A stretch of DNA of 64,000 nt from an uncultured Clostridium sp. (GTDB lineage Bacteria; Bacillota; Clostridia; Lachnospirales; Lachnospiraceae). Position numbers and translations under genes: made by a program. How positions within the stretch are numbered: the stretch's first letter is position 1; every line of letters begins with the position of its first letter. Below the pieces are notes generated by a model. That model searched no databases. It saw nothing but the letters and a program-made list of their open reading frames with translations, and was not told where the DNA came from. The stretch covers positions 56,898 to 120,897 of the forward strand of contig CAMMNN010000002.1 in assembly GCA_946498245.1 (NCBI GenBank), in the 5' to 3' direction. This document shows positions 1-64,000 of this stretch, piece by piece.

Positions 1-193
1 CGCCAGCCACACCATTGCCGTAGATCCGGGAACCATTCCTTACGGCAGCAAGGTACTCATTAACGGCGTTGTCTATACGGCTGAAGACCGTGGCGGCGGC
101 GTAAGAGGAAATCACATTGATATTTTCTACAACACTCACCAGGAAACCAGGGCCGTGGGAACCCAGTATCAGGAGGTTTTCCTTCTGGCTTAA
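1..193 (+). CDS. 3D-domain (lytic-transglycosylase-like) protein, C-terminal fragment; the gene starts upstream of the window
   Basis: Open frame from the window edge (codons from nt 2) to TAA at 191-193. Translation ...VDPGTIPYGSKVLINGVVYTAEDRGGGVRGNHIDIFY... resembles the conserved 3D-domain C-terminus. Confidence 0.6.
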   Translation, partial: ASHTIAVDPGTIPYGSKVLINGVVYTAEDRGGGVRGNHIDIFYNTHQETRAVGTQYQEVFLLA

Positions 194-207
194 CAATCCT
201 GCCATCT

Positions 208-277
208 AAAACGGGACCGCCTGTGATGGGAAGAAATTTCTGTCTTCCTGTCACGGCAGTCCCGTTTTTCTTTTATT
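208..277. terminator. Long imperfect hairpin between convergent genes, likely a bidirectional intrinsic terminator
   Basis: AAAACGGGAC (208-217) pairs with GTCCCGTTTT (259-268), with further imperfect internal pairing. It is followed by TTTTTCTTTTATTTT on the plus strand and by TTTT on the minus strand. Confidence 0.55.
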
Positions 278-1270
278 TTATACTTTGATATATCTCTGAT
301 TTCTGCTGTTCGGTTTATCTGGAAGTGTCATTTTAATAAGATTTAATTGGATAGCAGGCTGCAAATAATTTCTGCGGAATCCCTCTCTGGATTTTAGTTT
401 CAGCTTATCCATCAGGGCTTTACTTGTATATGGAATATCGTACTCCATGATTTCAAGGAGCTTTTTAACAGCCTCGGATACACCTTCATTTTCTTCGTTG
501 AGCTGAAGGGCGATCTCGCCCAAAATCTTATCAATCTGCGACAGCATAAACTCAATAAAAATCGTAGACTCTCCGGCAGTATGGCATTTGGCAATGGCAT
601 TGTAGTATTGGTCCTGAAATTTCTCAATCTGGCTTTCGATTGGAATATATTCAAATATCGGCTTCCATTTAGACAGGATAGCAGTATGCCACAGTCTTGC
701 CATTCTGCCATTGCCATCTGAGAATGGGTGGATAAATACAAACTCATAATGAAATACGCTGCTTAAAATCAACGGGTGGACATCATCTTGCGCCGCTTTC
801 ATCCAGGTAAACAGGTCTTCCATGAGCCCCGGTACAAATCGTGCAGGAGGCGCCATAAAAATACATTCTTCACCGTTAAAAACCCCTTCTTCGCCTAACC
901 GAAACTCCCCTGACTCCTCCACCAGATACTTTGTCATAATCCTGTGGAAGCTTTTTAGGTCCTGGATATTATATGGATCAATTTCCGAAAGCCTTTCATA
1001 AGCGGCATAAGCATTTTTTACTTCCTGGATTTCTTTTTGCTCGCCCAAAACCATTTTGCCATTAATGACATCCCTGACCTGTCCCAAAGACAGTGAGTTG
1101 GCTTCAATCTTCAATGAGGAATGGATCGATTTAATCCTGTTATTTTTTCTCAAATGCGGCTTGGCTTCAAGATTTCCGGCAGCGGTGATTCGTCCGATTT
1201 TTTCAGAAACAGACGCCACACAGGACAGTATTTCATTGGTTATTGTAAAAGGTGGGTTATATTCTCCCAT
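278..1270 (-). CDS. Fic family protein (AMPylase/adenylyltransferase type)
   Basis: 330-aa ORF with the canonical Fic motif HPFSDGNGRMARLW. The upstream segment SSLKIEAN resembles the [ST]xxxE[GN] auto-inhibitory helix. Visibly AT-richer than its neighbours. Confidence 0.9.
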   Translation of the reverse strand: MGEYNPPFTITNEILSCVASVSEKIGRITAAGNLEAKPHLRKNNRIKSIHSSLKIEANSLSLGQVRDVINGKMVLGEQKEIQEVKNAYAAYERLSEIDPYNIQDLKSFHRIMTKYLVEESGEFRLGEEGVFNGEECIFMAPPARFVPGLMEDLFTWMKAAQDDVHPLILSSVFHYEFVFIHPFSDGNGRMARLWHTAILSKWKPIFEYIPIESQIEKFQDQYYNAIAKCHTAGESTIFIEFMLSQIDKILGEIALQLNEENEGVSEAVKKLLEIMEYDIPYTSKALMDKLKLKSREGFRRNYLQPAIQLNLIKMTLPDKPNSRNQRYIKV

Positions 1271-1285
1271 AAATGCGCCTCCGTG

Positions 1286-1314
1286 ATCTTGCGTATTATC
1301 TTGCGTACTATCTT
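1286..1314 (-). repeat. Tandem 12-bp repeat (about 2.4 copies) in the Fic leader
   Basis: ATCTTGCGTATT / ATCTTGCGTACT / ATCTT read directly, between the predicted -10 and the SD (GGAGG) of the Fic gene. Confidence 0.8.
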
Positions 1315-1319
1315 CCTCA

Positions 1320-1349
1320 ATTATACCAAGTACCGAAGCAAAATTTCAA
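1320..1349 (-). promoter_or_regulatory. Sigma-A type promoter for the Fic gene
   Basis: On the minus strand: TTGAAA (1349-1344), 18-nt spacer, extended -10 TGgTATAAT (TATAAT = 1325-1320). Confidence 0.5.
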
Positions 1350-1363
1350 TTCTCTATCTTTTT

Positions 1364-2560
1364 CTAAAGCTCTTGGTCCAGCAGAAATTCGCTGAGCACA
1401 TAGTTGCTGACGTCAATTCCCCAGTCTGTCAGCATCAGACGGCTTCCTTCCTCTCTCAAAAGCCCATTGGCAATGAGGGTATCGATTTTGTCTCCGTAAA
1501 CGCTTCGTATCTTAACCCCGAACTGTCCGGTAAAGTCAATATCGGAAACTCCCCGGGTCATTCTCAGCCCCAGGAACATAAACTCCTCCATTCGGGAGCT
1601 GCGGGTCTGCTCCTGGACGTCCTGGTACAACTTAACGAGGCCATCTTTCATAAAGTCCAGTTCCAGGTAGGTCTTTAAGTCCCTTTCATTGGAAAAGCGG
1701 ACCCCTTTGTAGCAGGAAGACGCCCCCAGGCCCAGGCCCAGATACTCTATTCCGGTCCAGTAGCCTATATTGTGGCGGCATTCAAAGCCCGGTTTGGCGT
1801 AATTGGAGATCTCATAGCGGTTATAGCCCTGTTCTTCCAGAAAATCCTTTGTAATCTGGTACATTTTCCGTTCTGTGTCTTCATCAGGAAGAGGGGGCCA
1901 CGGCCCGCCGCCGCAGCCCGCCGCCTTTTGGCCGTACCGTTCCCAAAAAGGCGTATTTTCCTCAATTATCAGGCTGTAGGCGGAGATATGCTCCGGCTTT
2001 AACATAGCGACTTTTTTCAGAGTATTTTTCCAGGATTCCAAAGTCTGTCCCGGAAGGGCGGACATGAGATCCACGTTAATGCTCCAAAAACCCGCCTGCC
2101 TGGCTCTCTCAAAGCTTTTTAAGAACTCCTCAAAGCTGTGGATCCGCCCCAGAGCCTTTAACTCTCCGTTATCCGCCGACTGAAGCCCCAGGCTGATGCG
2201 GTTAATCCCGCAGCCCCGGTAAATGTCCAGCTTTTGAGGCGTCAGTGTGCCGGGATTGGCTTCAATGGTAATTTCGGCGTCAGGGGCCACGTCAAAGTAC
2301 AGGCGAATGGTTTCCACTATGGCCCGAATGAGTCCCCCTTCCAGAATAGAGGGGGTTCCGCCGCCGATAAAAATAGTAGTCACCTGACTGCCCTCCGCCG
2401 TAATGCTGGCGGCCTGGATTTCTTCTAAAAGCTGCCTTACATAGTCTTCCTGAACTGTCGCCAGGGTCCGAAAAGATAGGAAATCGCAGTACAGGCATTT
2501 TCTGGCGCAAAACGGAATGTGTACGTATAGTTCCAGTTTCTTCTTGTTGTTATTCATCAT
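1364..2560 (-). CDS. hemW: Radical SAM HemN/HemW family protein (heme chaperone / coproporphyrinogen III oxidase-like)
   Basis: 398-aa ORF with the N-terminal CxxxCxxC cluster motif ([13 protein letters not shown]). Lies immediately downstream of lepA, overlapping it by 11 nt; lepA-hemN adjacency is conserved in B. subtilis. Confidence 0.9.
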
Positions 2561-4367
2561 CTAATTTCAATACGCTCATAAAGGCCTTCTGGGGAATTTC
2601 CACATTGCCGATCTGGCGCATTCTCTTCTTTCCTTCCTTCTGCTTTTCCAGAAGCTTTCTCTTTCGGCTGATGTCGCCGCCGTAGCATTTTGCCAAAACG
2701 TCTTTTCTCATAGCCTTGACGGTTTCTCTGGCAATGATTTTGCCCCCCACTGCCGCCTGAATGGGAATCTCAAAGAGGTGTCTGGGAATCTCTTCCTTCA
2801 GCTTCTCGCACATCTTGCGGCCTCTCTCGTAAGCGGAGCCTGCAAATACAATAAAGGACAGGGCGTCTACCTCTTCCCGGTTGACCAGTATGTCCAGCTT
2901 TACCAGCTCAGAGCGCTCATAACCCTTCAGCTCGTAGTCAAAGGAAGCGTAGCCTCTGGAGCGGGATTTTAAGGCGTCAAAGAAATCGTAAATAATCTCG
3001 TTTAAAGGCAGATCGTATTTTAAAAGCGCCCTGGTTCCCTCAATGTATTCCATACCCAGGTAAACGCCCCGGCGTTCCTGGCAGAGCTGCATAATGGCTC
3101 CTACGTATTCGGAAGTCACCATGATTTCTGCAGAAACAATGGGTTCCTCCATGTACTCAATCTCGGAAGGATCCGGAAGGTTGGAGGGATTGGTCAGTTC
3201 TATCATTTCGCCGTTGGTTTTGTGGACCCGGTAGATAACGCCGGGAGCCGTGGTAACCAGATCCAGGTTGTATTCTCTTTCCAGCCGCTCCTCAATAATA
3301 TCCAGATGCAGCAGGCCCAAAAATCCGCAGCGGAAGCCAAATCCAAGAGCCAGAGAGGTTTCCGGCTCAAAATAAAGGGAAGCGTCGTTTAACTGAAGCT
3401 TTTCCAGGGCGTCCCTGAGATCCGGGTATTTGGCGCTGTCCGCCGGATACATACCGCAGTAAACCATAGGCGTGACTTTCTTATAGCCGGGAAGGGGCTC
3501 GGCGCAGGGATTGTTTTTGTCCGTAATGGTGTCGCCTACCATGGTTTCTTTTAAGTTTTTAATACTGGCCGTAATGTAACCTACCATTCCCGCTGAAAGC
3601 TCTTCGCAGGGGATAAACTGGCCGGCTCCGAAATACCCTACCTCTACCACTTCTTCCTCTGCCTGGGTAGCCATCATTTTGATTACGGTCCCCTTTTTCA
3701 CCGTTCCTTCCTTAACCCGGCAGAAAACGATAACTCCGCGATAGGAATCGTATACGGAATCGAAAATCAGCGCTTTTAAGGGGGCGTCGGCGTCGCCTTC
3801 CGGCGCCGGTATCTTATGGACAATGGCTTCCAGGACGTCGTCTACATTTAATCCGGTTTTAGCGGAAATTCTGGGAGCGTCGTGGGCCTCAATGCCAATG
3901 ACATCTTCGATTTCCGCCGCTACGTGATCCGGATCCGCGCTGGGAAGATCGATCTTATTAATTACCGGAAACACATCCAGATCGTGATCCAGGGCCAAAT
4001 ATACGTTGGCCAGGGTCTGGGCTTCGATGCCCTGGGCGGCATCCACCACTAAAATGGCCCCGTCACAGGCTGCCAGACTTCTGGAAACTTCATAATTAAA
4101 GTCCACGTGGCCTGGGGTATCAATGAGGTTAAAAATATACTCTTCCCCGTCTTTTGCTTTGTAAACGGTACGGACAGCCTGGGCCTTTATGGTAATGCCC
4201 CGCTCTCTTTCCAGATCCATATTGTCCAGTACCTGGGCCTGCATCTCCCGGCTGGTCAGAAGGCCGGTTCTCTCTATGATCCGGTCGGCCAGAGTGGACT
4301 TTCCGTGGTCAATGTGAGCAATAATACAAAAATTGCGGATTTTGCTTTGGTCTATTGTAGTCGCCAT
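2550..4367 (-). CDS. lepA: Translation elongation factor 4 (LepA)
   Basis: 605-aa ORF with GTPase motifs [14 protein letters not shown] and NKID. Full-length EF4 architecture. Confidence 0.97.
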
Positions 4368-4451
4368 ATAAGGTTCCTTTCTAAACAGTTCTCCTTTTTC
4401 GCTGCCGGAATCCGGGGATTTTCTCCTTCCCGGATCCGGATTTCTTAAAAA

Positions 4452-4480
4452 AATATAGCATTTTTTTAAATTCCTTGCAA
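4452..4480 (-). promoter_or_regulatory. Sigma-A type promoter upstream of lepA
   Basis: On the minus strand: TTGCAA (4480-4475), 17-nt spacer, TATATT (4457-4452). Confidence 0.5.
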
Positions 4481-4502
4481 CTGTCTCTGTTAAAGTTATT
4501 TC

Positions 4503-5801
4503 CTATTTCCCTTCCAGTACCATACTCAGGATTTCCGCCAGAGGTTCCATGGCGTTTCTTGCCTCCTCATAGGTGTTGGTCTGGGCTCCCACTTCCACCA
4601 AAACCGACCTGGGCCTGAGATGGAGATTGTAGCGAAGGCCTTTTAAATAGATTTTCCGGGTATACCCCGGGTACCACGCCGCCGCTTTTAGCTGAAGCTG
4701 GAAGCTGAATGCCAGATTGTCGTCCCGGTAAGGATTGGGAAGGTACTCCACCGGCCCCTCAGGAGTCTGGCTCAGTCCGTTAAAGAGCATAATTTGTGCC
4801 GTGGGCTTTCCATTGACCTCGGAAACCAGATGGACATTCTCTCCTACCCCGTCCCGGTGAATGTCCAGGATTACCTGAATAGAGGGGTTTTCCTGAAGAA
4901 TCCCGGAAATTCCTTCTAAAGCATAGGTATAGGCTTTATTGCGATCCAGCTCCCCGTCCCTCAGATCGTATACGCTTCTGTCGTGAAGAACGCCGAAGCC
5001 TTTGGCCTCCAAAAGCTCCGCCAGATAATCCCCTATGGCCACCACATTTTCTCCCGGTTCGGAATCTGCAAAAGCTTCCTGGGAATGGGTATGGTAAATC
5101 AGAATCTGGGGCTCAGAGCTGTCTTTTTCCAGAGTGAAATCCTTTTCCAGCATAGAGGCGGCATTCATCATGTCCCGGCCTGCAGTGGTTGACGTATGGA
5201 CGCTGTAGAAGGTCTTCATGAGAAAATCGTAATCCGCTAGCTGGGCCAGACTGTAGACTGTGCCGGGAACATTTTCCGTACCGGAAGCCGGCTGGGCCCA
5301 TTCTCCTTCCAAAATTTCTGTCCCGAAATCCTCTTCCCCTCCCTGAACGGCTTCATTTTCCCCGGAGTCTGTTCCCTCCCACCCGCTGTATTCCAACAAA
5401 TAGGCGTGATCTATGTAAAATTCCCGCTCCGCCAGATACTTCCGGTAAGCCGGATCCGGTTCTTCCCAGCCGACGCTTTCTTCGTCTTTTTCCTCATACC
5501 GGTACCAGGGATTAAGGCTCTCTAAAAAAGCCGGAAAGGAATCCCTTTCTTCCCGATTCTCCGGCTCATTGGGACGGCTAATCTTTCGGTTCCAGAAAAA
5601 TTCCACCCATTTTCCCGCCAGCTCACGGCCTTCTTCCGTCCAGGTGTTCCCCTGGTTCTCCCATTGGATTCTCCACAGCAGGAACTGATCCTTTCCTCTG
5701 ACAAAGCAAAAGGAGAGAACCAGGATCCCCAAAGCCGCCGCTGCCGCCCCATGTTTATATTTTCCAAAGGCTTTTCCGCCATATCTATGTTTCCCATTCA
5801 T
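4503..5801 (-). CDS. spoIIP: Stage II sporulation protein P (SpoIIP)
   Basis: 432-aa ORF with an N-terminal hydrophobic anchor and a C-terminal SpoIIP amidase-like region (ILIYHTHSQEAF ... LDIHRDG). gpr-spoIIP-lepA order is conserved. Confidence 0.85.
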   Translation of the reverse strand: MNGKHRYGGKAFGKYKHGAAAAALGILVLSFCFVRGKDQFLLWRIQWENQGNTWTEEGRELAGKWVEFFWNRKISRPNEPENREERDSFPAFLESLNPWYRYEEKDEESVGWEEPDPAYRKYLAEREFYIDHAYLLEYSGWEGTDSGENEAVQGGEEDFGTEILEGEWAQPASGTENVPGTVYSLAQLADYDFLMKTFYSVHTSTTAGRDMMNAASMLEKDFTLEKDSSEPQILIYHTHSQEAFADSEPGENVVAIGDYLAELLEAKGFGVLHDRSVYDLRDGELDRNKAYTYALEGISGILQENPSIQVILDIHRDGVGENVHLVSEVNGKPTAQIMLFNGLSQTPEGPVEYLPNPYRDDNLAFSFQLQLKAAAWYPGYTRKIYLKGLRYNLHLRPRSVLVEVGAQTNTYEEARNAMEPLAEILSMVLEGK

Positions 5802-5871
5802 TGCATCACCCGACCTTCTATCATGGTATGCAGCGGACAGGGCAAAATGAACCTGGCCGCCCCATGAAGGT

Positions 5872-6888
5872 TCAGGATAAAAATGCCTGGTGAATGGCTT
5901 CGGAAATGGTAAAGCTAATGGATTTCACCGTTTCGTCAATATCCGGCGGCGTCACGTACAGAGGCCCGAACTCCGGTTCCAGCAGTTCCCGGATCAGCCG
6001 GTACTGCTCATCTTCTTCCAGGCTTTCCAGGTATTTTCCCATTCCCTTTGTGGCTCCGCCCTTTTCCAAAGCCTGAACCATGGCCCGGACCGTATCCTGC
6101 ACAATGGCCGCCGCCCCCACCACAGTAGGCACGCCTACGGCCAGAACCGGGATCCCAAGGCTCTCCCGGGTCAGCCCCCGCCGGTGATTTCCCACTCCAG
6201 AACCGGGGTGGATCCCTGTGTCCGTAAGCTGTATGGTGGTTCCCAGCCGCCGGACGCTTCTGGCTGCCAGGGCGTCAATGGCAATCATCAGATCCGGCTT
6301 TGTCTGGCTGATAATCCCCCTGACAATCTCCGCCGTTTCCATTCCCGTCTGAGCCATGACCCCTGGTACAATGCCGCTGATGGAGATCAGTCCCCGTTCT
6401 TTTAAAAACCCTTTTCCATACTCCAGTTCCAGATGTCTGGTGACGTTAAGGTTTCCCAGTACCCTGGGCCCCAGGGAATCCGGCGTCACGGAAGGATTTC
6501 CAAGGCCTACTGCCAAAATGCGGCGGACCTCTTTTTTAGAGGCTCTTGCCAGCAGCCTAAGCTGTTCCGCCAGCTCAGAACATACCTGGCTGTGGTAGTC
6601 CTTGTCTTTTTTTGCCATCTGTCCGGCTTCCAGGGTAATGTAAGTTCCTATGGCCTTTCCCATAGCCCGCTCTCCCGCTTCGTTAAGGATCTCTACTCTG
6701 GTCAGCTTTACCCCGCTGTCCTTTTTCTGCCACTCTTTTAAAGACACGCCGGAAACCTGCTCTGCTTTTTCCTCAAAATCCTCCCGGCGTTCCAACGCCA
6801 GATCCGTCCGTACCTCAAACCGCTGTCCCTGGGGAACGGATTCCCCGCCGGAAATCTGCTCCCATTTTGTATCGTCCTTCTCTGCCAT
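5872..6888 (-). CDS. gpr: Germination protease GPR (spore endopeptidase)
   Basis: 338-aa ORF with the N-terminal VRTDLALE motif and GPR family layout. Divergent from rpsT as in B. subtilis. Confidence 0.9.
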   Translation of the reverse strand: MAEKDDTKWEQISGGESVPQGQRFEVRTDLALERREDFEEKAEQVSGVSLKEWQKKDSGVKLTRVEILNEAGERAMGKAIGTYITLEAGQMAKKDKDYHSQVCSELAEQLRLLARASKKEVRRILAVGLGNPSVTPDSLGPRVLGNLNVTRHLELEYGKGFLKERGLISISGIVPGVMAQTGMETAEIVRGIISQTKPDLMIAIDALAARSVRRLGTTIQLTDTGIHPGSGVGNHRRGLTRESLGIPVLAVGVPTVVGAAAIVQDTVRAMVQALEKGGATKGMGKYLESLEEDEQYRLIRELLEPEFGPLYVTPPDIDETVKSISFTISEAIHQAFLS

Positions 6889-6953
6889 TTTCCCTGCTTC
6901 TCCTTCCTAAAATCGCTGTTATTCAGTTTTCGCAAAAAACCGGGAAATATGTA

Positions 6954-6982
6954 TTGACAATCCCGGCTGAAAACGTTAAAAT
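6954..6982 (+). promoter_or_regulatory. Consensus sigma-A promoter of rpsT
   Basis: TTGACA (6954-6959), exact 17-nt spacer, TAAAAT (6977-6982), about 80 nt upstream of the rpsT ATG. Confidence 0.75.
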
Positions 6983-7064
6983 ACAAAAGTATGTTTACAT
7001 TGAACTGTCCGTGTCCAGACTTTGATGGAAAACACAGAGAATATATGGGAATGGAGGTGCTACC

Positions 7065-7328
7065 ATGGCAAATATTAAATCCGCTAAGAAAAGAATTTTA
7101 GTAAATCAGACCAAGGCTGCTAGAAATAAGGCTATCAGATCCAAGGTTAAGACGATGGTTAAGAAAGTAGAGGCTGCTATCGCCGCCGGTGACAAGGCTG
7201 CTGCACAGGCTGCGTTATTAGCTGCTATTTCTGAGATCGACAAGGCTACCAACAAGGGCGTATATCACAAGAATACCGCTTCCCGTAAGGTATCCCGTCT
7301 TTCCAAGGCTGTAAACGCTATGGCTTAA
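7065..7328 (+). CDS. rpsT: 30S ribosomal protein S20
   Basis: 87-aa basic ORF MANIKSAKKRILVNQTK..., preceded by SD GGAGGTG. Confidence 0.97.
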   Translation: MANIKSAKKRILVNQTKAARNKAIRSKVKTMVKKVEAAIAAGDKAAAQAALLAAISEIDKATNKGVYHKNTASRKVSRLSKAVNAMA

Positions 7329-7362
7329 TTCATATAAGATCGGAACGATTCCAAAAAATGAA

Positions 7363-7394
7363 CCTCGCCGGACTAACCCACCGGCGGGGTTTTT
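7363..7394 (+). terminator. Rho-independent terminator of rpsT
   Basis: CCTCGCCGG (7363-7371), 9-nt loop, CCGGCGGGG (7381-7389), then TTTTT (7390-7394). Confidence 0.8.
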
Positions 7395-7438
7395 GCATAT
7401 CCTATACCAAATCTCTTATTCATAAAAAGGGCAACCTT

Positions 7439-7933
7439 ATGGATCAATCACCTACTCCAAGACTTACCTTTTTGCAGCTATTAGACAATAACAGACCCCA
7501 GGCTGTGGCATGGGTGAAAGGCGGCGCTCAGGCTCCCAGGCTCAGCGGCATGGTAAAGTTTTTTGAAACTCCTTACGGCGGCGTCCTCATAGAAGCGGAA
7601 ATCTTTGGCCTTCCCAATATTTCCCAGTCCGGTTCTGCTGACTTTTACGCCATGCACATTCACGAAACGGGCGACTGCTCCGACAATTTCATGAAAACCG
7701 GGGACCACTATAATCCCGATTCCCTTCCTCACCCACAACACGCCGGGGATCTGATGCCTCTTATGGGGAATCAGGGCTACGCCTGGAGCGCTTTTTATGA
7801 CAAGCGGTTCCGCATCAAAGACATTTTAGGCCGCTCCGTCATTATTCACGCCAAAGCCGATGACTTTACCACCCAGCCTTCCGGTAATTCCGGCGAAAAA
7901 ATCGCCTGCGGCGTTATCCGAAAGGACGGGTAA
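7439..7933 (+). CDS. sodC: Cu/Zn superoxide dismutase family protein with no recognisable signal peptide
   Basis: Metal ligands are conserved: MHIHETGDC (H-x-H), GDHYNP, PHPQHAGDL, IIHAKADD. Start placed at ATG 7439 because the longer ORF (7358) runs through the rpsT terminator. Confidence 0.85.
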   Translation: MDQSPTPRLTFLQLLDNNRPQAVAWVKGGAQAPRLSGMVKFFETPYGGVLIEAEIFGLPNISQSGSADFYAMHIHETGDCSDNFMKTGDHYNPDSLPHPQHAGDLMPLMGNQGYAWSAFYDKRFRIKDILGRSVIIHAKADDFTTQPSGNSGEKIACGVIRKDG

Positions 7934-8021
7934 ATGCCTTTTTCCCGCAAAATTCCGGAAGTCCTTTTGTCTCCATCATAAATTCATAATTCTGTGCTAT
8001 ACTTTCAGAGGGTGATTGCTT

Positions 8022-8690
8022 ATGAAAACGATTTTAATTGCAGAAGATGAACCGGATATTCAGGAGCTTCTCTCTGCTTACCTTAGAGACGCCGGGTATC
8101 AAACCGCAGCGGCCGGGGACGGCGCAGCCGCCCTGGCCTTGTTTCAGTCCCGGCCCTTTGACCTGGTTTTGCTGGATATTATGCTGCCTAAAATCGACGG
8201 CTTCGGCGTATGTGAGGCCATTCGCCGTCAGTCCCAGGTGCCCGTTTTGATGCTGACTGCTTTAGACGGGGAAGAATGGCAGCTTCGCGGATTCCGTCTG
8301 GACATTGACGATTACGTCACCAAACCCTTTTCCATGGCCGTCCTTCTTGAAAAAATCCGGGTGATTCTCCGCAGAAGGGCGGGGACTGAGGAAGAAAGCT
8401 GTCTTTATTACCGGGATCTCATCCTGAAAACAGAGTCCAGGGAGGCCCTTTTAAATGGCCGCAGCCTGGATTTGACCGCCCGGGAATTTGACCTTCTTGC
8501 TGCCTTTCTGGCATCTCCCGGCCGGGTATTTACCAGGGAAATGCTGTTAGCCAAGCTGTGGGGCTACGATTTTTACGGAGATGAACGCATTGTGGACAGC
8601 CACATTAAAAATCTCCGGCGGAAACTGGAACGGGACTACATTGAAACGGTAAGGGGGGTGGGCTACCGTGCTGCGAAAGAAACTCCGTGA
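8022..8690 (+). CDS. OmpR/PhoB-type response regulator
   Basis: Receiver domain (ILIAEDEP ... LLDIMLPKIDG ... TKPF) plus a winged-helix C-terminus (VRGVGYR). ATG 8022 has the SD AGAGGGTG upstream. Confidence 0.92.
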   Translation: MKTILIAEDEPDIQELLSAYLRDAGYQTAAAGDGAAALALFQSRPFDLVLLDIMLPKIDGFGVCEAIRRQSQVPVLMLTALDGEEWQLRGFRLDIDDYVTKPFSMAVLLEKIRVILRRRAGTEEESCLYYRDLILKTESREALLNGRSLDLTAREFDLLAAFLASPGRVFTREMLLAKLWGYDFYGDERIVDSHIKNLRRKLERDYIETVRGVGYRAAKETP

Positions 8691-10173
8691 AAGCCTTACT
8701 GTACGTATTTTCTTCATCACACTTTTTATTCTGCTCTGCGCCGGAGGCGTAATCCTGGGCCTTATGGCTCTGGCTGCTCCTACTGTTTACACGGCCATTG
8801 TAAGCGGCGATCTGGATCTTCAGGCAAAATCCCTGGCGGCCCAACTGGCCCATACGGATTTTGAGGACTGCGGCCCTGTGATAGATGAATTTATACGCTC
8901 TTCAGGAGCCGACGCACTGCTCATCGGAAGGGACGGAAATGCCGTGGACACAGGCTCCCGCCTTTCCCTGGAACCGGAATATGGCTGCGTCCTGAAAGGG
9001 GAGGATTTTCCCCTGCAGGAAAGCGGGATTCAGCCCGACTCCTTCGTCTTCCAGGAAGGGGAGGCGGGAAGTGGAAATTCCATCATAACCGTTACCATGT
9101 CTTATGAAAATGCCATTGTGACGGATGTTCGCTTTGCCAACCGTGACGAGGCGTATTCCCTGTATGTGATTCCCCGGATCAAAGAGGAGAATCTGGCGGT
9201 ACGGGCACTGGTTCAAATGGCTCCGTGGCTCCTCTTTGCCCTTCTGGCCTTCTCTGTGCTGTGTGCCCTGGTCTACTCCCGCTATATTACCCGCCCCATC
9301 CTCCGTCTCAACGCCATTGCCAGAAAAATGGCGGAGCTGGATTTCCATTGGGAATGCGGACGGCAGCGCAAAGACGAAATCGGAACTTTAGGCCAAAGCC
9401 TGGACCAAATGGCCCGACGCCTTTCCACTGCTTTAAAGGATCTGGAAGAGGCAAACCGCGGCCTGCAGCGGGAAGTGGAACGGGAACGGGAGCTGGAACG
9501 CCAGCGGACAGCCTTTTTCTCCGCTGCCTCTCATGAACTGAAAACTCCCGTCACCATCTTAAAGGGACAACTGGCGGGAATGTTGGAGGGCGTAGACATT
9601 TACAAAGATCGGGACAAGTATCTGCTGCGCTCTCTCCAGGTTACAGGCCGCATGGAAAAGCTTATTCAGGAAATGCTGACCATCTCCCGCATGGAATCGG
9701 GAACGGCTGCCCTTCGGCGGGAGCCTGTGGATCTGTCCGGCCTTTTAGAAGGGATTCTGGTCCTGGACTCAGAGCTTATAATCCAGCGCGGCCAGCATCT
9801 GGTATCCCAATTAGCGCCCAATCTTGCGGTGACAGGAGATCCTTCTCTCCTGAGAAAAGCTATAGAAAATCTTCTCTCCAACGCCTCACTTTACTCTCCC
9901 CAAGGTGCTGTGATCCGTGTCTGGTGCGGCAGCGTACAGGGCCGCCCCTGCCTTACAGTAGAAAACAGTCCGGCCCACATCGGCGCAGATGCCCTGCCCC
10001 ATATCTTTGAAGCCTTTTACCGGGCGGAAGGATCCCGCAGCCGGGAAACCGGCGGCAGCGGCCTGGGACTTTACCTGGCAAAAATGATTTTGGAGCGCCA
10101 TAACGCTTCCTGTACCATAGAAAACACCGAAGACGGAGTGCGGGCCGCTGTTCTTTTTCCCCTTAATAGCTGA
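8668..10173 (+). CDS. Sensor histidine kinase with two TM segments and an extracytoplasmic loop of about 150 aa
   Basis: H-box FFSAASHELKTP and HATPase motifs (ENLLSNA, GGSGLGLYLAK). GTG start overlaps the regulator's 3' end. Confidence 0.9.
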   Translation: MLRKKLRESLTVRIFFITLFILLCAGGVILGLMALAAPTVYTAIVSGDLDLQAKSLAAQLAHTDFEDCGPVIDEFIRSSGADALLIGRDGNAVDTGSRLSLEPEYGCVLKGEDFPLQESGIQPDSFVFQEGEAGSGNSIITVTMSYENAIVTDVRFANRDEAYSLYVIPRIKEENLAVRALVQMAPWLLFALLAFSVLCALVYSRYITRPILRLNAIARKMAELDFHWECGRQRKDEIGTLGQSLDQMARRLSTALKDLEEANRGLQREVERERELERQRTAFFSAASHELKTPVTILKGQLAGMLEGVDIYKDRDKYLLRSLQVTGRMEKLIQEMLTISRMESGTAALRREPVDLSGLLEGILVLDSELIIQRGQHLVSQLAPNLAVTGDPSLLRKAIENLLSNASLYSPQGAVIRVWCGSVQGRPCLTVENSPAHIGADALPHIFEAFYRAEGSRSRETGGSGLGLYLAKMILERHNASCTIENTEDGVRAAVLFPLNS

Positions 10174-10272
10174 ATCCGCCCCCTCTCCATAAAAAACACA
10201 TATTATATTCAAATTCACTCCATATAATGCCGGTATCCTGATTCTAGTTTACACAGAAAGGAACCGGATACT

Positions 10273-11133
10273 ATGGAAATTGCCATTCACAATGTTGCCA
10301 TGACCTATTCTAACGGAAAGCAGGCCCTAAAGGACCTCAGCCTTACCCTGGGTTCTCCCAGCCTTATAGGCCTTTTAGGGCCTAATGGCGCCGGGAAAAC
10401 CACCCTGATGAAGCTCCTTGCTGCTGCCCTGACGCCTACCTCCGGAACTGTGGAAATCAATGGCCAGCCTCTTTTAAAATCAGAACGGTTTTTAAAATCC
10501 CATTTAGGGTATCTGCCCCAGGATTTCGGGCTTCTGGAGGAGCTTACAGTAACCCAGTTTTTGGATTATATGGCCGCCCTAAAGGAGCTGGAGCATTCCA
10601 GGGCCGCAGTCCAAAGGGCCATAGACGCAGTGGGACTAAGGGAAAAAGCGAAAGCCGGGATTCGCACTCTGTCAGGCGGCCAGCGCCAGCGGGTGGGGAT
10701 TGCTCAGGCCCTGCTGGGCGATCCGGCCCTTTTAATTTTGGACGAGCCTACTGTGGGCCTGGATCCGGAGGAACGGATCCGTTTCCGCAATCTTTTTTCT
10801 CAGGCAGCCCAGGATCGCCTGGTGCTCCTGTCTACCCATATTATTGAAGACCTGCAGTCCGTATGTAATCAGCTTGTGGTTATGAACTGCGGCAGGATCC
10901 TCTTTGCCGGCACGCCGGAACAACTGATCCGGACCACAGAGGGCCATGTGGGAGTCTTTTGGCATCAGGATTCTTCCCAGGAAAAGTTGCTGCGAATCAC
11001 AGCCCGCGTCAACACGGCTCAGGGAGTGCGCTGCCGCGGGGTAGCGGATATTCTTCCCTCCTTCGTTTGCCCGGAAGAGCCTACTTTGGAAGACGCCTAT
11101 CTCTACTTAATCTCTAAGGAGGACGCCCTATGA
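10273..11133 (+). CDS. ABC transporter ATP-binding protein (ABC-2 type)
   Basis: Walker A GPNGAGKTT, signature LSGGQRQR, Walker B LLILDEP. Confidence 0.93.
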   Translation: MEIAIHNVAMTYSNGKQALKDLSLTLGSPSLIGLLGPNGAGKTTLMKLLAAALTPTSGTVEINGQPLLKSERFLKSHLGYLPQDFGLLEELTVTQFLDYMAALKELEHSRAAVQRAIDAVGLREKAKAGIRTLSGGQRQRVGIAQALLGDPALLILDEPTVGLDPEERIRFRNLFSQAAQDRLVLLSTHIIEDLQSVCNQLVVMNCGRILFAGTPEQLIRTTEGHVGVFWHQDSSQEKLLRITARVNTAQGVRCRGVADILPSFVCPEEPTLEDAYLYLISKEDAL

Positions 11134-13319
11134 AAGCAATACGGCTGTTTCCTTCTGAATTTCGGCGGCTTCTGCAAAGTCCCCTGACAGGGCCCATAGC
11201 TTTGCTGACCCTCCTCTCCCCTCTGGCGGGGCTATTCCTCTATAAGCCAGCAAGCGCCAGTACCATGCATACCATGTATCTGGCCAATCCCGCCTTGGCC
11301 GGCGGTACGGCGGGAGGGATTCTTTTTGCCCTTCTTACGGTCTTTGAACTGGATCGGACTGTCAGGAGCCGGGCCAATCTCCTGATCGACGGGGCTGTTT
11401 CCCCTGTGACCATGGCTCAGACCCGTCTTCTGGCCCTGATGGCAGCGGCGTCCTTAACCTTTATCCTTACTGCGCTGGTCTGGTTTCCCATTACCCGGAA
11501 TCTCACAGGCCAGATTTTCGACAGTCAAAGCTACCTTCTGGCATACTCTATTTTTATGGGGCTTTGCCTCCCCATAGCCGTTTTGGCTGCCGCATCAGCC
11601 TACCAGTTTACCGGGCGGACGGATTTGACTCTGGCCCTTTTTGCCCTCTTTTCCGGACTGAGTCTGACGGTGTGGTCTGACCATTGGCAGCTTTGCTGGC
11701 TAAATCCCTGCGTGTGGGCCTTGTCTGACGATTTTTCCAATTTCCGGATTTTTCGTTCCGTAAGCTTTATGCGTCTTACCTGGCTTGGGATCCTTTTGGG
11801 GATATGGCTGCTCTCCTGCCTCTGTATCCGGCAATATGGTAAGGGCCTTCTGGGTTCTCTGGCCTGCCGCCTCCGCCAGTTTTGGCGGCCTGCTGCCGCC
11901 CTGCTCCTTCTGGCCTGTTCTGCTGCTGCCTGGGCCGCACAGCCCTTTGTGGATCACAGCAACCCTGACGAGACAGTTATGTCCTTTGACCAGATAGCCT
12001 TTCCTCAGGGCGTTTCCTGTCTCAGCCGCACAGCCAGGGTCTATCCCGATACTGCTGCCGGAACCGTAACGGCCCAGGCCTCTTTCCGGTTCCGCAATAC
12101 CTCCGGCCAGCCCCAGACCGTGGCCTTTGGCATCAATCCCGGCTACCGCGTTTCCTCTGTTCAGGCAAACGGATCCGACGTTCCCTTTTTAATAGATGAC
12201 TACCAGGAATACAACGAAGCCCTCCTGGAAGCAGAGATACCGACCGGGGAAGAAACGGAGCTGGTCATAGAGTACGGCGGCTTTCCCCAGGAAAGCCGTT
12301 CCATGGCTGCAATGCAGGGCCGTCTGGAAATCAGCAGGGAATACCTCTGCCTGGAAAATGCAGCTCTGGCCCCCCGCCTTATCAATGCGCCCATTGACGG
12401 CGGAATCTATCCTACGGTGGTTGAAATTACCCTGCCCCGCCACATGACGGTAATTCCCTTCTGCGCCAGTGATGCAGAGATTGTGGCGGAACCCGGCAGC
12501 GACACTTTTACCTGGCGGTATCAATATAACGGAACCGGCGGCATCCTCTATGCCGGCGACTATGTCAGGCAGGATATAGAAGCCGGAGGCATTACGATTC
12601 AATTGTATTACGGCCGCAGGCATCAGGCCGTCATGGAAGCTACCGGGGCCGCAGAAGCCGTAAAAGCGGTGGCGGACTACTGCACGGAGCATTACGGCCC
12701 CCTTTCCTTCGGCGGTGAAGGTTCCCTGAAGCTGATACAGAGCCGCGTAACCGGCGGCGGCTATGCCGCCAATGGGGCCAGCCTGCTGGACGAGGCGGAT
12801 TTTACCGCCGCAAATCTGGCCGATTCCGCCAAAGGAGCCATTCCCGGAGAAGTTATGATTCACGAGCTGGTTCACCAGTGGTGGGGGCTGGCCAATATGT
12901 TTGACCCTTCAGACCCTGACGCTCCCTGGTCCGCAGAAGGACTGACGGTTTACACCACGTACCGGATTGTCAAAGACATCTGGGGGGAGGAATACGCTGA
13001 GGAGCACTACGTAAAGGAGTGGCAGAAGGCAGTAAGGGACTATTACGACAATTTCTACGTCCGAAATCCGGAATATCTGACTGCGCTGCCGGAAAAAGAG
13101 CGGCTGAAAATTTCCAACAGCCTGTCCTCTGTGCGGCAGTACAGCGAAATGCCCCTTAAAATTTTAAAAGCCCAGGATCTGGTCGGCGGCGAAGAGGCCA
13201 TGGACGCCATTTTGCATGGGCTCTTTAACCGGGATCTGGACTGGACTTACCCTTATCTCACCTATGAAGAATTTTTAGACGCCTGCGGGCTGGCAAAGGA
13301 GGATCTGAATCTTGAGTAA
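11130..13319 (+). CDS. ABC-2-type permease fused to an M1-family (gluzincin) peptidase domain
   Basis: 729-aa ORF coupled to the ATPase gene by an ATGA overlap. The N-terminal ~270 aa hold multiple hydrophobic helices. The C-terminal ~450 aa carry HELVHQWWG followed by WSAEG (HEXXH ... E zinc site). No clear GxMEN exopeptidase motif was seen. Confidence 0.8.
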   Translation: MKAIRLFPSEFRRLLQSPLTGPIALLTLLSPLAGLFLYKPASASTMHTMYLANPALAGGTAGGILFALLTVFELDRTVRSRANLLIDGAVSPVTMAQTRLLALMAAASLTFILTALVWFPITRNLTGQIFDSQSYLLAYSIFMGLCLPIAVLAAASAYQFTGRTDLTLALFALFSGLSLTVWSDHWQLCWLNPCVWALSDDFSNFRIFRSVSFMRLTWLGILLGIWLLSCLCIRQYGKGLLGSLACRLRQFWRPAAALLLLACSAAAWAAQPFVDHSNPDETVMSFDQIAFPQGVSCLSRTARVYPDTAAGTVTAQASFRFRNTSGQPQTVAFGINPGYRVSSVQANGSDVPFLIDDYQEYNEALLEAEIPTGEETELVIEYGGFPQESRSMAAMQGRLEISREYLCLENAALAPRLINAPIDGGIYPTVVEITLPRHMTVIPFCASDAEIVAEPGSDTFTWRYQYNGTGGILYAGDYVRQDIEAGGITIQLYYGRRHQAVMEATGAAEAVKAVADYCTEHYGPLSFGGEGSLKLIQSRVTGGGYAANGASLLDEADFTAANLADSAKGAIPGEVMIHELVHQWWGLANMFDPSDPDAPWSAEGLTVYTTYRIVKDIWGEEYAEEHYVKEWQKAVRDYYDNFYVRNPEYLTALPEKERLKISNSLSSVRQYSEMPLKILKAQDLVGGEEAMDAILHGLFNRDLDWTYPYLTYEEFLDACGLAKEDLNLE

Positions 13320-14085
13320 AGTATTTCGATATGAATGTAAACGGCTGCTGTGGAACCCCTTTTTCTTTGGATTTCTTCTGGTTCTTCTGTTTTACGGCTG
13401 GCAGACCCTTTGCGGAGTCACCATATTGGGAGCAGCCAACACCGCTCCTTTCTCTCCCTGGAGTTTCGGCCATTACCTCAGCCGAATGGTTCCCCTCCTT
13501 TGGGCCGGAACGCTGTTTTTCCTGACATTTTTTACTTCTCCCAAAGCTTTGCGTGCCGCCGCCCTGACTAATGCCGCGCCTATGAATCCCGGCCGCTACG
13601 TCCTGGCCCGGTGCGCCTCCGCTTTAGCGGGAACCGGCTTACTGGCTCTGGCCTGTCTGGCGGAAGCCGCCCTGTTTTATAACGGGTATTTCGGGTGGCG
13701 CCATTGGAAAACGCTCTTCCTCCCTGCCCTGGTTACACTGGTTCCTCCCCTGGTCTTTGCCCTGGGAAGCGGTTGGATCCTGGGCCGGTTAAAGCCCTGG
13801 CTCTTGTATCCCTGGATGCTTCTTCCCCTTCTGATTCTGGTTTTTCCTCTCCCTCAGCCCTGCGGAATTTGGAACGGATCCTTCTTTTGCCAGTACCCCC
13901 TGGTGTTAGAAACCCTGGATCCCCCGTTTTCCCTGCCCCTTTCCGTCATTGGAACCCAGTGCGGGCTCCTGGCAGCCGGGGTAGGGCTGCTGCCCTTTGC
14001 GATTATGGCAGCGAAAGATACACCCCGCTTTCCTCTATTTTCTCTACGGACATTCCCAAAAGGGCGGCAAAATCTTCTACGCTGA
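13312..14085 (+). CDS. Polytopic membrane protein, probable second permease component
   Basis: 257-aa highly hydrophobic ORF. TTG start sits 9 nt after AAGGAGG and overlaps the previous gene by 8 nt. The last 83 nt overlap the convergent lipoprotein gene. Confidence 0.65.
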   Translation: MSKVFRYECKRLLWNPFFFGFLLVLLFYGWQTLCGVTILGAANTAPFSPWSFGHYLSRMVPLLWAGTLFFLTFFTSPKALRAAALTNAAPMNPGRYVLARCASALAGTGLLALACLAEAALFYNGYFGWRHWKTLFLPALVTLVPPLVFALGSGWILGRLKPWLLYPWMLLPLLILVFPLPQPCGIWNGSFFCQYPLVLETLDPPFSLPLSVIGTQCGLLAAGVGLLPFAIMAAKDTPRFPLFSLRTFPKGRQNLLR

Positions 14086-15133
14086 TCCAGTAGTAATAAG
14101 TCGCCCCTGTGTGGGTGTGTGAGATTTCGTTTTTATTGGCAATCTGCAGATTGACTCCATTTTTTAGAAAAATCAGCCCGTCTTCCTGTCTTTTTACCTC
14201 ATAGTGGTCGCCTCCTATAAAATAGGAGGTGGCTTTCTCTTTTTCAGAAATGGTGTATTCGGAATCCGGATAATAACGTTCAATAATTTCTCTCTGCAGA
14301 TAATCCTCTACGCCGCCATTGTAGTCAAGTTTTACGCCGAATCCAACGGGTGTATAATACTTTCCGTCTTCAACATTGTACAGGAAACGAATTTCATAGT
14401 CCTCTGACCGGTAGGGCTCCCCATTGATATACAGGTTTCGGATATACTTTTGGGGAATAGATTCCAGCCATTCCTGCGGCGCACTTACGCCGTCAGTCAG
14501 CCCTTCTTCTGCGTCCGCCTTAAAATTAAGATACAAAAGCTTTCGATAGTAGGACTCATTCCACTCTCCCTGCTTCTCCATAACGAACTGCCAGTTCTTC
14601 CCATAACGCGTCATAAGCCCGATTTCAAAGGGAAACCAATTTAACTCCTCTTCAGGCATATAATCCTCTATCAGCATACAAAGTTCTTCCATGGCATCAA
14701 CGCCGGCGTCAATTTCTTCCACAGTCGTGACATCATTTACGATTCTGGCAAAGGAACCGGACACAATCTCTATTTCCACCTGATACTTCTCTGCAATTCT
14801 ATGGATTTCTTCTGAAAAATGCTCAAAAAGCTTTTGGCAGTAATCATTTTCAGAAGAAGCAGTGGTTCCACCAAAAAGCGTATCCGTTCTCTGGTAGTTT
14901 GTATACGTGAATACCACGCCCTTGTTATCTATGGTATAGCTTTTCATTTTGTGTTTTTCAGAGCGCATTCCCGTTTTTACATTCAAGATCTCCGCATCAG
15001 GCAAGGCCTGCCTGATGCCTGTTTCCACCTCTTGGGTACTTCGCAGCCTTCCGCAGCCTGCCAGCAGACCCAGCACAAAAAGCAAAAGGGCAAAGGCGGC
15101 AATATGCCGCAGCCCTCTGCAGCGTTTTTCCAT
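14003..15133 (-). CDS. Hypothetical lipoprotein, no family recognised
   Basis: Start at ATG 15133 after the SD GAGAGGGGAGAGG. Signal peptide with lipobox LLAGC. AT-richer composition than the flanks. Confidence 0.65.
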   Translation of the reverse strand: MEKRCRGLRHIAAFALLLFVLGLLAGCGRLRSTQEVETGIRQALPDAEILNVKTGMRSEKHKMKSYTIDNKGVVFTYTNYQRTDTLFGGTTASSENDYCQKLFEHFSEEIHRIAEKYQVEIEIVSGSFARIVNDVTTVEEIDAGVDAMEELCMLIEDYMPEEELNWFPFEIGLMTRYGKNWQFVMEKQGEWNESYYRKLLYLNFKADAEEGLTDGVSAPQEWLESIPQKYIRNLYINGEPYRSEDYEIRFLYNVEDGKYYTPVGFGVKLDYNGGVEDYLQREIIERYYPDSEYTISEKEKATSYFIGGDHYEVKRQEDGLIFLKNGVNLQIANKNEISHTHTGATYYYWISVEDFAALLGMSVEKIEESGVYLSLP

Positions 15134-15170
15134 AACCACCTCTCCCCTCTCTGGTATCATGTTTGTGTTA

Positions 15171-15470
15171 TCACTCAAAAATTCTTGTAATATCTCGATA
15201 CCGGTTAACCACACGGTAAATCTCTAAATACTCGTTGCTTACCTTGCAGATGATCACATAGTCTTCCCATATCGCATATTTATAGTCTGTCCGAAAGCTG
15301 ACTCTCTTAAAAAGATCTGAACCCATTCCCGGAAACATCTGGAGATTTTCAAATTTGCCATAAATTTCCTTTATGGTCTTTGCAGCATATTCTTTATTAT
15401 CTTCAACAATGTAGTCCCGGATATTCTTTAAATCCTCCACAACAATCGGATTGATCCGCAGTTTTAACAT
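15171..15470 (-). CDS. Type II toxin, RelE/ParE superfamily (ParE-like)
   Basis: 99-aa ORF directly after a Phd/YefM-type gene with a 1-nt gap. Typical ParE-like length and C-terminal Y..I.RV.H/N pattern. Confidence 0.8.
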   Translation of the reverse strand: MLKLRINPIVVEDLKNIRDYIVEDNKEYAAKTIKEIYGKFENLQMFPGMGSDLFKRVSFRTDYKYAIWEDYVIICKVSNEYLEIYRVVNRYRDITRIFE

Positions 15471-15471
15471 C

Positions 15472-15720
15472 TTATTCCCCCATAAGTGCTTTCAATTCAT
15501 CCAGATTTAGCCAACCTTCGCCATCTTTTACTGCCTCTTCAGCTTCCTGCAGCTTTATCAGGAGTTTTTTCTCTGCGCGGTCACGCTCGTAATCTTCAAT
15601 ATCCATAACTACAAACCGTCCTCTGCCATTCTTGGTCAAATACACCGGTTCCCCTTTATGACAATTTTTTAAAACTTCATTATAATTTCTCAAATCAGAT
15701 ACTGGTAAAATATTCGCCAT
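15472..15720 (-). CDS. Type II antitoxin, Phd/YefM family
   Basis: 82-aa ORF with the N-terminal pattern ILPVSDLRNYNEVL ... GEPVYLTKNGRGRFVVMDIEDYE, typical of Phd/YefM. Confidence 0.85.
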   Translation of the reverse strand: MANILPVSDLRNYNEVLKNCHKGEPVYLTKNGRGRFVVMDIEDYERDRAEKKLLIKLQEAEEAVKDGEGWLNLDELKALMGE

Positions 15721-15774
15721 ATTCCTTCAGCCCCTTCCTTGATATTATGTCATTTCTGTTACTTCTATTATACA

Positions 15775-15815
15775 CAAAAAGCTGTAAAATTCAACGTAGA
15801 TTTTTACAGCTTTTA
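15775..15815 (-). terminator. Intrinsic terminator after the dinJ-yafQ pair
   Basis: AGCTGTAAAA (15780-15789) pairs with TTTTACAGCT (15802-15811). On the minus strand it is followed by TTTTTGTGT. Confidence 0.6.
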
Positions 15816-16097
15816 GGGGGAGTTTTGTTATAAATTTTTTGCTATACTTGCTTATTATAAATTAGGCAAATCTATTATCTGTAAATACTCATTTTCTTTC
15901 ATAAGAGGTCTGCTCTCCCGGAGATAAGGAAAAACAGTTTCCTTACGAAGCTTTCATGCGCCCAATAGGCAGGGTACCCATCGACCTATAAAAATCAGTA
16001 GGGCGTTTTCGGCATCTCTGAATACATTCCGCCTGTTTAGCGGCGGACTTTCGTAGCAAATAAAGAAGAGGCCGCCCGTCCAGGACAGCCTCCTTTC

Positions 16098-16373
16098 TTA
16101 AAACAGTTCCGAATGGCTTCCAATCCGATAAAGCATGAGAACCAAAATACCGTTGTCAATCTCATAAATCAATAACCAGTCCGGCTCTATATGGCATTCC
16201 CGGCAGCCTCTATAATTCCCGCTAAGTCCGTGGTCACGATACTTTGCTTCTAATATTTCTCCATTGGAAAGCTTACTAATTACAGCAAACAATTCGTCCG
16301 TATCTTTCCTCTGCTTTTTTGCCAGCTTCAAATCTTTCTTAAACTGGCTTGTAAATCGAACTTCATATTTCAC
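16098..16373 (-). CDS. yafQ: Type II toxin, YafQ family mRNA interferase
   Basis: 91-aa ORF with YafQ-type motifs KKDLKLAKKQ ... DHGLSGNYRGCRECHIEPDWLLIY ... RIGSHSELF. Confidence 0.9.
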   Translation of the reverse strand: MKYEVRFTSQFKKDLKLAKKQRKDTDELFAVISKLSNGEILEAKYRDHGLSGNYRGCRECHIEPDWLLIYEIDNGILVLMLYRIGSHSELF

Positions 16374-16642
16374 TCTTCCAACGCCGCCTTTAACTCGTCC
16401 ATACTGTGGTATCCCCTGGCATTCTTATCCTGTAAGATTCTTCTGCCCTCTGCAATCGCAGCGGCAGTGATTTCATTGGGAGTATCTACCTTTATTTCAA
16501 AGGGAATCCCCCCTGTACGAATGGCTTGACGAAGAAATATATTGACAGCGGTTGTAAGATTTAGGCCCAATTCATTAAAAAGCTGTTCTGCCGCTGCTTT
16601 CACTTCTATATCTGTGCGGATATTCATATTGGTAGTAGCCAT
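16370..16642 (-). CDS. dinJ: Type II antitoxin, RelB/DinJ family
   Basis: Start at ATG 16642 after AAGGAGGG. N-terminal NIRTDIEVKAAAEQLFNELGL ... AVNIFLRQ ribbon-helix-helix pattern. 4-nt overlap with yafQ. Confidence 0.88.
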   Translation of the reverse strand: MATTNMNIRTDIEVKAAAEQLFNELGLNLTTAVNIFLRQAIRTGGIPFEIKVDTPNEITAAAIAEGRRILQDKNARGYHSMDELKAALEE

Positions 16643-16674
16643 GTTATCCCTCCTTTGCAATCTATTATAATTAT

Positions 16675-16703
16675 AATGTAACGCATTACAATTACAATGT
16701 CAA
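16675..16703 (-). promoter_or_regulatory. dinJ-yafQ promoter with overlapping palindromic operator
   Basis: On the minus strand: TTGACA (16703-16698), 17 nt, TACATT (16680-16675). The inverted repeat TGTAA-CGCA-TTACA (16677-16690) overlaps the -10. Confidence 0.55.
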
Positions 16704-16738
16704 TCTGTTTTTCAAAGGCAGGTGATTACCAGGCCACT

Positions 16739-17575
16739 TTACGGATATGAAATCTCTTTTTTCACCCTTCCCCAGCCGCTTTCTGCCTCCAGGGCCGTTT
16801 CCGCCAGTCCCGGAAGGGAGAGGCCGCCGTCAATTACCAGGGATATGCCTGTGATGTAAGAGGCTTTTTCAGAGGCCAGGAAAACTACGGCGTTGGCAAT
16901 GTCTTCGGGAGTGCCGTACCGCTCCAGGGGGATTCTTTTGGAAAGGAATTTTACCTTTTCCAGATGGGCCGGATCCGCTTTAGCTTCCTCTTCCGGCGTA
17001 AAACGCCGGGTAGCTCCCGGAAGGATATTGTTGACCCGGATCCCATAAGGAGCCGTATCCAGGGCCACAGACTGGCAGGCCCGGTTCAGGGCAGCTTTAA
17101 TTCCTCCGTATACCAGATCTCCCGGGTGGGCGCTGAGTCCCCGCGCAGAGCTGATATTGATAATATTTCCCCGGATTCCATTTGCCGCCATATATTTAGC
17201 CGATTCCCGCATAAGAATCACATAGTTGCGAAACAGCAGGCCAATTAAGTAATCCATGTTTTTTTCCGTCAAATCAAAGATACTTTCCAAAATCGTAACG
17301 CCTGCGTTATTTACCATCAAATCCAGGCCGTCCAGTCTTTCCACTGCCTTTTTAAAAAACTCCACACCGGCCCCTTCTTTCGAAAGTTCCGCTTCCAGGC
17401 AGGCAAAGCTGCCCTCCGGATAGGCCTCCTTCAGATCGTTTACTACTTTTTCGGCGTTTTCTTTTTTGCTCCAATAAGAAAATACCACGTCATACCCGGC
17501 CTCGGCCAGACCGTAAACCACGCCGCGTCCAATGCCGCTGCTGCCGCCGGTTACAATTGCTTTCTTTCTCTCCAA
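16739..17575 (-). CDS. SDR family oxidoreductase (short-chain dehydrogenase/reductase)
   Basis: TGGSSGIG Rossmann motif, NNAG, and a Y-x-x-x-K catalytic pair (YGGIKAA). Confidence 0.9.
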   Translation of the reverse strand: MERKKAIVTGGSSGIGRGVVYGLAEAGYDVVFSYWSKKENAEKVVNDLKEAYPEGSFACLEAELSKEGAGVEFFKKAVERLDGLDLMVNNAGVTILESIFDLTEKNMDYLIGLLFRNYVILMRESAKYMAANGIRGNIINISSARGLSAHPGDLVYGGIKAALNRACQSVALDTAPYGIRVNNILPGATRRFTPEEEAKADPAHLEKVKFLSKRIPLERYGTPEDIANAVVFLASEKASYITGISLVIDGGLSLPGLAETALEAESGWGRVKKEISYP

Positions 17576-17596
17576 TGTGCTGCCTCCTCTGTCTTG

Positions 17597-17995
17597 TTAC
17601 TGGCTGTCCGCCTTTTCCCTTTCCTGTCCCTCCTGGGGAACCTGGGCGGAAAAAGCCAGAAAAATCAGGAAATTTTCTCCTGTGTTTGCTATGGAATGGG
17701 TGTCGCCCGCCGGGATAAACACCGCGTCGCCGTCCCGGATAGAGCGGGTTTCCCCGTTAATAGTCATCTGTCCTTTTCCGGAAATCACGTAATAAACCTC
17801 TTCGTGATCTCCGTGGGCGTGGGCCTCATAGGCTTTTCCCTCCTGCAGCATGGCGTAGGCCACGTAAAGCATTCCCTTCATGCAGAAGTTTTTTACTGCC
17901 GGGTCAAAGGACTCCTGCCCTTTTAACAGTTTATAGTCAATGCCAAAATCGTGAACAATTGATGGAGAAACATCTCTCCAGTTGGTAATTACCAT
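17597..17995 (-). CDS. Cupin domain protein
   Basis: 132-aa ORF with cupin metal motifs HAHGDHEEVYYVISG ... GDAVFIPAGDTHS. Confidence 0.8.
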   Translation of the reverse strand: MVITNWRDVSPSIVHDFGIDYKLLKGQESFDPAVKNFCMKGMLYVAYAMLQEGKAYEAHAHGDHEEVYYVISGKGQMTINGETRSIRDGDAVFIPAGDTHSIANTGENFLIFLAFSAQVPQEGQEREKADSQ

Positions 17996-18034
17996 TTCTT
18001 CACCTCGTAGTTTTTTCCGCCTTGTAATGATGTC

Positions 18035-19138
18035 TTACGGCAGCAAAAAGGTTTCCTCCTCCAGTCCTGTCAGGATCTCGCAGCCTGTGGAAGTCACCAG
18101 AACCATATCCTCGATTCTCAGTCCGCCCAATCCCGGAATATAGATCCCCGGTTCAATGGTAAGAACCATATTTTCTTTTATGACTTCCTCCGCTCCCGGT
18201 ATGATAGTAGGCCATTCCTGGCTGTTGATTCCCAGGCTGTGGCCCAGGTACGGATTAAACCACTGGGCGTAAGGATTTCCGGATAAAACCTCCATGGCCT
18301 GATCCATCAGATCCTGAAAAGTGGTTCCCGGACGGATCCGCTCAATGCAGCTTCTCTCTATTTTCCAGACCAGGTCGTGGATCTCCTGCTGTTTTCTGCT
18401 GCACAGCTCTACTGCAAAGGTTCTGGTCCAGTCCGAGGCGTACTGCTGCACTGTGGCCCCAAAATCCAGTAGAACCATGCTGCCTGTTTCAATGACATTG
18501 TCTCCCGGCAGATTAATGGTTCTTGCGGCGTTTTCCCCTGTCAGGGCCTTCATGGTAAAGGGAACGCCCTCGGATCCCTGCTTTCTCATAAAGTATTCCA
18601 GTTCCGCCACCAGTTCCAGCTCCGTTATGCCGGGGCGGATAATGGTTTTTGCATATTCCATAGCCGCCTTTGCCACAGAAGCGGAAGCCCGGATTCGCTG
18701 GATTTCCTCCGGCGTTTTCATCAGTCTGGCTCTTTTAAAACAGGAAGAGACGTCCTCCCACCTTCTTTCCGGTTCTGTCTTCCAGATCTTTTCAATGGCC
18801 AGGTAAAGGTTTAGCTCCATGCCGTCCAGCTCAAAGCCCAGGCATGGGCTTCCCTTTACGGCTTCCCCGATCTTTTCCGCTAAAGCCTCTATGCCGCCGT
18901 AATAGGGAACCGGCAGAATTTCTTCAAAATCCATCTGCTCCTGTACCAGCGGCAGCCAGCCGCCCGGAAAGAAAAAGCAGGTCTTGTCCGGAAACATCAC
19001 CACGCAATTGCAGCCTATTTGGGCCGGCCTTCTGGCTGTGGTGTGAAAACCAATGGTGTAAAATATGTTTTGAGGTGTGGTAATGATCACCGGATAATCT
19101 CTGCCATGAAATAATTCCTCATAGGTTTTTGCTGCCAT
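18035..19138 (-). CDS. M24 family metallohydrolase (Xaa-Pro peptidase / creatinase-like)
   Basis: 367-aa ORF with a pita-bread fold pattern: N-terminal creatinase-like domain, then LLDFGA ... GHSLG ... MVLTIEPG ... RIEDMV metal-ligand blocks. Confidence 0.85.
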   Translation of the reverse strand: MAAKTYEELFHGRDYPVIITTPQNIFYTIGFHTTARRPAQIGCNCVVMFPDKTCFFFPGGWLPLVQEQMDFEEILPVPYYGGIEALAEKIGEAVKGSPCLGFELDGMELNLYLAIEKIWKTEPERRWEDVSSCFKRARLMKTPEEIQRIRASASVAKAAMEYAKTIIRPGITELELVAELEYFMRKQGSEGVPFTMKALTGENAARTINLPGDNVIETGSMVLLDFGATVQQYASDWTRTFAVELCSRKQQEIHDLVWKIERSCIERIRPGTTFQDLMDQAMEVLSGNPYAQWFNPYLGHSLGINSQEWPTIIPGAEEVIKENMVLTIEPGIYIPGLGGLRIEDMVLVTSTGCEILTGLEEETFLLP

Positions 19139-19160
19139 GCCGTCTCCTTTCCGTTTTTTC

Positions 19161-19922
19161 CTACCACCACTTAATGAGTTCCGTTACCCGCTCCCGCAGC
19201 TCTACAAACTCCGGCGCTGCAATGTCCCTGGGCCTTGGAAGGTGGTTCTGCAGGGTTTCTTTTACCGTCGTAGGCTTGTTGGTCAGCACCATAATGTGCT
19301 CCCCTAAGTATACCGCTTCTTCGATATTATGGGTAATAAAAATAACTGTGGTCCCCGTCATCTGCCACAGCTTAATCAGCTCGTCTTCCAGCTTAAAGCG
19401 CAGCTCTATATCCAATTGGCCGTAAGGCTCGTCCATTAAAAGGAGCTCCGGCTCCGTGGCAAAGGCACGGGCAATGGAAACCCGCTGAAGCATACTGGCG
19501 GAAAGCTGTTTGGGGTAGTATTTCCTGTATTTTGTAAGGCCCACGATTTCCAGGTATTTGTCCACCAGTTCTTTTTTCTGCTGCTGGGGAACGTGTTTAA
19601 TATCCAGGCCGAAGGCCACGTTCTGCTCCACCGTCAGCCAGGGCATCGTGGAATTTCCCTGGAAAATGTAGGCAATGTGATCCTTTTTAGGATTTACAGG
19701 GTGGGAATCCAGAAGGATTTCCCCTGACGTAACGTCGTAAATCTTTGTCAGACTGTTTAAAAATGTGGTTTTGCCGCAGCCCGTAGGGCCTACGACGCAG
19801 AGAAGGTCCCCTTTTTCCACGTCAAAAGAAATATCGTCTAACACCAGCAAATCCCCGAATTTTTTTGTCAGATGGTTTACCTGTACTTTAATCTGGCGCT
19901 CCTGCGCTGCTCTCTCTTCCAT
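19161..19922 (-). CDS. ABC transporter ATP-binding protein (NitT/TauT-type), copy 2
   Basis: Walker A GPTGCGKTT, signature LSASMLQR (degenerate), Walker B LLLMDEP. Confidence 0.9.
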   Translation of the reverse strand: MEERAAQERQIKVQVNHLTKKFGDLLVLDDISFDVEKGDLLCVVGPTGCGKTTFLNSLTKIYDVTSGEILLDSHPVNPKKDHIAYIFQGNSTMPWLTVEQNVAFGLDIKHVPQQQKKELVDKYLEIVGLTKYRKYYPKQLSASMLQRVSIARAFATEPELLLMDEPYGQLDIELRFKLEDELIKLWQMTGTTVIFITHNIEEAVYLGEHIMVLTNKPTTVKETLQNHLPRPRDIAAPEFVELRERVTELIKWW

Positions 19923-19941
19923 AATTTTCGCGCCTCCTTCC

Positions 19942-20709
19942 TTACTGGGTTTTGTCTACAATACTGGTAATTTCCTTACGCAGTGCCAAAAACTCAGGAG
20001 ACGTATATTTTCTGGGACGGGACAGATCGATTTTGTACTCCTTCTTCACCGTGGCCGGACAATTGGACAAAACCAGAATCCGATCCGCCAGATAAATGGC
20101 CTCTTCGATATTATTGGTAACAAAAATAATGGTTCTCTTTTCCGTCTGCCAGATCCGCTGCAGCTCTTCCTGCATGAGATAACGGGTCTGGGCGTCTAAA
20201 GCTCCGAAGGGCTCGTCCATCAGCATGACTTCCGGTTCAATGCAGTATGCCCTGGCAATGCCTACGCGCTGCTTCATTCCTCCGGAAAGCTGTATGGGGT
20301 AGGAATCCTCAAAGCCCTGAAGGCCCACCAGATCAATGTATTTCTGGGCCCGCCTGCGGCGCTCTTCTTTGGCAACTCCGGCCACCTTCAGGCCGTATTC
20401 CACATTTCCCATGGTAGTCAGCCAGGGAAACAGGGTAATATTCTGGAAAACTACGCCTCTGTCCGGCCCCGGCCCTTCCACTGCTTTCCCGTTTACGGAA
20501 ATGGTTCCTGTGGTGGGAGACTCAAAGCCGGCAATGAGATTGATTAATGTGGTCTTGCCGCACTGTCCCGGGCCAAAAAGGCAGATAAACTCATTCTCCT
20601 GAGATGTAAAATCAAATTGCTTAATTACCTGGTTTTCCCCTTCAGGCACTTTAAAGGTCTTGCTTACACCCCGGCATTCTATTAATTTTCGCTTCTGTTC
20701 CATCGACAT
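19942..20709 (-). CDS. ABC transporter ATP-binding protein (NitT/TauT-type), copy 1
   Basis: Walker A GPGQCGKTT, signature LSGGMKQR, Walker B VMLMDEP. Confidence 0.9.
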   Translation of the reverse strand: MSMEQKRKLIECRGVSKTFKVPEGENQVIKQFDFTSQENEFICLFGPGQCGKTTLINLIAGFESPTTGTISVNGKAVEGPGPDRGVVFQNITLFPWLTTMGNVEYGLKVAGVAKEERRRRAQKYIDLVGLQGFEDSYPIQLSGGMKQRVGIARAYCIEPEVMLMDEPFGALDAQTRYLMQEELQRIWQTEKRTIIFVTNNIEEAIYLADRILVLSNCPATVKKEYKIDLSRPRKYTSPEFLALRKEITSIVDKTQ

Positions 20710-21464
20710 AACCTTGCCTCAACCTTTCTGAATATCGTAGAAAGCATCATACCAACCAGGCCGATGGCTAAGATGCCTGTCATAATCTGATTCATGTCGT
20801 TGTTGTTCATTCCGGCGATAATGATCCAGCCCAGCCCCTCGGAGGAGCGTACCATCTCCGCTGCCAGCACTGTGGCCCAACAACTGGAAAGGGCCACCTG
20901 AAGCCCTGCAAAAATAGGGGGTATGGTAGCCGGGAGCACAATGGAAAATAAGATTCTGCTTTTTTTCGCTCCCAGCATTCGGGCGGCGTTAATGTACTCC
21001 GGATTTACGTTTTTGGCTCCGCTCCAGGCATTTAGCGTCACGTAGCAGAAGGAGGCCAAAAAAATCAGGAAAATTTTTGCGTCTTCCCCAAGGCCAATCC
21101 AGATAATGGAAATGGGAATCCAGGCAATGGGGGGAATGGGGCGGATAATGCGAAAAAGAGGGGCGAAAATCGCTTCAATCAGGCGGCTCCACCCCATGCT
21201 GAGGCCTAAAATCACGCCTACTGCCGCCCCGATAAAGTAACCGGCCATAACTCTGGCCAGACTGTAGGCCACGTGTACGATTAATGTACTGGATCCAATC
21301 TTTCCGCCGAAAAGGGTTTCCAAAAACATCTGGATAACCGGAATGGGCCCCGGCATCAGCTTTCCAAGCTCTCCCTGGACTCCCATATGCCACAGGCCGA
21401 AAAAGGCTGCCAGGGAAACCACGGCACATATTAATTCCATGCTGTTAAAACGTTTTTTCTTCAT
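20682..21464 (-). CDS. ABC transporter permease (BPD_transp_1 type), copy 2
   Basis: 260-aa polytopic ORF with an EAA-like loop (INAARMLGAKKSRILFSIVLP). ATGA overlap with the upstream permease. Confidence 0.88.
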   Translation of the reverse strand: MKKKRFNSMELICAVVSLAAFFGLWHMGVQGELGKLMPGPIPVIQMFLETLFGGKIGSSTLIVHVAYSLARVMAGYFIGAAVGVILGLSMGWSRLIEAIFAPLFRIIRPIPPIAWIPISIIWIGLGEDAKIFLIFLASFCYVTLNAWSGAKNVNPEYINAARMLGAKKSRILFSIVLPATIPPIFAGLQVALSSCWATVLAAEMVRSSEGLGWIIIAGMNNNDMNQIMTGILAIGLVGMMLSTIFRKVEARLCRWNRSEN

Positions 21465-22249
21465 TGGGCATTCATCCCCTTTGCAACCATAATCTCGATT
21501 TTATGCAGAACCGTATCCAAAATCAGGCCCACTACGCCGATTACCAGCATTCCCACGATAACCAGATCCGGGCGGGAAATGTAACGGGCCTGCTGTATCA
21601 TGTAACCCAGGCCTTTGCTGGCCGCCAGCATTTCCGCCGCCACCAGCGCCATCCAGCTTCCTCCCAGAGCCGTCCTGAGGCCCGTAAAAATCATGGGAGT
21701 GGCTGTGGGAATGGCGATTTTTATCAGCTTCTGCCATTCTGTTGCGCCAAATACGTCGCCTACCCACAGATGCAGATCATCAGTCTGGCGGATCCCTGTG
21801 TAGGTATTGACAATGCAGGCCACAAAGGAATTGACGAAAATTACCATGGCTTTCGCCTCAATGCCGATACCGAAAATCAAAATAAACATAGGAGTCCAGG
21901 CCAGTCCGGGGACGGGACGGATTAAGTCAAATACCGGCCGCACCAGCCAGTCGCACCATTTATTCCAGGCCATGGCGATTCCCAGAGGAATCCCCAGGAC
22001 AGCGCCGATACTGTATCCTAAGAGGCAGACTTTCAGACTTTCCATAAGATGCTGTCCCAAAGTAGCCCCGTCAGGCTTCGTTTCCGTCAGCTTTGCAATA
22101 AAGGTCTTCACCGTCTTTTCCAGGCCCGGAAAGACCGAGCTTTTCGTAATCTCCATAACGTCAACCAGCAGATACCATATGAGAAGCACTGCCAGTACCG
22201 ACCCGCAGGAAACCATGAAATATTTGTATTTTTTTAATATTTTTCCCAT
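21461..22249 (-). CDS. ABC transporter permease (BPD_transp_1 type), copy 1
   Basis: Polytopic ORF. Start set at ATG 22249 (MGKILKKYKYF...). An alternative ATG at 22327 overlaps the SBP stop (TAATG) and would add a 26-aa Gly/Pro-rich extension. Confidence 0.85.
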   Translation of the reverse strand: MGKILKKYKYFMVSCGSVLAVLLIWYLLVDVMEITKSSVFPGLEKTVKTFIAKLTETKPDGATLGQHLMESLKVCLLGYSIGAVLGIPLGIAMAWNKWCDWLVRPVFDLIRPVPGLAWTPMFILIFGIGIEAKAMVIFVNSFVACIVNTYTGIRQTDDLHLWVGDVFGATEWQKLIKIAIPTATPMIFTGLRTALGGSWMALVAAEMLAASKGLGYMIQQARYISRPDLVIVGMLVIGVVGLILDTVLHKIEIMVAKGMNAQ

Positions 22250-22326
22250 AACACCAACACTTTCTGCAAATTTACCCAGCCGCTTTTTGGAGGGAGGCCC
22301 CGGCAAAGCGCCGGGACCTCTCCCCA

Positions 22327-23475
22327 TTATTCTGCCTTGCCTGCGCGGTATTCCAGCAGACGGTCAATAAAGCTGTGATTTAAAGCGGCTTCAATCTGAG
22401 GCATAGAACCCTCTTCAATGAGGCCTTCTCCCATTAAAAAGTCACCCATAACCTTCATGGTATTGCCGAAGGGGTATTCCGGATTTTCAAGCTGTTCCCA
22501 GGTCCAGAAGGTTACATTGGCAATTTCCGACGCCATATCTTCGTCAGAGTAGGTGGTTCCGCCCTCTTCTTTGTAAAGGTTCATAGCATACTCCGCTCTG
22601 GCCTCATCATCATTGGCCAGACGATCCATGGCCTCATATACGCAGTCCAGAATGGCCACTACATCATCAGGATACTGATCCGCCAGTTCTTTGGTGACGA
22701 TAAAGGAGTCTACCAAAGGCCCTCCGGCCAGATCCGTATAGTCCGCTACCAGAGTGTAGTTGGGATCGCTTGCCAGAATGTTGGAATAGGGCGGGGTGGT
22801 AGCTAGCAAATCGCCTTCGCCTGTAATATAGGCCTCATAAGCCTGAGGGTGATCCATAGCTACAAATTCAATGTCGCTGGAGGTTAGCCCCATAGCCTCA
22901 GCGTAAGCATAGGCGATAAACTGCTGGGGACCGGCTCCAAGGCCCAGCACCTGGGCTCCCTGAACCGTTTCCGTATTTCCGTAATAGGGAGTGCCGTCTA
23001 ACTGTCCTGCCTGGACAATAGCGCTGTCTGTCCTGCCGTACATGGCCTGTCCGCCAAAGTTAATGGTAGCGTCGCCTACGTAGTAAAAATTTTCTGTAGG
23101 AAGAACGTATACCGCCGCCATGCCGTTGGCCGCCGCGTCAATTTCGCCGGCATTTAAGGCCTCGTTTAAGGCCGGGCCGTTAGCCAGGGTTACGATCTCA
23201 ACGTCCAGGCCCGCTTCTTCAAAAAGGCCCAAGTCCCTGGCGTAATAGAGATACAGGCTGGTCTGGCGAACCTGCCCGCCGATTTTCCAATGCCTTCCGG
23301 ATAACTGGAGTTCTGTTGCCCCAGCTTCCGTTTCTGCAGCGCTTTCGCCTTCTGCCGCTGCCTCGGCAGCCGTAGTAACCGCCGCCGCAGTAGTTTCCTC
23401 TGCTTTCTGTCCGCAGCCTGCTAATAACCCCATTGCCAGTGCAGAAACGAAAAACATGCCAAATCTTTTATTCAT
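22327..23475 (-). CDS. ABC substrate-binding lipoprotein, NMT1/THI5 (SsuA/TauA-like) family
   Basis: Signal peptide with lipobox LLAGC, then an Ala/Thr/Glu-rich linker, then a periplasmic-binding fold typical of NitT/TauT systems. Confidence 0.8.
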   Translation of the reverse strand: MNKRFGMFFVSALAMGLLAGCGQKAEETTAAAVTTAAEAAAEGESAAETEAGATELQLSGRHWKIGGQVRQTSLYLYYARDLGLFEEAGLDVEIVTLANGPALNEALNAGEIDAAANGMAAVYVLPTENFYYVGDATINFGGQAMYGRTDSAIVQAGQLDGTPYYGNTETVQGAQVLGLGAGPQQFIAYAYAEAMGLTSSDIEFVAMDHPQAYEAYITGEGDLLATTPPYSNILASDPNYTLVADYTDLAGGPLVDSFIVTKELADQYPDDVVAILDCVYEAMDRLANDDEARAEYAMNLYKEEGGTTYSDEDMASEIANVTFWTWEQLENPEYPFGNTMKVMGDFLMGEGLIEEGSMPQIEAALNHSFIDRLLEYRAGKAE

Positions 23476-24736
23476 AATGCTCCTCCTTTATTTCTCTTGC
23501 CCTCTCCATGATCTCAAAACACACGCGGGAGTTGTGGTACGGGCATTTCCCTTTTCCCGCCTTTTCTTCATTGGTGAAAATTTCTTTTAATTCCATAACG
23601 TCTTTTTCATAGTCTCTGTCCTGGGGATCGCCTTTTCCTACGGAATACCAGTCCCCTGTCGTTTCATTGACCATGCGTTTTTCAATATAGTCCCAGACTG
23701 ACACTGCCAGATCCAGATACTTTTTCTCTCCGGTAATCTGGTAGCAGTTAAAAAAGGCCGTAACTCCTTCCGCCTGAACCCACCAGATTTTCGCCCGGTT
23801 TCTTCGTCCGCTGTTCATGTCGCCTACGTAGCAAAGACCGCCATCGGTGTTGTCAAAGCCTTCTGCAGCCATGTGATCCGCCAGAGTTTTGGCAGTAAGG
23901 AATGCCTTTTGGATCAGCCCTTCCTCTCCAAGACGGAGGGCAGCCCTGGTCATTAAATAAGAACATTCCCCATCATGGCCGTAATTCAGTTCTCCGTCCA
24001 GCCGCCTTCCGTCCAGGCCCATGGCAGCCTTTAAATGGCCCCAGGCCGGATCCATGGTCACATTCAAAAGAAATTCCAGTTCTTCTTTGAGGCTTTCTCT
24101 CACTGCACTGTCCCCGGAAACTTCCTCCAGAGCCAGGATTCCTTCAAAAAAGTGCATATTGGAGTTTAACAGCTTGGGAGCCCCTGTCCGGTTCTTTACC
24201 CAGACGTTTACCCAGTCGTCCTTTTGCCAGTCTCTGGCCACCGAATCCCGGTAACCGCCGTTTTCCCATTTCATATGAGCATTTACCAGGCAAAAGGTTT
24301 CCATGGCCATGGCAAGGGCCTCCTCGTCTCCAAAGACCCGGTAGTATTCCGCCATGGCGTAAATCAGGAAGGCCTGTCCGTAGAGCCGTTTTTCCGGTTC
24401 CGACGGCTCCCCTTTGCAGGTAACCATCCAGTAAACGCCTCCGTAAATCCTGTCCCAGAAATACGTTCTGATATAGGAAAATGCCCGGACAGCCAGCTTC
24501 TTGTCTTTCTCCTCAGCAAAAACGTCGTAAGCCCGGGTAAAGGTCCACAGCAGACGGCAGTTTAATACCACGGATTTGGGGCTTTCCGGATCCGGCGTCA
24601 AATCCTCTCTTACCTTTCCGTAAAACCCGCCGTTTTCCTCATCTGTCAGGTAATTTCTCCAAAACGGGAGAATACATTCCCTAAGGTTTCGCTCCGCCCG
24701 CTCTCTCAGATTCCTTACCCTTTCCTTTGCCTCCAT
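23468..24736 (-). CDS. AGE family epimerase/isomerase (N-acylglucosamine 2-epimerase / sugar isomerase superfamily)
   Basis: 422-aa ORF with an alpha/alpha-barrel repeat pattern of Trp/aromatic-rich helices (GGFYG ... GGVYW ... GGYRD ... WWVQAE), typical of AGE/YihS-type enzymes. Confidence 0.8.
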   Translation of the reverse strand: MEAKERVRNLRERAERNLRECILPFWRNYLTDEENGGFYGKVREDLTPDPESPKSVVLNCRLLWTFTRAYDVFAEEKDKKLAVRAFSYIRTYFWDRIYGGVYWMVTCKGEPSEPEKRLYGQAFLIYAMAEYYRVFGDEEALAMAMETFCLVNAHMKWENGGYRDSVARDWQKDDWVNVWVKNRTGAPKLLNSNMHFFEGILALEEVSGDSAVRESLKEELEFLLNVTMDPAWGHLKAAMGLDGRRLDGELNYGHDGECSYLMTRAALRLGEEGLIQKAFLTAKTLADHMAAEGFDNTDGGLCYVGDMNSGRRNRAKIWWVQAEGVTAFFNCYQITGEKKYLDLAVSVWDYIEKRMVNETTGDWYSVGKGDPQDRDYEKDVMELKEIFTNEEKAGKGKCPYHNSRVCFEIMERAREIKEEHYE

Positions 24737-24737
24737 C

Positions 24738-25139
24738 TCAGCTCTCCTTTGACAGAACCGCCTTTAAATCTACCGGCAGATAGTCTGTATTGTCCGGCGA
24801 AACGTCGGCGTTTTCTATAATGGCTGCTTTGGCCCCCGGCCCTGTAACATGGGTATGCCAGACGCCTTTTTTTACGTTATAAAGCTTGCCTTTTTCCAGG
24901 GGGATCGCCTTTAGGGTTCCCAGTTCGTTTCCCTTTCCATCGGATACGTATAAAGTGAAGGATCCTTCCAGCAAAAGGAAAACCTCGTCAGAAGTATTGT
25001 GCCGCTGCATTTCCTGAATGTTTTCCATGTGGAATTTGGGAGTATCATTCAGGAACGCCACTCTCCAGCCCTCAAAATACACCAGGGGATGGTACCCTTC
25101 TTCCTGGCAGGCCTTTATTTCCAGCAATTCAAAATCCAC
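24738..25139 (-). CDS. Small cupin-fold protein, first gene of the operon
   Basis: 133-aa ORF with a beta-rich pattern (EVFLLLEGSFTLYV ... GVWHTHV). Its stop lies 1 nt from the AGE start. Confidence 0.6.
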   Translation of the reverse strand: MDFELLEIKACQEEGYHPLVYFEGWRVAFLNDTPKFHMENIQEMQRHNTSDEVFLLLEGSFTLYVSDGKGNELGTLKAIPLEKGKLYNVKKGVWHTHVTGPGAKAAIIENADVSPDNTDYLPVDLKAVLSKES

Positions 25140-25312
25140 ATTCTCACTCCTTTCAGCAGCCAGTTTGTAATTGGTTTCAAAAAAGAATCAAAAGAGCCGC
25201 CTCTTTGTTCCAGCCATTTTTCTTTCCAGTTTTCGAGAAAATTGAACAAATAATCATATAAAAAACAGCTCTTTTCTATAAAATACAACAATTCCAGACA
25301 CGAGTAAACAAT

Positions 25313-25330
25313 AAATGCAAATTATTGCAA
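25313..25330 (-). promoter_or_regulatory. Palindromic operator candidate (TTGCAATAATTTGCATTT read on the minus strand), site 1
   Basis: The 18-mer is identical to 28286-28303. It contains the inverted repeat TGCAA-N4-TTGCA and lies about 175-190 nt upstream of the cupin/AGE operon start. Confidence 0.6.
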
Positions 25331-25420
25331 TCGTTTTTAATTGTCTGAATCATTTTTGGCAAATTTTTCGAATTTTGCGGAGCGTTTTTTGTTTTATAGA
25401 AACACAATGTCTTATGAAAC

Positions 25421-25454
25421 AAAAAACTGCCAGTAGTTTCTCGTCTACTGGCAG
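25421..25454 (-). terminator. Rho-independent terminator of the MFS gene
   Basis: Perfect 10-bp stem CTGCCAGTAG / CTACTGGCAG (25427-25436 / 25445-25454), followed on the minus strand by TTTTTT. It starts 7 nt after the stop codon. Confidence 0.85.
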
Positions 25455-25460
25455 AAAAAT

Positions 25461-26699
25461 TTATTTTTTCAATTGTCTGCTTAACGTGGAGCAGTTTGCC
25501 ATACCCCAGCGGATTAAAACCCCTGTAGTAAGGCCGGTCATACAAAGTCCGGAAATGAAAAACCAGACATTTACCCCTACCTGTTCTGCTATGGGGCTGC
25601 TAAAAAGCAGGCCCACAGGCATTGTGACAGAAGAAATCAGGGTTAATACCGAAAAAGCCCGTCCCATTTTTTCAGGCGCAACGGTTTCCTGTATATATGC
25701 GGTCAGGGGAATTGTATGGACATTTCCCGCCGCTCCCAGGCAAATACAGGCGGCTGCAAAGACAAACCATCCTCCATAGACCGGAGGTATCATGCCGCAA
25801 ATTACAGAGGCAATACTGATTCCAAACAATCCTATAAAGGAGGCCCTGATTTTTCTCCGGACTTTTAAAATGCTGGAAAACAGAAGGGAAGCTGCCATCA
25901 TACCCATTGCAAAGGACAGCTCCACTGCACTTCCGTACATTGCCGATAAATTAAAATAGTCGCTTGTCATCAGAGGATAAAAGGAAGACAGAGGAGCGTA
26001 AAAAAACATACAGAGCGCCTCTGCCGTTACGATATACAGAAGCTTCCTGTCCTCTCTGAATACCTGTATGCCTTCCTGAATCTCTTTCCCAAAGCCGCCT
26101 TTTTCCTTTTCCTCTTTTATCAGCTCAGGAATTTTAACAGCCGCCAAAGCTGCGCTTGCCAATATAGCCCCTGCAACGTCGCTCATTAAAACCACCGACA
26201 TAGGGAAAACTGCATACAAAGACGCCCCGATAACCGGGCCCAGCAAAAAGGAACCGGAATTTAATAACTGCATCCAGCCGTTGGTTTTTATTAATTGATC
26301 TTTCGGCACAAGCTGAGGAATAATGGATTGTATAGCCGGCTGCTGAAATGTACTGCCGATACCTCGGACGCAGAGCATGACAAAAACCGTCCATACAGGC
26401 AAATCAAAGAAGAACAGCAGTACTGCGTATATCAGAGCAACGATTCCCATTGCCATATCTGAGACGATTGAAATAACCTTTCGGTTATAGCGATCCGCTG
26501 CAATTCCCGCTATAGGGCTGAATAAAGACATGGGGAGATAAGCGACGATTCCGGATATTCCAAGCATCAGGGGAGATGAGGTCCTTTCAGCAAGCCACCA
26601 TATTAAAGCAAACTGAACTCCGTGGCTTCCCAGCATAGAAACTGCCTGTCCGAAAGCCACTATCATAAACTGCGATTTCCATTTTCGTGTTGTTTCCAT
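25461..26699 (-). CDS. MFS transporter (probable drug/metabolite efflux)
   Basis: About 12 hydrophobic helices. Start at ATG 26699 after GAGAGGAC. Downstream of MarR. Confidence 0.88.
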   Translation of the reverse strand: METTRKWKSQFMIVAFGQAVSMLGSHGVQFALIWWLAERTSSPLMLGISGIVAYLPMSLFSPIAGIAADRYNRKVISIVSDMAMGIVALIYAVLLFFFDLPVWTVFVMLCVRGIGSTFQQPAIQSIIPQLVPKDQLIKTNGWMQLLNSGSFLLGPVIGASLYAVFPMSVVLMSDVAGAILASAALAAVKIPELIKEEKEKGGFGKEIQEGIQVFREDRKLLYIVTAEALCMFFYAPLSSFYPLMTSDYFNLSAMYGSAVELSFAMGMMAASLLFSSILKVRRKIRASFIGLFGISIASVICGMIPPVYGGWFVFAAACICLGAAGNVHTIPLTAYIQETVAPEKMGRAFSVLTLISSVTMPVGLLFSSPIAEQVGVNVWFFISGLCMTGLTTGVLIRWGMANCSTLSRQLKK

Positions 26700-26810
26700 A
26701 TCAAATTGTCCTCTCACTTTTAAGATATTTTTCTTTCCATCAGGGGACAATATCTTTGATAAGCCCCTTTATTATGCTGCTGCCGACATCAAGCCGCCTC
26801 CCTTCTGCTA

Positions 26811-27239
26811 TCATATGGTTTTTAAATATTTTTTCAGTCCGTCACGGTATTTCTGTGTAAGAGCCAAATACTGCCGCCGTTCCTCAGGCGTCCATTCATT
26901 CCAGATTTTATTTTCCATTTCGAATAAAGGAACAATTTTTTCCAGGGCAAATTTCTGCCCTTTCTCTGTAAGGCAAAGAATCGTATTTCTGCCTTTTCCC
27001 TGTTCCAGATATACGATTCCGTCTTTTTCTAATCTGCGGATTGCCGAATTAATGGTTTGGCGGCTGATACCTGTCAGTTTGCTCACTTCGCTTTGCAGAC
27101 ACCGGCCCCCATTTTCACAGATAACGTATAAAATATTTTGGACGCTGTCAGAAATCCCCGTTTTTACAGCGGCCTCGTGATAAAGAGCATTGATCTCCCC
27201 GGCTAAATGAGTGTATTGCCCTGCTTCCAGATAGTGCAT
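26811..27239 (-). CDS. MarR family transcriptional regulator
   Basis: Winged-helix segment LQSEVSKLTGISRQTINSAIRRLEKDGIV. Start at ATG 27239 after AAGGAGAG. Confidence 0.88.
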   Translation of the reverse strand: MHYLEAGQYTHLAGEINALYHEAAVKTGISDSVQNILYVICENGGRCLQSEVSKLTGISRQTINSAIRRLEKDGIVYLEQGKGRNTILCLTEKGQKFALEKIVPLFEMENKIWNEWTPEERRQYLALTQKYRDGLKKYLKTI

Positions 27240-27312
27240 ATTCTCTCCTTGTCCGATTTCATACATATGCTATTATATCCGATTTCGTACATATGTCAAC
27301 AGTTTTTTGTAA

Positions 27313-28185
27313 CTATTTTAGGCGGCTGGCCAACACCGCCTTTTTGCATTCTTCTATCTTTTCCAACTGCACAGGCCGCCTTAGAAGCTCCGCCTGAAGG
27401 GCTCCGATAATAGCCAGCTCACACATGCTTGCTATATGAAGGTACTGCAGATCGTCGGGTATGTCATAGCTGTAAATCAGGCTGATGTCCGCAAGCTTTA
27501 CCATAGTGGAATTGGGGTTTGCCGTAATGACAATAACAGTAGCATGGTTGTGCTTTGCCACATTCAGGGCGTCAATGACAGACTTAATCTCCCCGCTGTA
27601 GCCGATTCCTATGGCAACGTCCCCTTTGGTCAGGGTACTGGCCGCCAGGTTCATATCCAGATTGCCTTTTACAGTCTGGCTGAGAATATTAATCCGCAGA
27701 AGAAGCTGCTGGGCGTACATAGCGGAGATATAACCGCTGCTTTGCCCGAAAAATATGAGATTTTTAGCCCCTAAAACTGCGTCCGCCGCCTTTACCACGC
27801 TTTTGGCGTCCAGGGTACGCAGGGTGTCCGATACGGCGTTTTGGGAGCTGCTCATTAGCTTTTGGAGCACCATCTGAATGGTATCGCTTTTTTGGATAGG
27901 CGTTTCCGCCGCTGCCGGGGAAACAAGGTTCTTTTCAATATAGACCTTTAGCTCACTAAATCCCTTATAAGACAATGCCTGACAAAAACGGGTGATCGTA
28001 GAAGGCACGGTTCCCGTTTTCTGAGCCATGGTGGTTATGGAATAATGGGTGACGGCCTCTCTGTGATTTAAAATATAATTTGCTATCCGCTTCTGGGCTT
28101 TGGACAGAGAGGCGTACTGCATTTTAATGCGGCCGACATATTCAATATCTTCTGAAAATTCATCGCTTCTTCTGATTTCTTCCAT
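27313..28185 (-). CDS. MurR/RpiR family transcriptional regulator (HTH_6 + SIS domain)
   Basis: N-terminal LSKAQKRIANYILNH ... ITTMAQKTGTVPSTITRFCQALSYKGF, and a C-terminal SIS phosphosugar-binding pattern (IFFGQSSG ... IGIGYSGE). Confidence 0.9.
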   Translation of the reverse strand: MEEIRRSDEFSEDIEYVGRIKMQYASLSKAQKRIANYILNHREAVTHYSITTMAQKTGTVPSTITRFCQALSYKGFSELKVYIEKNLVSPAAAETPIQKSDTIQMVLQKLMSSSQNAVSDTLRTLDAKSVVKAADAVLGAKNLIFFGQSSGYISAMYAQQLLLRINILSQTVKGNLDMNLAASTLTKGDVAIGIGYSGEIKSVIDALNVAKHNHATVIVITANPNSTMVKLADISLIYSYDIPDDLQYLHIASMCELAIIGALQAELLRRPVQLEKIEECKKAVLASRLK

Positions 28186-28285
28186 GATCTTCTCATCTCC
28201 TTTTCACCATTATACCAGAGGAACCTCTGATTTCAATTATTAATTCGAATTTTTTGCCAAATTCTTTGCATTTTTAAGGAATTTC

Positions 28286-28303
28286 TTGCAATAATTTGCA
28301 TTT
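28286..28303 (+). promoter_or_regulatory. Palindromic operator candidate TTGCAATAATTTGCATTT, site 2
   Basis: Lies in the rpiR / ManD-like divergent intergenic region and is an exact reverse-complement copy of 25313-25330. An extra TTGCA half-site at 28266-28270 sits 20 bp upstream. Confidence 0.6.
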
Positions 28304-28422
28304 TCTCTTTACGGAAAGTCTTTTTTCCTGTATGGTGGAGTTAGAGAAAAACCAGCCATTTTTCTTTCATAGGCCGAAAATAGCGTCAGGAAACCTGACG
28401 CTGCCATTAAAGGATTGGAACT

Positions 28423-29610
28423 ATGAAAATTACACAAGTAAAAACGATTTTGACTTCACCTAACCAGAATTATCTCTTTGTAAAAATCGTAACCGATTCC
28501 GGTCTTTACGGCGTGGGAGACGCTTCGTTAAACGGGCGGGAACAGACGGTAGCGGATTTTATCGATACCTATCTGGCCCCTATGCTCATGGGCCGGGATC
28601 CGGAAGCCATTGAAGATTTCTGGCAGCTTGTATACCGCGGATCCTACTGGAGAGGCGGCAATATTGTCATGAGCGCACTGTGCGGAATCGATATGGCCCT
28701 ATGGGATATTCTGGGAAAATCGGCGGGAAAACCCCTGTACGCCCTTTTAGGCGGAAAAATGCGGGATCGGATCCTCTGCTACTCCCATGTTTTAGGGGGA
28801 GATAAAGCCCAGCAGGTTGCCCTGGCCGCAGACTACGTCAAAAAACGCGGGCTAAAGGTTATCCGGCTCAGAGCCGGCCTTCCTGCCGCCAACGGAACTT
28901 TCGGGGTAAAAAAAGCCCAGAATGGCCCTGTTATCGAGCCCTGGGATCCGGAAAAAGAAATTTATGAAACCATTGAATTTTTTATCAAAGTCCGGGAAGC
29001 CGTAGGGAGGCACGTAGGAATTATCTACGATCTCCATGAACGCTTCAGCCCGGATCAGGCTGTCCGCATTATGCGGAAGCTGGAGCCCTACGATCCCTTC
29101 TTTATTGAGGATCCTATTGCCCCGGACTCCCCTGACAGCCTGCGCTATGTGCGGGAAAAAACTGCGGTTCCCATTGCCTTTGGGGAGCTTTACAAAAGCC
29201 GCTGGGAATGCCTTCCCGCCATTACGGGCCACTGGATCGACTATATCCGCTGCGATGTGATCCGCATCGGAGGCATTACCGAGGCGCGGAAAATATCGGC
29301 TCTGGCGGAGACTTACGATGTAAAAACCGCATGGCACGGGCCCAATGATGTTTCTCCCATTACTCATGCGGTAAACTGGCATCTCAACGTATCGGCATAC
29401 AACTTTGGTATTCAGGAAGACGGGACCGCCGACAATCTGATAAAAACCGTGGTAACCGGCGGGCCTTCTTATGAAGACGGCTACCTGGTCATGGAAGAGC
29501 GTCCCGGTATTGGCTGCGACATTAACGAAGAAAAAGCAGCCCGCTACCCCTTCCGCAAAGCCTATATCCCTATCTGCCGCCAGGAAGACGGCAGCCTGCA
29601 TACCTGGTAA
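28423..29610 (+). CDS. Enolase-superfamily dehydratase, D-mannonate dehydratase (ManD) subgroup-like
   Basis: 395-aa ORF with the N-terminal MKITQVKTIL...LFVKIVTDSGLYGVGDASLNGRE pattern of the ManD/RspA subgroup, and barrel metal-ligand blocks (IYDLHE, FIEDP, GE). Confidence 0.85.
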   Translation: MKITQVKTILTSPNQNYLFVKIVTDSGLYGVGDASLNGREQTVADFIDTYLAPMLMGRDPEAIEDFWQLVYRGSYWRGGNIVMSALCGIDMALWDILGKSAGKPLYALLGGKMRDRILCYSHVLGGDKAQQVALAADYVKKRGLKVIRLRAGLPAANGTFGVKKAQNGPVIEPWDPEKEIYETIEFFIKVREAVGRHVGIIYDLHERFSPDQAVRIMRKLEPYDPFFIEDPIAPDSPDSLRYVREKTAVPIAFGELYKSRWECLPAITGHWIDYIRCDVIRIGGITEARKISALAETYDVKTAWHGPNDVSPITHAVNWHLNVSAYNFGIQEDGTADNLIKTVVTGGPSYEDGYLVMEERPGIGCDINEEKAARYPFRKAYIPICRQEDGSLHTW

Positions 29611-29637
29611 GGTACAGTTAGAATTTCCTCCCCCCTG

Positions 29638-29685
29638 AGGGCGCCGCCCATCTGCCAAGGCAGAAATAGTATGCGGCGCCCTTTT
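29638..29685 (+). terminator. Putative terminator after the ManD-like gene
   Basis: AGGGCGCCGC (29638-29647) pairs with GCGGCGCCCT (29673-29682) around an internal CTGCC-AA-GGCAG hairpin, then TTTT. The loop is long, so confidence is moderate. Confidence 0.45.
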
Positions 29686-30445
29686 ACAAAAAAAGTTCGT
29701 TTTCCCTGCGAACATTTTTCAGCGCTCCCAGCATCTTTTCCGTCCTCTCCTTTACAGGCGGCGGCAATATCCTGGCCCCCTGGGGACAGACTGCCGTACA
29801 GGCCATGCACATCATACAGTTTTCCACATTGGTCATTACTTTGGTCCCCTCTATGGAAATAGCCTCTGTAGGACATACCTTGGCGCATGTTCCGCACTGA
29901 TTGCAGGAGGGAAGGGAAATAGGCGCAGCCGGCACAGCCATTGCTTCTTTATAAGGGTAATTTCCCGGAACCTTAACCGGGCTGTCCCCTGCAGCCTCTA
30001 TTTTTTCCAGGACCTTTCTCCCAAAGTCCAGGATTTCCTCCTGATCCTTACTGTCCGGCCTTCCCTGCCCTACCTCCGGGGCTATGGAATGCTGGGCGAT
30101 AAGGGCGGCGGAAGCCGTTATTTGAAATCCCTGGGCTTCCATAACCCGGTTTAATTCCAAAAGGGCGTCGTCGTAGTCCCTGTTTCCGTAAACAGCCAGA
30201 GTCACCGCTCTTTTCCCCTCTCCATGGAGCTTTTTCAGCTTTTCCGTTACAAAAGCCGGGATTCTTCCGCCAAAAACCGGGGCGGCAACTGCGATCCACT
30301 CTTCTTTTGCTTCCTCTGTCTCCTGACTTTGCGCTCCCAGATTTACTTCTCTTACGGTTTCTGCAATTCCCTGACAGAAGATCTCCCCTGCCTTTTTCGT
30401 ACCCCCTGTGGGACTGAAATAATAAAATCCGATTTTATCCAGCAT
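29684..30445 (-). CDS. Flavodoxin-like / 2x[4Fe-4S] ferredoxin fusion protein (EFR1-type)
   Basis: Two Cys clusters CNQCGTCAKVCP and CMMCMACTAVCP in the C-terminal third. Flavodoxin-like N-terminal region (YYFSPTGGTKK). Confidence 0.8.
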   Translation of the reverse strand: MLDKIGFYYFSPTGGTKKAGEIFCQGIAETVREVNLGAQSQETEEAKEEWIAVAAPVFGGRIPAFVTEKLKKLHGEGKRAVTLAVYGNRDYDDALLELNRVMEAQGFQITASAALIAQHSIAPEVGQGRPDSKDQEEILDFGRKVLEKIEAAGDSPVKVPGNYPYKEAMAVPAAPISLPSCNQCGTCAKVCPTEAISIEGTKVMTNVENCMMCMACTAVCPQGARILPPPVKERTEKMLGALKNVRRENELFL

Positions 30446-30519
30446 TGCTCTTCCTCCCTTTATGTTTTTATGTCAGCGTGCCGCTTTTATTTTTTGCATC
30501 TAACGTTAGTGTACTTCCT

Positions 30520-33078
30520 CTATGATGTACTGTCAATAACCCTGATCCTCTTTAAAAACCCCTTTATTTCCAGAGTTTCCCCGTCTGTCCGGAGAATCAC
30601 GGCTCCCTTTCTGGCAGTTTCCCAGACCGAAACTCCATATTTTTCCAGTCTGTCCAGGGTTTCCTTATGAGGGTGGCCGTAGGAATTTCCCTCTCCGTAG
30701 GAAAGGATCCCGTACTTTGGACGAAGCATTTGCAAAAGTTCCTCTGTCGTGCTTCCTTTGGAGCCGTGATGGCCTGCTTTCAGGACGGCCACAGGCCCCG
30801 TTTCCCCCAGCTCTATCATACGTTTTTCATCTTCCCCTTCCATATCTCCTGTCAAAAGCATCCGGAATTTCCCATACTCCGCCAGAAATACCAGGCTGTG
30901 GCGGTTTTTCTCCTGGCTGCCCGCTCCGGGAGAGGACGAGTCAGGGTAGAGGCAGGTAAGAACCAGAGGGCGCTCCCCTTCTGTATGGATCTCCTGGCCC
31001 CTTTTCATGTAGAAAACCTGGCTTCCCCTTTTTTGCGCCAGGGCCGCCAGCTCCTCATAGATTTCCTGGCCCTTTCCCGCTTCCGGTAAAATCACCTTCT
31101 CAATCCTGATCTCCTTGTCCTCTTCCAAAAGATACGCCAATCCACTGATATGATCCTGATCCCCATGGGTAACCACGGCGCAGTCAACAGACGAAATTCC
31201 CCGGCTTTCCAGAAAAGGCTTCAGGCTCCAGTTTCCCAGGGACTTTTTATCTGTGCTTCCTCCGTCTATTAAAATCACGCTTTTTCCTGTTTCCAACACT
31301 ATTCCGTCTCCCTGGCCTACGTCCAAAAATGTCACCGTAAGCCCTGACCTCTCTGACGCCGTAAGCAAGCCGGGAGCCAAAAGGGCCAATCCCGTCCAGA
31401 CGGCCAGGATAAGTCCCCCTTTTCGCCAGCCTGTTGCTTTTCCCGTTGTCTTTCCTGCTGCCTTTCCTATTCTCTCTCCTTCCGCCTTTTCTCCTGTCTC
31501 CTCCTTCTTCCTCATTACTTTTTGAATCCTCCACAGGGTCAAAACCGCCCCATACCAGGCTATAATCTTCCACAGCCCAGGCCGCCCTGACAGAAAGCTG
31601 CTTCCCGGCAGACTTTCCAGAAGCCGGCAGGCCCTTTCATAGAGCCAAAAGATCCCTTTTCCCGGAAGGATAGCCGCCTTCCCTGCCGGCAGCCACAGAC
31701 TTCCTAGAAGGATTCCGAGAATCCCGGAATACACCGCCCAAGCCATAAGGGGAATCACCAAAACGTTTAAGAAAATCCCATAAAAGGGAAAGCGGAAAAA
31801 GTTCCAGGCAATGGCCGGGGCCGTCATGATCTGCACCGCCCCGCTGGATATAAGGCCCCGGAGCAGCTTTTTTGCTGTCTTCCCGCCCTTTGAGTCTTTT
31901 CTACTTTTCTTTCCCGTCTGATTTTCCATCTCTTTTCCAATTTCAGTCCCCAGCCAGCCGATTCCCAGAACCGCCAGAAAGGAAAGCTGAAAGCCGCTTT
32001 GAAAAAGCTGGTAGGGTTCTTCCCCCGCCACTAAAACCGCTGCCAGCCCCAGGGCGGAAAGAAGGTCGTAGGTTCGCCCCAGGCAGTCCGCCCCAAAAGC
32101 GCAGATCATCATAATGGCGGCCCTTTTGGTGGATCCGGAAGCTCCTGTAAGGATTCCGTAACTGAGAACGGCAAAAGACGCCATTCCCGCCGCCGCTCCT
32201 ACGGGGAGTCCGGTTTTCTTTAGCAGGCGGTACAGTCCCATGCCTACAATGGACAGATGGAGTCCGCTAATGGCCAGGAGATGGGCGATGCCGTTTTTCT
32301 GGTACAAGTCCTGGATTTCACTATCCAGGCTTTTTTTATCGCCTAAGAGTACGGAGCGAAACAGCCCCGCCTCCGGCTCCCCGCAGATTTCCCCTAAAAG
32401 GCTGCTCCATTGCCGCCTCAGTCTGGCCAGCAGATCCGGATAGGGTTTTCCTTCGCTCCCCTCTACCGCCTCCCCTTCGGCCCAGCTTATCTGGCCGCTG
32501 ATGCCTCTGGAAAGAAGGTAGAGGCGGTAATCAAACTCTCCGGGATTTCTGGCGGATTCCAGAGACTTTACCTGTCCCCGGACGCGGATCTCGGCCCCTA
32601 TGGCAAAGGCCTCCTCTCCTGGTTCCAGGCTATCGGCCCTTACCAGAAGCCGTCTGGGAGCAAAGGGCTCCGGCTCCCTTTCTCCCTCCGGCTGGATTTC
32701 CTGAATCTTTCCCAGCCAGATTTCCCAGCCTGTGTCCGTCCTCTCCAGCCGTTCCAGCTCTCCGGCCACGTAAATTTCCCCGCCGTCTTCCTCCCTTTCC
32801 CGGAACCACTGCTCCTGCCTCTCCAGGGATTCGGCCTGACGCCCAGCCCAAAGGGCCCCCGCCCCATAAGCCAAAGCTGCAATGCAAAAAGGCAGAAGTA
32901 TCCCTCTGCCTCCTTTCTTTCGGATCCGCAAACCCAAAAGACCCAGAAGGCCCGACGCCAAAAAGGCCGTCAGCCAAAGCTGGATCTGATGGTTTCCCAA
33001 TCCTGCCATTTCTATCTGCAGAGCAAATACCTCTCCAAGTACGAACCCCGCTGCAATCCACAAAAATGGCCTCTTCAT
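30520..33078 (-). CDS. comEC: DNA internalization competence protein ComEC/Rec2
   Basis: 852-aa ORF with a polytopic competence domain and a C-terminal metallo-beta-lactamase domain (FLDVGQGDG ... VVTHGDQDHISG ... AGHHGS). Confidence 0.92.
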   Translation of the reverse strand: MKRPFLWIAAGFVLGEVFALQIEMAGLGNHQIQLWLTAFLASGLLGLLGLRIRKKGGRGILLPFCIAALAYGAGALWAGRQAESLERQEQWFREREEDGGEIYVAGELERLERTDTGWEIWLGKIQEIQPEGEREPEPFAPRRLLVRADSLEPGEEAFAIGAEIRVRGQVKSLESARNPGEFDYRLYLLSRGISGQISWAEGEAVEGSEGKPYPDLLARLRRQWSSLLGEICGEPEAGLFRSVLLGDKKSLDSEIQDLYQKNGIAHLLAISGLHLSIVGMGLYRLLKKTGLPVGAAAGMASFAVLSYGILTGASGSTKRAAIMMICAFGADCLGRTYDLLSALGLAAVLVAGEEPYQLFQSGFQLSFLAVLGIGWLGTEIGKEMENQTGKKSRKDSKGGKTAKKLLRGLISSGAVQIMTAPAIAWNFFRFPFYGIFLNVLVIPLMAWAVYSGILGILLGSLWLPAGKAAILPGKGIFWLYERACRLLESLPGSSFLSGRPGLWKIIAWYGAVLTLWRIQKVMRKKEETGEKAEGERIGKAAGKTTGKATGWRKGGLILAVWTGLALLAPGLLTASERSGLTVTFLDVGQGDGIVLETGKSVILIDGGSTDKKSLGNWSLKPFLESRGISSVDCAVVTHGDQDHISGLAYLLEEDKEIRIEKVILPEAGKGQEIYEELAALAQKRGSQVFYMKRGQEIHTEGERPLVLTCLYPDSSSPGAGSQEKNRHSLVFLAEYGKFRMLLTGDMEGEDEKRMIELGETGPVAVLKAGHHGSKGSTTEELLQMLRPKYGILSYGEGNSYGHPHKETLDRLEKYGVSVWETARKGAVILRTDGETLEIKGFLKRIRVIDSTS

Positions 33079-33117
33079 ATTCTATTTTTCTGTACTCCTT
33101 ATTTTACGCGCTTTCGA

Positions 33118-34089
33118 CTAATACGCTTTCGTCAGCAGCAGTTCCACTGCCAGTCTATCGGAAAGCCTTCCGGTTTTCACTTCCTCCTCCATCTGAGCGC
33201 AAAGCTCCACATAGGATAAAATCTGCTCCCTGGTAAACGCCCTGGCCTGTGGCATGATTCTCCCCACCACAAAGGGCTGAAGCTTCATTCGGGACGCTAT
33301 TGCATTTCTGTCCATTCCCGCCGCCGTCAGTTCTTTCACCTGCAGAATCTGGTTAAACTGTCTGGCAATGAGGAACAAAATCCTCATAGGCGGCTCCCTG
33401 AGGGTTAAAAGGTCCTCATAGAGATCCATAGCTTTTCTCGTCTGGCGTCCGGCAACGGCTCCGATCATTTCAAAAATCTTATTCACCGCCTGATCTGTGC
33501 TGACGGCTTCCACATCGCTGTCTGTAATGATTTCCCGGCCCATGGTAAAGCAGATAAGCTTTTCCAATTCCATGCGGATATTTTCCATATCGTCTCCGGT
33601 TCTGCTGAGGAAAAGCTCCATAGTGCCTTTGGTGATTTTCTTTCCTTCTTTGGCCAGAATCCCCGCCGCCCACCGCGCTACCTGGGCCGGCTCCTGGCGG
33701 TTTAATTCCGCCGCGTGGCCCGCCTTTTTCACTGCCTTATAAAGCTTGCCTCTCTTATCCACTTCCGATTCCACGAAAACCAGACAGGCCGTCTCCGGAA
33801 TGGACGGTATCCAGGCCGCCAGCTCCTCCGACGAGCTTTTAAACCAGCCTGTGTCTTCCAGTATCAGCAGCCGGCGTTCCGCAAAAAAGGGCATAGTTTC
33901 CGCCAGTCCCATTACCTCATTTACATCCGTGCCCTTCCCTTCAAAATAGTTGAAATTCATGGTATCGTCTCCGGCAATGGCTTCCTTCAGACGGTTTTTG
34001 TAGCTTTTTTTCAGAAATCCTTCCTCACCAAAGAGAAGGTAGATCCGGCGAAAGGATCCGTTTTTCAAATCCTCGTTTAAGGTCTGCAA
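33118..34089 (-). CDS. holA: DNA polymerase III subunit delta
   Basis: 323-aa ORF with holA-type N-terminal clamp-loader pattern (YLLFGEEGFL ... ) and adjacency to comEC. Confidence 0.88.
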   Translation of the reverse strand: MQTLNEDLKNGSFRRIYLLFGEEGFLKKSYKNRLKEAIAGDDTMNFNYFEGKGTDVNEVMGLAETMPFFAERRLLILEDTGWFKSSSEELAAWIPSIPETACLVFVESEVDKRGKLYKAVKKAGHAAELNRQEPAQVARWAAGILAKEGKKITKGTMELFLSRTGDDMENIRMELEKLICFTMGREIITDSDVEAVSTDQAVNKIFEMIGAVAGRQTRKAMDLYEDLLTLREPPMRILFLIARQFNQILQVKELTAAGMDRNAIASRMKLQPFVVGRIMPQARAFTREQILSYVELCAQMEEEVKTGRLSDRLAVELLLTKAY

Positions 34090-34103
34090 ACTATCCCTCC
34101 TAA

Positions 34104-35039
34104 TTATTGCTCCGTATATTCCAGGTTCTGCTCAAACAATGTGTTGAGGGAAACCAGATTTTTTAACATTACGTCCTGGGAGCCGTTGACGGAAAGCTGT
34201 ACCCGGCTGATACTCCCTGTCTCCGTCAGGCTGTTGACAATGGAGTAAATGGGAATGTACTCCTGGACATCCAGGCTGTTGTTTAAAAACGCCTGGTCAA
34301 AGTTAATGTAGCACACGCTCTCTGTCACAGAAATATTTAAGATCTTCGTATCCGGCGGCAGGGTCGCCTTCAGGCCCTCCGTCTGAGGTCCCTCAATAAG
34401 CTGCTCCACAATCAGCCGTTCCGTAGACGTATTAATGCTGTGCATGACTTCCCGCTTTTCCGCCACCAGCTTGTCGCCGGTTTCATTGGAAAAATAGAGA
34501 ACCAAATCCGATTTTTCAAAGCTGTTAACATTGCTGATGCTTTCTACGAAATCCCCGGCAGTCAGCATCCCCACAGGGGTTCCGGAGGAATCCGTAATGG
34601 GCTGATCCCCGCTGTAAATATTAATATAGTCAATGCCCTCTATCTGGGTAAAGAGCTTGGTCAGCGCCGCCCTGCACAGGATCTCCCTGGCGGAATCCAT
34701 GAGCATATAATTGGCGTCAAAGTAGAGATACAGCACATTATTTTCCAGAGAATATTTCTGGAAGCCTACCTTTTCTCCCAGGGCCGTCTGGCAGTCCCAA
34801 TCCGGCGGAACCTGGAGAAACTGGATCATCAGTTCTTCAATGAGGCTTCCCATGTCCTGGCTTTCCCCCTCCGGAACGTACTCTCTGGCTATAAGCCTGG
34901 TGCCGGAGGAATTAAGGTAATAAATCTCATAAGCTCCCTCCGGAACTTCCTCTGTCTCTTCCTGGGCTTTGCAGCCTCCTGCTGCCATTAGAAACAGCAG
35001 GCAGAGAGCCAAAAGCCATAACCGTTTCAAAATATACAT
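34104..35039 (-). CDS. GerM-like lipoprotein (tandem GerMN domains)
   Basis: Signal peptide with Cys (MAAGGC). Two repeated modules of about 100 aa ending ...VYLYF and ...CYINF, typical of GerMN domains. Confidence 0.7.
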   Translation of the reverse strand: MYILKRLWLLALCLLFLMAAGGCKAQEETEEVPEGAYEIYYLNSSGTRLIAREYVPEGESQDMGSLIEELMIQFLQVPPDWDCQTALGEKVGFQKYSLENNVLYLYFDANYMLMDSAREILCRAALTKLFTQIEGIDYINIYSGDQPITDSSGTPVGMLTAGDFVESISNVNSFEKSDLVLYFSNETGDKLVAEKREVMHSINTSTERLIVEQLIEGPQTEGLKATLPPDTKILNISVTESVCYINFDQAFLNNSLDVQEYIPIYSIVNSLTETGSISRVQLSVNGSQDVMLKNLVSLNTLFEQNLEYTEQ

Positions 35040-35052
35040 TTACCGCCTCCCG

Positions 35053-36516
35053 CTATTTAATATAGGTTAAGGGAATTTTTACCGTAAATACGGTGCCTTC
35101 CCCTTCTTTGCTTTCCAGCTTAATGGTTCCCTGGTGCATCAAAATAACGCTTTTGGTAATTGCAAGGCCCAGTCCCGTTCCGCCGGTTTCCCGTGACCGG
35201 GCTTTGTCTACCCGGTAAAACCGTTCAAAAACCCGATCCTGAAATTCTTCCGGAATCCCGATTCCGGAATCAGCTACTTTTACATAGAAAAATTTGTGAT
35301 CTGCATCTAAGGTCACCCGGACCCATCCGTCCTCTACATTGTATTTTACGGCATTTTCTACCAGGTTATTAAGAGCCAGAGATAACTTCACCTCGTCCGC
35401 TTCCGCGCTGACCTCCCGGATACTCTCTAAAATCAGCTCGATATTGCGTTTCTTTGCAATGGGACGTATCCGCTTTAATATCAGTTCCAGAAGGTTATTG
35501 ATGTTTACCTGGGAGATATTCATCTCCGCAGCGGATTTATCCATCTTTACCAGAGATAACAGATCGTCGATTATCTTGCTCTCTCTGTCGATTTCATCGG
35601 AAATATCCTGCATAAATTCCTGGTACAGTTCTGTAGGCACTTCCTCCATGCTCATAAGGGAATCCGCCAGTACCCGGATAGAGGTAATGGGGGTCTTCAG
35701 CTCATGAGAAACATTGGAAACAAACTCCTGCCTGGACTGATCCGCCGCCCTCAGCTTGCCGATAGTCTGATTAAATGCTTCTGAAATCCGTTTGGTTTCC
35801 AGGTAAGTGTCTTCCTCTATGGCCGTTTCCATATCTCCCTCTGCCGCCTTGCCGATCATTTCCGCCAGATTGCGGTACGGGTAAGTCAGAAAACGAGAAA
35901 TGACCACAGCCGTTACCCCAAGGATCAGCACGGCAATGAGCGCAAAAAAGCTGGACTGGCCCTGGACGGCGTCTGCTATGGAAATAAGGTTTTCCGTGGA
36001 AGCCGTTACCACCATAACTCCGTCTATCTTCCGTTCCGGGGTATTGCTGTAAATGGGAATGGTTTGGGCGAAATACTGCTTTTCTTTATTATAAACATTG
36101 CTCATTTCCCCCTGGAAGCAGCGGATTACCTCTTCCGCAATGCTGGTTCTCCCCACTGATAAATCAAAGGTATCCGCAATAATCCGGTAATTTTTGTCCA
36201 CAATGACAATACGGCCATTGTACAAATCGGCCGTAATCTCCATTTCTGTATTTAGGGAGCTGTCCTTGTAATCCGGAAGAAAATACCCTGCCCTGGTCAT
36301 TTTGCTGCTTAAAATCTGACACTGATTCAGCACCTCGCTGCGGCGGCTGTCAATCTGGCTCTGCCTTACGGTTCCTGCCAGAAGCTTTCCCTGGAACAAC
36401 AAGGGAAACAGGCCCACAGCCATTATAATCAGAACCAATGGAACCACCATACTAAAGACCGGGGGCCACGTATCAAGCCCCCGTTTTTTCCACAGAATCA
36501 TTGGTTTTCTTTCCAT
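35053..36516 (-). CDS. Sensor histidine kinase with no cognate response regulator adjacent
   Basis: Two TM segments flank an extracytoplasmic domain of about 150 aa. HAMP region, H-box FVSNVSHELKTP, HATPase motifs NLVENAVKY and GGTGLGLAI. Confidence 0.9.
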   Translation of the reverse strand: MERKPMILWKKRGLDTWPPVFSMVVPLVLIIMAVGLFPLLFQGKLLAGTVRQSQIDSRRSEVLNQCQILSSKMTRAGYFLPDYKDSSLNTEMEITADLYNGRIVIVDKNYRIIADTFDLSVGRTSIAEEVIRCFQGEMSNVYNKEKQYFAQTIPIYSNTPERKIDGVMVVTASTENLISIADAVQGQSSFFALIAVLILGVTAVVISRFLTYPYRNLAEMIGKAAEGDMETAIEEDTYLETKRISEAFNQTIGKLRAADQSRQEFVSNVSHELKTPITSIRVLADSLMSMEEVPTELYQEFMQDISDEIDRESKIIDDLLSLVKMDKSAAEMNISQVNINNLLELILKRIRPIAKKRNIELILESIREVSAEADEVKLSLALNNLVENAVKYNVEDGWVRVTLDADHKFFYVKVADSGIGIPEEFQDRVFERFYRVDKARSRETGGTGLGLAITKSVILMHQGTIKLESKEGEGTVFTVKIPLTYIK

Positions 36517-36534
36517 CTATCCACTACCCGTCTA

Positions 36535-37401
36535 TCAAATATCCAGCATCTTTGTGCAGGCTACCGCCAGGGATCCCGGCCCGATGTGACAGGCAACGCT
36601 GAGCGACAGGGGATCCATGTGAATAGGAGCGTCGGGATAGAGGGCGTGGATCTCCTGGCAGAACTCCTCTGCAGCGGCGTTGTTAGCCGTGTGGGCCACC
36701 TGGAGATAGGTGTGCTTTGCCTCTTTGTCCCCCAGACGGGTTTCCAGATCATGGGCCAGGGCTGACAGCATAGTCGATTTGGCCTGTTTCATGGTTCTTG
36801 CCTTGGAAAAAGCGTCCAGCTTTTCCCCGTCAATGATTAGTACCGGCTTGATCCGCAGAAGGGTACCCAAAGCTGCTGCCGCCGGGGTAATCCTGCCGCC
36901 CTTTTTCAGATATTTCAGGGTATCCACAGTAATGTAAATAATGGTTTCCGATTTAGTGGCTTCCAGCTTTTCCTTGATTTGAGCGGCGCTCCACCCTTTT
37001 TCCGCCATGGCCATGGCGTCCAGGACGGACTGGCGCTGAGTCACGGAAATTCTGTGGTTGTTCACCACCTGAACCTTCCCGTCGTAATCCTCCGCTAACA
37101 TCATCGCCGTCTGGCAGGAACCGGACAATCCGCTGGACATAGGGATATGGACGACCTCGTCGTACTCCTCCAGGGCCTTGTCCCACAGATTCATTACATC
37201 CTCCGGCGACGGCTGGGAAGTAGAGATATTGGCCCCCACTGCCAGCCGCTGGTAAAACTCTTCCTGGGTCAGATTTATATCTTCAAAATACGTTTCCTCG
37301 TTAATCATAAAGGGCATGGGAAGCACATAGACTCCCAGTTCTTTGGACTGGCTCTGGGTAATACCGCTGTTGCTGTCCGTTACAATCGCAGTTTTCATCA
37401 C
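36535..37401 (-). CDS. DegV family fatty-acid-binding protein
   Basis: 288-aa ORF with the N-terminal IVTDSNSGI motif and DegV family layout. Confidence 0.9.
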   Translation of the reverse strand: MMKTAIVTDSNSGITQSQSKELGVYVLPMPFMINEETYFEDINLTQEEFYQRLAVGANISTSQPSPEDVMNLWDKALEEYDEVVHIPMSSGLSGSCQTAMMLAEDYDGKVQVVNNHRISVTQRQSVLDAMAMAEKGWSAAQIKEKLEATKSETIIYITVDTLKYLKKGGRITPAAAALGTLLRIKPVLIIDGEKLDAFSKARTMKQAKSTMLSALAHDLETRLGDKEAKHTYLQVAHTANNAAAEEFCQEIHALYPDAPIHMDPLSLSVACHIGPGSLAVACTKMLDI

Positions 37402-37421
37402 TCAATTCTCCTTTATTATAT

Positions 37422-39173
37422 CTAATTTGCAGATGTATACAATTGATAATACATTCCCCTTGCCTTCATCAGCTCTTCGTGGCTGCCTTCTTCTACAATA
37501 TGGTTTCCCGACAGCACCAGAATCCGGTCTGCGCTGCGGATAGTGGACAGCCGGTGGGCGATGGTCAGGGTGGTTCTTCCTACGGCCAGCTTGTCCAGGG
37601 ACTGGGATACCAGGTACTCGCTTTCATTGTCCAGGGCTGACGTGGCCTCGTCTAACAGCAAAATCGGGGGATTCTTTAAAAACACCCGGGCAATGCTGAT
37701 GCGCTGCTTCTGTCCTCCCGACAGCTTCACTCCCCGTTCTCCCACATAAGTATCGTACCCGTCTTTTAACTCTGTAATAAAATCATGGGCTCCCGATAAT
37801 TTTGCCGCTTCTATAACTTCCTCTCTGGAAGCCCCCGGCTTACCGTAAGCGATGTTGTCGTAAACCGTACCGGAAAAGAGGTAAACGTCCTGCTGCACTA
37901 CGCCTACATTGGAGCGCAGGCTCTTTAACGTAAGCCCCTTAATATCCTGGCCGTCTATGGAGATCCTGCCTTTGGTGGTATCGTAAAATCTTGGAATCAG
38001 ATTGCACAGCGTCGTCTTTCCGCCTCCCGAGGGCCCCACTAAGGCAACCTTTTCCCCTTTTTTAATCCGCAGATTAATATTGTCCAGAACCGGCGTATGA
38101 TCGTCAGGATATTCAAAGCTGACGCCCTCAAAAACAATCTCTCCCTTTACATCTGTTAAGGGCTTTGCCCCTTCCTGGTCAAAGATGTCCGCCCCGGCGT
38201 CCATAATCTCTACGAAACGTTCAATTCCCGTCATACCCCGCTGGAACTGCTCTGCAAATTCGATTATCCGGCGTATAGTCGCCAAAAGAGTGGTAACGTA
38301 AAGGGTGTAAGCCACCAAATCTCCGGGAAGAATATAGCCTTTCACCATAAAAATGCCGCCTGCCACAAGAACCACAGCGTACATAATGCCGTCAAAAATC
38401 CTTACAGTGTCCTGGAAAGAGGCCATGTAAAAATACGTCAGCTTCTTAATATCCAGAAATTTCAGATTGTCCTTCTGGAATTTTTCAATTTCCACGTCCT
38501 CATTGGCAAAAGCCCGGACTACCCGGTTTCCCAAAAGGCTGTCCTCAATTCTGGCGTTGAGATCGCCGATATGGTTTCTCTGGACTTTAAAAGCCGCCCT
38601 TACCTTCAGATTAAACCAGGTACAGGAAACGGTCATAATGGGAATGCAGACAAAAATAATCACCGTCAGAGGCAGATTAATCCCCGCCAAAATAATAAAA
38701 GAAACCACTGCCTTTAAAAAGGCGATGAAAAACTCCTCGGGACAGTGGTGAGCAAACTCCGTCACGTCAAAGAGGTCGCTGGTGATTCTGGACATTAACT
38801 GCCCCACCTTAGTATTGCTGTAAAAGCTGTCTGACAGCTCCTGAAGGTGGACAAAGGCGTCCCGCCGCATATCCGTTTCGATTTTGGCTCCCATAATGTG
38901 GCCCGTATAGGCCATATAAAAGTAAGCCAGCCCGTCAAGCGCTCTCAGCCCCAGGTAAATAAGCCCTACCGTCACTACGGTTTTTACGGAAAGAGCCGCC
39001 AGGTTTTCCATGCCCGTATTGGTAATATACCGCATCATCAGGGGCAGGACCATTTCGCAAACAGTGGTCATGGAGGCGCACAGCAGGTCAAAAACCATAA
39101 TTCCCAGATAGGGACGGTAATAAGGAGCAAAACGCGCAAGAAGGGTTCCCGTTTTCATATTTCTCGTATTCAT
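37422..39173 (-). CDS. ABC exporter, fused permease/ATPase (MsbA/MdlB-like)
   Basis: Six-helix TMD, then Walker A GPSGGGKTT, signature LSGGQKQR, Walker B LLLDEATSALD. Confidence 0.92.
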   Translation of the reverse strand: MNTRNMKTGTLLARFAPYYRPYLGIMVFDLLCASMTTVCEMVLPLMMRYITNTGMENLAALSVKTVVTVGLIYLGLRALDGLAYFYMAYTGHIMGAKIETDMRRDAFVHLQELSDSFYSNTKVGQLMSRITSDLFDVTEFAHHCPEEFFIAFLKAVVSFIILAGINLPLTVIIFVCIPIMTVSCTWFNLKVRAAFKVQRNHIGDLNARIEDSLLGNRVVRAFANEDVEIEKFQKDNLKFLDIKKLTYFYMASFQDTVRIFDGIMYAVVLVAGGIFMVKGYILPGDLVAYTLYVTTLLATIRRIIEFAEQFQRGMTGIERFVEIMDAGADIFDQEGAKPLTDVKGEIVFEGVSFEYPDDHTPVLDNINLRIKKGEKVALVGPSGGGKTTLCNLIPRFYDTTKGRISIDGQDIKGLTLKSLRSNVGVVQQDVYLFSGTVYDNIAYGKPGASREEVIEAAKLSGAHDFITELKDGYDTYVGERGVKLSGGQKQRISIARVFLKNPPILLLDEATSALDNESEYLVSQSLDKLAVGRTTLTIAHRLSTIRSADRILVLSGNHIVEEGSHEELMKARGMYYQLYTSAN

Positions 39174-39357
39174 TTTTCATAGTTCCTTTTCTAGTCTAAA
39201 AGGGCGGCACTGCCGCCGCAGATTGCAAACCTTTCAGGTGTCTTTTTTATTCTATCCTATTTTGTCAGGAAAAGAAACCACTTTTTCTATTCTTCTGGAC
39301 GAATCTTCCCTTTTCTTTTATAATAGACAAAAAGAATTACAAAGGAGAATCACTGCT

Positions 39358-40062
39358 ATGCCTTATTGTCCAAAATGCGATATGGAATTTGTAGAGGGAA
39401 TTACCGTCTGCTCTGACTGCGGCGGACCTCTGGTGGAATCCGAAGAAGCGTATAAGAAAATGAAGAAGGAGGAAGACGCAGAGAAGGCCGCCTCCCTGGA
39501 AAATCTCCGGGCTGCCGAAGCCTCCTTAGAGGAAGAAACCGGAAAAAGCGCCGCTCCCCATGAAGATCCTCTGGCCCCTATGGGGAAAAAGTCTGTAGTC
39601 CATCCCGGCGTTTATATCGACGCCGCCCAGCGCTACGACGATATGAAGTCTTCCGCCTCCGCTTTTTACCTGGTAGGAGCCGGCTTTACCGTCTTTTCCG
39701 CTGTGTGCTGGATGGGCCTTATTTCCCTTCCCCTGCTGGTACGCATTGTCATTACCGTTATCGGCCTTGGTTCTCTGGCTGTGGGCTTTAAAACCACCCA
39801 GTCAGCCAAAAAGCTGGCGCCGGAAATTTCCGCTGAAAAGGAGCGTACCCAGTCCATTATCCAGTGGTTTACAGACACCTACACCGGCAAGGATCTGGAC
39901 AGCCGCATCAGCGCCGAGCACTCCGATCTTTCAGAAGAGGAACGGAGCCTCAAGCGCTATGAGCTGATTCAGGATTACCTGGTAACCAATCACGATCTTC
40001 CGGATCCGGCTTATGTAGACGCTTTGGCGGAAGAAATTTACGGAAAGCTTTTCGAGGCTTAA
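39358..40062 (+). CDS. Zinc-ribbon membrane protein, hypothetical
   Basis: Start at ATG 39358 after AAAGGAGAA. N-terminal CPKC...CSDC zinc ribbon, acidic linker, two hydrophobic helices. Confidence 0.65.
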   Translation: MPYCPKCDMEFVEGITVCSDCGGPLVESEEAYKKMKKEEDAEKAASLENLRAAEASLEEETGKSAAPHEDPLAPMGKKSVVHPGVYIDAAQRYDDMKSSASAFYLVGAGFTVFSAVCWMGLISLPLLVRIVITVIGLGSLAVGFKTTQSAKKLAPEISAEKERTQSIIQWFTDTYTGKDLDSRISAEHSDLSEEERSLKRYELIQDYLVTNHDLPDPAYVDALAEEIYGKLFEA

Positions 40063-41051
40063 CCCCTTTCTTTCAGAAGGGTTTCGATTTCTTCTCTGGA
40101 GGGCATGACCCTGAGAGCCCCTTTCCGGGTGGTGATTAAGGACGCCGCCGCGTTGGCAAAGGTCAGCATACAGCGGAGTTTTTCCTCTGTCATGCCTTCC
40201 AGCCCGTTATCTAAAACGTAGTTCAGGACGCAGGCGCAGAATGTGTCCCCGGCTCCCGTAGTCTCTATGGTATTTTTCTGTAAAAAGGGCTTAACTTCCA
40301 CTATCACATCTTCCGCCGCTCCTGCCGGCCGGTAATAAGCGCGGCTCCCATCTTTTCCCATAGAAACCAAAATCAGGGGGATGGAAAATTCCCGGCGGAT
40401 ACAGTTTACCCCTTCTGTGTAGTCCTCTTTTCCTGTCAGCCACTGGATCTCATTATCGGAAATCTTTAAAATATGGCACTTTCCCAGGCCCCAGCGAACC
40501 TGCTCTCTGGCCTCTTCCATATCCTTCCAAAGAGGCGGCCTCAGATTGGGGTCAAAGCTTATAATGGCTCCCCCTCTTTCTGCTTCCTCTACCGCCGCTT
40601 TCGTCGCCTGACGGACTCCCTCGTCCGTCATAGACAGGGTTCCGAAGTGGAACAGGCGGGTATTGCGGATCCGCTCCATATCCACCTCATCTTCTCTCAA
40701 CATCATATCGGCACCCGGATTCCGGTAAAAGGAAAAGTCCCGGTCGCCGTCGGCAAAGGTGTGAACCATGGCCAAGGTGGTGTGGATCTCCTTATCGTAA
40801 ACCAGGTTTCCTGCGTCGATTCCCACCTCTTCTACAGCGGATTTTAACATCTTTCCAAAAAAATCGTCCCCCACTTTTCCGATAAAAGCCGTCTTTTTCC
40901 CCAGCTTTGCCAGCATGGCAAGCACATTGCAGGGAGCGCCGCCGGGATTGGCCTCAAACAGCCCGTTTCCCTGGCTGCTGACCCCGTTTTCCGTAAAATC
41001 AATAAGCAGTTCCCCTAAAGCCACTACATCATACATTCTTTTTTCCTCCAT
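40059..41051 (-). CDS. PfkB family carbohydrate kinase (fructokinase-like)
   Basis: Start at ATG 41051 (MEEKRMYDVVALGELLIDF). C-terminal TTGAGDTF motif. The longer annotated ORF would overlap the upstream M15 gene. Confidence 0.88.
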   Translation of the reverse strand: MEEKRMYDVVALGELLIDFTENGVSSQGNGLFEANPGGAPCNVLAMLAKLGKKTAFIGKVGDDFFGKMLKSAVEEVGIDAGNLVYDKEIHTTLAMVHTFADGDRDFSFYRNPGADMMLREDEVDMERIRNTRLFHFGTLSMTDEGVRQATKAAVEEAERGGAIISFDPNLRPPLWKDMEEAREQVRWGLGKCHILKISDNEIQWLTGKEDYTEGVNCIRREFSIPLILVSMGKDGSRAYYRPAGAAEDVIVEVKPFLQKNTIETTGAGDTFCACVLNYVLDNGLEGMTEEKLRCMLTFANAAASLITTRKGALRVMPSREEIETLLKERG

Positions 41052-41055
41052 TTCC

Positions 41056-41724
41056 TCAGCCTCCCGTTGTGGAAAAATGCTGATAATCTTTGCAGGTTGT
41101 CCAGTCTCCGCCCCATAAAAACCCATACTTTTCAAAAATCCGCACACAGGCGTCTCCCGCCTGGATTTTATAGGGAAATTCCTTTGTCCTATCAGAATAG
41201 ACGCCGCTTCCCTCCGGGGAGCAGCAAAGCTTCCCCTGGGCGTCGGTTCTGACGTAAGGGTTATAAAGAGGATTAATATCCACCGCCACACCCAGGCTGT
41301 GGAGAGACAGCTTTTCCTTTCCCGGAACCTTCCGGAAGTTAAAGCAACTGGAATTATTGGCAGCCATAGACGCCTCGTCGTCCCCGCCGTACTCGTCAAT
41401 GAGAAGCACCTTCTCTATGGGATATTTCTCCTGATACAGCTCCCAAAAAACTTCCAGAAGAGCCTGACTGACGCTTTTATCACAGATAAGCTCACCCACC
41501 GTCGTACCCTTTGGCCCCCAATGGAGCAGCCTCAGATAGCGGAGGCTTTCCCTGGGAACCGTGCAGTCCTCTTTAAAGGATTTTTTCCAAATCCTCTGGA
41601 AAATTTCGTCCGTAATGGCGGATTCATAGAAATACTTCCTGCCCTCTTCACCTAAGAAAGCGCCGCCGGCTGCCTGTTCCCCCGGCTGCAGCTCCTGTTC
41701 TTCTCTATTATCCATAATTTTCAT
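41056..41724 (-). CDS. M15 family (VanX/VanY-type, LAS) zinc peptidase with no signal peptide
   Basis: H-x6-D motif SLHSLGVAVDIN and a C-terminal His in DYQHF. The N-terminus is acidic and hydrophilic. Confidence 0.75.
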   Translation of the reverse strand: MKIMDNREEQELQPGEQAAGGAFLGEEGRKYFYESAITDEIFQRIWKKSFKEDCTVPRESLRYLRLLHWGPKGTTVGELICDKSVSQALLEVFWELYQEKYPIEKVLLIDEYGGDDEASMAANNSSCFNFRKVPGKEKLSLHSLGVAVDINPLYNPYVRTDAQGKLCCSPEGSGVYSDRTKEFPYKIQAGDACVRIFEKYGFLWGGDWTTCKDYQHFSTTGG

Positions 41725-41736
41725 CCCCCTTTCATC

Positions 41737-43257
41737 CTAAAAGCTGGCATAGATAAATGCCGACGGATCGTATCCTCTGCCGTAACATCCCCATATCAGT
41801 ACCAGAAATGCCAGCACAGCGCAGGAAGCCCCGCATACTGCAAGGTTTCGCTCCTTCTTTTCTTTTTCCAGGCTTCGGGATACCGCCAAAAAAAGTATCA
41901 GGCCGCAGAGAAGGACTCCGCCGTCAGGCCCTGACAGCCCCAGAGAAGCAAGGCCTTCCCCGGTAAACAGTCCCAGATTGCCGGAAAACATACCTTTTAA
42001 GATCCCCAATGCCATTTTTAAGGAATCAGAGCGGAAAAATACAAATCCCACCGCCACCAGCACAAAAGTACGGAGTCTTTGAAAGCCCGTCCACAGGGGA
42101 TGTTCCCGCCGGATCCCCGTTTTTTCATAAAATTTCTTCTGCCACGGCTCCGTCATCAAAGCCGCCGCCATAAGAATGCCATGGTACAGGCCGGATCCGA
42201 TAATAAAAGTCCACTTCCCGCCATGCCACAATCCAAGGAGAAACCATACGGACAAAAGGGCCGCCGCTGCGGAAAGCTTTTTCCCCTGTTTCTTCCCCAG
42301 CCATTTCTTTCCAAAAGCTCCAATGGCCTGGAAAGCCCCGGTCTTTTGGAGGGGATACATGACAAAATCCCGGAACCACGCGCCCAGGGTCATATGCCAT
42401 CTTCTCCAAAATTCCGCAATGGTACGGGAAGCAAAGGGCCTGCGGAAATTCTCCGCCAGAGAAACGCCGAAAAGCCGAGCCGTTCCCAGGGCAATATCCA
42501 TAGCCCCGTTAAAATCCGTATAAAGCTGCAGGGCAAAGGCCACGGCTCCCAGAATCAGGAAGCTTCCGCTGTAGGTTTCATAATCCCCGTAAACCGTATT
42601 GACCATTACGGCCAGCCGTTCTGACAGTACCAGCTTTTGGAAGAACCCCCAAAGCATTCTCTCTAATCCGGCGAAGAAATTTTCCGCCGAAAAGCCCTCT
42701 CCCTGAAAAAGAGACGGCGATACTTCCCCATACCGGACAATGGGGCCCATGGCCATCTGGGGGAAGAAGCCGCCGAAAAGAGCCAGCCGCAGCGGATTTT
42801 TCTCCGCCTTTAAAATTCCCCAATAAACCTCTGTCAGATACCCTGTGAGGGTCAAAGTGTAAAAAGAAATAGCCAGAGGAGCGCCCGTTTCCACAGGTTC
42901 CCATTGGTATTCCCTTCCCGTCAGCCAGGAAATCTCTTCCATGGTGTAGCCCGGAAAATTTCTGTACTGGAAGGCTGCCAAAAGGACAAGGAGCACAGCC
43001 AGAGTTCCCCAAAAAAGCCCTTTTTCTATCCCTCCATCTGCCTCTCTGGTTCTTCCTTTCTCAATTCCCAGAGCCGCAATCCATACCAGGAAGGCGGAAA
43101 CACCGTACACAAAAAGGCTTTTCACCCCGCCTGCCAGACACAGATACAGGGCGCTGGCCAGACATAAAAGCCCTGGCCTAAAGCCTTTGGGGCAGCCGTA
43201 ATACAAAACCAGGAGAAGAATTAAAAACAGCCCGAAGCCATAGGATACAAAGGTCAT
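41737..43257 (-). CDS. MBOAT family membrane-bound O-acyltransferase (DltB/AlgI-like)
   Basis: 506-aa polytopic ORF with FWRRWHMTLGAWFRDF and the catalytic-His block LGLWHGG. ATGA overlap with the carrier-protein gene. Confidence 0.9.
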   Translation of the reverse strand: MTFVSYGFGLFLILLLVLYYGCPKGFRPGLLCLASALYLCLAGGVKSLFVYGVSAFLVWIAALGIEKGRTREADGGIEKGLFWGTLAVLLVLLAAFQYRNFPGYTMEEISWLTGREYQWEPVETGAPLAISFYTLTLTGYLTEVYWGILKAEKNPLRLALFGGFFPQMAMGPIVRYGEVSPSLFQGEGFSAENFFAGLERMLWGFFQKLVLSERLAVMVNTVYGDYETYSGSFLILGAVAFALQLYTDFNGAMDIALGTARLFGVSLAENFRRPFASRTIAEFWRRWHMTLGAWFRDFVMYPLQKTGAFQAIGAFGKKWLGKKQGKKLSAAAALLSVWFLLGLWHGGKWTFIIGSGLYHGILMAAALMTEPWQKKFYEKTGIRREHPLWTGFQRLRTFVLVAVGFVFFRSDSLKMALGILKGMFSGNLGLFTGEGLASLGLSGPDGGVLLCGLILFLAVSRSLEKEKKERNLAVCGASCAVLAFLVLIWGCYGRGYDPSAFIYASF

Positions 43258-43505
43258 TTCTTCTGCTCCTGTTTCCTGTCAATCAGATCCGCCATTTCCC
43301 CTACGTTTCCCATGGTGGTCACTTCTCCCATGGTAAATTTAATGTCAAAGGCATTTTCCACAGCTACAATGAGGTTAATGTGTTCCAGGCTGTCCCATTC
43401 CTCAATGTCCGCCGCTGTCGTATACTCGCTTACGTGGATTTCCGGATCGTCAAAAACATCCTGGAATACCTGATCCAGCCTTTCAAAAATCTCTTCTCTC
43501 GTCAT
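43254..43505 (-). CDS. Acyl/peptidyl carrier protein (DltC-like)
   Basis: 83-aa acidic ORF with the phosphopantetheine Ser motif EEWDSLEHINL. Confidence 0.85.
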   Translation of the reverse strand: MTREEIFERLDQVFQDVFDDPEIHVSEYTTAADIEEWDSLEHINLIVAVENAFDIKFTMGEVTTMGNVGEMADLIDRKQEQKK

Positions 43506-43533
43506 CTTTCTTCCTCCTGCCCTCTTGTCTTTC

Positions 43534-45336
43534 TTACGTTCTTTTTATCCCAATAGCCCGGTTTTGGGGCGCATAGCCTTTTATCTCCATCTCCCAAATC
43601 CCGGCGCCGTCTTCTTTTTCTTCTATCAGGCCAAAGCCCATGGTTTTATAAAATTCCTTTACCATGGCGTTTTTGGGCGTGGGATAGTAATATCCCCTGA
43701 CTTTGGAAATTCCTCTTTCTCCGGCCCTTCTGACCAATTCATCCAGCATAGCCTTTTCCATGTCCCGCTTTAATACCCGGCAGGACATAAGCCACAAAAG
43801 GATATGGAGAGTCTCCCCCTCCTGCTTTCCCAAAACCACGGAAACTACGCCGTTGTCCCCAAAGCGGTCCTCCAGCTTTCCGTACAGATCCAAATACTCT
43901 TCAGACTGAGCAAACTCCTTTAGCTGGGCTTCCGTATATCTTCTGGTGGTAAGATTAAACTGGTTGGATTTATTGGTAAGCTGGGCGATTCTTGCCATAT
44001 ACTCCGGAGGAAAGGATCCAATCTCCCCTTTCATCTCCAAAGATTCCAGGTATTGGCCGTAATCGGAAAAAGCGGCCTCCTGCCGTTTCCTCAGGGCGTT
44101 TTCCCGGTACATATCGTTCCGTTTCAGATCGTCCGCCGACAGCCTGACTCCCTCAAAGAAACCGGAACGGTCCAGGATCCGGATATAGCGCTCCGGCTGA
44201 GGCTGCTGGCCCTCTGTGATTTCCGGCGCCGCCGTCTGGGGGCACTGGGCCTTTACCATATGACGTTCCGCCGGGTTGTCGTCTACAAAGACCAGGGCGT
44301 CCTCCCCGATATTGAGTTCCTTTGCGATTTCCTTTAAATTTCTGTCCTTAGGCTCCCAATTGGCCTTCACGACAATAAAATCCTCCGGCTTTAAGATGCT
44401 GTCCGGCCGTCTCAGGCCAGCCAGGGCGTTTTCCTCCTGGTTTTTGGAATTGACGTTTAAAAGGATCCCCAGCTTTTTGCAGGCCTTTACATAGGTTTGA
44501 AATTCGCTGTAAACCTGGGCCATGCCCGTTTCCTGTCCAATCTCAATGGCCTCCGGCCCGTCGTCGCCCACTACGCCGCCCCAAAGGGTATTGTCCAGAT
44601 CCAGAGCCAGGGCTTTTTTATTTTTTCCGTAAAGGGCTTTTACCATATTGGCCAGATTAAAAGCCAAATCCGGAACGGCAGGCACTGCGGGACTGCATTT
44701 ATACATATGCCAGTACAGAGGATCGTCCCAACGGCTCAGGCCGTAATCGGCAGAGAGCCAATCAATATCCTGAATCAAAAAGTCTTCGTGTTCCGCTGCA
44801 TACTGGCAAAACCTCTGGTTTAGCTGTCCCAAAAACCAGCCTCTGCCCCGAAAATCCCAGACGTCCATGTTTCCCATGAGGCGGAAAAAGGGCTTTTCAA
44901 AATTGTTCTGGATAATAGGACAGTGAAACCTGTCAGAAAGGCTTTCCCAGATCTGCCGGAAATGGTTCCAGATTTCGTCCAGCTTTTCTTCAGCCTTTTC
45001 CCTGGTATCCCCTGGGGCCGGAAAAGCTTTCTCCGGAACGTTCCGGCTGGTGGTATGAATATAAATCAAATCCGGCTGAAAGTCGGAAAGCTCCTGATTT
45101 CCAAATACTCCGTCCTCGTAGTAACGGTTATAGCCGGACTCGTAAAATTCTCCCTCAATGCCGTAATTTAACAGAAACAGCTCCAGCATCTGAATGACGT
45201 TGTGGGTTGTAGATCCGCCTAAAACAGCGATCCGTTTCCGGATCCGATCCGTTTTCTCTTCCAAAAGGAGCCTTTTGAGGCTCTTTCTTTTTTTTAGCAG
45301 GTAATTCCCGTCAAAGGGGTATTCCAGCTCCCTCAT
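43534..45336 (-). CDS. HAD-IIIC / FkbH-like domain protein
   Basis: 600-aa ORF with HAD motif I LDLDNTLWGG and a downstream VDDNP block. The C-terminal GNAT-like region has a conserved-looking Cys (LWLMSCRVLKR). Confidence 0.8.
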   Translation of the reverse strand: MRELEYPFDGNYLLKKRKSLKRLLLEEKTDRIRKRIAVLGGSTTHNVIQMLELFLLNYGIEGEFYESGYNRYYEDGVFGNQELSDFQPDLIYIHTTSRNVPEKAFPAPGDTREKAEEKLDEIWNHFRQIWESLSDRFHCPIIQNNFEKPFFRLMGNMDVWDFRGRGWFLGQLNQRFCQYAAEHEDFLIQDIDWLSADYGLSRWDDPLYWHMYKCSPAVPAVPDLAFNLANMVKALYGKNKKALALDLDNTLWGGVVGDDGPEAIEIGQETGMAQVYSEFQTYVKACKKLGILLNVNSKNQEENALAGLRRPDSILKPEDFIVVKANWEPKDRNLKEIAKELNIGEDALVFVDDNPAERHMVKAQCPQTAAPEITEGQQPQPERYIRILDRSGFFEGVRLSADDLKRNDMYRENALRKRQEAAFSDYGQYLESLEMKGEIGSFPPEYMARIAQLTNKSNQFNLTTRRYTEAQLKEFAQSEEYLDLYGKLEDRFGDNGVVSVVLGKQEGETLHILLWLMSCRVLKRDMEKAMLDELVRRAGERGISKVRGYYYPTPKNAMVKEFYKTMGFGLIEEKEDGAGIWEMEIKGYAPQNRAIGIKRT

Positions 45337-45380
45337 CCTATGATTTCCCCCTTTTTTCTAAGGCTTTTATCTTCACAAAA

Positions 45381-45434
45381 GGAGCTGCCCGCAGCAAGCT
45401 CAGACTCACGCCTGATGGCCTGTGCAGCAGCTCC
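45381..45434 (-). terminator. Possible internal terminator/attenuator hairpin between the secreted-protein gene and the FkbH-like gene
   Basis: On the minus strand, GGAGCTGC ... GCAGCTCC (8-bp outer stem, long structured loop) is followed by TTTTGTG. Confidence 0.35.
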
Positions 45435-45447
45435 GTCCGCCATTCCG

Positions 45448-45951
45448 TTACTTTTTCGCTACGTAATACTCATAAGCAATATCTACTACTTTATCGTTGT
45501 CAATGCCGCAGTCAATGACGATCTGGGAATTTCCCAGAGTCACGGTGTAAAGGCCCAGGCTTTCCACTGCGTCAGGGTAAGCTTTCTTTACGTCCCCGGG
45601 CGTCTGTCCCAGCTTAACGCCCTCTTCCGTAGCCGCGCCGTCTTTCAATACCACGGTCTGAATAATGGTCTTTTTGGCTTCGTTCTGGGTGGTGTAAATG
45701 TCAAAATCATCATACTGATATACCTTGTCTTTTCCTCCGTTGGCGCAGTTATTTAAGGTCTTAACCGCATCCGCTTTTCCAAGGCTGTCCAGCACCGGAT
45801 CCGCCTCAGCTCCTACTGCAATCTGAACCTTATCCGCCGTAAAGGTGTAGGCCGTCTTTGCCGCCTCCGCCCATGTGCAGACGGTGGAACTAAAAACCGC
45901 CGCCGCTGTCAAGAAAACCGCCGCCGCTTTTTTTCCTTTTCTCATTTTCAT
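45448..45951 (-). CDS. Small secreted protein, hypothetical
   Basis: 167-aa ORF with an N-terminal signal peptide (KKAAAVFLTAAAVFSSTVCTWAEA). No family recognised. Confidence 0.6.
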   Translation of the reverse strand: MKMRKGKKAAAVFLTAAAVFSSTVCTWAEAAKTAYTFTADKVQIAVGAEADPVLDSLGKADAVKTLNNCANGGKDKVYQYDDFDIYTTQNEAKKTIIQTVVLKDGAATEEGVKLGQTPGDVKKAYPDAVESLGLYTVTLGNSQIVIDCGIDNDKVVDIAYEYYVAKK

Positions 45952-46014
45952 TTCCTCCTGATTATCAGTATCTCTTTATCTTAATCTCTTCATCCTAATC
46001 TCTTTATCTTATGT

Positions 46015-47103
46015 TTACTCCGCTTCCTGATAGAATTTGGAAATATAGCCCAATTCCTCAAATTCCTCAGCCTGGAGAATTTTTTCCCCTTCATAGGCCT
46101 GAAGCCGCTCCTCATAATAAGCCGCCGTATCCGCCTCGTTTCTATGATCCGGTAAATTGTATTCTTCCTGAAGGACGGCGCCCAGATAGCGGGCTACCTT
46201 TTCCGCCCCATAGACATTTAAGTGAAGGCCTTCGTCATAGGTATCCCTTGACATATCCAGCCCCGTTTCCTCCATAAGCTCTAAAAAATTCAGGTACAGA
46301 AGCTGGTGTTCCTCAGCATAAGCCTCTATCTGCTCTTCATAAGGCTGAGGCCATTCCGGGTACAGGCTGGGAGCCTTCATAAGAACCAGGGCAATCCCTC
46401 TCTCCTGGCAGGCTTCCCGTATCCTATCCAGATACTCATAATTTTCTTCCGGAAAGGTGTAATCCGCCCTTCTCCTCTCTCTGGGAAATTCCCCGGCGGG
46501 CCGAATATCCGCCCGCAGATAATATCCCTGATAGGAGGTAAGGGGCTTCTCCTTCCAGCTATAGAGAAAATCTTCTTTTTCCAGGCTGCTCCATCTGGAA
46601 TGGTAGCGGAGAATAGGAAAAATGTACTCTATTACATTCTCATCTTCCATGGCAGAAGCGGCAATCCCTTCCCATTTATTTTTCCCCCAGGCCATTCCGT
46701 CAAAGACAATGCGGTTGTATTCCTCCGTGTCCTGGGCCGCCGTTTCCATGGCCTGGACATTGAACAAAACCACTTTAGGCGTTTCCCGCTCCAGGGCGTC
46801 CATCAAAAGGTAGTAGGACTGAGATACCAGTTGGTTGGCGTTTCCCCGGATAAAGCTTGTAATTCCATATTCCCGCCAAAGCTCCATGGGGGAGATATTT
46901 TCATAGGACTCGCAGTTGCCGATAATTAACAAATCGTGGGAGGTTTGATCCCGGTAATATTCTTCTGTAAAATTGCCTTCTATGACGGCTCCCATATACT
47001 TGGGCATAAGGATCCTCTGAGCAGCGGCGGCCGCCAGCAAAAATACCGCCCCGGTCAGGATCCATGCCAGTAAAAGCCGTCCTTTTTCCTTCTTTTCCAT
47101 CAT
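46015..47103 (-). CDS. Membrane-anchored SGNH/GDSL-like protein (DltD/PatB analogue)
   Basis: One N-terminal TM helix. IIGNCESY block near the N-terminus and a block-V-like YDEGLHLNVYG. Its start overlaps the upstream gene's stop by 1 nt (TAATG). Confidence 0.65.
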   Translation of the reverse strand: MMEKKEKGRLLLAWILTGAVFLLAAAAAQRILMPKYMGAVIEGNFTEEYYRDQTSHDLLIIGNCESYENISPMELWREYGITSFIRGNANQLVSQSYYLLMDALERETPKVVLFNVQAMETAAQDTEEYNRIVFDGMAWGKNKWEGIAASAMEDENVIEYIFPILRYHSRWSSLEKEDFLYSWKEKPLTSYQGYYLRADIRPAGEFPRERRRADYTFPEENYEYLDRIREACQERGIALVLMKAPSLYPEWPQPYEEQIEAYAEEHQLLYLNFLELMEETGLDMSRDTYDEGLHLNVYGAEKVARYLGAVLQEEYNLPDHRNEADTAAYYEERLQAYEGEKILQAEEFEELGYISKFYQEAE

Positions 47104-48158
47104 TACGGCGTCGCCGGATAAGCGCTGACGTCAAAATTGTGGGCGCCCCAGGAATCCGCCCGAAGCTGGCCTGTGGTCACCAGACACCAACGGCCTCCGG
47201 TCCTTCTGGGGGTGGTATCAAAATGGTACCAGACTCCGTCCACATTTACCAAATTCCAGAAATGATCTCCGTCAGAAGCCCGGGTTACCCGGATATTCGG
47301 CATCCCGGCGGCCTCTAACAGATACTTTGACATAGCGTAGTATTCAAAGCAGTTTCCGCTGTGACGGCGGAACCCGTAGAGCGCCGCAGCCGCCTCGCCG
47401 CTTTCCGGTCTGAGTCCTCCGGTAGTGTAGCGCATATTTCCTCTGACATAATTATAAATTGCCGACGCCTTCTGGGGCTTTGTCATAGAGCTGTTGGTAA
47501 TGGAGGCTACAATCTGAGCCGCTATAGCCTCTGCCTGAAGCTCTTCCTCCGTCTTATTGACAGCGGGATCCTCCACGGCCCCGTCTTCTCCCAAAACGTA
47601 CTGAAGGCCGTCTACGGTAATGGTCTGGCCCTTTAACATTCCGCCGTCCGTACCCACGCGGTAACGCTTTCCGTCCGTCTCGATCCAGGTATTCACAGCC
47701 ATATAGCCCTGGCTGTCAAAATAGTACCAGACCCCGTTTATCTTCTGCCAGCCGTCTGCATAATAGCTTCCATCATAATTCAGGTAATACCAGCCGTTTT
47801 CATCTTTTTTCCAACTGCTGACACCAGGCCCCGGCGCATCGCTTTCCTCTTCCGTGTAAACGCCAAGGGAATGCTCTTCCTGGGGCTCTTCTATCCAAAC
47901 CCCATTGCCGTCAAAGCGTTCCTTCTTTCCGTCCACCAGGTAGCTTCCTGTTACCATACGGCTGTTGCCGTCAAAATAGTACCACTTGCCGTCGATTTCC
48001 CTCCAGGCATTGCGGACGTAAGAACCGTTTTCTTCTTGATACCGCCACGACGTAATTCCGTTTTCCTGCTTCTCCCAGCCCTGGGCCAAGGCCGGCCCTG
48101 TCAGGCTGACGGAAAGGATCGCTGAAAAAACCGCTGCAGCCGCTCTTTTCTTTTTCAT
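47103..48158 (-). CDS. Cell-wall-binding-repeat protein with a C-terminal transglutaminase-like cysteine protease domain
   Basis: Signal peptide and several GW/WYYF choline-binding-type repeats (GKWYYFDGNSRMVTG, NGVWYYFDSQGYM). C-terminal GNCFEYYA ... GDHFWNLV ... WYHFDTT gives a Cys-His-Asp core. Confidence 0.8.
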   Translation of the reverse strand: MKKKRAAAAVFSAILSVSLTGPALAQGWEKQENGITSWRYQEENGSYVRNAWREIDGKWYYFDGNSRMVTGSYLVDGKKERFDGNGVWIEEPQEEHSLGVYTEEESDAPGPGVSSWKKDENGWYYLNYDGSYYADGWQKINGVWYYFDSQGYMAVNTWIETDGKRYRVGTDGGMLKGQTITVDGLQYVLGEDGAVEDPAVNKTEEELQAEAIAAQIVASITNSSMTKPQKASAIYNYVRGNMRYTTGGLRPESGEAAAALYGFRRHSGNCFEYYAMSKYLLEAAGMPNIRVTRASDGDHFWNLVNVDGVWYHFDTTPRRTGGRWCLVTTGQLRADSWGAHNFDVSAYPATP

Positions 48159-48235
48159 TTGATGTTCCCCACTGCTCTTTTGATGTAAAATTTCCCATTA
48201 ATTGGTTCTATTTTACCCCTCACAGCGGGATATTG

Positions 48236-50425
48236 TCAATATTCAGTTATCTCATAGCGGAAAGATTCATATTCCTCTTGAGGTACCGGGAGAAGGAGGC
48301 CGCCGTACATCAGCGCCGCTCCGGAATACACGGTTCCGTTTACCTGGTACATCCGCTCTTTTTCCAGTCCCTTCAGCTTTACCACCACCGGGGTAGGATT
48401 TGCCTGAAGCCGCGTCATTACGGCACAGAAAAGACCGTTCTTTTTTTCCTTATCCATAAACTGCCATGCCGTTACCCTGTCGTTTCCATAGGGGCCGGCC
48501 AGACGGTAATAGTCTCCCTCATGAACCAGCTCGTCGTACCGTTTGTACTCCTCCACCTGCTTCCGGATAATCTCTTTTTCCTCAGGGGTCATCTTCGTCA
48601 GATCCAATTCATATCCGAAGCTTCCGGCCATGGCTACGGTTCCTCTGGTTTCCAGAGGCGTACTGCGGCCCGTCTGGTGGTTGGGGCAGGCCGATACGTG
48701 GCTTCCCACAGTTCCAATGGGGTAGCCAAAGGAGGTTCCGTACTGAATTTTCAGACGCTCCATAGCGTCTGTATTGTCGCTGCACCAGATCTGAGGCGTA
48801 TAATACAGCATACCGGCGTCAAAACGTCCGCCGCCGCCGCTGCATCCCTCAAATAAGATATGCGGATACTTTTTGGTCAGTCTTTCCAGGAGATCGTACA
48901 GCCCCAGAACATACTGATGGCAAACTTCGCCCTGACGTTCCGGAGGAAGCGCTGCGGAATAAATATTTCCCAGGCTCCTGTTCATGTCCCACTTAATATA
49001 TTCGATATTGGCGGAGTCCAGAACGGCGCTCATGGATTCTTCAATATAATCCCGCACGTCTTTTCTGGAAAAATCCAGGACAAACTGTTCCCTGGAGATG
49101 TTTCCCTTCCGGCCGGGGAACTGCAAAGCCCAGTCCGGATGTTTCCGGTACAGATCGCTGTCCTCGGAAATCATTTCCGGTTCAAACCACACTCCCAGCT
49201 TCATTCCAAGGGCGTTAATCCCGTCCGCCAGTTCCTTTAAGGTACAGCCCAGTTTTTCTTCATTCACATACCAGTCGCCCAGTCCGGAATCGTCAAAATC
49301 TCTCTTTCCAAACCAGCCGTCGTCCATAACCAGCATCTCGATTCCCAGCTCTTTTGCGTCTTTGGCGATCTGCAAAAGCTTTTCTCCGTTAAAATCAAAA
49401 TAGGTGGCTTCCCAGTTGTTAATGAGGATAGGCCGTCTTTTGTGAGCCCATTCTCCTCTTAAAAGGTGTTTCCGGATCCCGTCGTGGTAGTTTTGGGTCA
49501 ATTGGCACAGCCCCTTTGAACTGTAGCTGAGAGCTGCTTCCGGAAGGGTAATCTCCTCTCCCGGCTTCAGGCCAAAGGAGAACATATCCGGGTGGATTCC
49601 CATTACCGCCCTGGTCTGGTGAATCTGATCTACTTCAATCTCCGCCAGAAAACATCCGCTGTATAAAAACATCATTCCGTAGCAGTCTCCCTGTTCTTCC
49701 GTGGCGTGACGGTCGCACAGGATCACAAAAGGATTGTGGTGGTGGCTGGACGCGCCTCTTATGCTTCCCACAGACTGCTTGCCGTGATAGAGCGGGTTTC
49801 TCTCTGTCTGGCGTTCCATAGCATGGCGGCCGTAAAAATGAATCCAGTCAAACTGATTCTGATTGAAATCCAGGCAGACGGACATGGCTTTCTCCAGCCG
49901 AATCTTTTCATTAGAAGCGTTTTCTACCTTAACGGCCCTGGTGATAATATCCTCTTTTTCTAAAACTCCGTAATACAAGATTACCCGGATATTGGTAACG
50001 GGATCTTCCAGAGTAATCTCCAGGCTCTCCCCTTCCCCTTCATCCCAAAACATGGCCGGAAGGCCGGGAAGACTGTACTTCCCAGGGTAAATCTTATGGG
50101 AACGGTAACGGAGATCCGTCACGCAGCTTCCATCGCCGTTGACAGTCTGAATGCTGTCGCAGCGGTAATCTCCGTTTCCAAAGCAGGAATATTCCTGAGG
50201 AAAATAATCCAGGGAAAAGCTTCTGTCTTCCTTCGCTTCATAGGGGTTTCCGGAAAAGCCTCTGTCCCGCCTCTGAATCAGATAAGATAAATCCGAGTCC
50301 GCTTCCAGCCTTTCTCCGTAATACAGATGAAACAAGAAGCCGAACTCTCCAATTTTCATCTGGTAGGTGGTACGTTCTGTCTGCAGATTAAATACCTTTG
50401 TCTTTTCATTGTACACAATAGCCAT
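48236..50425 (-). CDS. Alpha-galactosidase, GH36 (copy A)
   Basis: 729-aa ORF with ILINNWEATYFDF, DDGWFGKR, KWDMNR and CSGGGGRFD blocks. Confidence 0.93.
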   Translation of the reverse strand: MAIVYNEKTKVFNLQTERTTYQMKIGEFGFLFHLYYGERLEADSDLSYLIQRRDRGFSGNPYEAKEDRSFSLDYFPQEYSCFGNGDYRCDSIQTVNGDGSCVTDLRYRSHKIYPGKYSLPGLPAMFWDEGEGESLEITLEDPVTNIRVILYYGVLEKEDIITRAVKVENASNEKIRLEKAMSVCLDFNQNQFDWIHFYGRHAMERQTERNPLYHGKQSVGSIRGASSHHHNPFVILCDRHATEEQGDCYGMMFLYSGCFLAEIEVDQIHQTRAVMGIHPDMFSFGLKPGEEITLPEAALSYSSKGLCQLTQNYHDGIRKHLLRGEWAHKRRPILINNWEATYFDFNGEKLLQIAKDAKELGIEMLVMDDGWFGKRDFDDSGLGDWYVNEEKLGCTLKELADGINALGMKLGVWFEPEMISEDSDLYRKHPDWALQFPGRKGNISREQFVLDFSRKDVRDYIEESMSAVLDSANIEYIKWDMNRSLGNIYSAALPPERQGEVCHQYVLGLYDLLERLTKKYPHILFEGCSGGGGRFDAGMLYYTPQIWCSDNTDAMERLKIQYGTSFGYPIGTVGSHVSACPNHQTGRSTPLETRGTVAMAGSFGYELDLTKMTPEEKEIIRKQVEEYKRYDELVHEGDYYRLAGPYGNDRVTAWQFMDKEKKNGLFCAVMTRLQANPTPVVVKLKGLEKERMYQVNGTVYSGAALMYGGLLLPVPQEEYESFRYEITEY

Positions 50426-50507
50426 ATTGGTATCTCCTGTTTTGTCATTTATTTTGCTTTGTTATCTTGATTTCAGAAATACGGGACTCAGGCTTTTCCA
50501 TTCATTT

Positions 50508-52310
50508 TTATACCAGCCACAAAACCTCATACGGGCCAAGTAAAATCTGATTATTCCAGGATCTGACCCTGCGGCCGGTAAGAAGGTCTTCCATCTCTCC
50601 CGGAAGGCCAAACCAATCAAAATGGCAGGTATCAGCCCACTGTTCCTTTTCTGAAAAATTGGCCAGCACCATCATCTTGTCGCCTTTATGGAATCCGAAT
50701 ACAGCGGGATTTCCCATATCCACCGGAATGGATTTCAATTCAGAGGAAAAGACCTTGCTGCTTTTGCGAATTTCCAGCATCCGTCGGATTTCCGTAAAAA
50801 TCTTCCCGGGAAGGGTACGGGTATCCTCTCTCTTTTCGGCGGCTTCCCAGTCCATCTTTCCTCTGTGAAGCCAGCGTGAATCATGGGCGATGGCCGGATC
50901 CTTTTTGTAGCTCCAGTCGTTTAACTGGCCCAGTTCGTCTCCGCTGTACAAAAGGGGGATTCCCGTATATGCAATAACAATGCTGTTCAGCAGCAGAATC
51001 CTCTTTACCGCCAATTCTATTTTATACTGATGCTTTTCATTGACAGCCTGCTCCAAGCCGCACATAGAGGCCATAGTGCCGCTGTTGCGGGCATCCAGGG
51101 TCACGGGATTAAACTCGTATAACTCTCCTATAGAAAAGCTTCCCGGAAACCTTCCTTCCATAAAGCGGATGATGAACTGTTTATGCTTCTCCGGATCCAG
51201 TCCCAGCTCCCGAATAATCTTCTCTTCAAATCCCCAGCCAATATCATCATGACACCGGGCATAGTTAATCCATACCCCATCCTCCGGGACGCCATAGTCA
51301 ATAGAGAGGGATTTCTCCATAAGGCGTGTGTCCCTGGTGGCCAGACTGTTCCAAAGAAGCACCATCATAGATGCATTATACATCACATTGCACTCTTTTT
51401 CATCTGGTGTTCCAAAATATTTTACAATTTCGTGAGGTTCCACAATAGCTTCCCCTAAAAATACCACAGAAGGGCAAACTTCGTCAGCTATCATCCGCAT
51501 CATCTTCAAAAGCGTATGCACTTGCGGCAGATTCATAGAGGCAGTTCCCAGCTCTTTCCACATATAAGGGATAGCGTCCAGCCGGAAAATATCCACGCCT
51601 TTATTGGCCAGAGTCAGCATAACCTCCGTAATTTTGTTAAAGACCTGGGGATTCCTGTAGTTGAGATCCCATTGAAATTCGTAGAACCGGGTCATTACAT
51701 ACTTATGGATGTCTTCGTAATATGTAAAGTTTCCCGGGGCCACCTCCGGAAATATCTGCGTAAGGGTCTTTTCATACTGATCCGGTATTTCCCTGGTATC
51801 AAACATATAGTACATATCCTGATAATCCGGATCCCCTTCCAGGCACTTTTTCGCCCACTCATGTTCTTTGGCCGTATGGTTTAACACAAAGTCGATACAG
51901 GTCCGAATCCCCTTTTTCTTTAGAAGCTGTACTACCCGTTCAAACTGTTTCATAGTCCCCAGCCGCTTTTCAATGGAAAGGTAATCGGAAACGGCGTAGC
52001 CGCCGTCGTTGTTTCCCTCTCTGGATTTCAAAAGGGGCATAAAGTGGACGTAGGTAACTCCCAAATCCGCCAAATAGTCGATTTTGCTTTCAAAGCCTTT
52101 GAGATTTTCGCTGAATTTATCCAGATACAGCATAATTCCGGCCATCTTTTCTGACAGATACCAGCTATTGCCCTGCTGATCCGCTTCCTTTAAATCCGCG
52201 CTTCTTTCTTTTTTTGCCTTTTCGATAATTTCTTCCAACTGGCCCCACCGGTAATTGGAAATGTCATTATCTCCGTATAATTCCACATAGTATTCCCGTA
52301 ATGTTTTCAT
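50508..52310 (-). CDS. GH13 alpha-amylase-family enzyme (amylosucrase / sucrose-phosphorylase-like)
   Basis: 600-aa ORF with GH13 conserved regions (DFVLNHT, FRLDAIPYMW, LGEAIV, YARCHDD) and DGGYAVSDY. Confidence 0.8.
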   Translation of the reverse strand: MKTLREYYVELYGDNDISNYRWGQLEEIIEKAKKERSADLKEADQQGNSWYLSEKMAGIMLYLDKFSENLKGFESKIDYLADLGVTYVHFMPLLKSREGNNDGGYAVSDYLSIEKRLGTMKQFERVVQLLKKKGIRTCIDFVLNHTAKEHEWAKKCLEGDPDYQDMYYMFDTREIPDQYEKTLTQIFPEVAPGNFTYYEDIHKYVMTRFYEFQWDLNYRNPQVFNKITEVMLTLANKGVDIFRLDAIPYMWKELGTASMNLPQVHTLLKMMRMIADEVCPSVVFLGEAIVEPHEIVKYFGTPDEKECNVMYNASMMVLLWNSLATRDTRLMEKSLSIDYGVPEDGVWINYARCHDDIGWGFEEKIIRELGLDPEKHKQFIIRFMEGRFPGSFSIGELYEFNPVTLDARNSGTMASMCGLEQAVNEKHQYKIELAVKRILLLNSIVIAYTGIPLLYSGDELGQLNDWSYKKDPAIAHDSRWLHRGKMDWEAAEKREDTRTLPGKIFTEIRRMLEIRKSSKVFSSELKSIPVDMGNPAVFGFHKGDKMMVLANFSEKEQWADTCHFDWFGLPGEMEDLLTGRRVRSWNNQILLGPYEVLWLV

Positions 52311-52326
52311 GTTTTTCCTCTCCCCG

Positions 52327-54561
52327 CTATTCTTCTACGGCAGTCAGCTCATAAATCCTGGAACTGAAGTCCAGAGCCGCCTCGGGATCTCTGAGATTCA
52401 GTTCGCTGCAGGAGCTGTCGGAAACAATCAGTCCCGCATTCTGCAGTTCTGCGCCGGTAAAGTCGCCTTTTCTGCCCTTTATTTCATAATGGAATCCCGG
52501 CTCCAGCCCCTTTAGCGAAAGCCGCTTAAAGCCTGCGTTTACTTCATTAAGTATCTTATAATATCCCACCAGAGCCTGCCTTTTATCCTCTGAAACCACC
52601 ATCCAGGCAGCGCTCGTGCTGCTTTCAAAAGGACTCTTTAACCGGTAGAACGTGCCTTTTTGGATTAACTCCCGGTAGCCTTTCACCCAGGCAATCTGGC
52701 GGCGGACTTCCTCCTGCTCTTCCTGTGTCAGTTTGTTTAAGTCAAGTTCGTATCCGAAAGCGCCAAAATATGCTACGTTGCCTCTCGTGGACAGGGGCGT
52801 CACCCTGCCAAGCTGGTGGTTAGGCGAAACGGACACGTGAGCCCCCATGCTGCTGATGGGATAAGCATAGGAAGAGCCGTACTGGATCTTCAGCCGTTCT
52901 ATAGCGTCCGTGTCGTCGCTGGTCCATGCCTGAGGCGCGTAGTACAGCATACCCGGATCAAACCGTCCGCCTCCGCTGGCGCAGGACTCAAAAAGAATGT
53001 GGGGGAATTTCCGGTTCAGCCGTTCATAGAGATCGTAAACGCCCAGGATATAGCGGTGGTAAATCTCCCCCTGCTTTTCCGCCGGATAGGCTCCGGAGAA
53101 GCATTCCGTAATAGACCGGTTCATATCCCATTTAATGTAGGAAATTTTTGCGTTCTCCAAAATCTCCGACATTTGTGCGAAAATATGATCCACCACTTCT
53201 TTTCTGGAAAAATCCAATACCATTTGGTGTCTTCCCAGAGAATGGCTTCTTCCCGGCGCTCCCAGTACCCAGTCGGGATGGGCCCTGTAAAGATCGCTGT
53301 CTTCATTGACCATTTCCGGTTCAAACCAGAGGCCGAATTTCATTCCCATAGCCTCTATCTTTTCCGACAGTCCGGAAATTCCTTCGGGAAGTTTTTCCCG
53401 GTTGACATACCAGTCTCCCAGTCCTGCGAAATCCGTGGTTCTCTTGCCAAACCAGCCGTCGTCCAGCACCATCAGCTCTACGCCTAATTCCTTAGCCTTC
53501 TCCGCAATTTTCAGAATCTTCTCTTCCGTAAAATCAAAATACGTAGCCTCCCAGTTATTAATGAGAATGGGGCGCACTTTATCCCGCCATTCTCCTCTGG
53601 CCAGTCTTGTGCGGTACAGCCGGTGGAAGGTCTGGCTCATGGCGTTTAGCCCTCTGTCGCTGTAAACCCATACTGCCTCCGGCGTCTGGAAGGTTTCCCC
53701 CGGTTCCAAATCCCAGCAGAATCCTCTGGGATTAATCCCCAAGGTCATGCGGACTGCCCCATAAGTATCCGCTTCCGCCTGAGCCAAGAAATTTCCGCTG
53801 TATACCAGAGAAAATCCCATGGCTTCCCCCTGAAATTCATCGGCGTTAGGACGCTTTAAAATTACGAAGGGATTTTGATGGTGGCTGGAATGGCCCCTCA
53901 TGCTTTCTACTGCCTGAATCCCCATTTCCAGCCGTCTTTTTCTCACTTCCCTTTCCCGGGACCAGGCGCCGGAAAACTGGATCCATTCATAATCCATATC
54001 CGGAAGATCCAGACATAAACTCATAGCGGAGTTAAGCTGAAGATATTTTCCTCCGAAATTTTCAAATCTGGCACTGCGGGCAATGGCGTTTTCATGTTCA
54101 AAGATCGTATACAAAAGCGTCAGCTTTACTTCCAGCACCCGGTCCTGAAGAACCAGTTCCAGAGTCGTCGCCTCATCCTCGGACTCCGTATAAGTAGCCG
54201 GAAGGCCGGGAAGCTCCGGCTTCCCCTGTATAACCTGGTAGCCAGTCAACGCGAAATTGGAAATCCGGCTTCCGTCCTCCCCAATGATTTCATAAGCCGG
54301 CTGTCTGAAATCCGTGGATCCAAAAGACGGATACTCCTGTCTTGCGTGTTCCAGGGTAAAAGAAGGATCTTCCTCTGAAACGTAAGGCGTCATAGGCCGG
54401 ACAGCCTTTTCGTGGAGATAGGCGTAAGACCGGCCCTCCTCCAAACGTTTCCCAGCGTAAAGCTGCAGCAGTGTGCCTGACTCCGTATACCCCATAATAT
54501 AACTGATATTGTTGTTATATAGATGAAACTGCTTAAATCCTTCACTGTACTCTATTCCCAT
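52327..54561 (-). CDS. Alpha-galactosidase, GH36 (copy B)
   Basis: 744-aa ORF that is a paralogue of copy A, with the same blocks: ILINNWEATYFDF, DDGWFGKR, KWDMNR, CASGGGRFD. Confidence 0.93.
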   Translation of the reverse strand: MGIEYSEGFKQFHLYNNNISYIMGYTESGTLLQLYAGKRLEEGRSYAYLHEKAVRPMTPYVSEEDPSFTLEHARQEYPSFGSTDFRQPAYEIIGEDGSRISNFALTGYQVIQGKPELPGLPATYTESEDEATTLELVLQDRVLEVKLTLLYTIFEHENAIARSARFENFGGKYLQLNSAMSLCLDLPDMDYEWIQFSGAWSREREVRKRRLEMGIQAVESMRGHSSHHQNPFVILKRPNADEFQGEAMGFSLVYSGNFLAQAEADTYGAVRMTLGINPRGFCWDLEPGETFQTPEAVWVYSDRGLNAMSQTFHRLYRTRLARGEWRDKVRPILINNWEATYFDFTEEKILKIAEKAKELGVELMVLDDGWFGKRTTDFAGLGDWYVNREKLPEGISGLSEKIEAMGMKFGLWFEPEMVNEDSDLYRAHPDWVLGAPGRSHSLGRHQMVLDFSRKEVVDHIFAQMSEILENAKISYIKWDMNRSITECFSGAYPAEKQGEIYHRYILGVYDLYERLNRKFPHILFESCASGGGRFDPGMLYYAPQAWTSDDTDAIERLKIQYGSSYAYPISSMGAHVSVSPNHQLGRVTPLSTRGNVAYFGAFGYELDLNKLTQEEQEEVRRQIAWVKGYRELIQKGTFYRLKSPFESSTSAAWMVVSEDKRQALVGYYKILNEVNAGFKRLSLKGLEPGFHYEIKGRKGDFTGAELQNAGLIVSDSSCSELNLRDPEAALDFSSRIYELTAVEE

Positions 54562-54589
54562 AATGCGCTCCTCTCTGGATGAATCGTCA

Positions 54590-54618
54590 TTGAAATCATT
54601 GTAAAAACAGTATATAAT
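54590..54618 (+). promoter_or_regulatory. Sigma-A type promoter for yesL-like/araC-like genes
   Basis: TTGAAA (54590-54595), 17-nt spacer, TATAAT (54613-54618). Confidence 0.6.
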
Positions 54619-54648
54619 AAAAATAATCTACATAAGGAGGATAACAAC

Positions 54649-55323
54649 ATGAATTTTCTCAGCAACGACAGCTTTCTGGGGCGGATACTGGATAAGGTAA
54701 GCACCTTCGTGCTGCTGAACCTCTGCTTTATGATCTGCTGTCTCCCTGTTGTTACCATAGGCGTATCTTTGACTTCCCTTTACTATGTGGTTCTCAAAAT
54801 GCACAAGGACAAGGAGGTTTCCGCCCTAAGGCTCTTTTTCAGAAGTTTCCGTCAAAACTGGAAACAGTCTACCGCTGGCTGGTTAGTCATCCTTTTTCTT
54901 TTCTTAGCTGCATGGATGGAGCACCGGTTTTTCCCTGGTTCTTCTCCGCTGGCCATGGTATTTTCCGTCAGTATCCTGATTTTGCTTTTTGCGGCCTTTC
55001 TGCTTTTTCTCTATCTTTTTGCCGTTATTGCGGCTTTTCAGAACACCTTAAAGGCCCTGATTTTTCATTCCTTTTATTTTGCTTTCCACAAAATCGGATA
55101 CTTTTTGGCTATTGCCGCAATTTCCTGTATTCCCATGTATTTTACACTGGTAGACGCCCAGCTCTTTCCCGTCTATCTGTTAATCTGGCTTCTTTGCGGC
55201 TTCTCTCTGACTGCCTGGATCAATGCCTGGTTCTTTTACCGGCTTTTCCGGCCTTATCTGGAAAAGGACAGTTCTGAGTCTTCCTCAAACGCCGATTCCA
55301 CACCCGATACTTACGTATTCTAA
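54649..55323 (+). CDS. YesL family (DUF624) membrane protein
   Basis: 224-aa ORF with the N-terminal pattern VSTFVLLNLCFMICCLPVVTIG and several TM helices. This family is commonly linked to sugar ABC loci. Confidence 0.75.
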   Translation: MNFLSNDSFLGRILDKVSTFVLLNLCFMICCLPVVTIGVSLTSLYYVVLKMHKDKEVSALRLFFRSFRQNWKQSTAGWLVILFLFLAAWMEHRFFPGSSPLAMVFSVSILILLFAAFLLFLYLFAVIAAFQNTLKALIFHSFYFAFHKIGYFLAIAAISCIPMYFTLVDAQLFPVYLLIWLLCGFSLTAWINAWFFYRLFRPYLEKDSSESSSNADSTPDTYVF

Positions 55324-55363
55324 AGCAATTTTTAAGGCTTTATCTCTATAAAGGAGGCTGCAT

Positions 55364-56269
55364 ATGGAATCCAACACTTCCAACATACCCCTGGTCATCT
55401 CCCCTAAAAAAACCGGTTATTTCGTCACCACAACCTATCGGGTCATGGATTACATTAACCGTCAGACCAACGATCTGGTACTCACCTGCTGCGGACGGGA
55501 ACACTTCGTCAAATTCAAAAAGTTTGGTCCGGAAGCCCGCCCCGGATACCACGTACACTTTATCCTTTCCGGCAGCGGCTATCTTCAGATAGAGGCCGCC
55601 CCCCCTATCCGGTTGTCAAGGGGGCAGATTTTCGTTGTCCGTCCCGGTGTCATTACTTCCTACTGGCCTGATGAAGAGTCTCCCTGGGAATACACCTGGG
55701 TCACTTTCGAAGGAGAGAACGCCGCTTCCTACATGGAAAAAGCCGGGATGCCCGAAGGCGTTTACGTCCGGGATTCTATTCTTCACCCTGAGGATTACTC
55801 CGCCTGTGTTGAAGAAATCCTCAGTGTCCCGGAGCTTACGTTTGCCAACGAATTAAAGCGTACAGGACTGCTGTTTTCCATCCTTTCCCTTTTAATCAGC
55901 TCCTATGCCACCCGTTCTTACGGAACAGCCAATCATTATGACTATTCCCCTAAGGTCTACGTGGCCCATGCTATGGATTTTATTCACCACAACTATTCCC
56001 GCCTGACCATCAATGAACTGGCCAGAAGCATCGGAATCAACCGTTCCTATTTAACCTCCATTTTTAAAAAGGAGGTAGGGGTTTCCCCTCAGGAATACCT
56101 TGTGCAGTACCGGTTGGATCAGGGAGCTAAACGTCTCGCTTCCACCGATACCCCCATTAAAGACATCGCTCAGGACATCGGATATGACAATCCCCTGACA
56201 TTTTCAAAAATCTTTAAATCCCGCTTTGGCTGCAGTCCCCAGGCCTATCGCCAGAACCAGAAAAAATAA
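55364..56269 (+). CDS. AraC family transcriptional regulator
   Basis: N-terminal cupin-like sensor domain. C-terminal double HTH (INELARSIGINRSYLTSIFKK ... IKDIAQDIGYDNPLTFSKIFKSRFG). Confidence 0.9.
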   Translation: MESNTSNIPLVISPKKTGYFVTTTYRVMDYINRQTNDLVLTCCGREHFVKFKKFGPEARPGYHVHFILSGSGYLQIEAAPPIRLSRGQIFVVRPGVITSYWPDEESPWEYTWVTFEGENAASYMEKAGMPEGVYVRDSILHPEDYSACVEEILSVPELTFANELKRTGLLFSILSLLISSYATRSYGTANHYDYSPKVYVAHAMDFIHHNYSRLTINELARSIGINRSYLTSIFKKEVGVSPQEYLVQYRLDQGAKRLASTDTPIKDIAQDIGYDNPLTFSKIFKSRFGCSPQAYRQNQKK

Positions 56270-56283
56270 ATTTACCATCACTG

Positions 56284-56326
56284 AAAAAGACAGCCCGGAA
56301 TGCTACGCACACCGGGCTTATTTCTG
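56284..56326. terminator. Bidirectional terminator between the convergent araC-like gene and the sugar ABC operon
   Basis: AGCCCGG (56292-56298) pairs with CCGGGCT (56312-56318), with T-rich tracts on both strands. Confidence 0.5.
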
Positions 56327-56350
56327 CTTTCAAGCTGCTTTCCAGCTAAA

Positions 56351-57175
56351 TTACAGCTTTCCGCCGGAGGTGGCGATACCTTCGATAAACTGCTTCTGGA
56401 AAATCAGATATAAAACAATCATGGGAACACATGCCAGCAGCGACGCCGCCATAAGCTGGGGGTAATTGTTGCTGTACTGTCCCTGCATTTTTGCCAGAGC
56501 AGCGGACAGCGGCATAACGGTTCTGTTACAAATCAAAGGCCACATCAGGTCTTTGTAAGCGAATACTGCGGTAAAGATTCCCAGTGCCACCATACCGGAA
56601 CGGGTCAGAGGCGCCATAATGTACAGGAAAGTCTGGCCGATGTTGCAGCCGTCCAGACGAGCGGCCTCTTCCAGATCCTTGGGAAGTCCCATATAGGACT
56701 GACGCAGCAGGAAGGTTCCGAAAGCTGTTACCAGACCTGGGAAAATCAGTGCGAAAATCGTATCCAGCACGTGGAGGTTACTTACCATTAAGTACTGGGG
56801 AATGATGAAAATCTGTCCCGGAACCATCATCTGGAACATAACCAGGGAGAACATCAGATTTCTTCCCGGGAATTTCAGTCTTGCAAATGCGTATCCGGCC
56901 ATAGTAGCTGTCAATACGGCGCAGATTACACGGCCTGCAATTAACAGGATGGTATTTAAGTACAACTGCGGGAAGTTCATGTTATTGATTACTTCCGTAA
57001 AGCTGTCGGTTCTCCATACTTCCGGGAAAATAACAAAGGGATCCACGCTGGTAGATTCCGTTACTGTTTTGAAAGCCGTAAGGATCATCCAGATAAAGGG
57101 TACCAACATTGTAATGCTGACCAGAATCAGGATCACATGAATTAAAATATTTACAAGTTTTTCTTTGCGTTCCAT
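56351..57175 (-). CDS. Carbohydrate ABC transporter permease (MalG-like)
   Basis: Start at ATG 57175 after GGGGGAAGGA. Six TM helices with an EAA loop (EAARLDGCNIGQTF). Confidence 0.9.
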   Translation of the reverse strand: MERKEKLVNILIHVILILVSITMLVPFIWMILTAFKTVTESTSVDPFVIFPEVWRTDSFTEVINNMNFPQLYLNTILLIAGRVICAVLTATMAGYAFARLKFPGRNLMFSLVMFQMMVPGQIFIIPQYLMVSNLHVLDTIFALIFPGLVTAFGTFLLRQSYMGLPKDLEEAARLDGCNIGQTFLYIMAPLTRSGMVALGIFTAVFAYKDLMWPLICNRTVMPLSAALAKMQGQYSNNYPQLMAASLLACVPMIVLYLIFQKQFIEGIATSGGKL

Positions 57176-57189
57176 ATTCCTTCCCCCTT

Positions 57190-58146
57190 TTAATTGTAGT
57201 AAACCCATTTCTTCTGAGCGTACATCTGGAATACTGTAATGGCCATGATAATTACCAGAAGCAGAACTACGATGGCGCTTCCCAGACCCTTGTTGTTATT
57301 TACAAAGGAGTACTGGTAGAACAGGTATACTAAAGACTGGGTTTTTGCAAGAGCCGGATTGTTTTTGTCCATTACCATGAAAATCAGGTCAAATACCTGC
57401 AGGGCGCCGATAACTCTCGTTACCGTTACGAAGAAAATCGTCGGCGACAGCAGCGGAACCGTGATATGGAAGAACTGGTAAATTCCGTTGGCGCCGTCAA
57501 TGCTGGAAGCCTCGTAATAGTCTCTGGGGATTTCCTGAAGGCCTGACAGGAACAAAACCATGTTGTAACCGATAATCGACCAAATACCGATAACGGCAAT
57601 GGAGAACACGGCAATCTTCGGATCTGAAATCCAGTTGATATGGGTTCCGAAAAGGTTGTTTAACAGACCGAACTCGGAGTTAAACAGCCAGCGCCATACC
57701 ATAGCTACAGCCGCGGGAGCCGCAACCATAGGCAGGAAGAAAATGGTACGGTAAGCCGATCTGCCTTTCATTTTGCGGTTCAGCAGAACTGCCAGCAAAA
57801 GGGCAATAATAAGAGAGAAGGGAACTTCTACAATGGCGTACTTAAAGGTATTCAGCAAGGACTGCCATACCTCTCCGTCCGTTAAAATCCTTTTGTAGTT
57901 TTCTGCTCCGATAAAAATATTACCCCGTCCGAAATCTCCGGTTTTAAAGAAGCTCTCGTAAATGGTTTTAAAAATCGGGTAAATGTTTAATACAATCAAT
58001 CCGATCATGGTGGGAAGAATAAAAATCCATCCCCATATGCATTCATTCTTTTCTCTGGGCGTCATTTTAAACTTTACTTTCGCCGCTTTTTTATTGTTAT
58101 TTACAACACTCGCCGCGCTTGCCGCATTTTTATCTGTCTTTGCCAC
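57190..58146 (-). CDS. Carbohydrate ABC transporter permease (MalF-like)
   Basis: Polytopic with an EAA loop (EASSIDGANGIYQFFHITVP). GTG 58146 is preferred as the start because it sits 8 nt after AAGGAG. Confidence 0.88.
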   Translation of the reverse strand: MAKTDKNAASAASVVNNNKKAAKVKFKMTPREKNECIWGWIFILPTMIGLIVLNIYPIFKTIYESFFKTGDFGRGNIFIGAENYKRILTDGEVWQSLLNTFKYAIVEVPFSLIIALLLAVLLNRKMKGRSAYRTIFFLPMVAAPAAVAMVWRWLFNSEFGLLNNLFGTHINWISDPKIAVFSIAVIGIWSIIGYNMVLFLSGLQEIPRDYYEASSIDGANGIYQFFHITVPLLSPTIFFVTVTRVIGALQVFDLIFMVMDKNNPALAKTQSLVYLFYQYSFVNNNKGLGSAIVVLLLVIIMAITVFQMYAQKKWVYYN

Positions 58147-58202
58147 GCTAACCACTCCTTTTTATGAAAAGCAAGGGGCTGCCCTGTGGCAGCCCCCGAC
58201 GA

Positions 58203-59519
58203 TTACTGGGCTTCTTCTGCCAGACACTTATTCATGTCTTCAGCCGCTTTCTTGCAGGCTTCTTCCATAGTCGTATTTCCGTTCCATGCCTCTTTTAAGT
58301 CAGCCACTACCATGTTCCACCAGGTCAGGGTTGCTCTGGTTGCCGGCCGGAATACCAGTTCTCCGTTCAGCATATCCAGATAAGGCTGAAGGTTAAATAC
58401 GTCTGTGTTGTTCTTCCACTCGTCAGATACGCCAGTGTAAGCCGCCATGGTAACGCCTAACTGAGCCTGCTTTAACTGCATATCCTTTGTTCCGAACCAT
58501 TCAATCAACTGCCAAGCGCCTTCGGGATTGTCGGTATTGGCATTAGCCGCCCATCCAAGTCCGTTGTAAAGAGAAATCCGCTTGCCGGTTTCCGCATCTT
58601 TGGGAAGAACCGCTACGTCACAGTTTGCCGCTATGTACTCGTTTTCCTTGAACGCCGGAACCATCCAGGAACCCTGGCTCAGCATCGCAATCTTACCAGA
58701 GGAAAGAAGTACGTCCGTACCAGTTTCCGCCATTACCGTTGCCGGAGGCATTGCGTCTTTAATCAGCTTATCTACAAACTCCATGGCTTTAATGGTATTG
58801 GGATCATCCATTCCGGATTTGGTCTTATCCTCTGATAAAACATAGCCGCCCATGGAATAGATAATGTTCATATAACCATCCTGCTCGTTGCTGGGATTCA
58901 TAGCCGTTCCGTACTGGCTGCCGTCCTCTTTGGTCAGCTTTACAGCCGCATCATAGAAGTCATCCCAGGTCCAATCCTCGTTGGGATAGTCCAGACCAGC
59001 TTCGTCAAACATGGTCTTGTTGTACCACAAAGCAATGGTATCAATGTCTTTAGGAATAGCGTAGGTCTTTCCGTCGTACTGATACAGCTCCTTGATCTCA
59101 TCCGGGAACTTATCCATTTCCAGTTTCTCGCTGGCAGCAACCCGATCCGTCAGATCCAGAAGGATACCGTTGGACATATATTTCTGAACTTCATTGGAAT
59201 GCATCCAGAATACATCAGGCATATCGCCGCCGGAAGCGCCTGCCTCCAAAAGCGTCCAATACTGATCCCAGGTAATAACCTGAACCTCAGCCTCGATACC
59301 CGTAGCAGCCGTGAAATCCGCTACAATCTGATCCAAACCTGCCTTCTGTCCGTTGTCCCAGATAGCAACGGTCAGCTTTCCGCCTGCATTGCCGCCGGAA
59401 GAAGCGCCCTCTACGCTTCCTGATGCTTCTGTTCCGCCGGAACCGCCGCAGGCGGCCAGTGAAAGGGCCGTAACACCCGCCAATGCCAGAGCCGTCAGCT
59501 TTTTAACTTTCTTTCTCAT
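58203..59519 (-). CDS. Carbohydrate ABC transporter substrate-binding lipoprotein
   Basis: Signal peptide with lipobox LAACGG, followed by an SBP_bac_1-like sequence. Confidence 0.9.
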   Translation of the reverse strand: MRKKVKKLTALALAGVTALSLAACGGSGGTEASGSVEGASSGGNAGGKLTVAIWDNGQKAGLDQIVADFTAATGIEAEVQVITWDQYWTLLEAGASGGDMPDVFWMHSNEVQKYMSNGILLDLTDRVAASEKLEMDKFPDEIKELYQYDGKTYAIPKDIDTIALWYNKTMFDEAGLDYPNEDWTWDDFYDAAVKLTKEDGSQYGTAMNPSNEQDGYMNIIYSMGGYVLSEDKTKSGMDDPNTIKAMEFVDKLIKDAMPPATVMAETGTDVLLSSGKIAMLSQGSWMVPAFKENEYIAANCDVAVLPKDAETGKRISLYNGLGWAANANTDNPEGAWQLIEWFGTKDMQLKQAQLGVTMAAYTGVSDEWKNNTDVFNLQPYLDMLNGELVFRPATRATLTWWNMVVADLKEAWNGNTTMEEACKKAAEDMNKCLAEEAQ

Positions 59520-59605
59520 ACAATACCTCCGCTTTCATTTACTTTTGTTGCTTTTGTACGCTTTTCATAAATTGATTATATATTTTTTATGCATTTCGGT
59601 ACATG

Positions 59606-59636
59606 GACTCATGTTGCAGAAGTATAGACTCATGTT
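59606..59636. promoter_or_regulatory. Direct repeat GACTCATGTT x2 spaced 21 bp, a candidate AraC-type operator upstream of the sugar ABC operon
   Basis: Exact 10-mers at 59606-59615 and 59627-59636, located 87-117 nt upstream of the SBP start codon. Confidence 0.4.
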
Positions 59637-59706
59637 AGATTTATATAAAACTTACGTCTCCTGAAAAGACTTTTGTGCAATAGGAAATTCTTCTGAATTT
59701 CCCATA

Positions 59707-59740
59707 GAAAAAAAGCCGCTGCAGGATTCCCTGCAGCGGC
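59707..59740 (-). terminator. Rho-independent terminator of the gap-pgk-tpiA operon
   Basis: GCCGCTGCAGG (59715-59725) pairs with CCTGCAGCGGC (59730-59740) across a 4-nt loop, followed on the minus strand by a run of 8 T. Confidence 0.88.
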
Positions 59741-59757
59741 ATGACTGCCAATTGTAT

Positions 59758-60504
59758 TTATTTATAGCAAACGATCTTTCCGAAGTCTGGCTTTAAGGAA
59801 GCGCCGCCTACTAAGCCGCCGTCAATATCCGGCTGGGCGAAAAGCTCTGCAGCGTTTCCGGCATTTACAGATCCGCCGTACTGGATGCGGATTGCTTCTG
59901 CAGTGGCTTCGTCATAGATTTCGCCGATGCAGGCGCGGATTGCTGCGCAGACTTCCTCTGCCTGAGCCGTAGTAGCGGTCTTTCCGGTGCCGATAGCCCA
60001 AATAGGCTCATAAGCGATAACCGTTGTCTTAGCCTGATCTGCCGTTACATTTAAGAAGGCAATCTTAATCTGCTGGCGGATCCAGTCAATGGTGATCCCC
60101 TGCTCTCTCTGGGTCAGAGTCTCGCCGCAGCAGATAATGGGTGTAATCCCGTGTTCCAGAGCTTTTAAGACTTTCTTGTTGACGGTTTCGTCCGTCTCCG
60201 CAAAGTACTCTCTTCTCTCAGAATGGCCGATAATTACGTACTGAACTCCTGCGTCCTTTAACATCTTGGGAGAAATCTCTCCGGTGTAAGCGCCGCTTTC
60301 CTCATAGTACATATTCTCTGCGCCGATATGGATATTGGTTCCCTTTGCAGCTTCCATAGCCGGGATAATGTCAATAGCCGGTACGCAGAATACTACGTCC
60401 GCATCTTCATTTCCAACCAGGGGCTTTAAGGTATTTACCAGTTCAACCGCCTCAGTAGGGGTCATGTTCATTTTCCAGTTTCCCGCAATAATTTTTCTTC
60501 TCAT
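59758..60504 (-). CDS. tpiA: Triose-phosphate isomerase
   Basis: 248-aa ORF with [16 protein letters not shown] and [11 protein letters not shown] motifs. Confidence 0.97.
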
Positions 60505-60535
60505 AGCGTTACCCTCTCTTAATTTTTAGGAATCC

Positions 60536-61741
60536 TTATTTATCGTTTGCAGCCGCTACTCCCGGAAGCTCCTTGCCCTCTAAAAATTCCAGAGATGCGC
60601 CGCCGCCAGTGGAGATATGGCTCATCTTATCGCCAAAGCCCAACTGATTAACTGCTGCTGCGGAATCGCCGCCGCCAATAATGGTAGTTGCGTCGGTTTC
60701 TGCCAGGGCCTTTGCTACGGCAATGGTTCCAGCCGCCAGAGTCGGGTTCTCAAATACGCCCATGGGTCCGTTCCAAACAACGGTTTTCGCGGATTTTGCT
60801 GCGTCTGCGTACAGTTTTGCAGTTTCCGGTCCAATATCCACGCCCTCTTTGTCTGCAGGAATGGCGTCTACGGAAACAACTTCCGTATCAACGGGTGCGT
60901 CAATGGGATTGGGGAACTCGGATACCAGTACGGTGTCAACGGGAAGCAGCAGCTTCTTACCCAGCTTCTCCGCCTTTTCAACCATCTCTCTGCAGTAGTC
61001 GATCTTGCTGTCGTCTACCAGAGATTTGCCGATTTCCTTGCCCTGAGCCTTTAAGAAGGTGTATGCCATACCGCCGCCGATAATCAGGGTGTCGCATTTC
61101 TCCAGAAGGTTGGAAATAACGTTTAATTTATCTGCAACCTTAGCGCCGCCCAGAATTGCAACGAAGGGGCGAACCGGATTTTCAACGGCATTGCCCAGGA
61201 AATCGATCTCTTTCTGCATTAAGTAGCCGACTACAGCCGTATCAACGTACTGGGTAACGCCTACGTTGGAGCAGTGAGCTCTGTGGGCGGTACCAAATGC
61301 GTCGTTTACATATACGTCGCACAGGGAAGCCAGATCTTTGCTGAACTCCTCGCCGTTCTTTGTCTCTTCCTTGCGGTAGCGGGTGTTCTCCAGAAGGATT
61401 ACATCGCCGTCCTGCATAGCCTCAACGGCTGCTTTTGCATTGGGGCCCACAACTTCTGGATCCGCTGCAAACTTTACTTCCTGGCCTAACAGCTCGGAAA
61501 GTCTTACGGCTACGGGAGCTAAAGACAGTTCCGGCTTCGGCTCTCCTTTGGGTTTCCCTAAGTGGGAGCAAAGAATCACTTTTCCGCCGTCAGCAATCAG
61601 TTTCTTAATCGTAGGCAGAGCGGCTACCAGACGGTTTTCATCGGTAATCTTTCCTTCCTTTAACGGTACGTTAAAATCGCATCTGCAAAGAACGCGTTTT
61701 CCTTTTACATTAATATCATCAACAGATTTTTTGTTAAGCAT
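60536..61741 (-). CDS. pgk: Phosphoglycerate kinase
   Basis: Start at ATG 61741 ([18 protein letters not shown]) after AAAGGAG. RCDFNVP and GGGDS motifs. The longer ORF runs through a terminator hairpin. Confidence 0.96.
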
Positions 61742-61765
61742 GGGACTGACTCCTTTCATTCTCAT

Positions 61766-61790
61766 AAAAAAGTGTGCGCTTGGCGCACAC
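61766..61790 (-). terminator. Second intrinsic terminator (possible attenuator) immediately upstream of pgk
   Basis: On the minus strand: GTGTGCGC-CAA-GCGCACAC followed by TTTTTT, ending 24 nt before the pgk ATG. Confidence 0.6.
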
Positions 61791-61890
61791 TCGCGCCAGA
61801 GCGCGGCTGCGTCAGCAGCCATATTCCCTTGCGCAGCGTGCGCCTCCCGCGAAGCGTTTTTCATTTCATAGAAACGAAGTTTCCTATGAA

Positions 61891-61926
61891 ATAAATAAAA
61901 AGGATCCGGTCCATAAGACCGGACCC
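61891..61926 (-). terminator. Rho-independent terminator after gap
   Basis: On the minus strand: GGGTCCGGTC-TTATG-GACCGGATCC followed by TTTTTATTTAT, beginning 18 nt after the gap stop. Confidence 0.8.
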
Positions 61927-61943
61927 TTTAGGTCAAAGGTTCA

Positions 61944-62975
61944 TTATGCTAATTCAGCAAAATATTTAATGGTTCTTACCATCTGGCTGGTATAGGAGTT
62001 CTCGTTGTCATACCATGAAACAACCTGTACCTCGTATAAGTCATCGCTGATCTTGGAAACCATAGTCTGAGTAGCATCGAACAGAGAGCCGTATCTCATG
62101 CCGATAACGTCAGAAGAAACGATAGGATCCTCGTTGTAGCCGAAGGACTCGCAAGCTGCTGCCTTCATAGCTGCGTTGATGCCTTCAACGGTAACGTCTG
62201 CGCCCTTAACAACAGCGGTTAAGATGGTGGTGGAACCGGTAGTAACCGGAACACGCTGTGCGGAACCGATGAGCTTGCCGTTTAATTCCGGAATAACCAG
62301 GCCGATTGCTTTTGCAGCGCCGGTGGAGTTGGGAACGATGTTAGCAGCGCCGGCTCTTGCTCTTCTTAAATCGCCCTTTCTGTGGGGGCCGTCCAGAATC
62401 ATCTGGTCGCCGGTGTATGCATGGATGGTGCTCATGATACCGGACTGAATGGGAGCATAGTCATTTAATGCCTTTGCCATAGGAGCCAGACAGTTGGTGG
62501 TGCAGGAAGCTGCAGAAATAATCTGATCGTCCTTGTCCAGAGTCTTCTCATTTACGCTGTATACGATGGTCTTTAAGTCATTGCCTGCCGGTGCGGAGAT
62601 AACAACCTTCTTTGCGCCTGCGGTAACGTGAGCCATAGCCTTGTCCTTCTTGCAGTAGAAGCCTGTACACTCCAGAACTACGTCTACGCCCAGTTCTCCC
62701 CAAGGAAGGTCTGCTGCGTTGGGTTCTTTGTAAATGGTAATGGTCTTGCCGTCAACAATGATGCAGCCCTCGCCTGCCTCTACAGTATGCTTGCCTTCGC
62801 CAATGTGGCCGCAGTAACCGCCCTGAGCAGTATCATACTTTAACAGGTTAGCCAGCATCTTCGGATCAGTTAAGTCGTTAATTGCAACAACGTCATATCC
62901 CTCTGCTCCAAACATCTGTCTGAATGCCAGACGACCGATACGGCCAAAACCATTGATTGCTACTTTTACTGCCAT
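61944..62975 (-). CDS. gap: Type I glyceraldehyde-3-phosphate dehydrogenase
   Basis: 343-aa ORF with INGFGRIGR and the catalytic SCTTNC motif ([10 protein letters not shown]). Confidence 0.97.
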
Positions 62976-63028
62976 GATTCATTTCCTCCTATTGAAAAAC
63001 TTGTTAAATATTAATCAACCTATCGTTT

Positions 63029-63057
63029 ATTGTACAAAATTTTCCCGGAAATAGCAA
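63029..63057 (-). promoter_or_regulatory. Sigma-A type promoter of gap
   Basis: On the minus strand: TTGCTA (63057-63052), 17-nt spacer, TACAAT (63034-63029). Confidence 0.6.
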
Positions 63058-63132
63058 GCCCTTTTTTGAAAATACTGTTACGTTTTTGCGACTGTTCTGT
63101 CAGGTCTTTTTCTTCCCTTTCCGCGCTTTTTC

Positions 63133-63160
63133 TTGCCTTTCCCTCAAGATTTGTTATACT
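63133..63160 (+). promoter_or_regulatory. Sigma-A type promoter of the PHP phosphatase gene
   Basis: TTGCCT (63133-63138), 16-nt spacer, extended -10 TGtTATACT (TATACT = 63155-63160). Confidence 0.5.
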
Positions 63161-63194
63161 GGAATATATCCCTTCAGGAAAGGCAGGTTTTTAT

Positions 63195-63998
63195 ATGTAT
63201 ATCACCGACACCCATGTCCACACGGAATTTTCGGCCGATTCTTCCGCCCCTGTCCGCAGCCAGATTGAGCAGGCCCTCCATTTGGGAATGACGGAAATCT
63301 GCATTACGGATCATCACGATCCCGATACCCCTTTTACGGATCTGGATTTTACGCTGGATCTGGAACAGTACGTTCCGGCCATGGAAGCCATACGGGAAGA
63401 ATATAAAGGAAAAATCCGGGTTCTCATTGGCATTGAGCTGGGGCTTCAGGCCCACATTGCGGATCTGCTGGCCTCTGTTGCCGCCAACTATCCCTTTGAC
63501 TACATTATCGGTTCCAGCCATTTCGTAGACGGGGCGGATCCCTATGATCCTTCCTTTTTTGAGGGCTGGTCCCAAAAGGAAGCTCTGGAACGCTATTTTG
63601 AGGCCACCCTGAACCGGGTCCGTACCATTCCGGATTTTGACAGCCTGGGCCATTTGGACTACGTCGTCCGGTACAGCCCCAGCAAAAACCGCTTTTATTC
63701 TTATGATCAGTACCGGGATTTCATCGATCCCATTCTGTCCGCCCTCATTGAACAGGGAAAGGGGCTGGAATGCAATACCGGCGGGTATAAGTACGGCCTG
63801 GGACAGCCCAATCCCTCTGCCGACATTCTGAAGCAGTACCGGAAAATGGGCGGCGAAATCGTCACCATTGGCTCTGACGCCCACGAGCCCCGCCATCTGG
63901 GATACTCCTTTTCCCAGGCTCAGGAGCTTTTGAAGGAATGCGGTTTCCGCTATTATGCCGTTTACCACGGCCGAAAGCCCTGTTTTTATGCGCTGTAA
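63195..63998 (+). CDS. PHP-domain histidinol-phosphatase family protein (HisJ-like)
   Basis: Start at ATG 63195 (MYITDTHVHTEFSADS). PHP metal-binding His/Asp blocks (DTHVHT, ITDHHD, GSSHF, LGHLDY, GSDAH). Confidence 0.88.
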   Translation: MYITDTHVHTEFSADSSAPVRSQIEQALHLGMTEICITDHHDPDTPFTDLDFTLDLEQYVPAMEAIREEYKGKIRVLIGIELGLQAHIADLLASVAANYPFDYIIGSSHFVDGADPYDPSFFEGWSQKEALERYFEATLNRVRTIPDFDSLGHLDYVVRYSPSKNRFYSYDQYRDFIDPILSALIEQGKGLECNTGGYKYGLGQPNPSADILKQYRKMGGEIVTIGSDAHEPRHLGYSFSQAQELLKECGFRYYAVYHGRKPCFYAL

Positions 63999-64000
63999 CA

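Follow-up and report, generated by a model that had tools for sequence, protein, structure and literature searches.

How would a pair of membrane acyltransferases be charged when its operon encodes an FkbH-like enzyme and an acyl carrier protein (ACP), and no adenylase? The question is raised by a locus of seven genes within the window, that is, the whole stretch of 64,000 nt of DNA analyzed here. We consider it likely that this locus encodes a carrier-protein-dependent MBOAT–SGNH system for the O-acylation of a cell-surface polymer, in which the donor is provided by the FkbH-type enzyme and neither an adenylase nor acyl-CoA is required.

According to the ORF listing of the window, the five co-directional genes delimited by the first-pass annotation (41737–47103) all lie on the minus strand and match the coordinates given there exactly, and each of the motifs it named (IIGNCESY, EGLHLNVYG, LDLDNTLWGG, LMSCRVLKR, EEWDSLEH, FWRRWHMTLGAWFRDF, and LGLWHGG) is present in the translations. 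The transcription unit probably extends beyond these coordinates on both sides, because the gene upstream overlaps the start of the SGNH gene and a further gene begins 12 nt downstream of the MBOAT gene. In the direction of transcription, the features are:

48210..48239, minus strand: candidate operon promoter, the best sigma-70-like match (TTGACA-18-TAAAAT, 11/12)
47103..48158, minus strand: secreted protein with choline-binding-type repeats and a transglutaminase-like core (Pfam Choline_bind_3/1, Transglut_core)
46015..47103, minus strand: SGNH-fold protein, single-pass membrane-anchored, 362 aa (AF2 model, Foldseek)
45448..45951, minus strand: secreted beta-rich protein, 167 aa
43534..45336, minus strand: FkbH-like loader with three domains, 600 aa (TIGR01686, TIGR01681)
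43254..43505, minus strand: discrete ACP, 83 aa (PP-binding match)
41737..43257, minus strand: MBOAT, 506 aa (PF03062)
41056..41724, minus strand: Peptidase_M15_4, VanY-like D-Ala-D-Ala carboxypeptidase family (Pfam, 78.5 bits)

The promoter-like site (48239–48210, minus strand) is a consensus match only; it lies just 5' of the first co-directional gene and is a candidate promoter of the operon. This first gene (47103–48158) shares 1 nt with the start of the SGNH gene (stop/start TAATG), and the two are probably co-transcribed and translationally coupled. At the other end, the M15 peptidase gene has its own ribosome-binding site and is possibly co-transcribed with the MBOAT gene.

The 600-aa protein had been annotated as FkbH-like in the first pass, and the model searches bear this out. 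TIGR01686 is matched with 281.8 bits (cutoff 146.65) over model positions 3–321 of 323 and thus along its full length, including the C-terminal domain; a HAD-IIIC match reaches 61.4 bits, and TIGR01681 is also recognized in the NCBIfam search. Three domains can be distinguished: FkbH_N (residues ~35–232), a HAD-IIIC phosphatase (~240–390), and a C-terminal transferase containing Cys519. The residues D246-L-D248-N-T, S297-K298, and D352-D353 are invariant or nearly so in 16 homologs and also align in distant ones, and S518-C519-R520-V521 is invariant among the window protein and homologs from a Bacillus thuringiensis NRPS/PKS cluster, Sinorhizobium meliloti, and Streptomyces. The proposed thioester cysteine is therefore retained, and we take it to be the same Cys that was experimentally shown in OzmB. 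In its TIGR01686 domain, in the DxDxT motif of the HAD part and the invariant Cys of SCRV, and in having a discrete ACP encoded next to it, the protein resembles FkbH, OzmB, and ZmaN; judged by its sequence, it is a full member of the FkbH family. Unlike these enzymes it carries the additional FkbH_N domain, as does the uncharacterized BF1531 of Bacteroides fragilis (PDB 3slr; E 8e-48 over residues 18–394). The sequence itself does not reveal whether the enzyme is specific for 1,3-bisphosphoglycerate, and we infer by analogy that glyceryl units are loaded.

The small protein encoded next to the loader is matched by the PP-binding model with 20.8 bits, which exactly equals the cutoff, and by the ACP models of NCBIfam below their cutoffs. 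Among PDB entries, the putative ACP 2lml is its best relative (E 5e-19), and Ser39 within EEWDSLEH is the predicted phosphopantetheine site. An assignment to DltC was rejected, as NF003464 reaches 16.9 bits (cutoff 68) and generic ACP models score higher. The ATGA overlap between this gene and the MBOAT gene that had been pointed out before is real in the sequence (...AAATGACC...), and this overlap of stop and start codon indicates translational coupling.

To our knowledge, DltB is the sole MBOAT that is supplied with acyl groups by a carrier protein. The MBOAT of the window (PF03062, 43.4 bits, cutoff 27) finds its best PDB match in this protein (6bug, E 1e-19), and His288 (RRWH) and His345 (LWHGG) align with His289 and His336 of DltB. 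The first-pass annotation had treated the two as counterparts, which holds for their homology and not for their type: with 144.6 bits the window protein remains far under the cutoff of the DltB equivalog model TIGR04091 (375), and its last six residues, F501-I-Y503-A-S-F506, constitute an FxYxxF acyl-shuttle motif, which 62 of the 69 MBOATs of related loci likewise carry at their very C-terminus. The role of this motif is mechanistically documented for PatA, whereas in the Dlt system its Tyr resides on the separate microprotein DltX and DltB lacks the motif (PMC12148441). Judging from these features, the protein has the architecture of the PatA/AlgI type rather than the DltB type, and with FIYASF fused to its C-terminus no DltX would be needed. 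Like PatA/PatB, AlgI/AlgJ/AlgX, and WssH/WssI, the locus thus combines an MBOAT of ~500 aa ending in FxYxxF with a separate extracytoplasmic partner of the SGNH/AlgX type. MBOAT/SGNH pathways other than Dlt contain no carrier protein and use acyl-CoA according to a mechanistic study from 2025 (PMC12148441); in contrast to PatA, AlgI, and WssH, the window MBOAT is accompanied by a dedicated, coupled ACP and a loader for it, from which its use of an ACP-bound donor is predicted.

The AF2 model of the 362-aa partner protein (pLDDT 89) has an N-terminal helix spanning residues 2–32, and Foldseek searches with this model retrieved TesA, GDSL lipases, PatB, and DltD (6pfx; TMq 0.43, E 2e-3). At the level of the model, both the SGNH fold and the TM anchor are confirmed; Lipase_GDSL_2 is matched with 26.1 bits and hence below its threshold (32.9). 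Of the earlier comparison with DltD, fold and anchor stand. Membership in the DltD family does not, as PF04914 gave no match at E <= 0.01 and a Cys replaces the Ser nucleophile. This Cys64 (G62-N63-C64) occupies the nucleophile position in the window subfamily, where distant members have Ser; among 34 close homologs, C64 and G62 are invariant and His294, which belongs to block V (DxxxH), is nearly so. Cys64 is thus the putative nucleophile of a predicted extracytoplasmic acyltransferase, although a Cys in this position is unusual and could indicate an altered or lost activity.

A six-frame scan of the window retrieved neither the PROSITE AMP-binding signature nor the KS (DTACSS) and C-domain (HHxxxDG) motifs, and no ORF of at least 400 aa matches the AMP-binding Pfam. 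These ORFs are either assigned to other families or unmatched by any, the longest (852 aa) being ComEC, in agreement with the previous statement that the window encodes no adenylation enzyme, PKS, or NRPS. Among the seven cluster genes, Pfam and NCBIfam searches matched no acyltransferase family besides the MBOAT and the SGNH protein, and no FkbG/I/K-type or FabH-like genes were found in the operon. In this respect the locus differs from those of FkbH, OzmB, and ZmaN, and the downstream consumer of the loaded ACP would be the MBOAT.

Gene linkage was assessed in the 80 Clostridia loci that rank closest among at least 597 matches (54–68% identity), so that its frequency is measured within one clade; genes were called with a crude ORF filter, and loci flanked by 6 kb or more on each side (n = 47) are referred to as full-flank loci. 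In 63/80 loci the FkbH gene is followed by an ACP gene at a distance of no more than 400 bp, and a same-strand MBOAT gene is present in 62/80 (39 of the 47 full-flank loci), with the order ACP-then-MBOAT recurring. This linkage is not due to chance, and the co-occurrence of the three genes across Clostridia, proposed as a test in the first-pass annotation, is thereby corroborated. KS or C-domain motifs occur in none of the 80 loci, which argues against FkbH clusters embedded in PKS/NRPS loci, and an AMP-binding signature lies within 10 kb in only four. Furthermore, plasmids of S. meliloti encode an MBOAT ending in FLYQGF, a single-TM protein (GGS...DPGH), an ACP, and a 628-aa FkbH; the four-gene set is thus retained across phyla. 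While FkbH, ACP, and MBOAT are constant, the extracytoplasmic partner varies between window-type SGNH, GDSL, DHHW/AlgX-like, and DltD-like proteins, a pattern expected of a modular system of donor, MBOAT, and transferase.

Three of the seven genes do not belong to this conserved module. Among related loci, synteny of the 47103–48158 gene is restricted to the closest relative (L001) and that of the M15 peptidase gene to L001 and a near-identical metagenome contig (L085). The 167-aa protein had been counted as a cluster member, which is correct with regard to its adjacency; it gave no match in Pfam and NCBIfam searches, its homologs form only 23 clusters with Lachnospiraceae as the named members, and its AF2 model (pLDDT 85) shows no more than weak structural similarity to YjgB and to the accessory domains that extracellular SCP-domain proteins carry. 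It is a lineage-restricted accessory and not a core component.

A carrier-protein-dependent route, as put forward in the first pass, is supported by the alignment of the FkbH-like protein with its intact catalytic motifs including C519, the dedicated ACP coupled to the MBOAT gene by ATGA, the linkage in related loci together with the S. meliloti set and the 0/80 count for KS and C domains, DltB as the nearest solved relative of an MBOAT with both His aligned and FxYxxF present, the TM-anchored SGNH-fold partner, and the lack of an alternative consumer of acyl-ACP in the window cluster. Its substrate, direction, and acceptor are proposed by analogy. As in FkbH, OzmB, and ZmaN, Cys519 would capture the acyl phosphate of 1,3-bisphosphoglycerate in the cytoplasm, Asp246/Asp248 of the HAD domain would strip the 3-phosphate, and the ACP encoded alongside would receive the glyceryl unit on the phosphopantetheine arm of its Ser39. 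By extrapolation from DltB–DltC and PatA, glyceryl-S-ACP would dock at the cytoplasmic face of the MBOAT, and His345 would catalyze transfer via the membrane tunnel to Tyr503 of FIYASF at the outer face. From this Tyr ester the group could be passed, as in DltX–DltD and PatA–PatB, to Cys64 (Ser in relatives) of the SGNH protein with His294 as base, and finally to a glycopolymer of the wall or surface, where a hydroxyl would accept it. Since many related loci sit amid GT2, GT4, GtrA, and GT-C-like genes, the acceptor may be any surface glycopolymer and not specifically teichoic acid; the wall polymer suggested before is thus kept in this broader sense only.

The proposed system resembles Dlt (DltA, DltC, DltB, DltX, DltD) in the small carrier gene adjoining that of a DltB-homologous MBOAT with both His conserved, in the single-pass membrane-anchored SGNH-fold protein, and in the predicted path from a cytoplasmic thioester donor via the MBOAT to an outer SGNH transferase. 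It differs by the FkbH/HAD-IIIC loader in place of a DltA-type adenylase, the generic ACP, the FxYxxF-bearing MBOAT, the Cys-containing transferase unmatched by the DltD model, and a predicted neutral hydroxyacyl (glyceryl) group instead of cationic D-Ala. As stated in the first-pass annotation, no characterized FkbH–ACP–MBOAT–SGNH system was found in the literature.

The same architecture might also transfer a different acyl group, if something other than glycerate is loaded or if ACP-bound glyceryl is first converted, e.g., to a lactyl, pyruvyl, or hydroxymalonyl group. Beside FkbH–ACP, many related loci encode a dehydratase of the MaoC type with an SDR reductase, or else an aldo-keto reductase with a split transketolase, and in the loading modules of some trans-AT PKSs, FkbH together with a dehydratase and a ketoreductase gives rise to a lactyl unit; the extra FkbH_N domain of the window clade would fit such a deviation, too. 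We nevertheless regard it as rather unlikely for the window, whose operon lacks such tailoring genes and whose FkbH-like protein conserves all residues common to the characterized types, and every characterized enzyme of the family is reported to use 1,3-bisphosphoglycerate (PMC7489565).

Alternatively, two functions might be united in one locus. PatA-type MBOATs with a fused shuttle use acetyl-CoA (PMC12148441), and the window MBOAT with its corresponding architecture could do so as well; it would then, together with the SGNH protein, O-acetylate a polymer like PatA/PatB or AlgI/AlgJ, while FkbH–ACP would deliver glyceryl to another step for the same polymer, e.g., one in which a sugar precursor or a lipid is acylated in the cytoplasm. 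This pair can indeed serve other consumers, since FkbH, usually with ACP, occurs without an MBOAT within 10 kb in 8 of the 47 full-flank loci, and an FkbH–ACP variant on a C. perfringens plasmid also lacks one. However, the overlap of the ACP and MBOAT genes and their recurring order, the conservation of all four genes across phyla, the relationship of the MBOAT to the carrier-protein-dependent DltB, and the absence from the window operon of a cytoplasmic acyltransferase, ketosynthase, or condensation enzyme for acyl-ACP make such a division of labor improbable. A secondary-metabolite fragment that supplies a PKS encoded at another site with a glyceryl/methoxymalonyl extender or a tetronate precursor would match the only characterized role of the FkbH family that we know of and the context of distant homologs (a FabH-FkbH-ACP-PKS arrangement on a plasmid of Methylosinus and, in Bacillus and Ralstonia, NRPS/PKS clusters), but was already disfavored and is hardly credible with no KS or C-domain motif in the window or the 80 loci, no FkbG/I/K-type or FabH-like gene in the operon, and an MBOAT and extracytoplasmic SGNH-type proteins as conserved partners.

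If the MBOAT is fed by the FkbH-loaded ACP, as we favor, gut Clostridia and some rhizobia would possess a second carrier-protein-dependent MBOAT pathway beside Dlt, which diverts 1,3-bisphosphoglycerate directly out of glycolysis into esters of glycerate (or lactate or another hydroxyacyl) on surface glycopolymers, a generalization that is plausible though far from certain. The variants with lactate or another hydroxyacyl would then correspond to the loci that add the dehydratase/reductase or transketolase set. This would represent a previously unrecognized class of envelope modification, employing a thiol (Cys) SGNH transferase in the window lineage. By equipping a presumably glycolysis-tapping FkbH enzyme with its own ACP and a membrane acyltransferase pair, the operon of this gut Lachnospiraceae member predicts an undescribed, widespread route to glycerate-type esters on bacterial surface polymers.

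The first-pass annotation had described five co-directional minus-strand ORFs as a Dlt-like envelope acylation cluster in which an FkbH-type loader replaces the DltA adenylase. The ORF listing returned identical coordinates for all five, and every peptide block cited in that annotation is present in the translations. The ATGA overlap between the carrier protein stop and the MBOAT start was also borne out in the sequence; these two genes are translationally coupled. The transcription unit probably extends past the five genes in both directions, with the following arrangement:

48239-48210, minus strand: best promoter-like site of the region (11/12 consensus matches, no more than that)
47103-48158, minus strand: upstream gene for choline-binding-type cell-wall-binding repeats and a transglutaminase-like core (Pfam)
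46015-47103, minus strand: SGNH protein gene, 362 aa
45448-45951, minus strand: secreted protein gene, 167 aa, signal peptide
43534-45336, minus strand: FkbH-like gene, 600 aa
43254-43505, minus strand: acyl carrier protein (ACP) gene, 83 aa
41737-43257, minus strand: MBOAT gene, 506 aa
41056-41724, minus strand: Peptidase_M15_4 gene (Pfam), 12 nt past the MBOAT gene

The gene at 47103-48158 shares one base with the SGNH start, and the promoter-like site lies directly 5' of it; promoter and terminator matches denote consensus matches only. The flanks of the cluster in the window are wall-associated (cell-wall-binding repeats, M15 peptidase). A raffinose/melibiose-type utilisation block (48236-54561, minus strand) lies immediately upstream of the cluster and is made up of a GH13 alpha-amylase-family enzyme between two GH36 alpha-galactosidases (Melibiase family); the candidate promoter sits between this block and the acylation operon. 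The sole plus-strand gene of the neighbourhood (39223-40062) encodes a 279-aa protein without a Pfam family; membrane helices are predicted for it, and its N-terminal part contains a zinc-ribbon-like CxxC...CxxC segment. Two enzymes that form and use up 1,3-bisphosphoglycerate, the compound on which the FkbH-like protein presumably acts, are encoded ~15 kb from the cluster (phosphoglycerate kinase, 60536-61864; glyceraldehyde-3-phosphate dehydrogenase, 61944-62975; both minus strand); this nearness is probably a coincidence reflecting an ordinary gap-pgk operon. Elsewhere in the window, the stretch 14001-16000 has a GC content of 0.415 (vs ~0.50 in the remainder) and contains a 403-aa ORF without a Pfam family (14003-15214, minus strand); it may be foreign DNA.

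The predicted loader matches TIGR01686 (FkbH domain) with 281.8 bits (cutoff 146.65) over model positions 3-321 of 323, and additionally yields a HAD-IIIC match and a weak FkbH_N match. Its single close PDB relative is 3slr, the uncharacterised Bacteroides fragilis protein BF1531 (E 8e-48, residues 18-394). In an alignment of the HAD and C-terminal regions with three distant homologs, from a B. thuringiensis NRPS/PKS cluster, an S. meliloti plasmid and Streptomyces, the DLDxT, SK, DD and SCRV (Cys519) motifs were invariant. The C-terminal domain thus aligns and the Cys is present, and the FkbH identity proposed at first pass holds. Thousands of full-length relatives exist at ~60% identity, the named ones being labelled HAD-IIIC family phosphatase or FkbH-like protein; the whole FkbH family comprises 14,129 clusters at 50% identity (E <= 1e-3; 5,419 at E <= 1e-30), and the best 150 of these are mostly standalone proteins of ~600 aa. 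The 83-aa protein is a generic ACP, a carrier protein call upheld by its PP-binding score, which lies exactly at the cutoff, and by its best PDB relative, the putative ACP 2lml (E 5e-19). Against the DltC model it reaches just 16.9 bits (cutoff 68).

The MBOAT passes the PF03062 cutoff, in agreement with its initial family call. Its sole NCBIfam match is DltB (144.6 vs the equivalog cutoff of 375) and among solved structures DltB 6bug comes closest (E 1e-19), with His288 and His345 aligned to DltB His289 and His336. DltB transfers D-Ala from DltC to the FxYxxF Tyr of the microprotein DltX, whereas PatA, AlgI and similar MBOATs possess two extra helices and carry this hexapeptide on their own C-terminus; non-Dlt MBOAT-SGNH systems are stated to lack a carrier protein, Dlt being treated as the sole carrier-protein-dependent pathway (PMC12148441). 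The window MBOAT terminates in F501-I-Y503-A-S-F506, and FxYxxF occupies the extreme C-terminus in 62 of the 69 MBOATs of related loci, with FIYARI or FIYASI in six others. It therefore resembles PatA and AlgI in its fused motif, unlike DltB with its separate DltX. The dedicated carrier protein, on the other hand, is a Dlt-like trait, although the scores stay below the DltC and DltB equivalog cutoffs. Because the MBOAT ends in FxYxxF and yet a dedicated carrier protein is present, the window system is a hybrid of a PatA/AlgI-type MBOAT with fused shuttle and a Dlt-like carrier protein. A His-His spacing of 57 residues predominates in the ACP-adjacent MBOATs, as opposed to 37-40 in other MBOATs of the same loci, and in the window MBOAT a Lys-rich insert (KKWLGKKQGKK; residues ~300-330) lies between the conserved His residues. 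This segment aligns with the part of DltB that includes the DltC-contacting residues V305/I306, and the insert may represent an ACP docking element.

For the 362-aa protein, a GDSL match was obtained below threshold only, the PDB sequence search returned noise, and neither the DltD model nor the NCBIfam models matched. As sequence searches were fruitless, its fold was assigned by structure prediction: the AlphaFold model (34 homologs, pLDDT 89) shows an SGNH fold preceded by a transmembrane helix at the N-terminus, just as the first-pass annotation had expected of a single-TM SGNH-like protein. Foldseek matched the model to TesA, GDSL lipases, DltD and PatB, with DltD 6pfx attaining the top query-normalised TM-score (0.43). 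Block I of this SGNH subfamily reads G62-N63-C64, compared with G-x-S in distant family members; among the 34 close homologs Cys64 is invariant and His294 nearly so. Since Cys replaces Ser, an active enzyme would form a thioester acyl-enzyme intermediate, and a thiol nucleophile in such a putative extracytoplasmic SGNH transferase would be unusual. The 167-aa product of 45448-45951 carries a signal peptide, as first annotated. No family was found for it, and its homologs form 23 clusters only, the named ones from Lachnospiraceae; the structural model is confident and beta-rich, with weak and uninformative fold matches (best E 4e-3).

Among genomes sampled at one per species, at least 597 relatives of the FkbH-like protein were confirmed, of which the best 80 were analysed with 10-kb flanks. 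These loci belong mainly to Lachnospiraceae and Oscillospiraceae, both major groups in the gut of humans and animals; a few of their MAG labels are probably binning errors. The co-occurrence that the first-pass annotation had proposed to survey is conserved among these closest relatives of the query, so that the figures hold for one clade: an ACP gene follows the FkbH gene within 400 bp in 63/80 loci and within 6 kb in 72/80, and a same-strand MBOAT is encoded in 62/80 (39/47 where both flanks reach at least 6 kb). Genes were called by a simple longest-ORF filter, in which the short ACP gene was sometimes displaced by an antisense ORF, but the linkage counts derive from tblastn and are independent of this filter. 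They rule out chance adjacency of the three genes.

The whole window arrangement recurs in locus L001 and in the metagenome contig L085. More generally, FkbH, ACP and MBOAT stay while the extracytoplasmic partner changes between loci: it is a window-type SGNH protein in ~20 loci, and otherwise a GDSL protein, a DHHW/AlgX-like protein (PF14286, PF16822), a DltD-like protein (PF04914) beside the second, opposite-facing MBOATs of these loci, or a member of two further families without assignment. Frequent neighbours are GT2, GT4, GtrA, PMT_2-like (GT-C) and large DUF6044/DUF6020 membrane proteins, and the glycosyltransferase-type genes among them place the related loci in a surface-glycan context. 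Some loci carry a MaoC-type dehydratase and an SDR reductase beside FkbH-ACP, others a split transketolase (N and C subunits) and an aldo-keto reductase. Such accessory sets occur in the related loci L005, L010, L013, L027, L054, L074, L078 and others, where a VOC/glyoxalase-fold protein and a small HAD hydrolase recur too, and suggest that the ACP-bound unit is converted in a lineage-specific manner, e.g. from glyceryl to lactyl.

We consider FkbH-fed, carrier-protein-dependent MBOAT-SGNH acylation the likely overall architecture. By homology, 1,3-bisphosphoglycerate would be bound as an acyl thioester to Cys519, presumably the acyl-S site as in OzmB. The HAD domain of the FkbH-like enzyme would strip the 3-phosphate, and the D-glyceryl unit would pass to the Ser39-phosphopantetheine of the ACP (for the family chemistry, see PMC7489565). 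Glyceryl-S-ACP could then dock on the MBOAT like DltC on DltB and deliver its acyl group to Tyr503, from where the homologous systems predict transfer via SGNH Cys64 to a hydroxyl group on a surface glycopolymer. All components stem from known families, and the relay across the membrane follows the scheme of MBOAT-SGNH systems already described. Whether the transferred group is unmodified glycerate we regard as evenly balanced; that the same architecture handles another acyl group, a reading overlapping with the main model, seems unlikely.

Somewhat less probable still is a combination of two functions, in which the MBOAT would perform acetyl-CoA-dependent O-acetylation independently of a separate use of glyceryl-ACP. 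The ATGA coupling of ACP and MBOAT argues against it, as do the four-gene set retained across phyla and an operon that encodes no further consumer of acyl-ACP. A fragment of a PKS extender-unit pathway, which had negligible probability, was excluded by motif scans and dropped: six-frame translation of the window revealed no PROSITE AMP-binding signature, KS active-site motif or condensation-domain motif, and neither a KS nor a C-domain motif occurs in the 80 related loci, so that the PKS-embedded orthologs named at first pass as counter-evidence were not encountered. An AMP-binding signature is present in 4/80 of these loci. Likewise, none of the window ORFs of at least 400 aa falls into an adenylating or synthase family. 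They encode LepA, SpoIIP, histidine kinases, ComEC, an MFS transporter, an N-acylglucosamine 2-epimerase-family protein, a solute-binding protein, PGK, GH36 and GH13 enzymes, an ABC transporter and a PfkB kinase, besides two ORFs without a significant family match. Motif scan and family search thus agree with the first reading that the window contains no adenylation enzyme and no PKS/NRPS.

The FkbH-ACP-MBOAT module is found across phyla. On S. meliloti plasmids the gene order is MBOAT (ending in FLYQGF), a single-pass membrane protein, ACP and a 628-aa FkbH-like protein. In plasmid CP050512.1 (locus L082, 2386-3615) the protein encoded between MBOAT and ACP has 409 aa and GGS...DPGH blocks; its label 'TonB-dependent receptor' probably is a misannotation. 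Visual inspection of its TM segment and of these blocks suggests an SGNH/DltD-type partner; no similarity to the SGNH family of the window protein was detected when profiles were compared. Distant FkbH homologs occur in classical contexts, namely as part of FabH-FkbH-ACP-PKS on a Methylosinus plasmid and, in Bacillus and Ralstonia, within NRPS/PKS clusters. An uncharacterised FkbH cassette without MBOAT resides on the mobilisable 56-kb C. perfringens plasmid NZ_CP148680.1 (locus L087, 4790-9001), where two ABC transporter genes precede genes for a nucleotidyltransferase, a VOC protein, an ACP, a 538-aa FkbH-like protein and a hypothetical protein. Because FkbH homologs occur with MBOAT, with PKS/NRPS or without MBOAT, FkbH-ACP appears to behave as a portable donor-supply cassette with differing consumers, the MBOAT being the putative consumer in this clade.

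A full-text literature search found no published description of the FkbH-ACP-MBOAT module, and its matches were confined to PKS/natural-product uses of FkbH and to papers on the Dlt and PatAB mechanisms; the first-pass statement that no example is characterised accords with this. Glycerate esters occur on polysaccharides, and native gellan bears L-glycerate, for which the same search yielded neither a reference nor the responsible genes. Acyl decorations of wall polymers (D-Ala, acetyl) govern charge, autolysis, resistance to antimicrobial peptides and lysozyme, phage adsorption and host recognition. To our knowledge, only two donor routes to MBOAT-SGNH systems have been described, acyl-CoA and D-Ala-DltC charged by DltA. 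The module is widespread in gut Clostridia, and the hypothesis can be tested directly in cultured carriers, which include Eisenbergiella tayi DSM 26961, Lachnospiraceae bacterium 28-4 and strains of Sinorhizobium meliloti. If true, it would add a third donor route and tie envelope decoration directly to glycolytic flux, and it would provide a function for the large share of the FkbH/HAD-IIIC family that lies outside PKS pathways, among it BF1531, a structural-genomics orphan.
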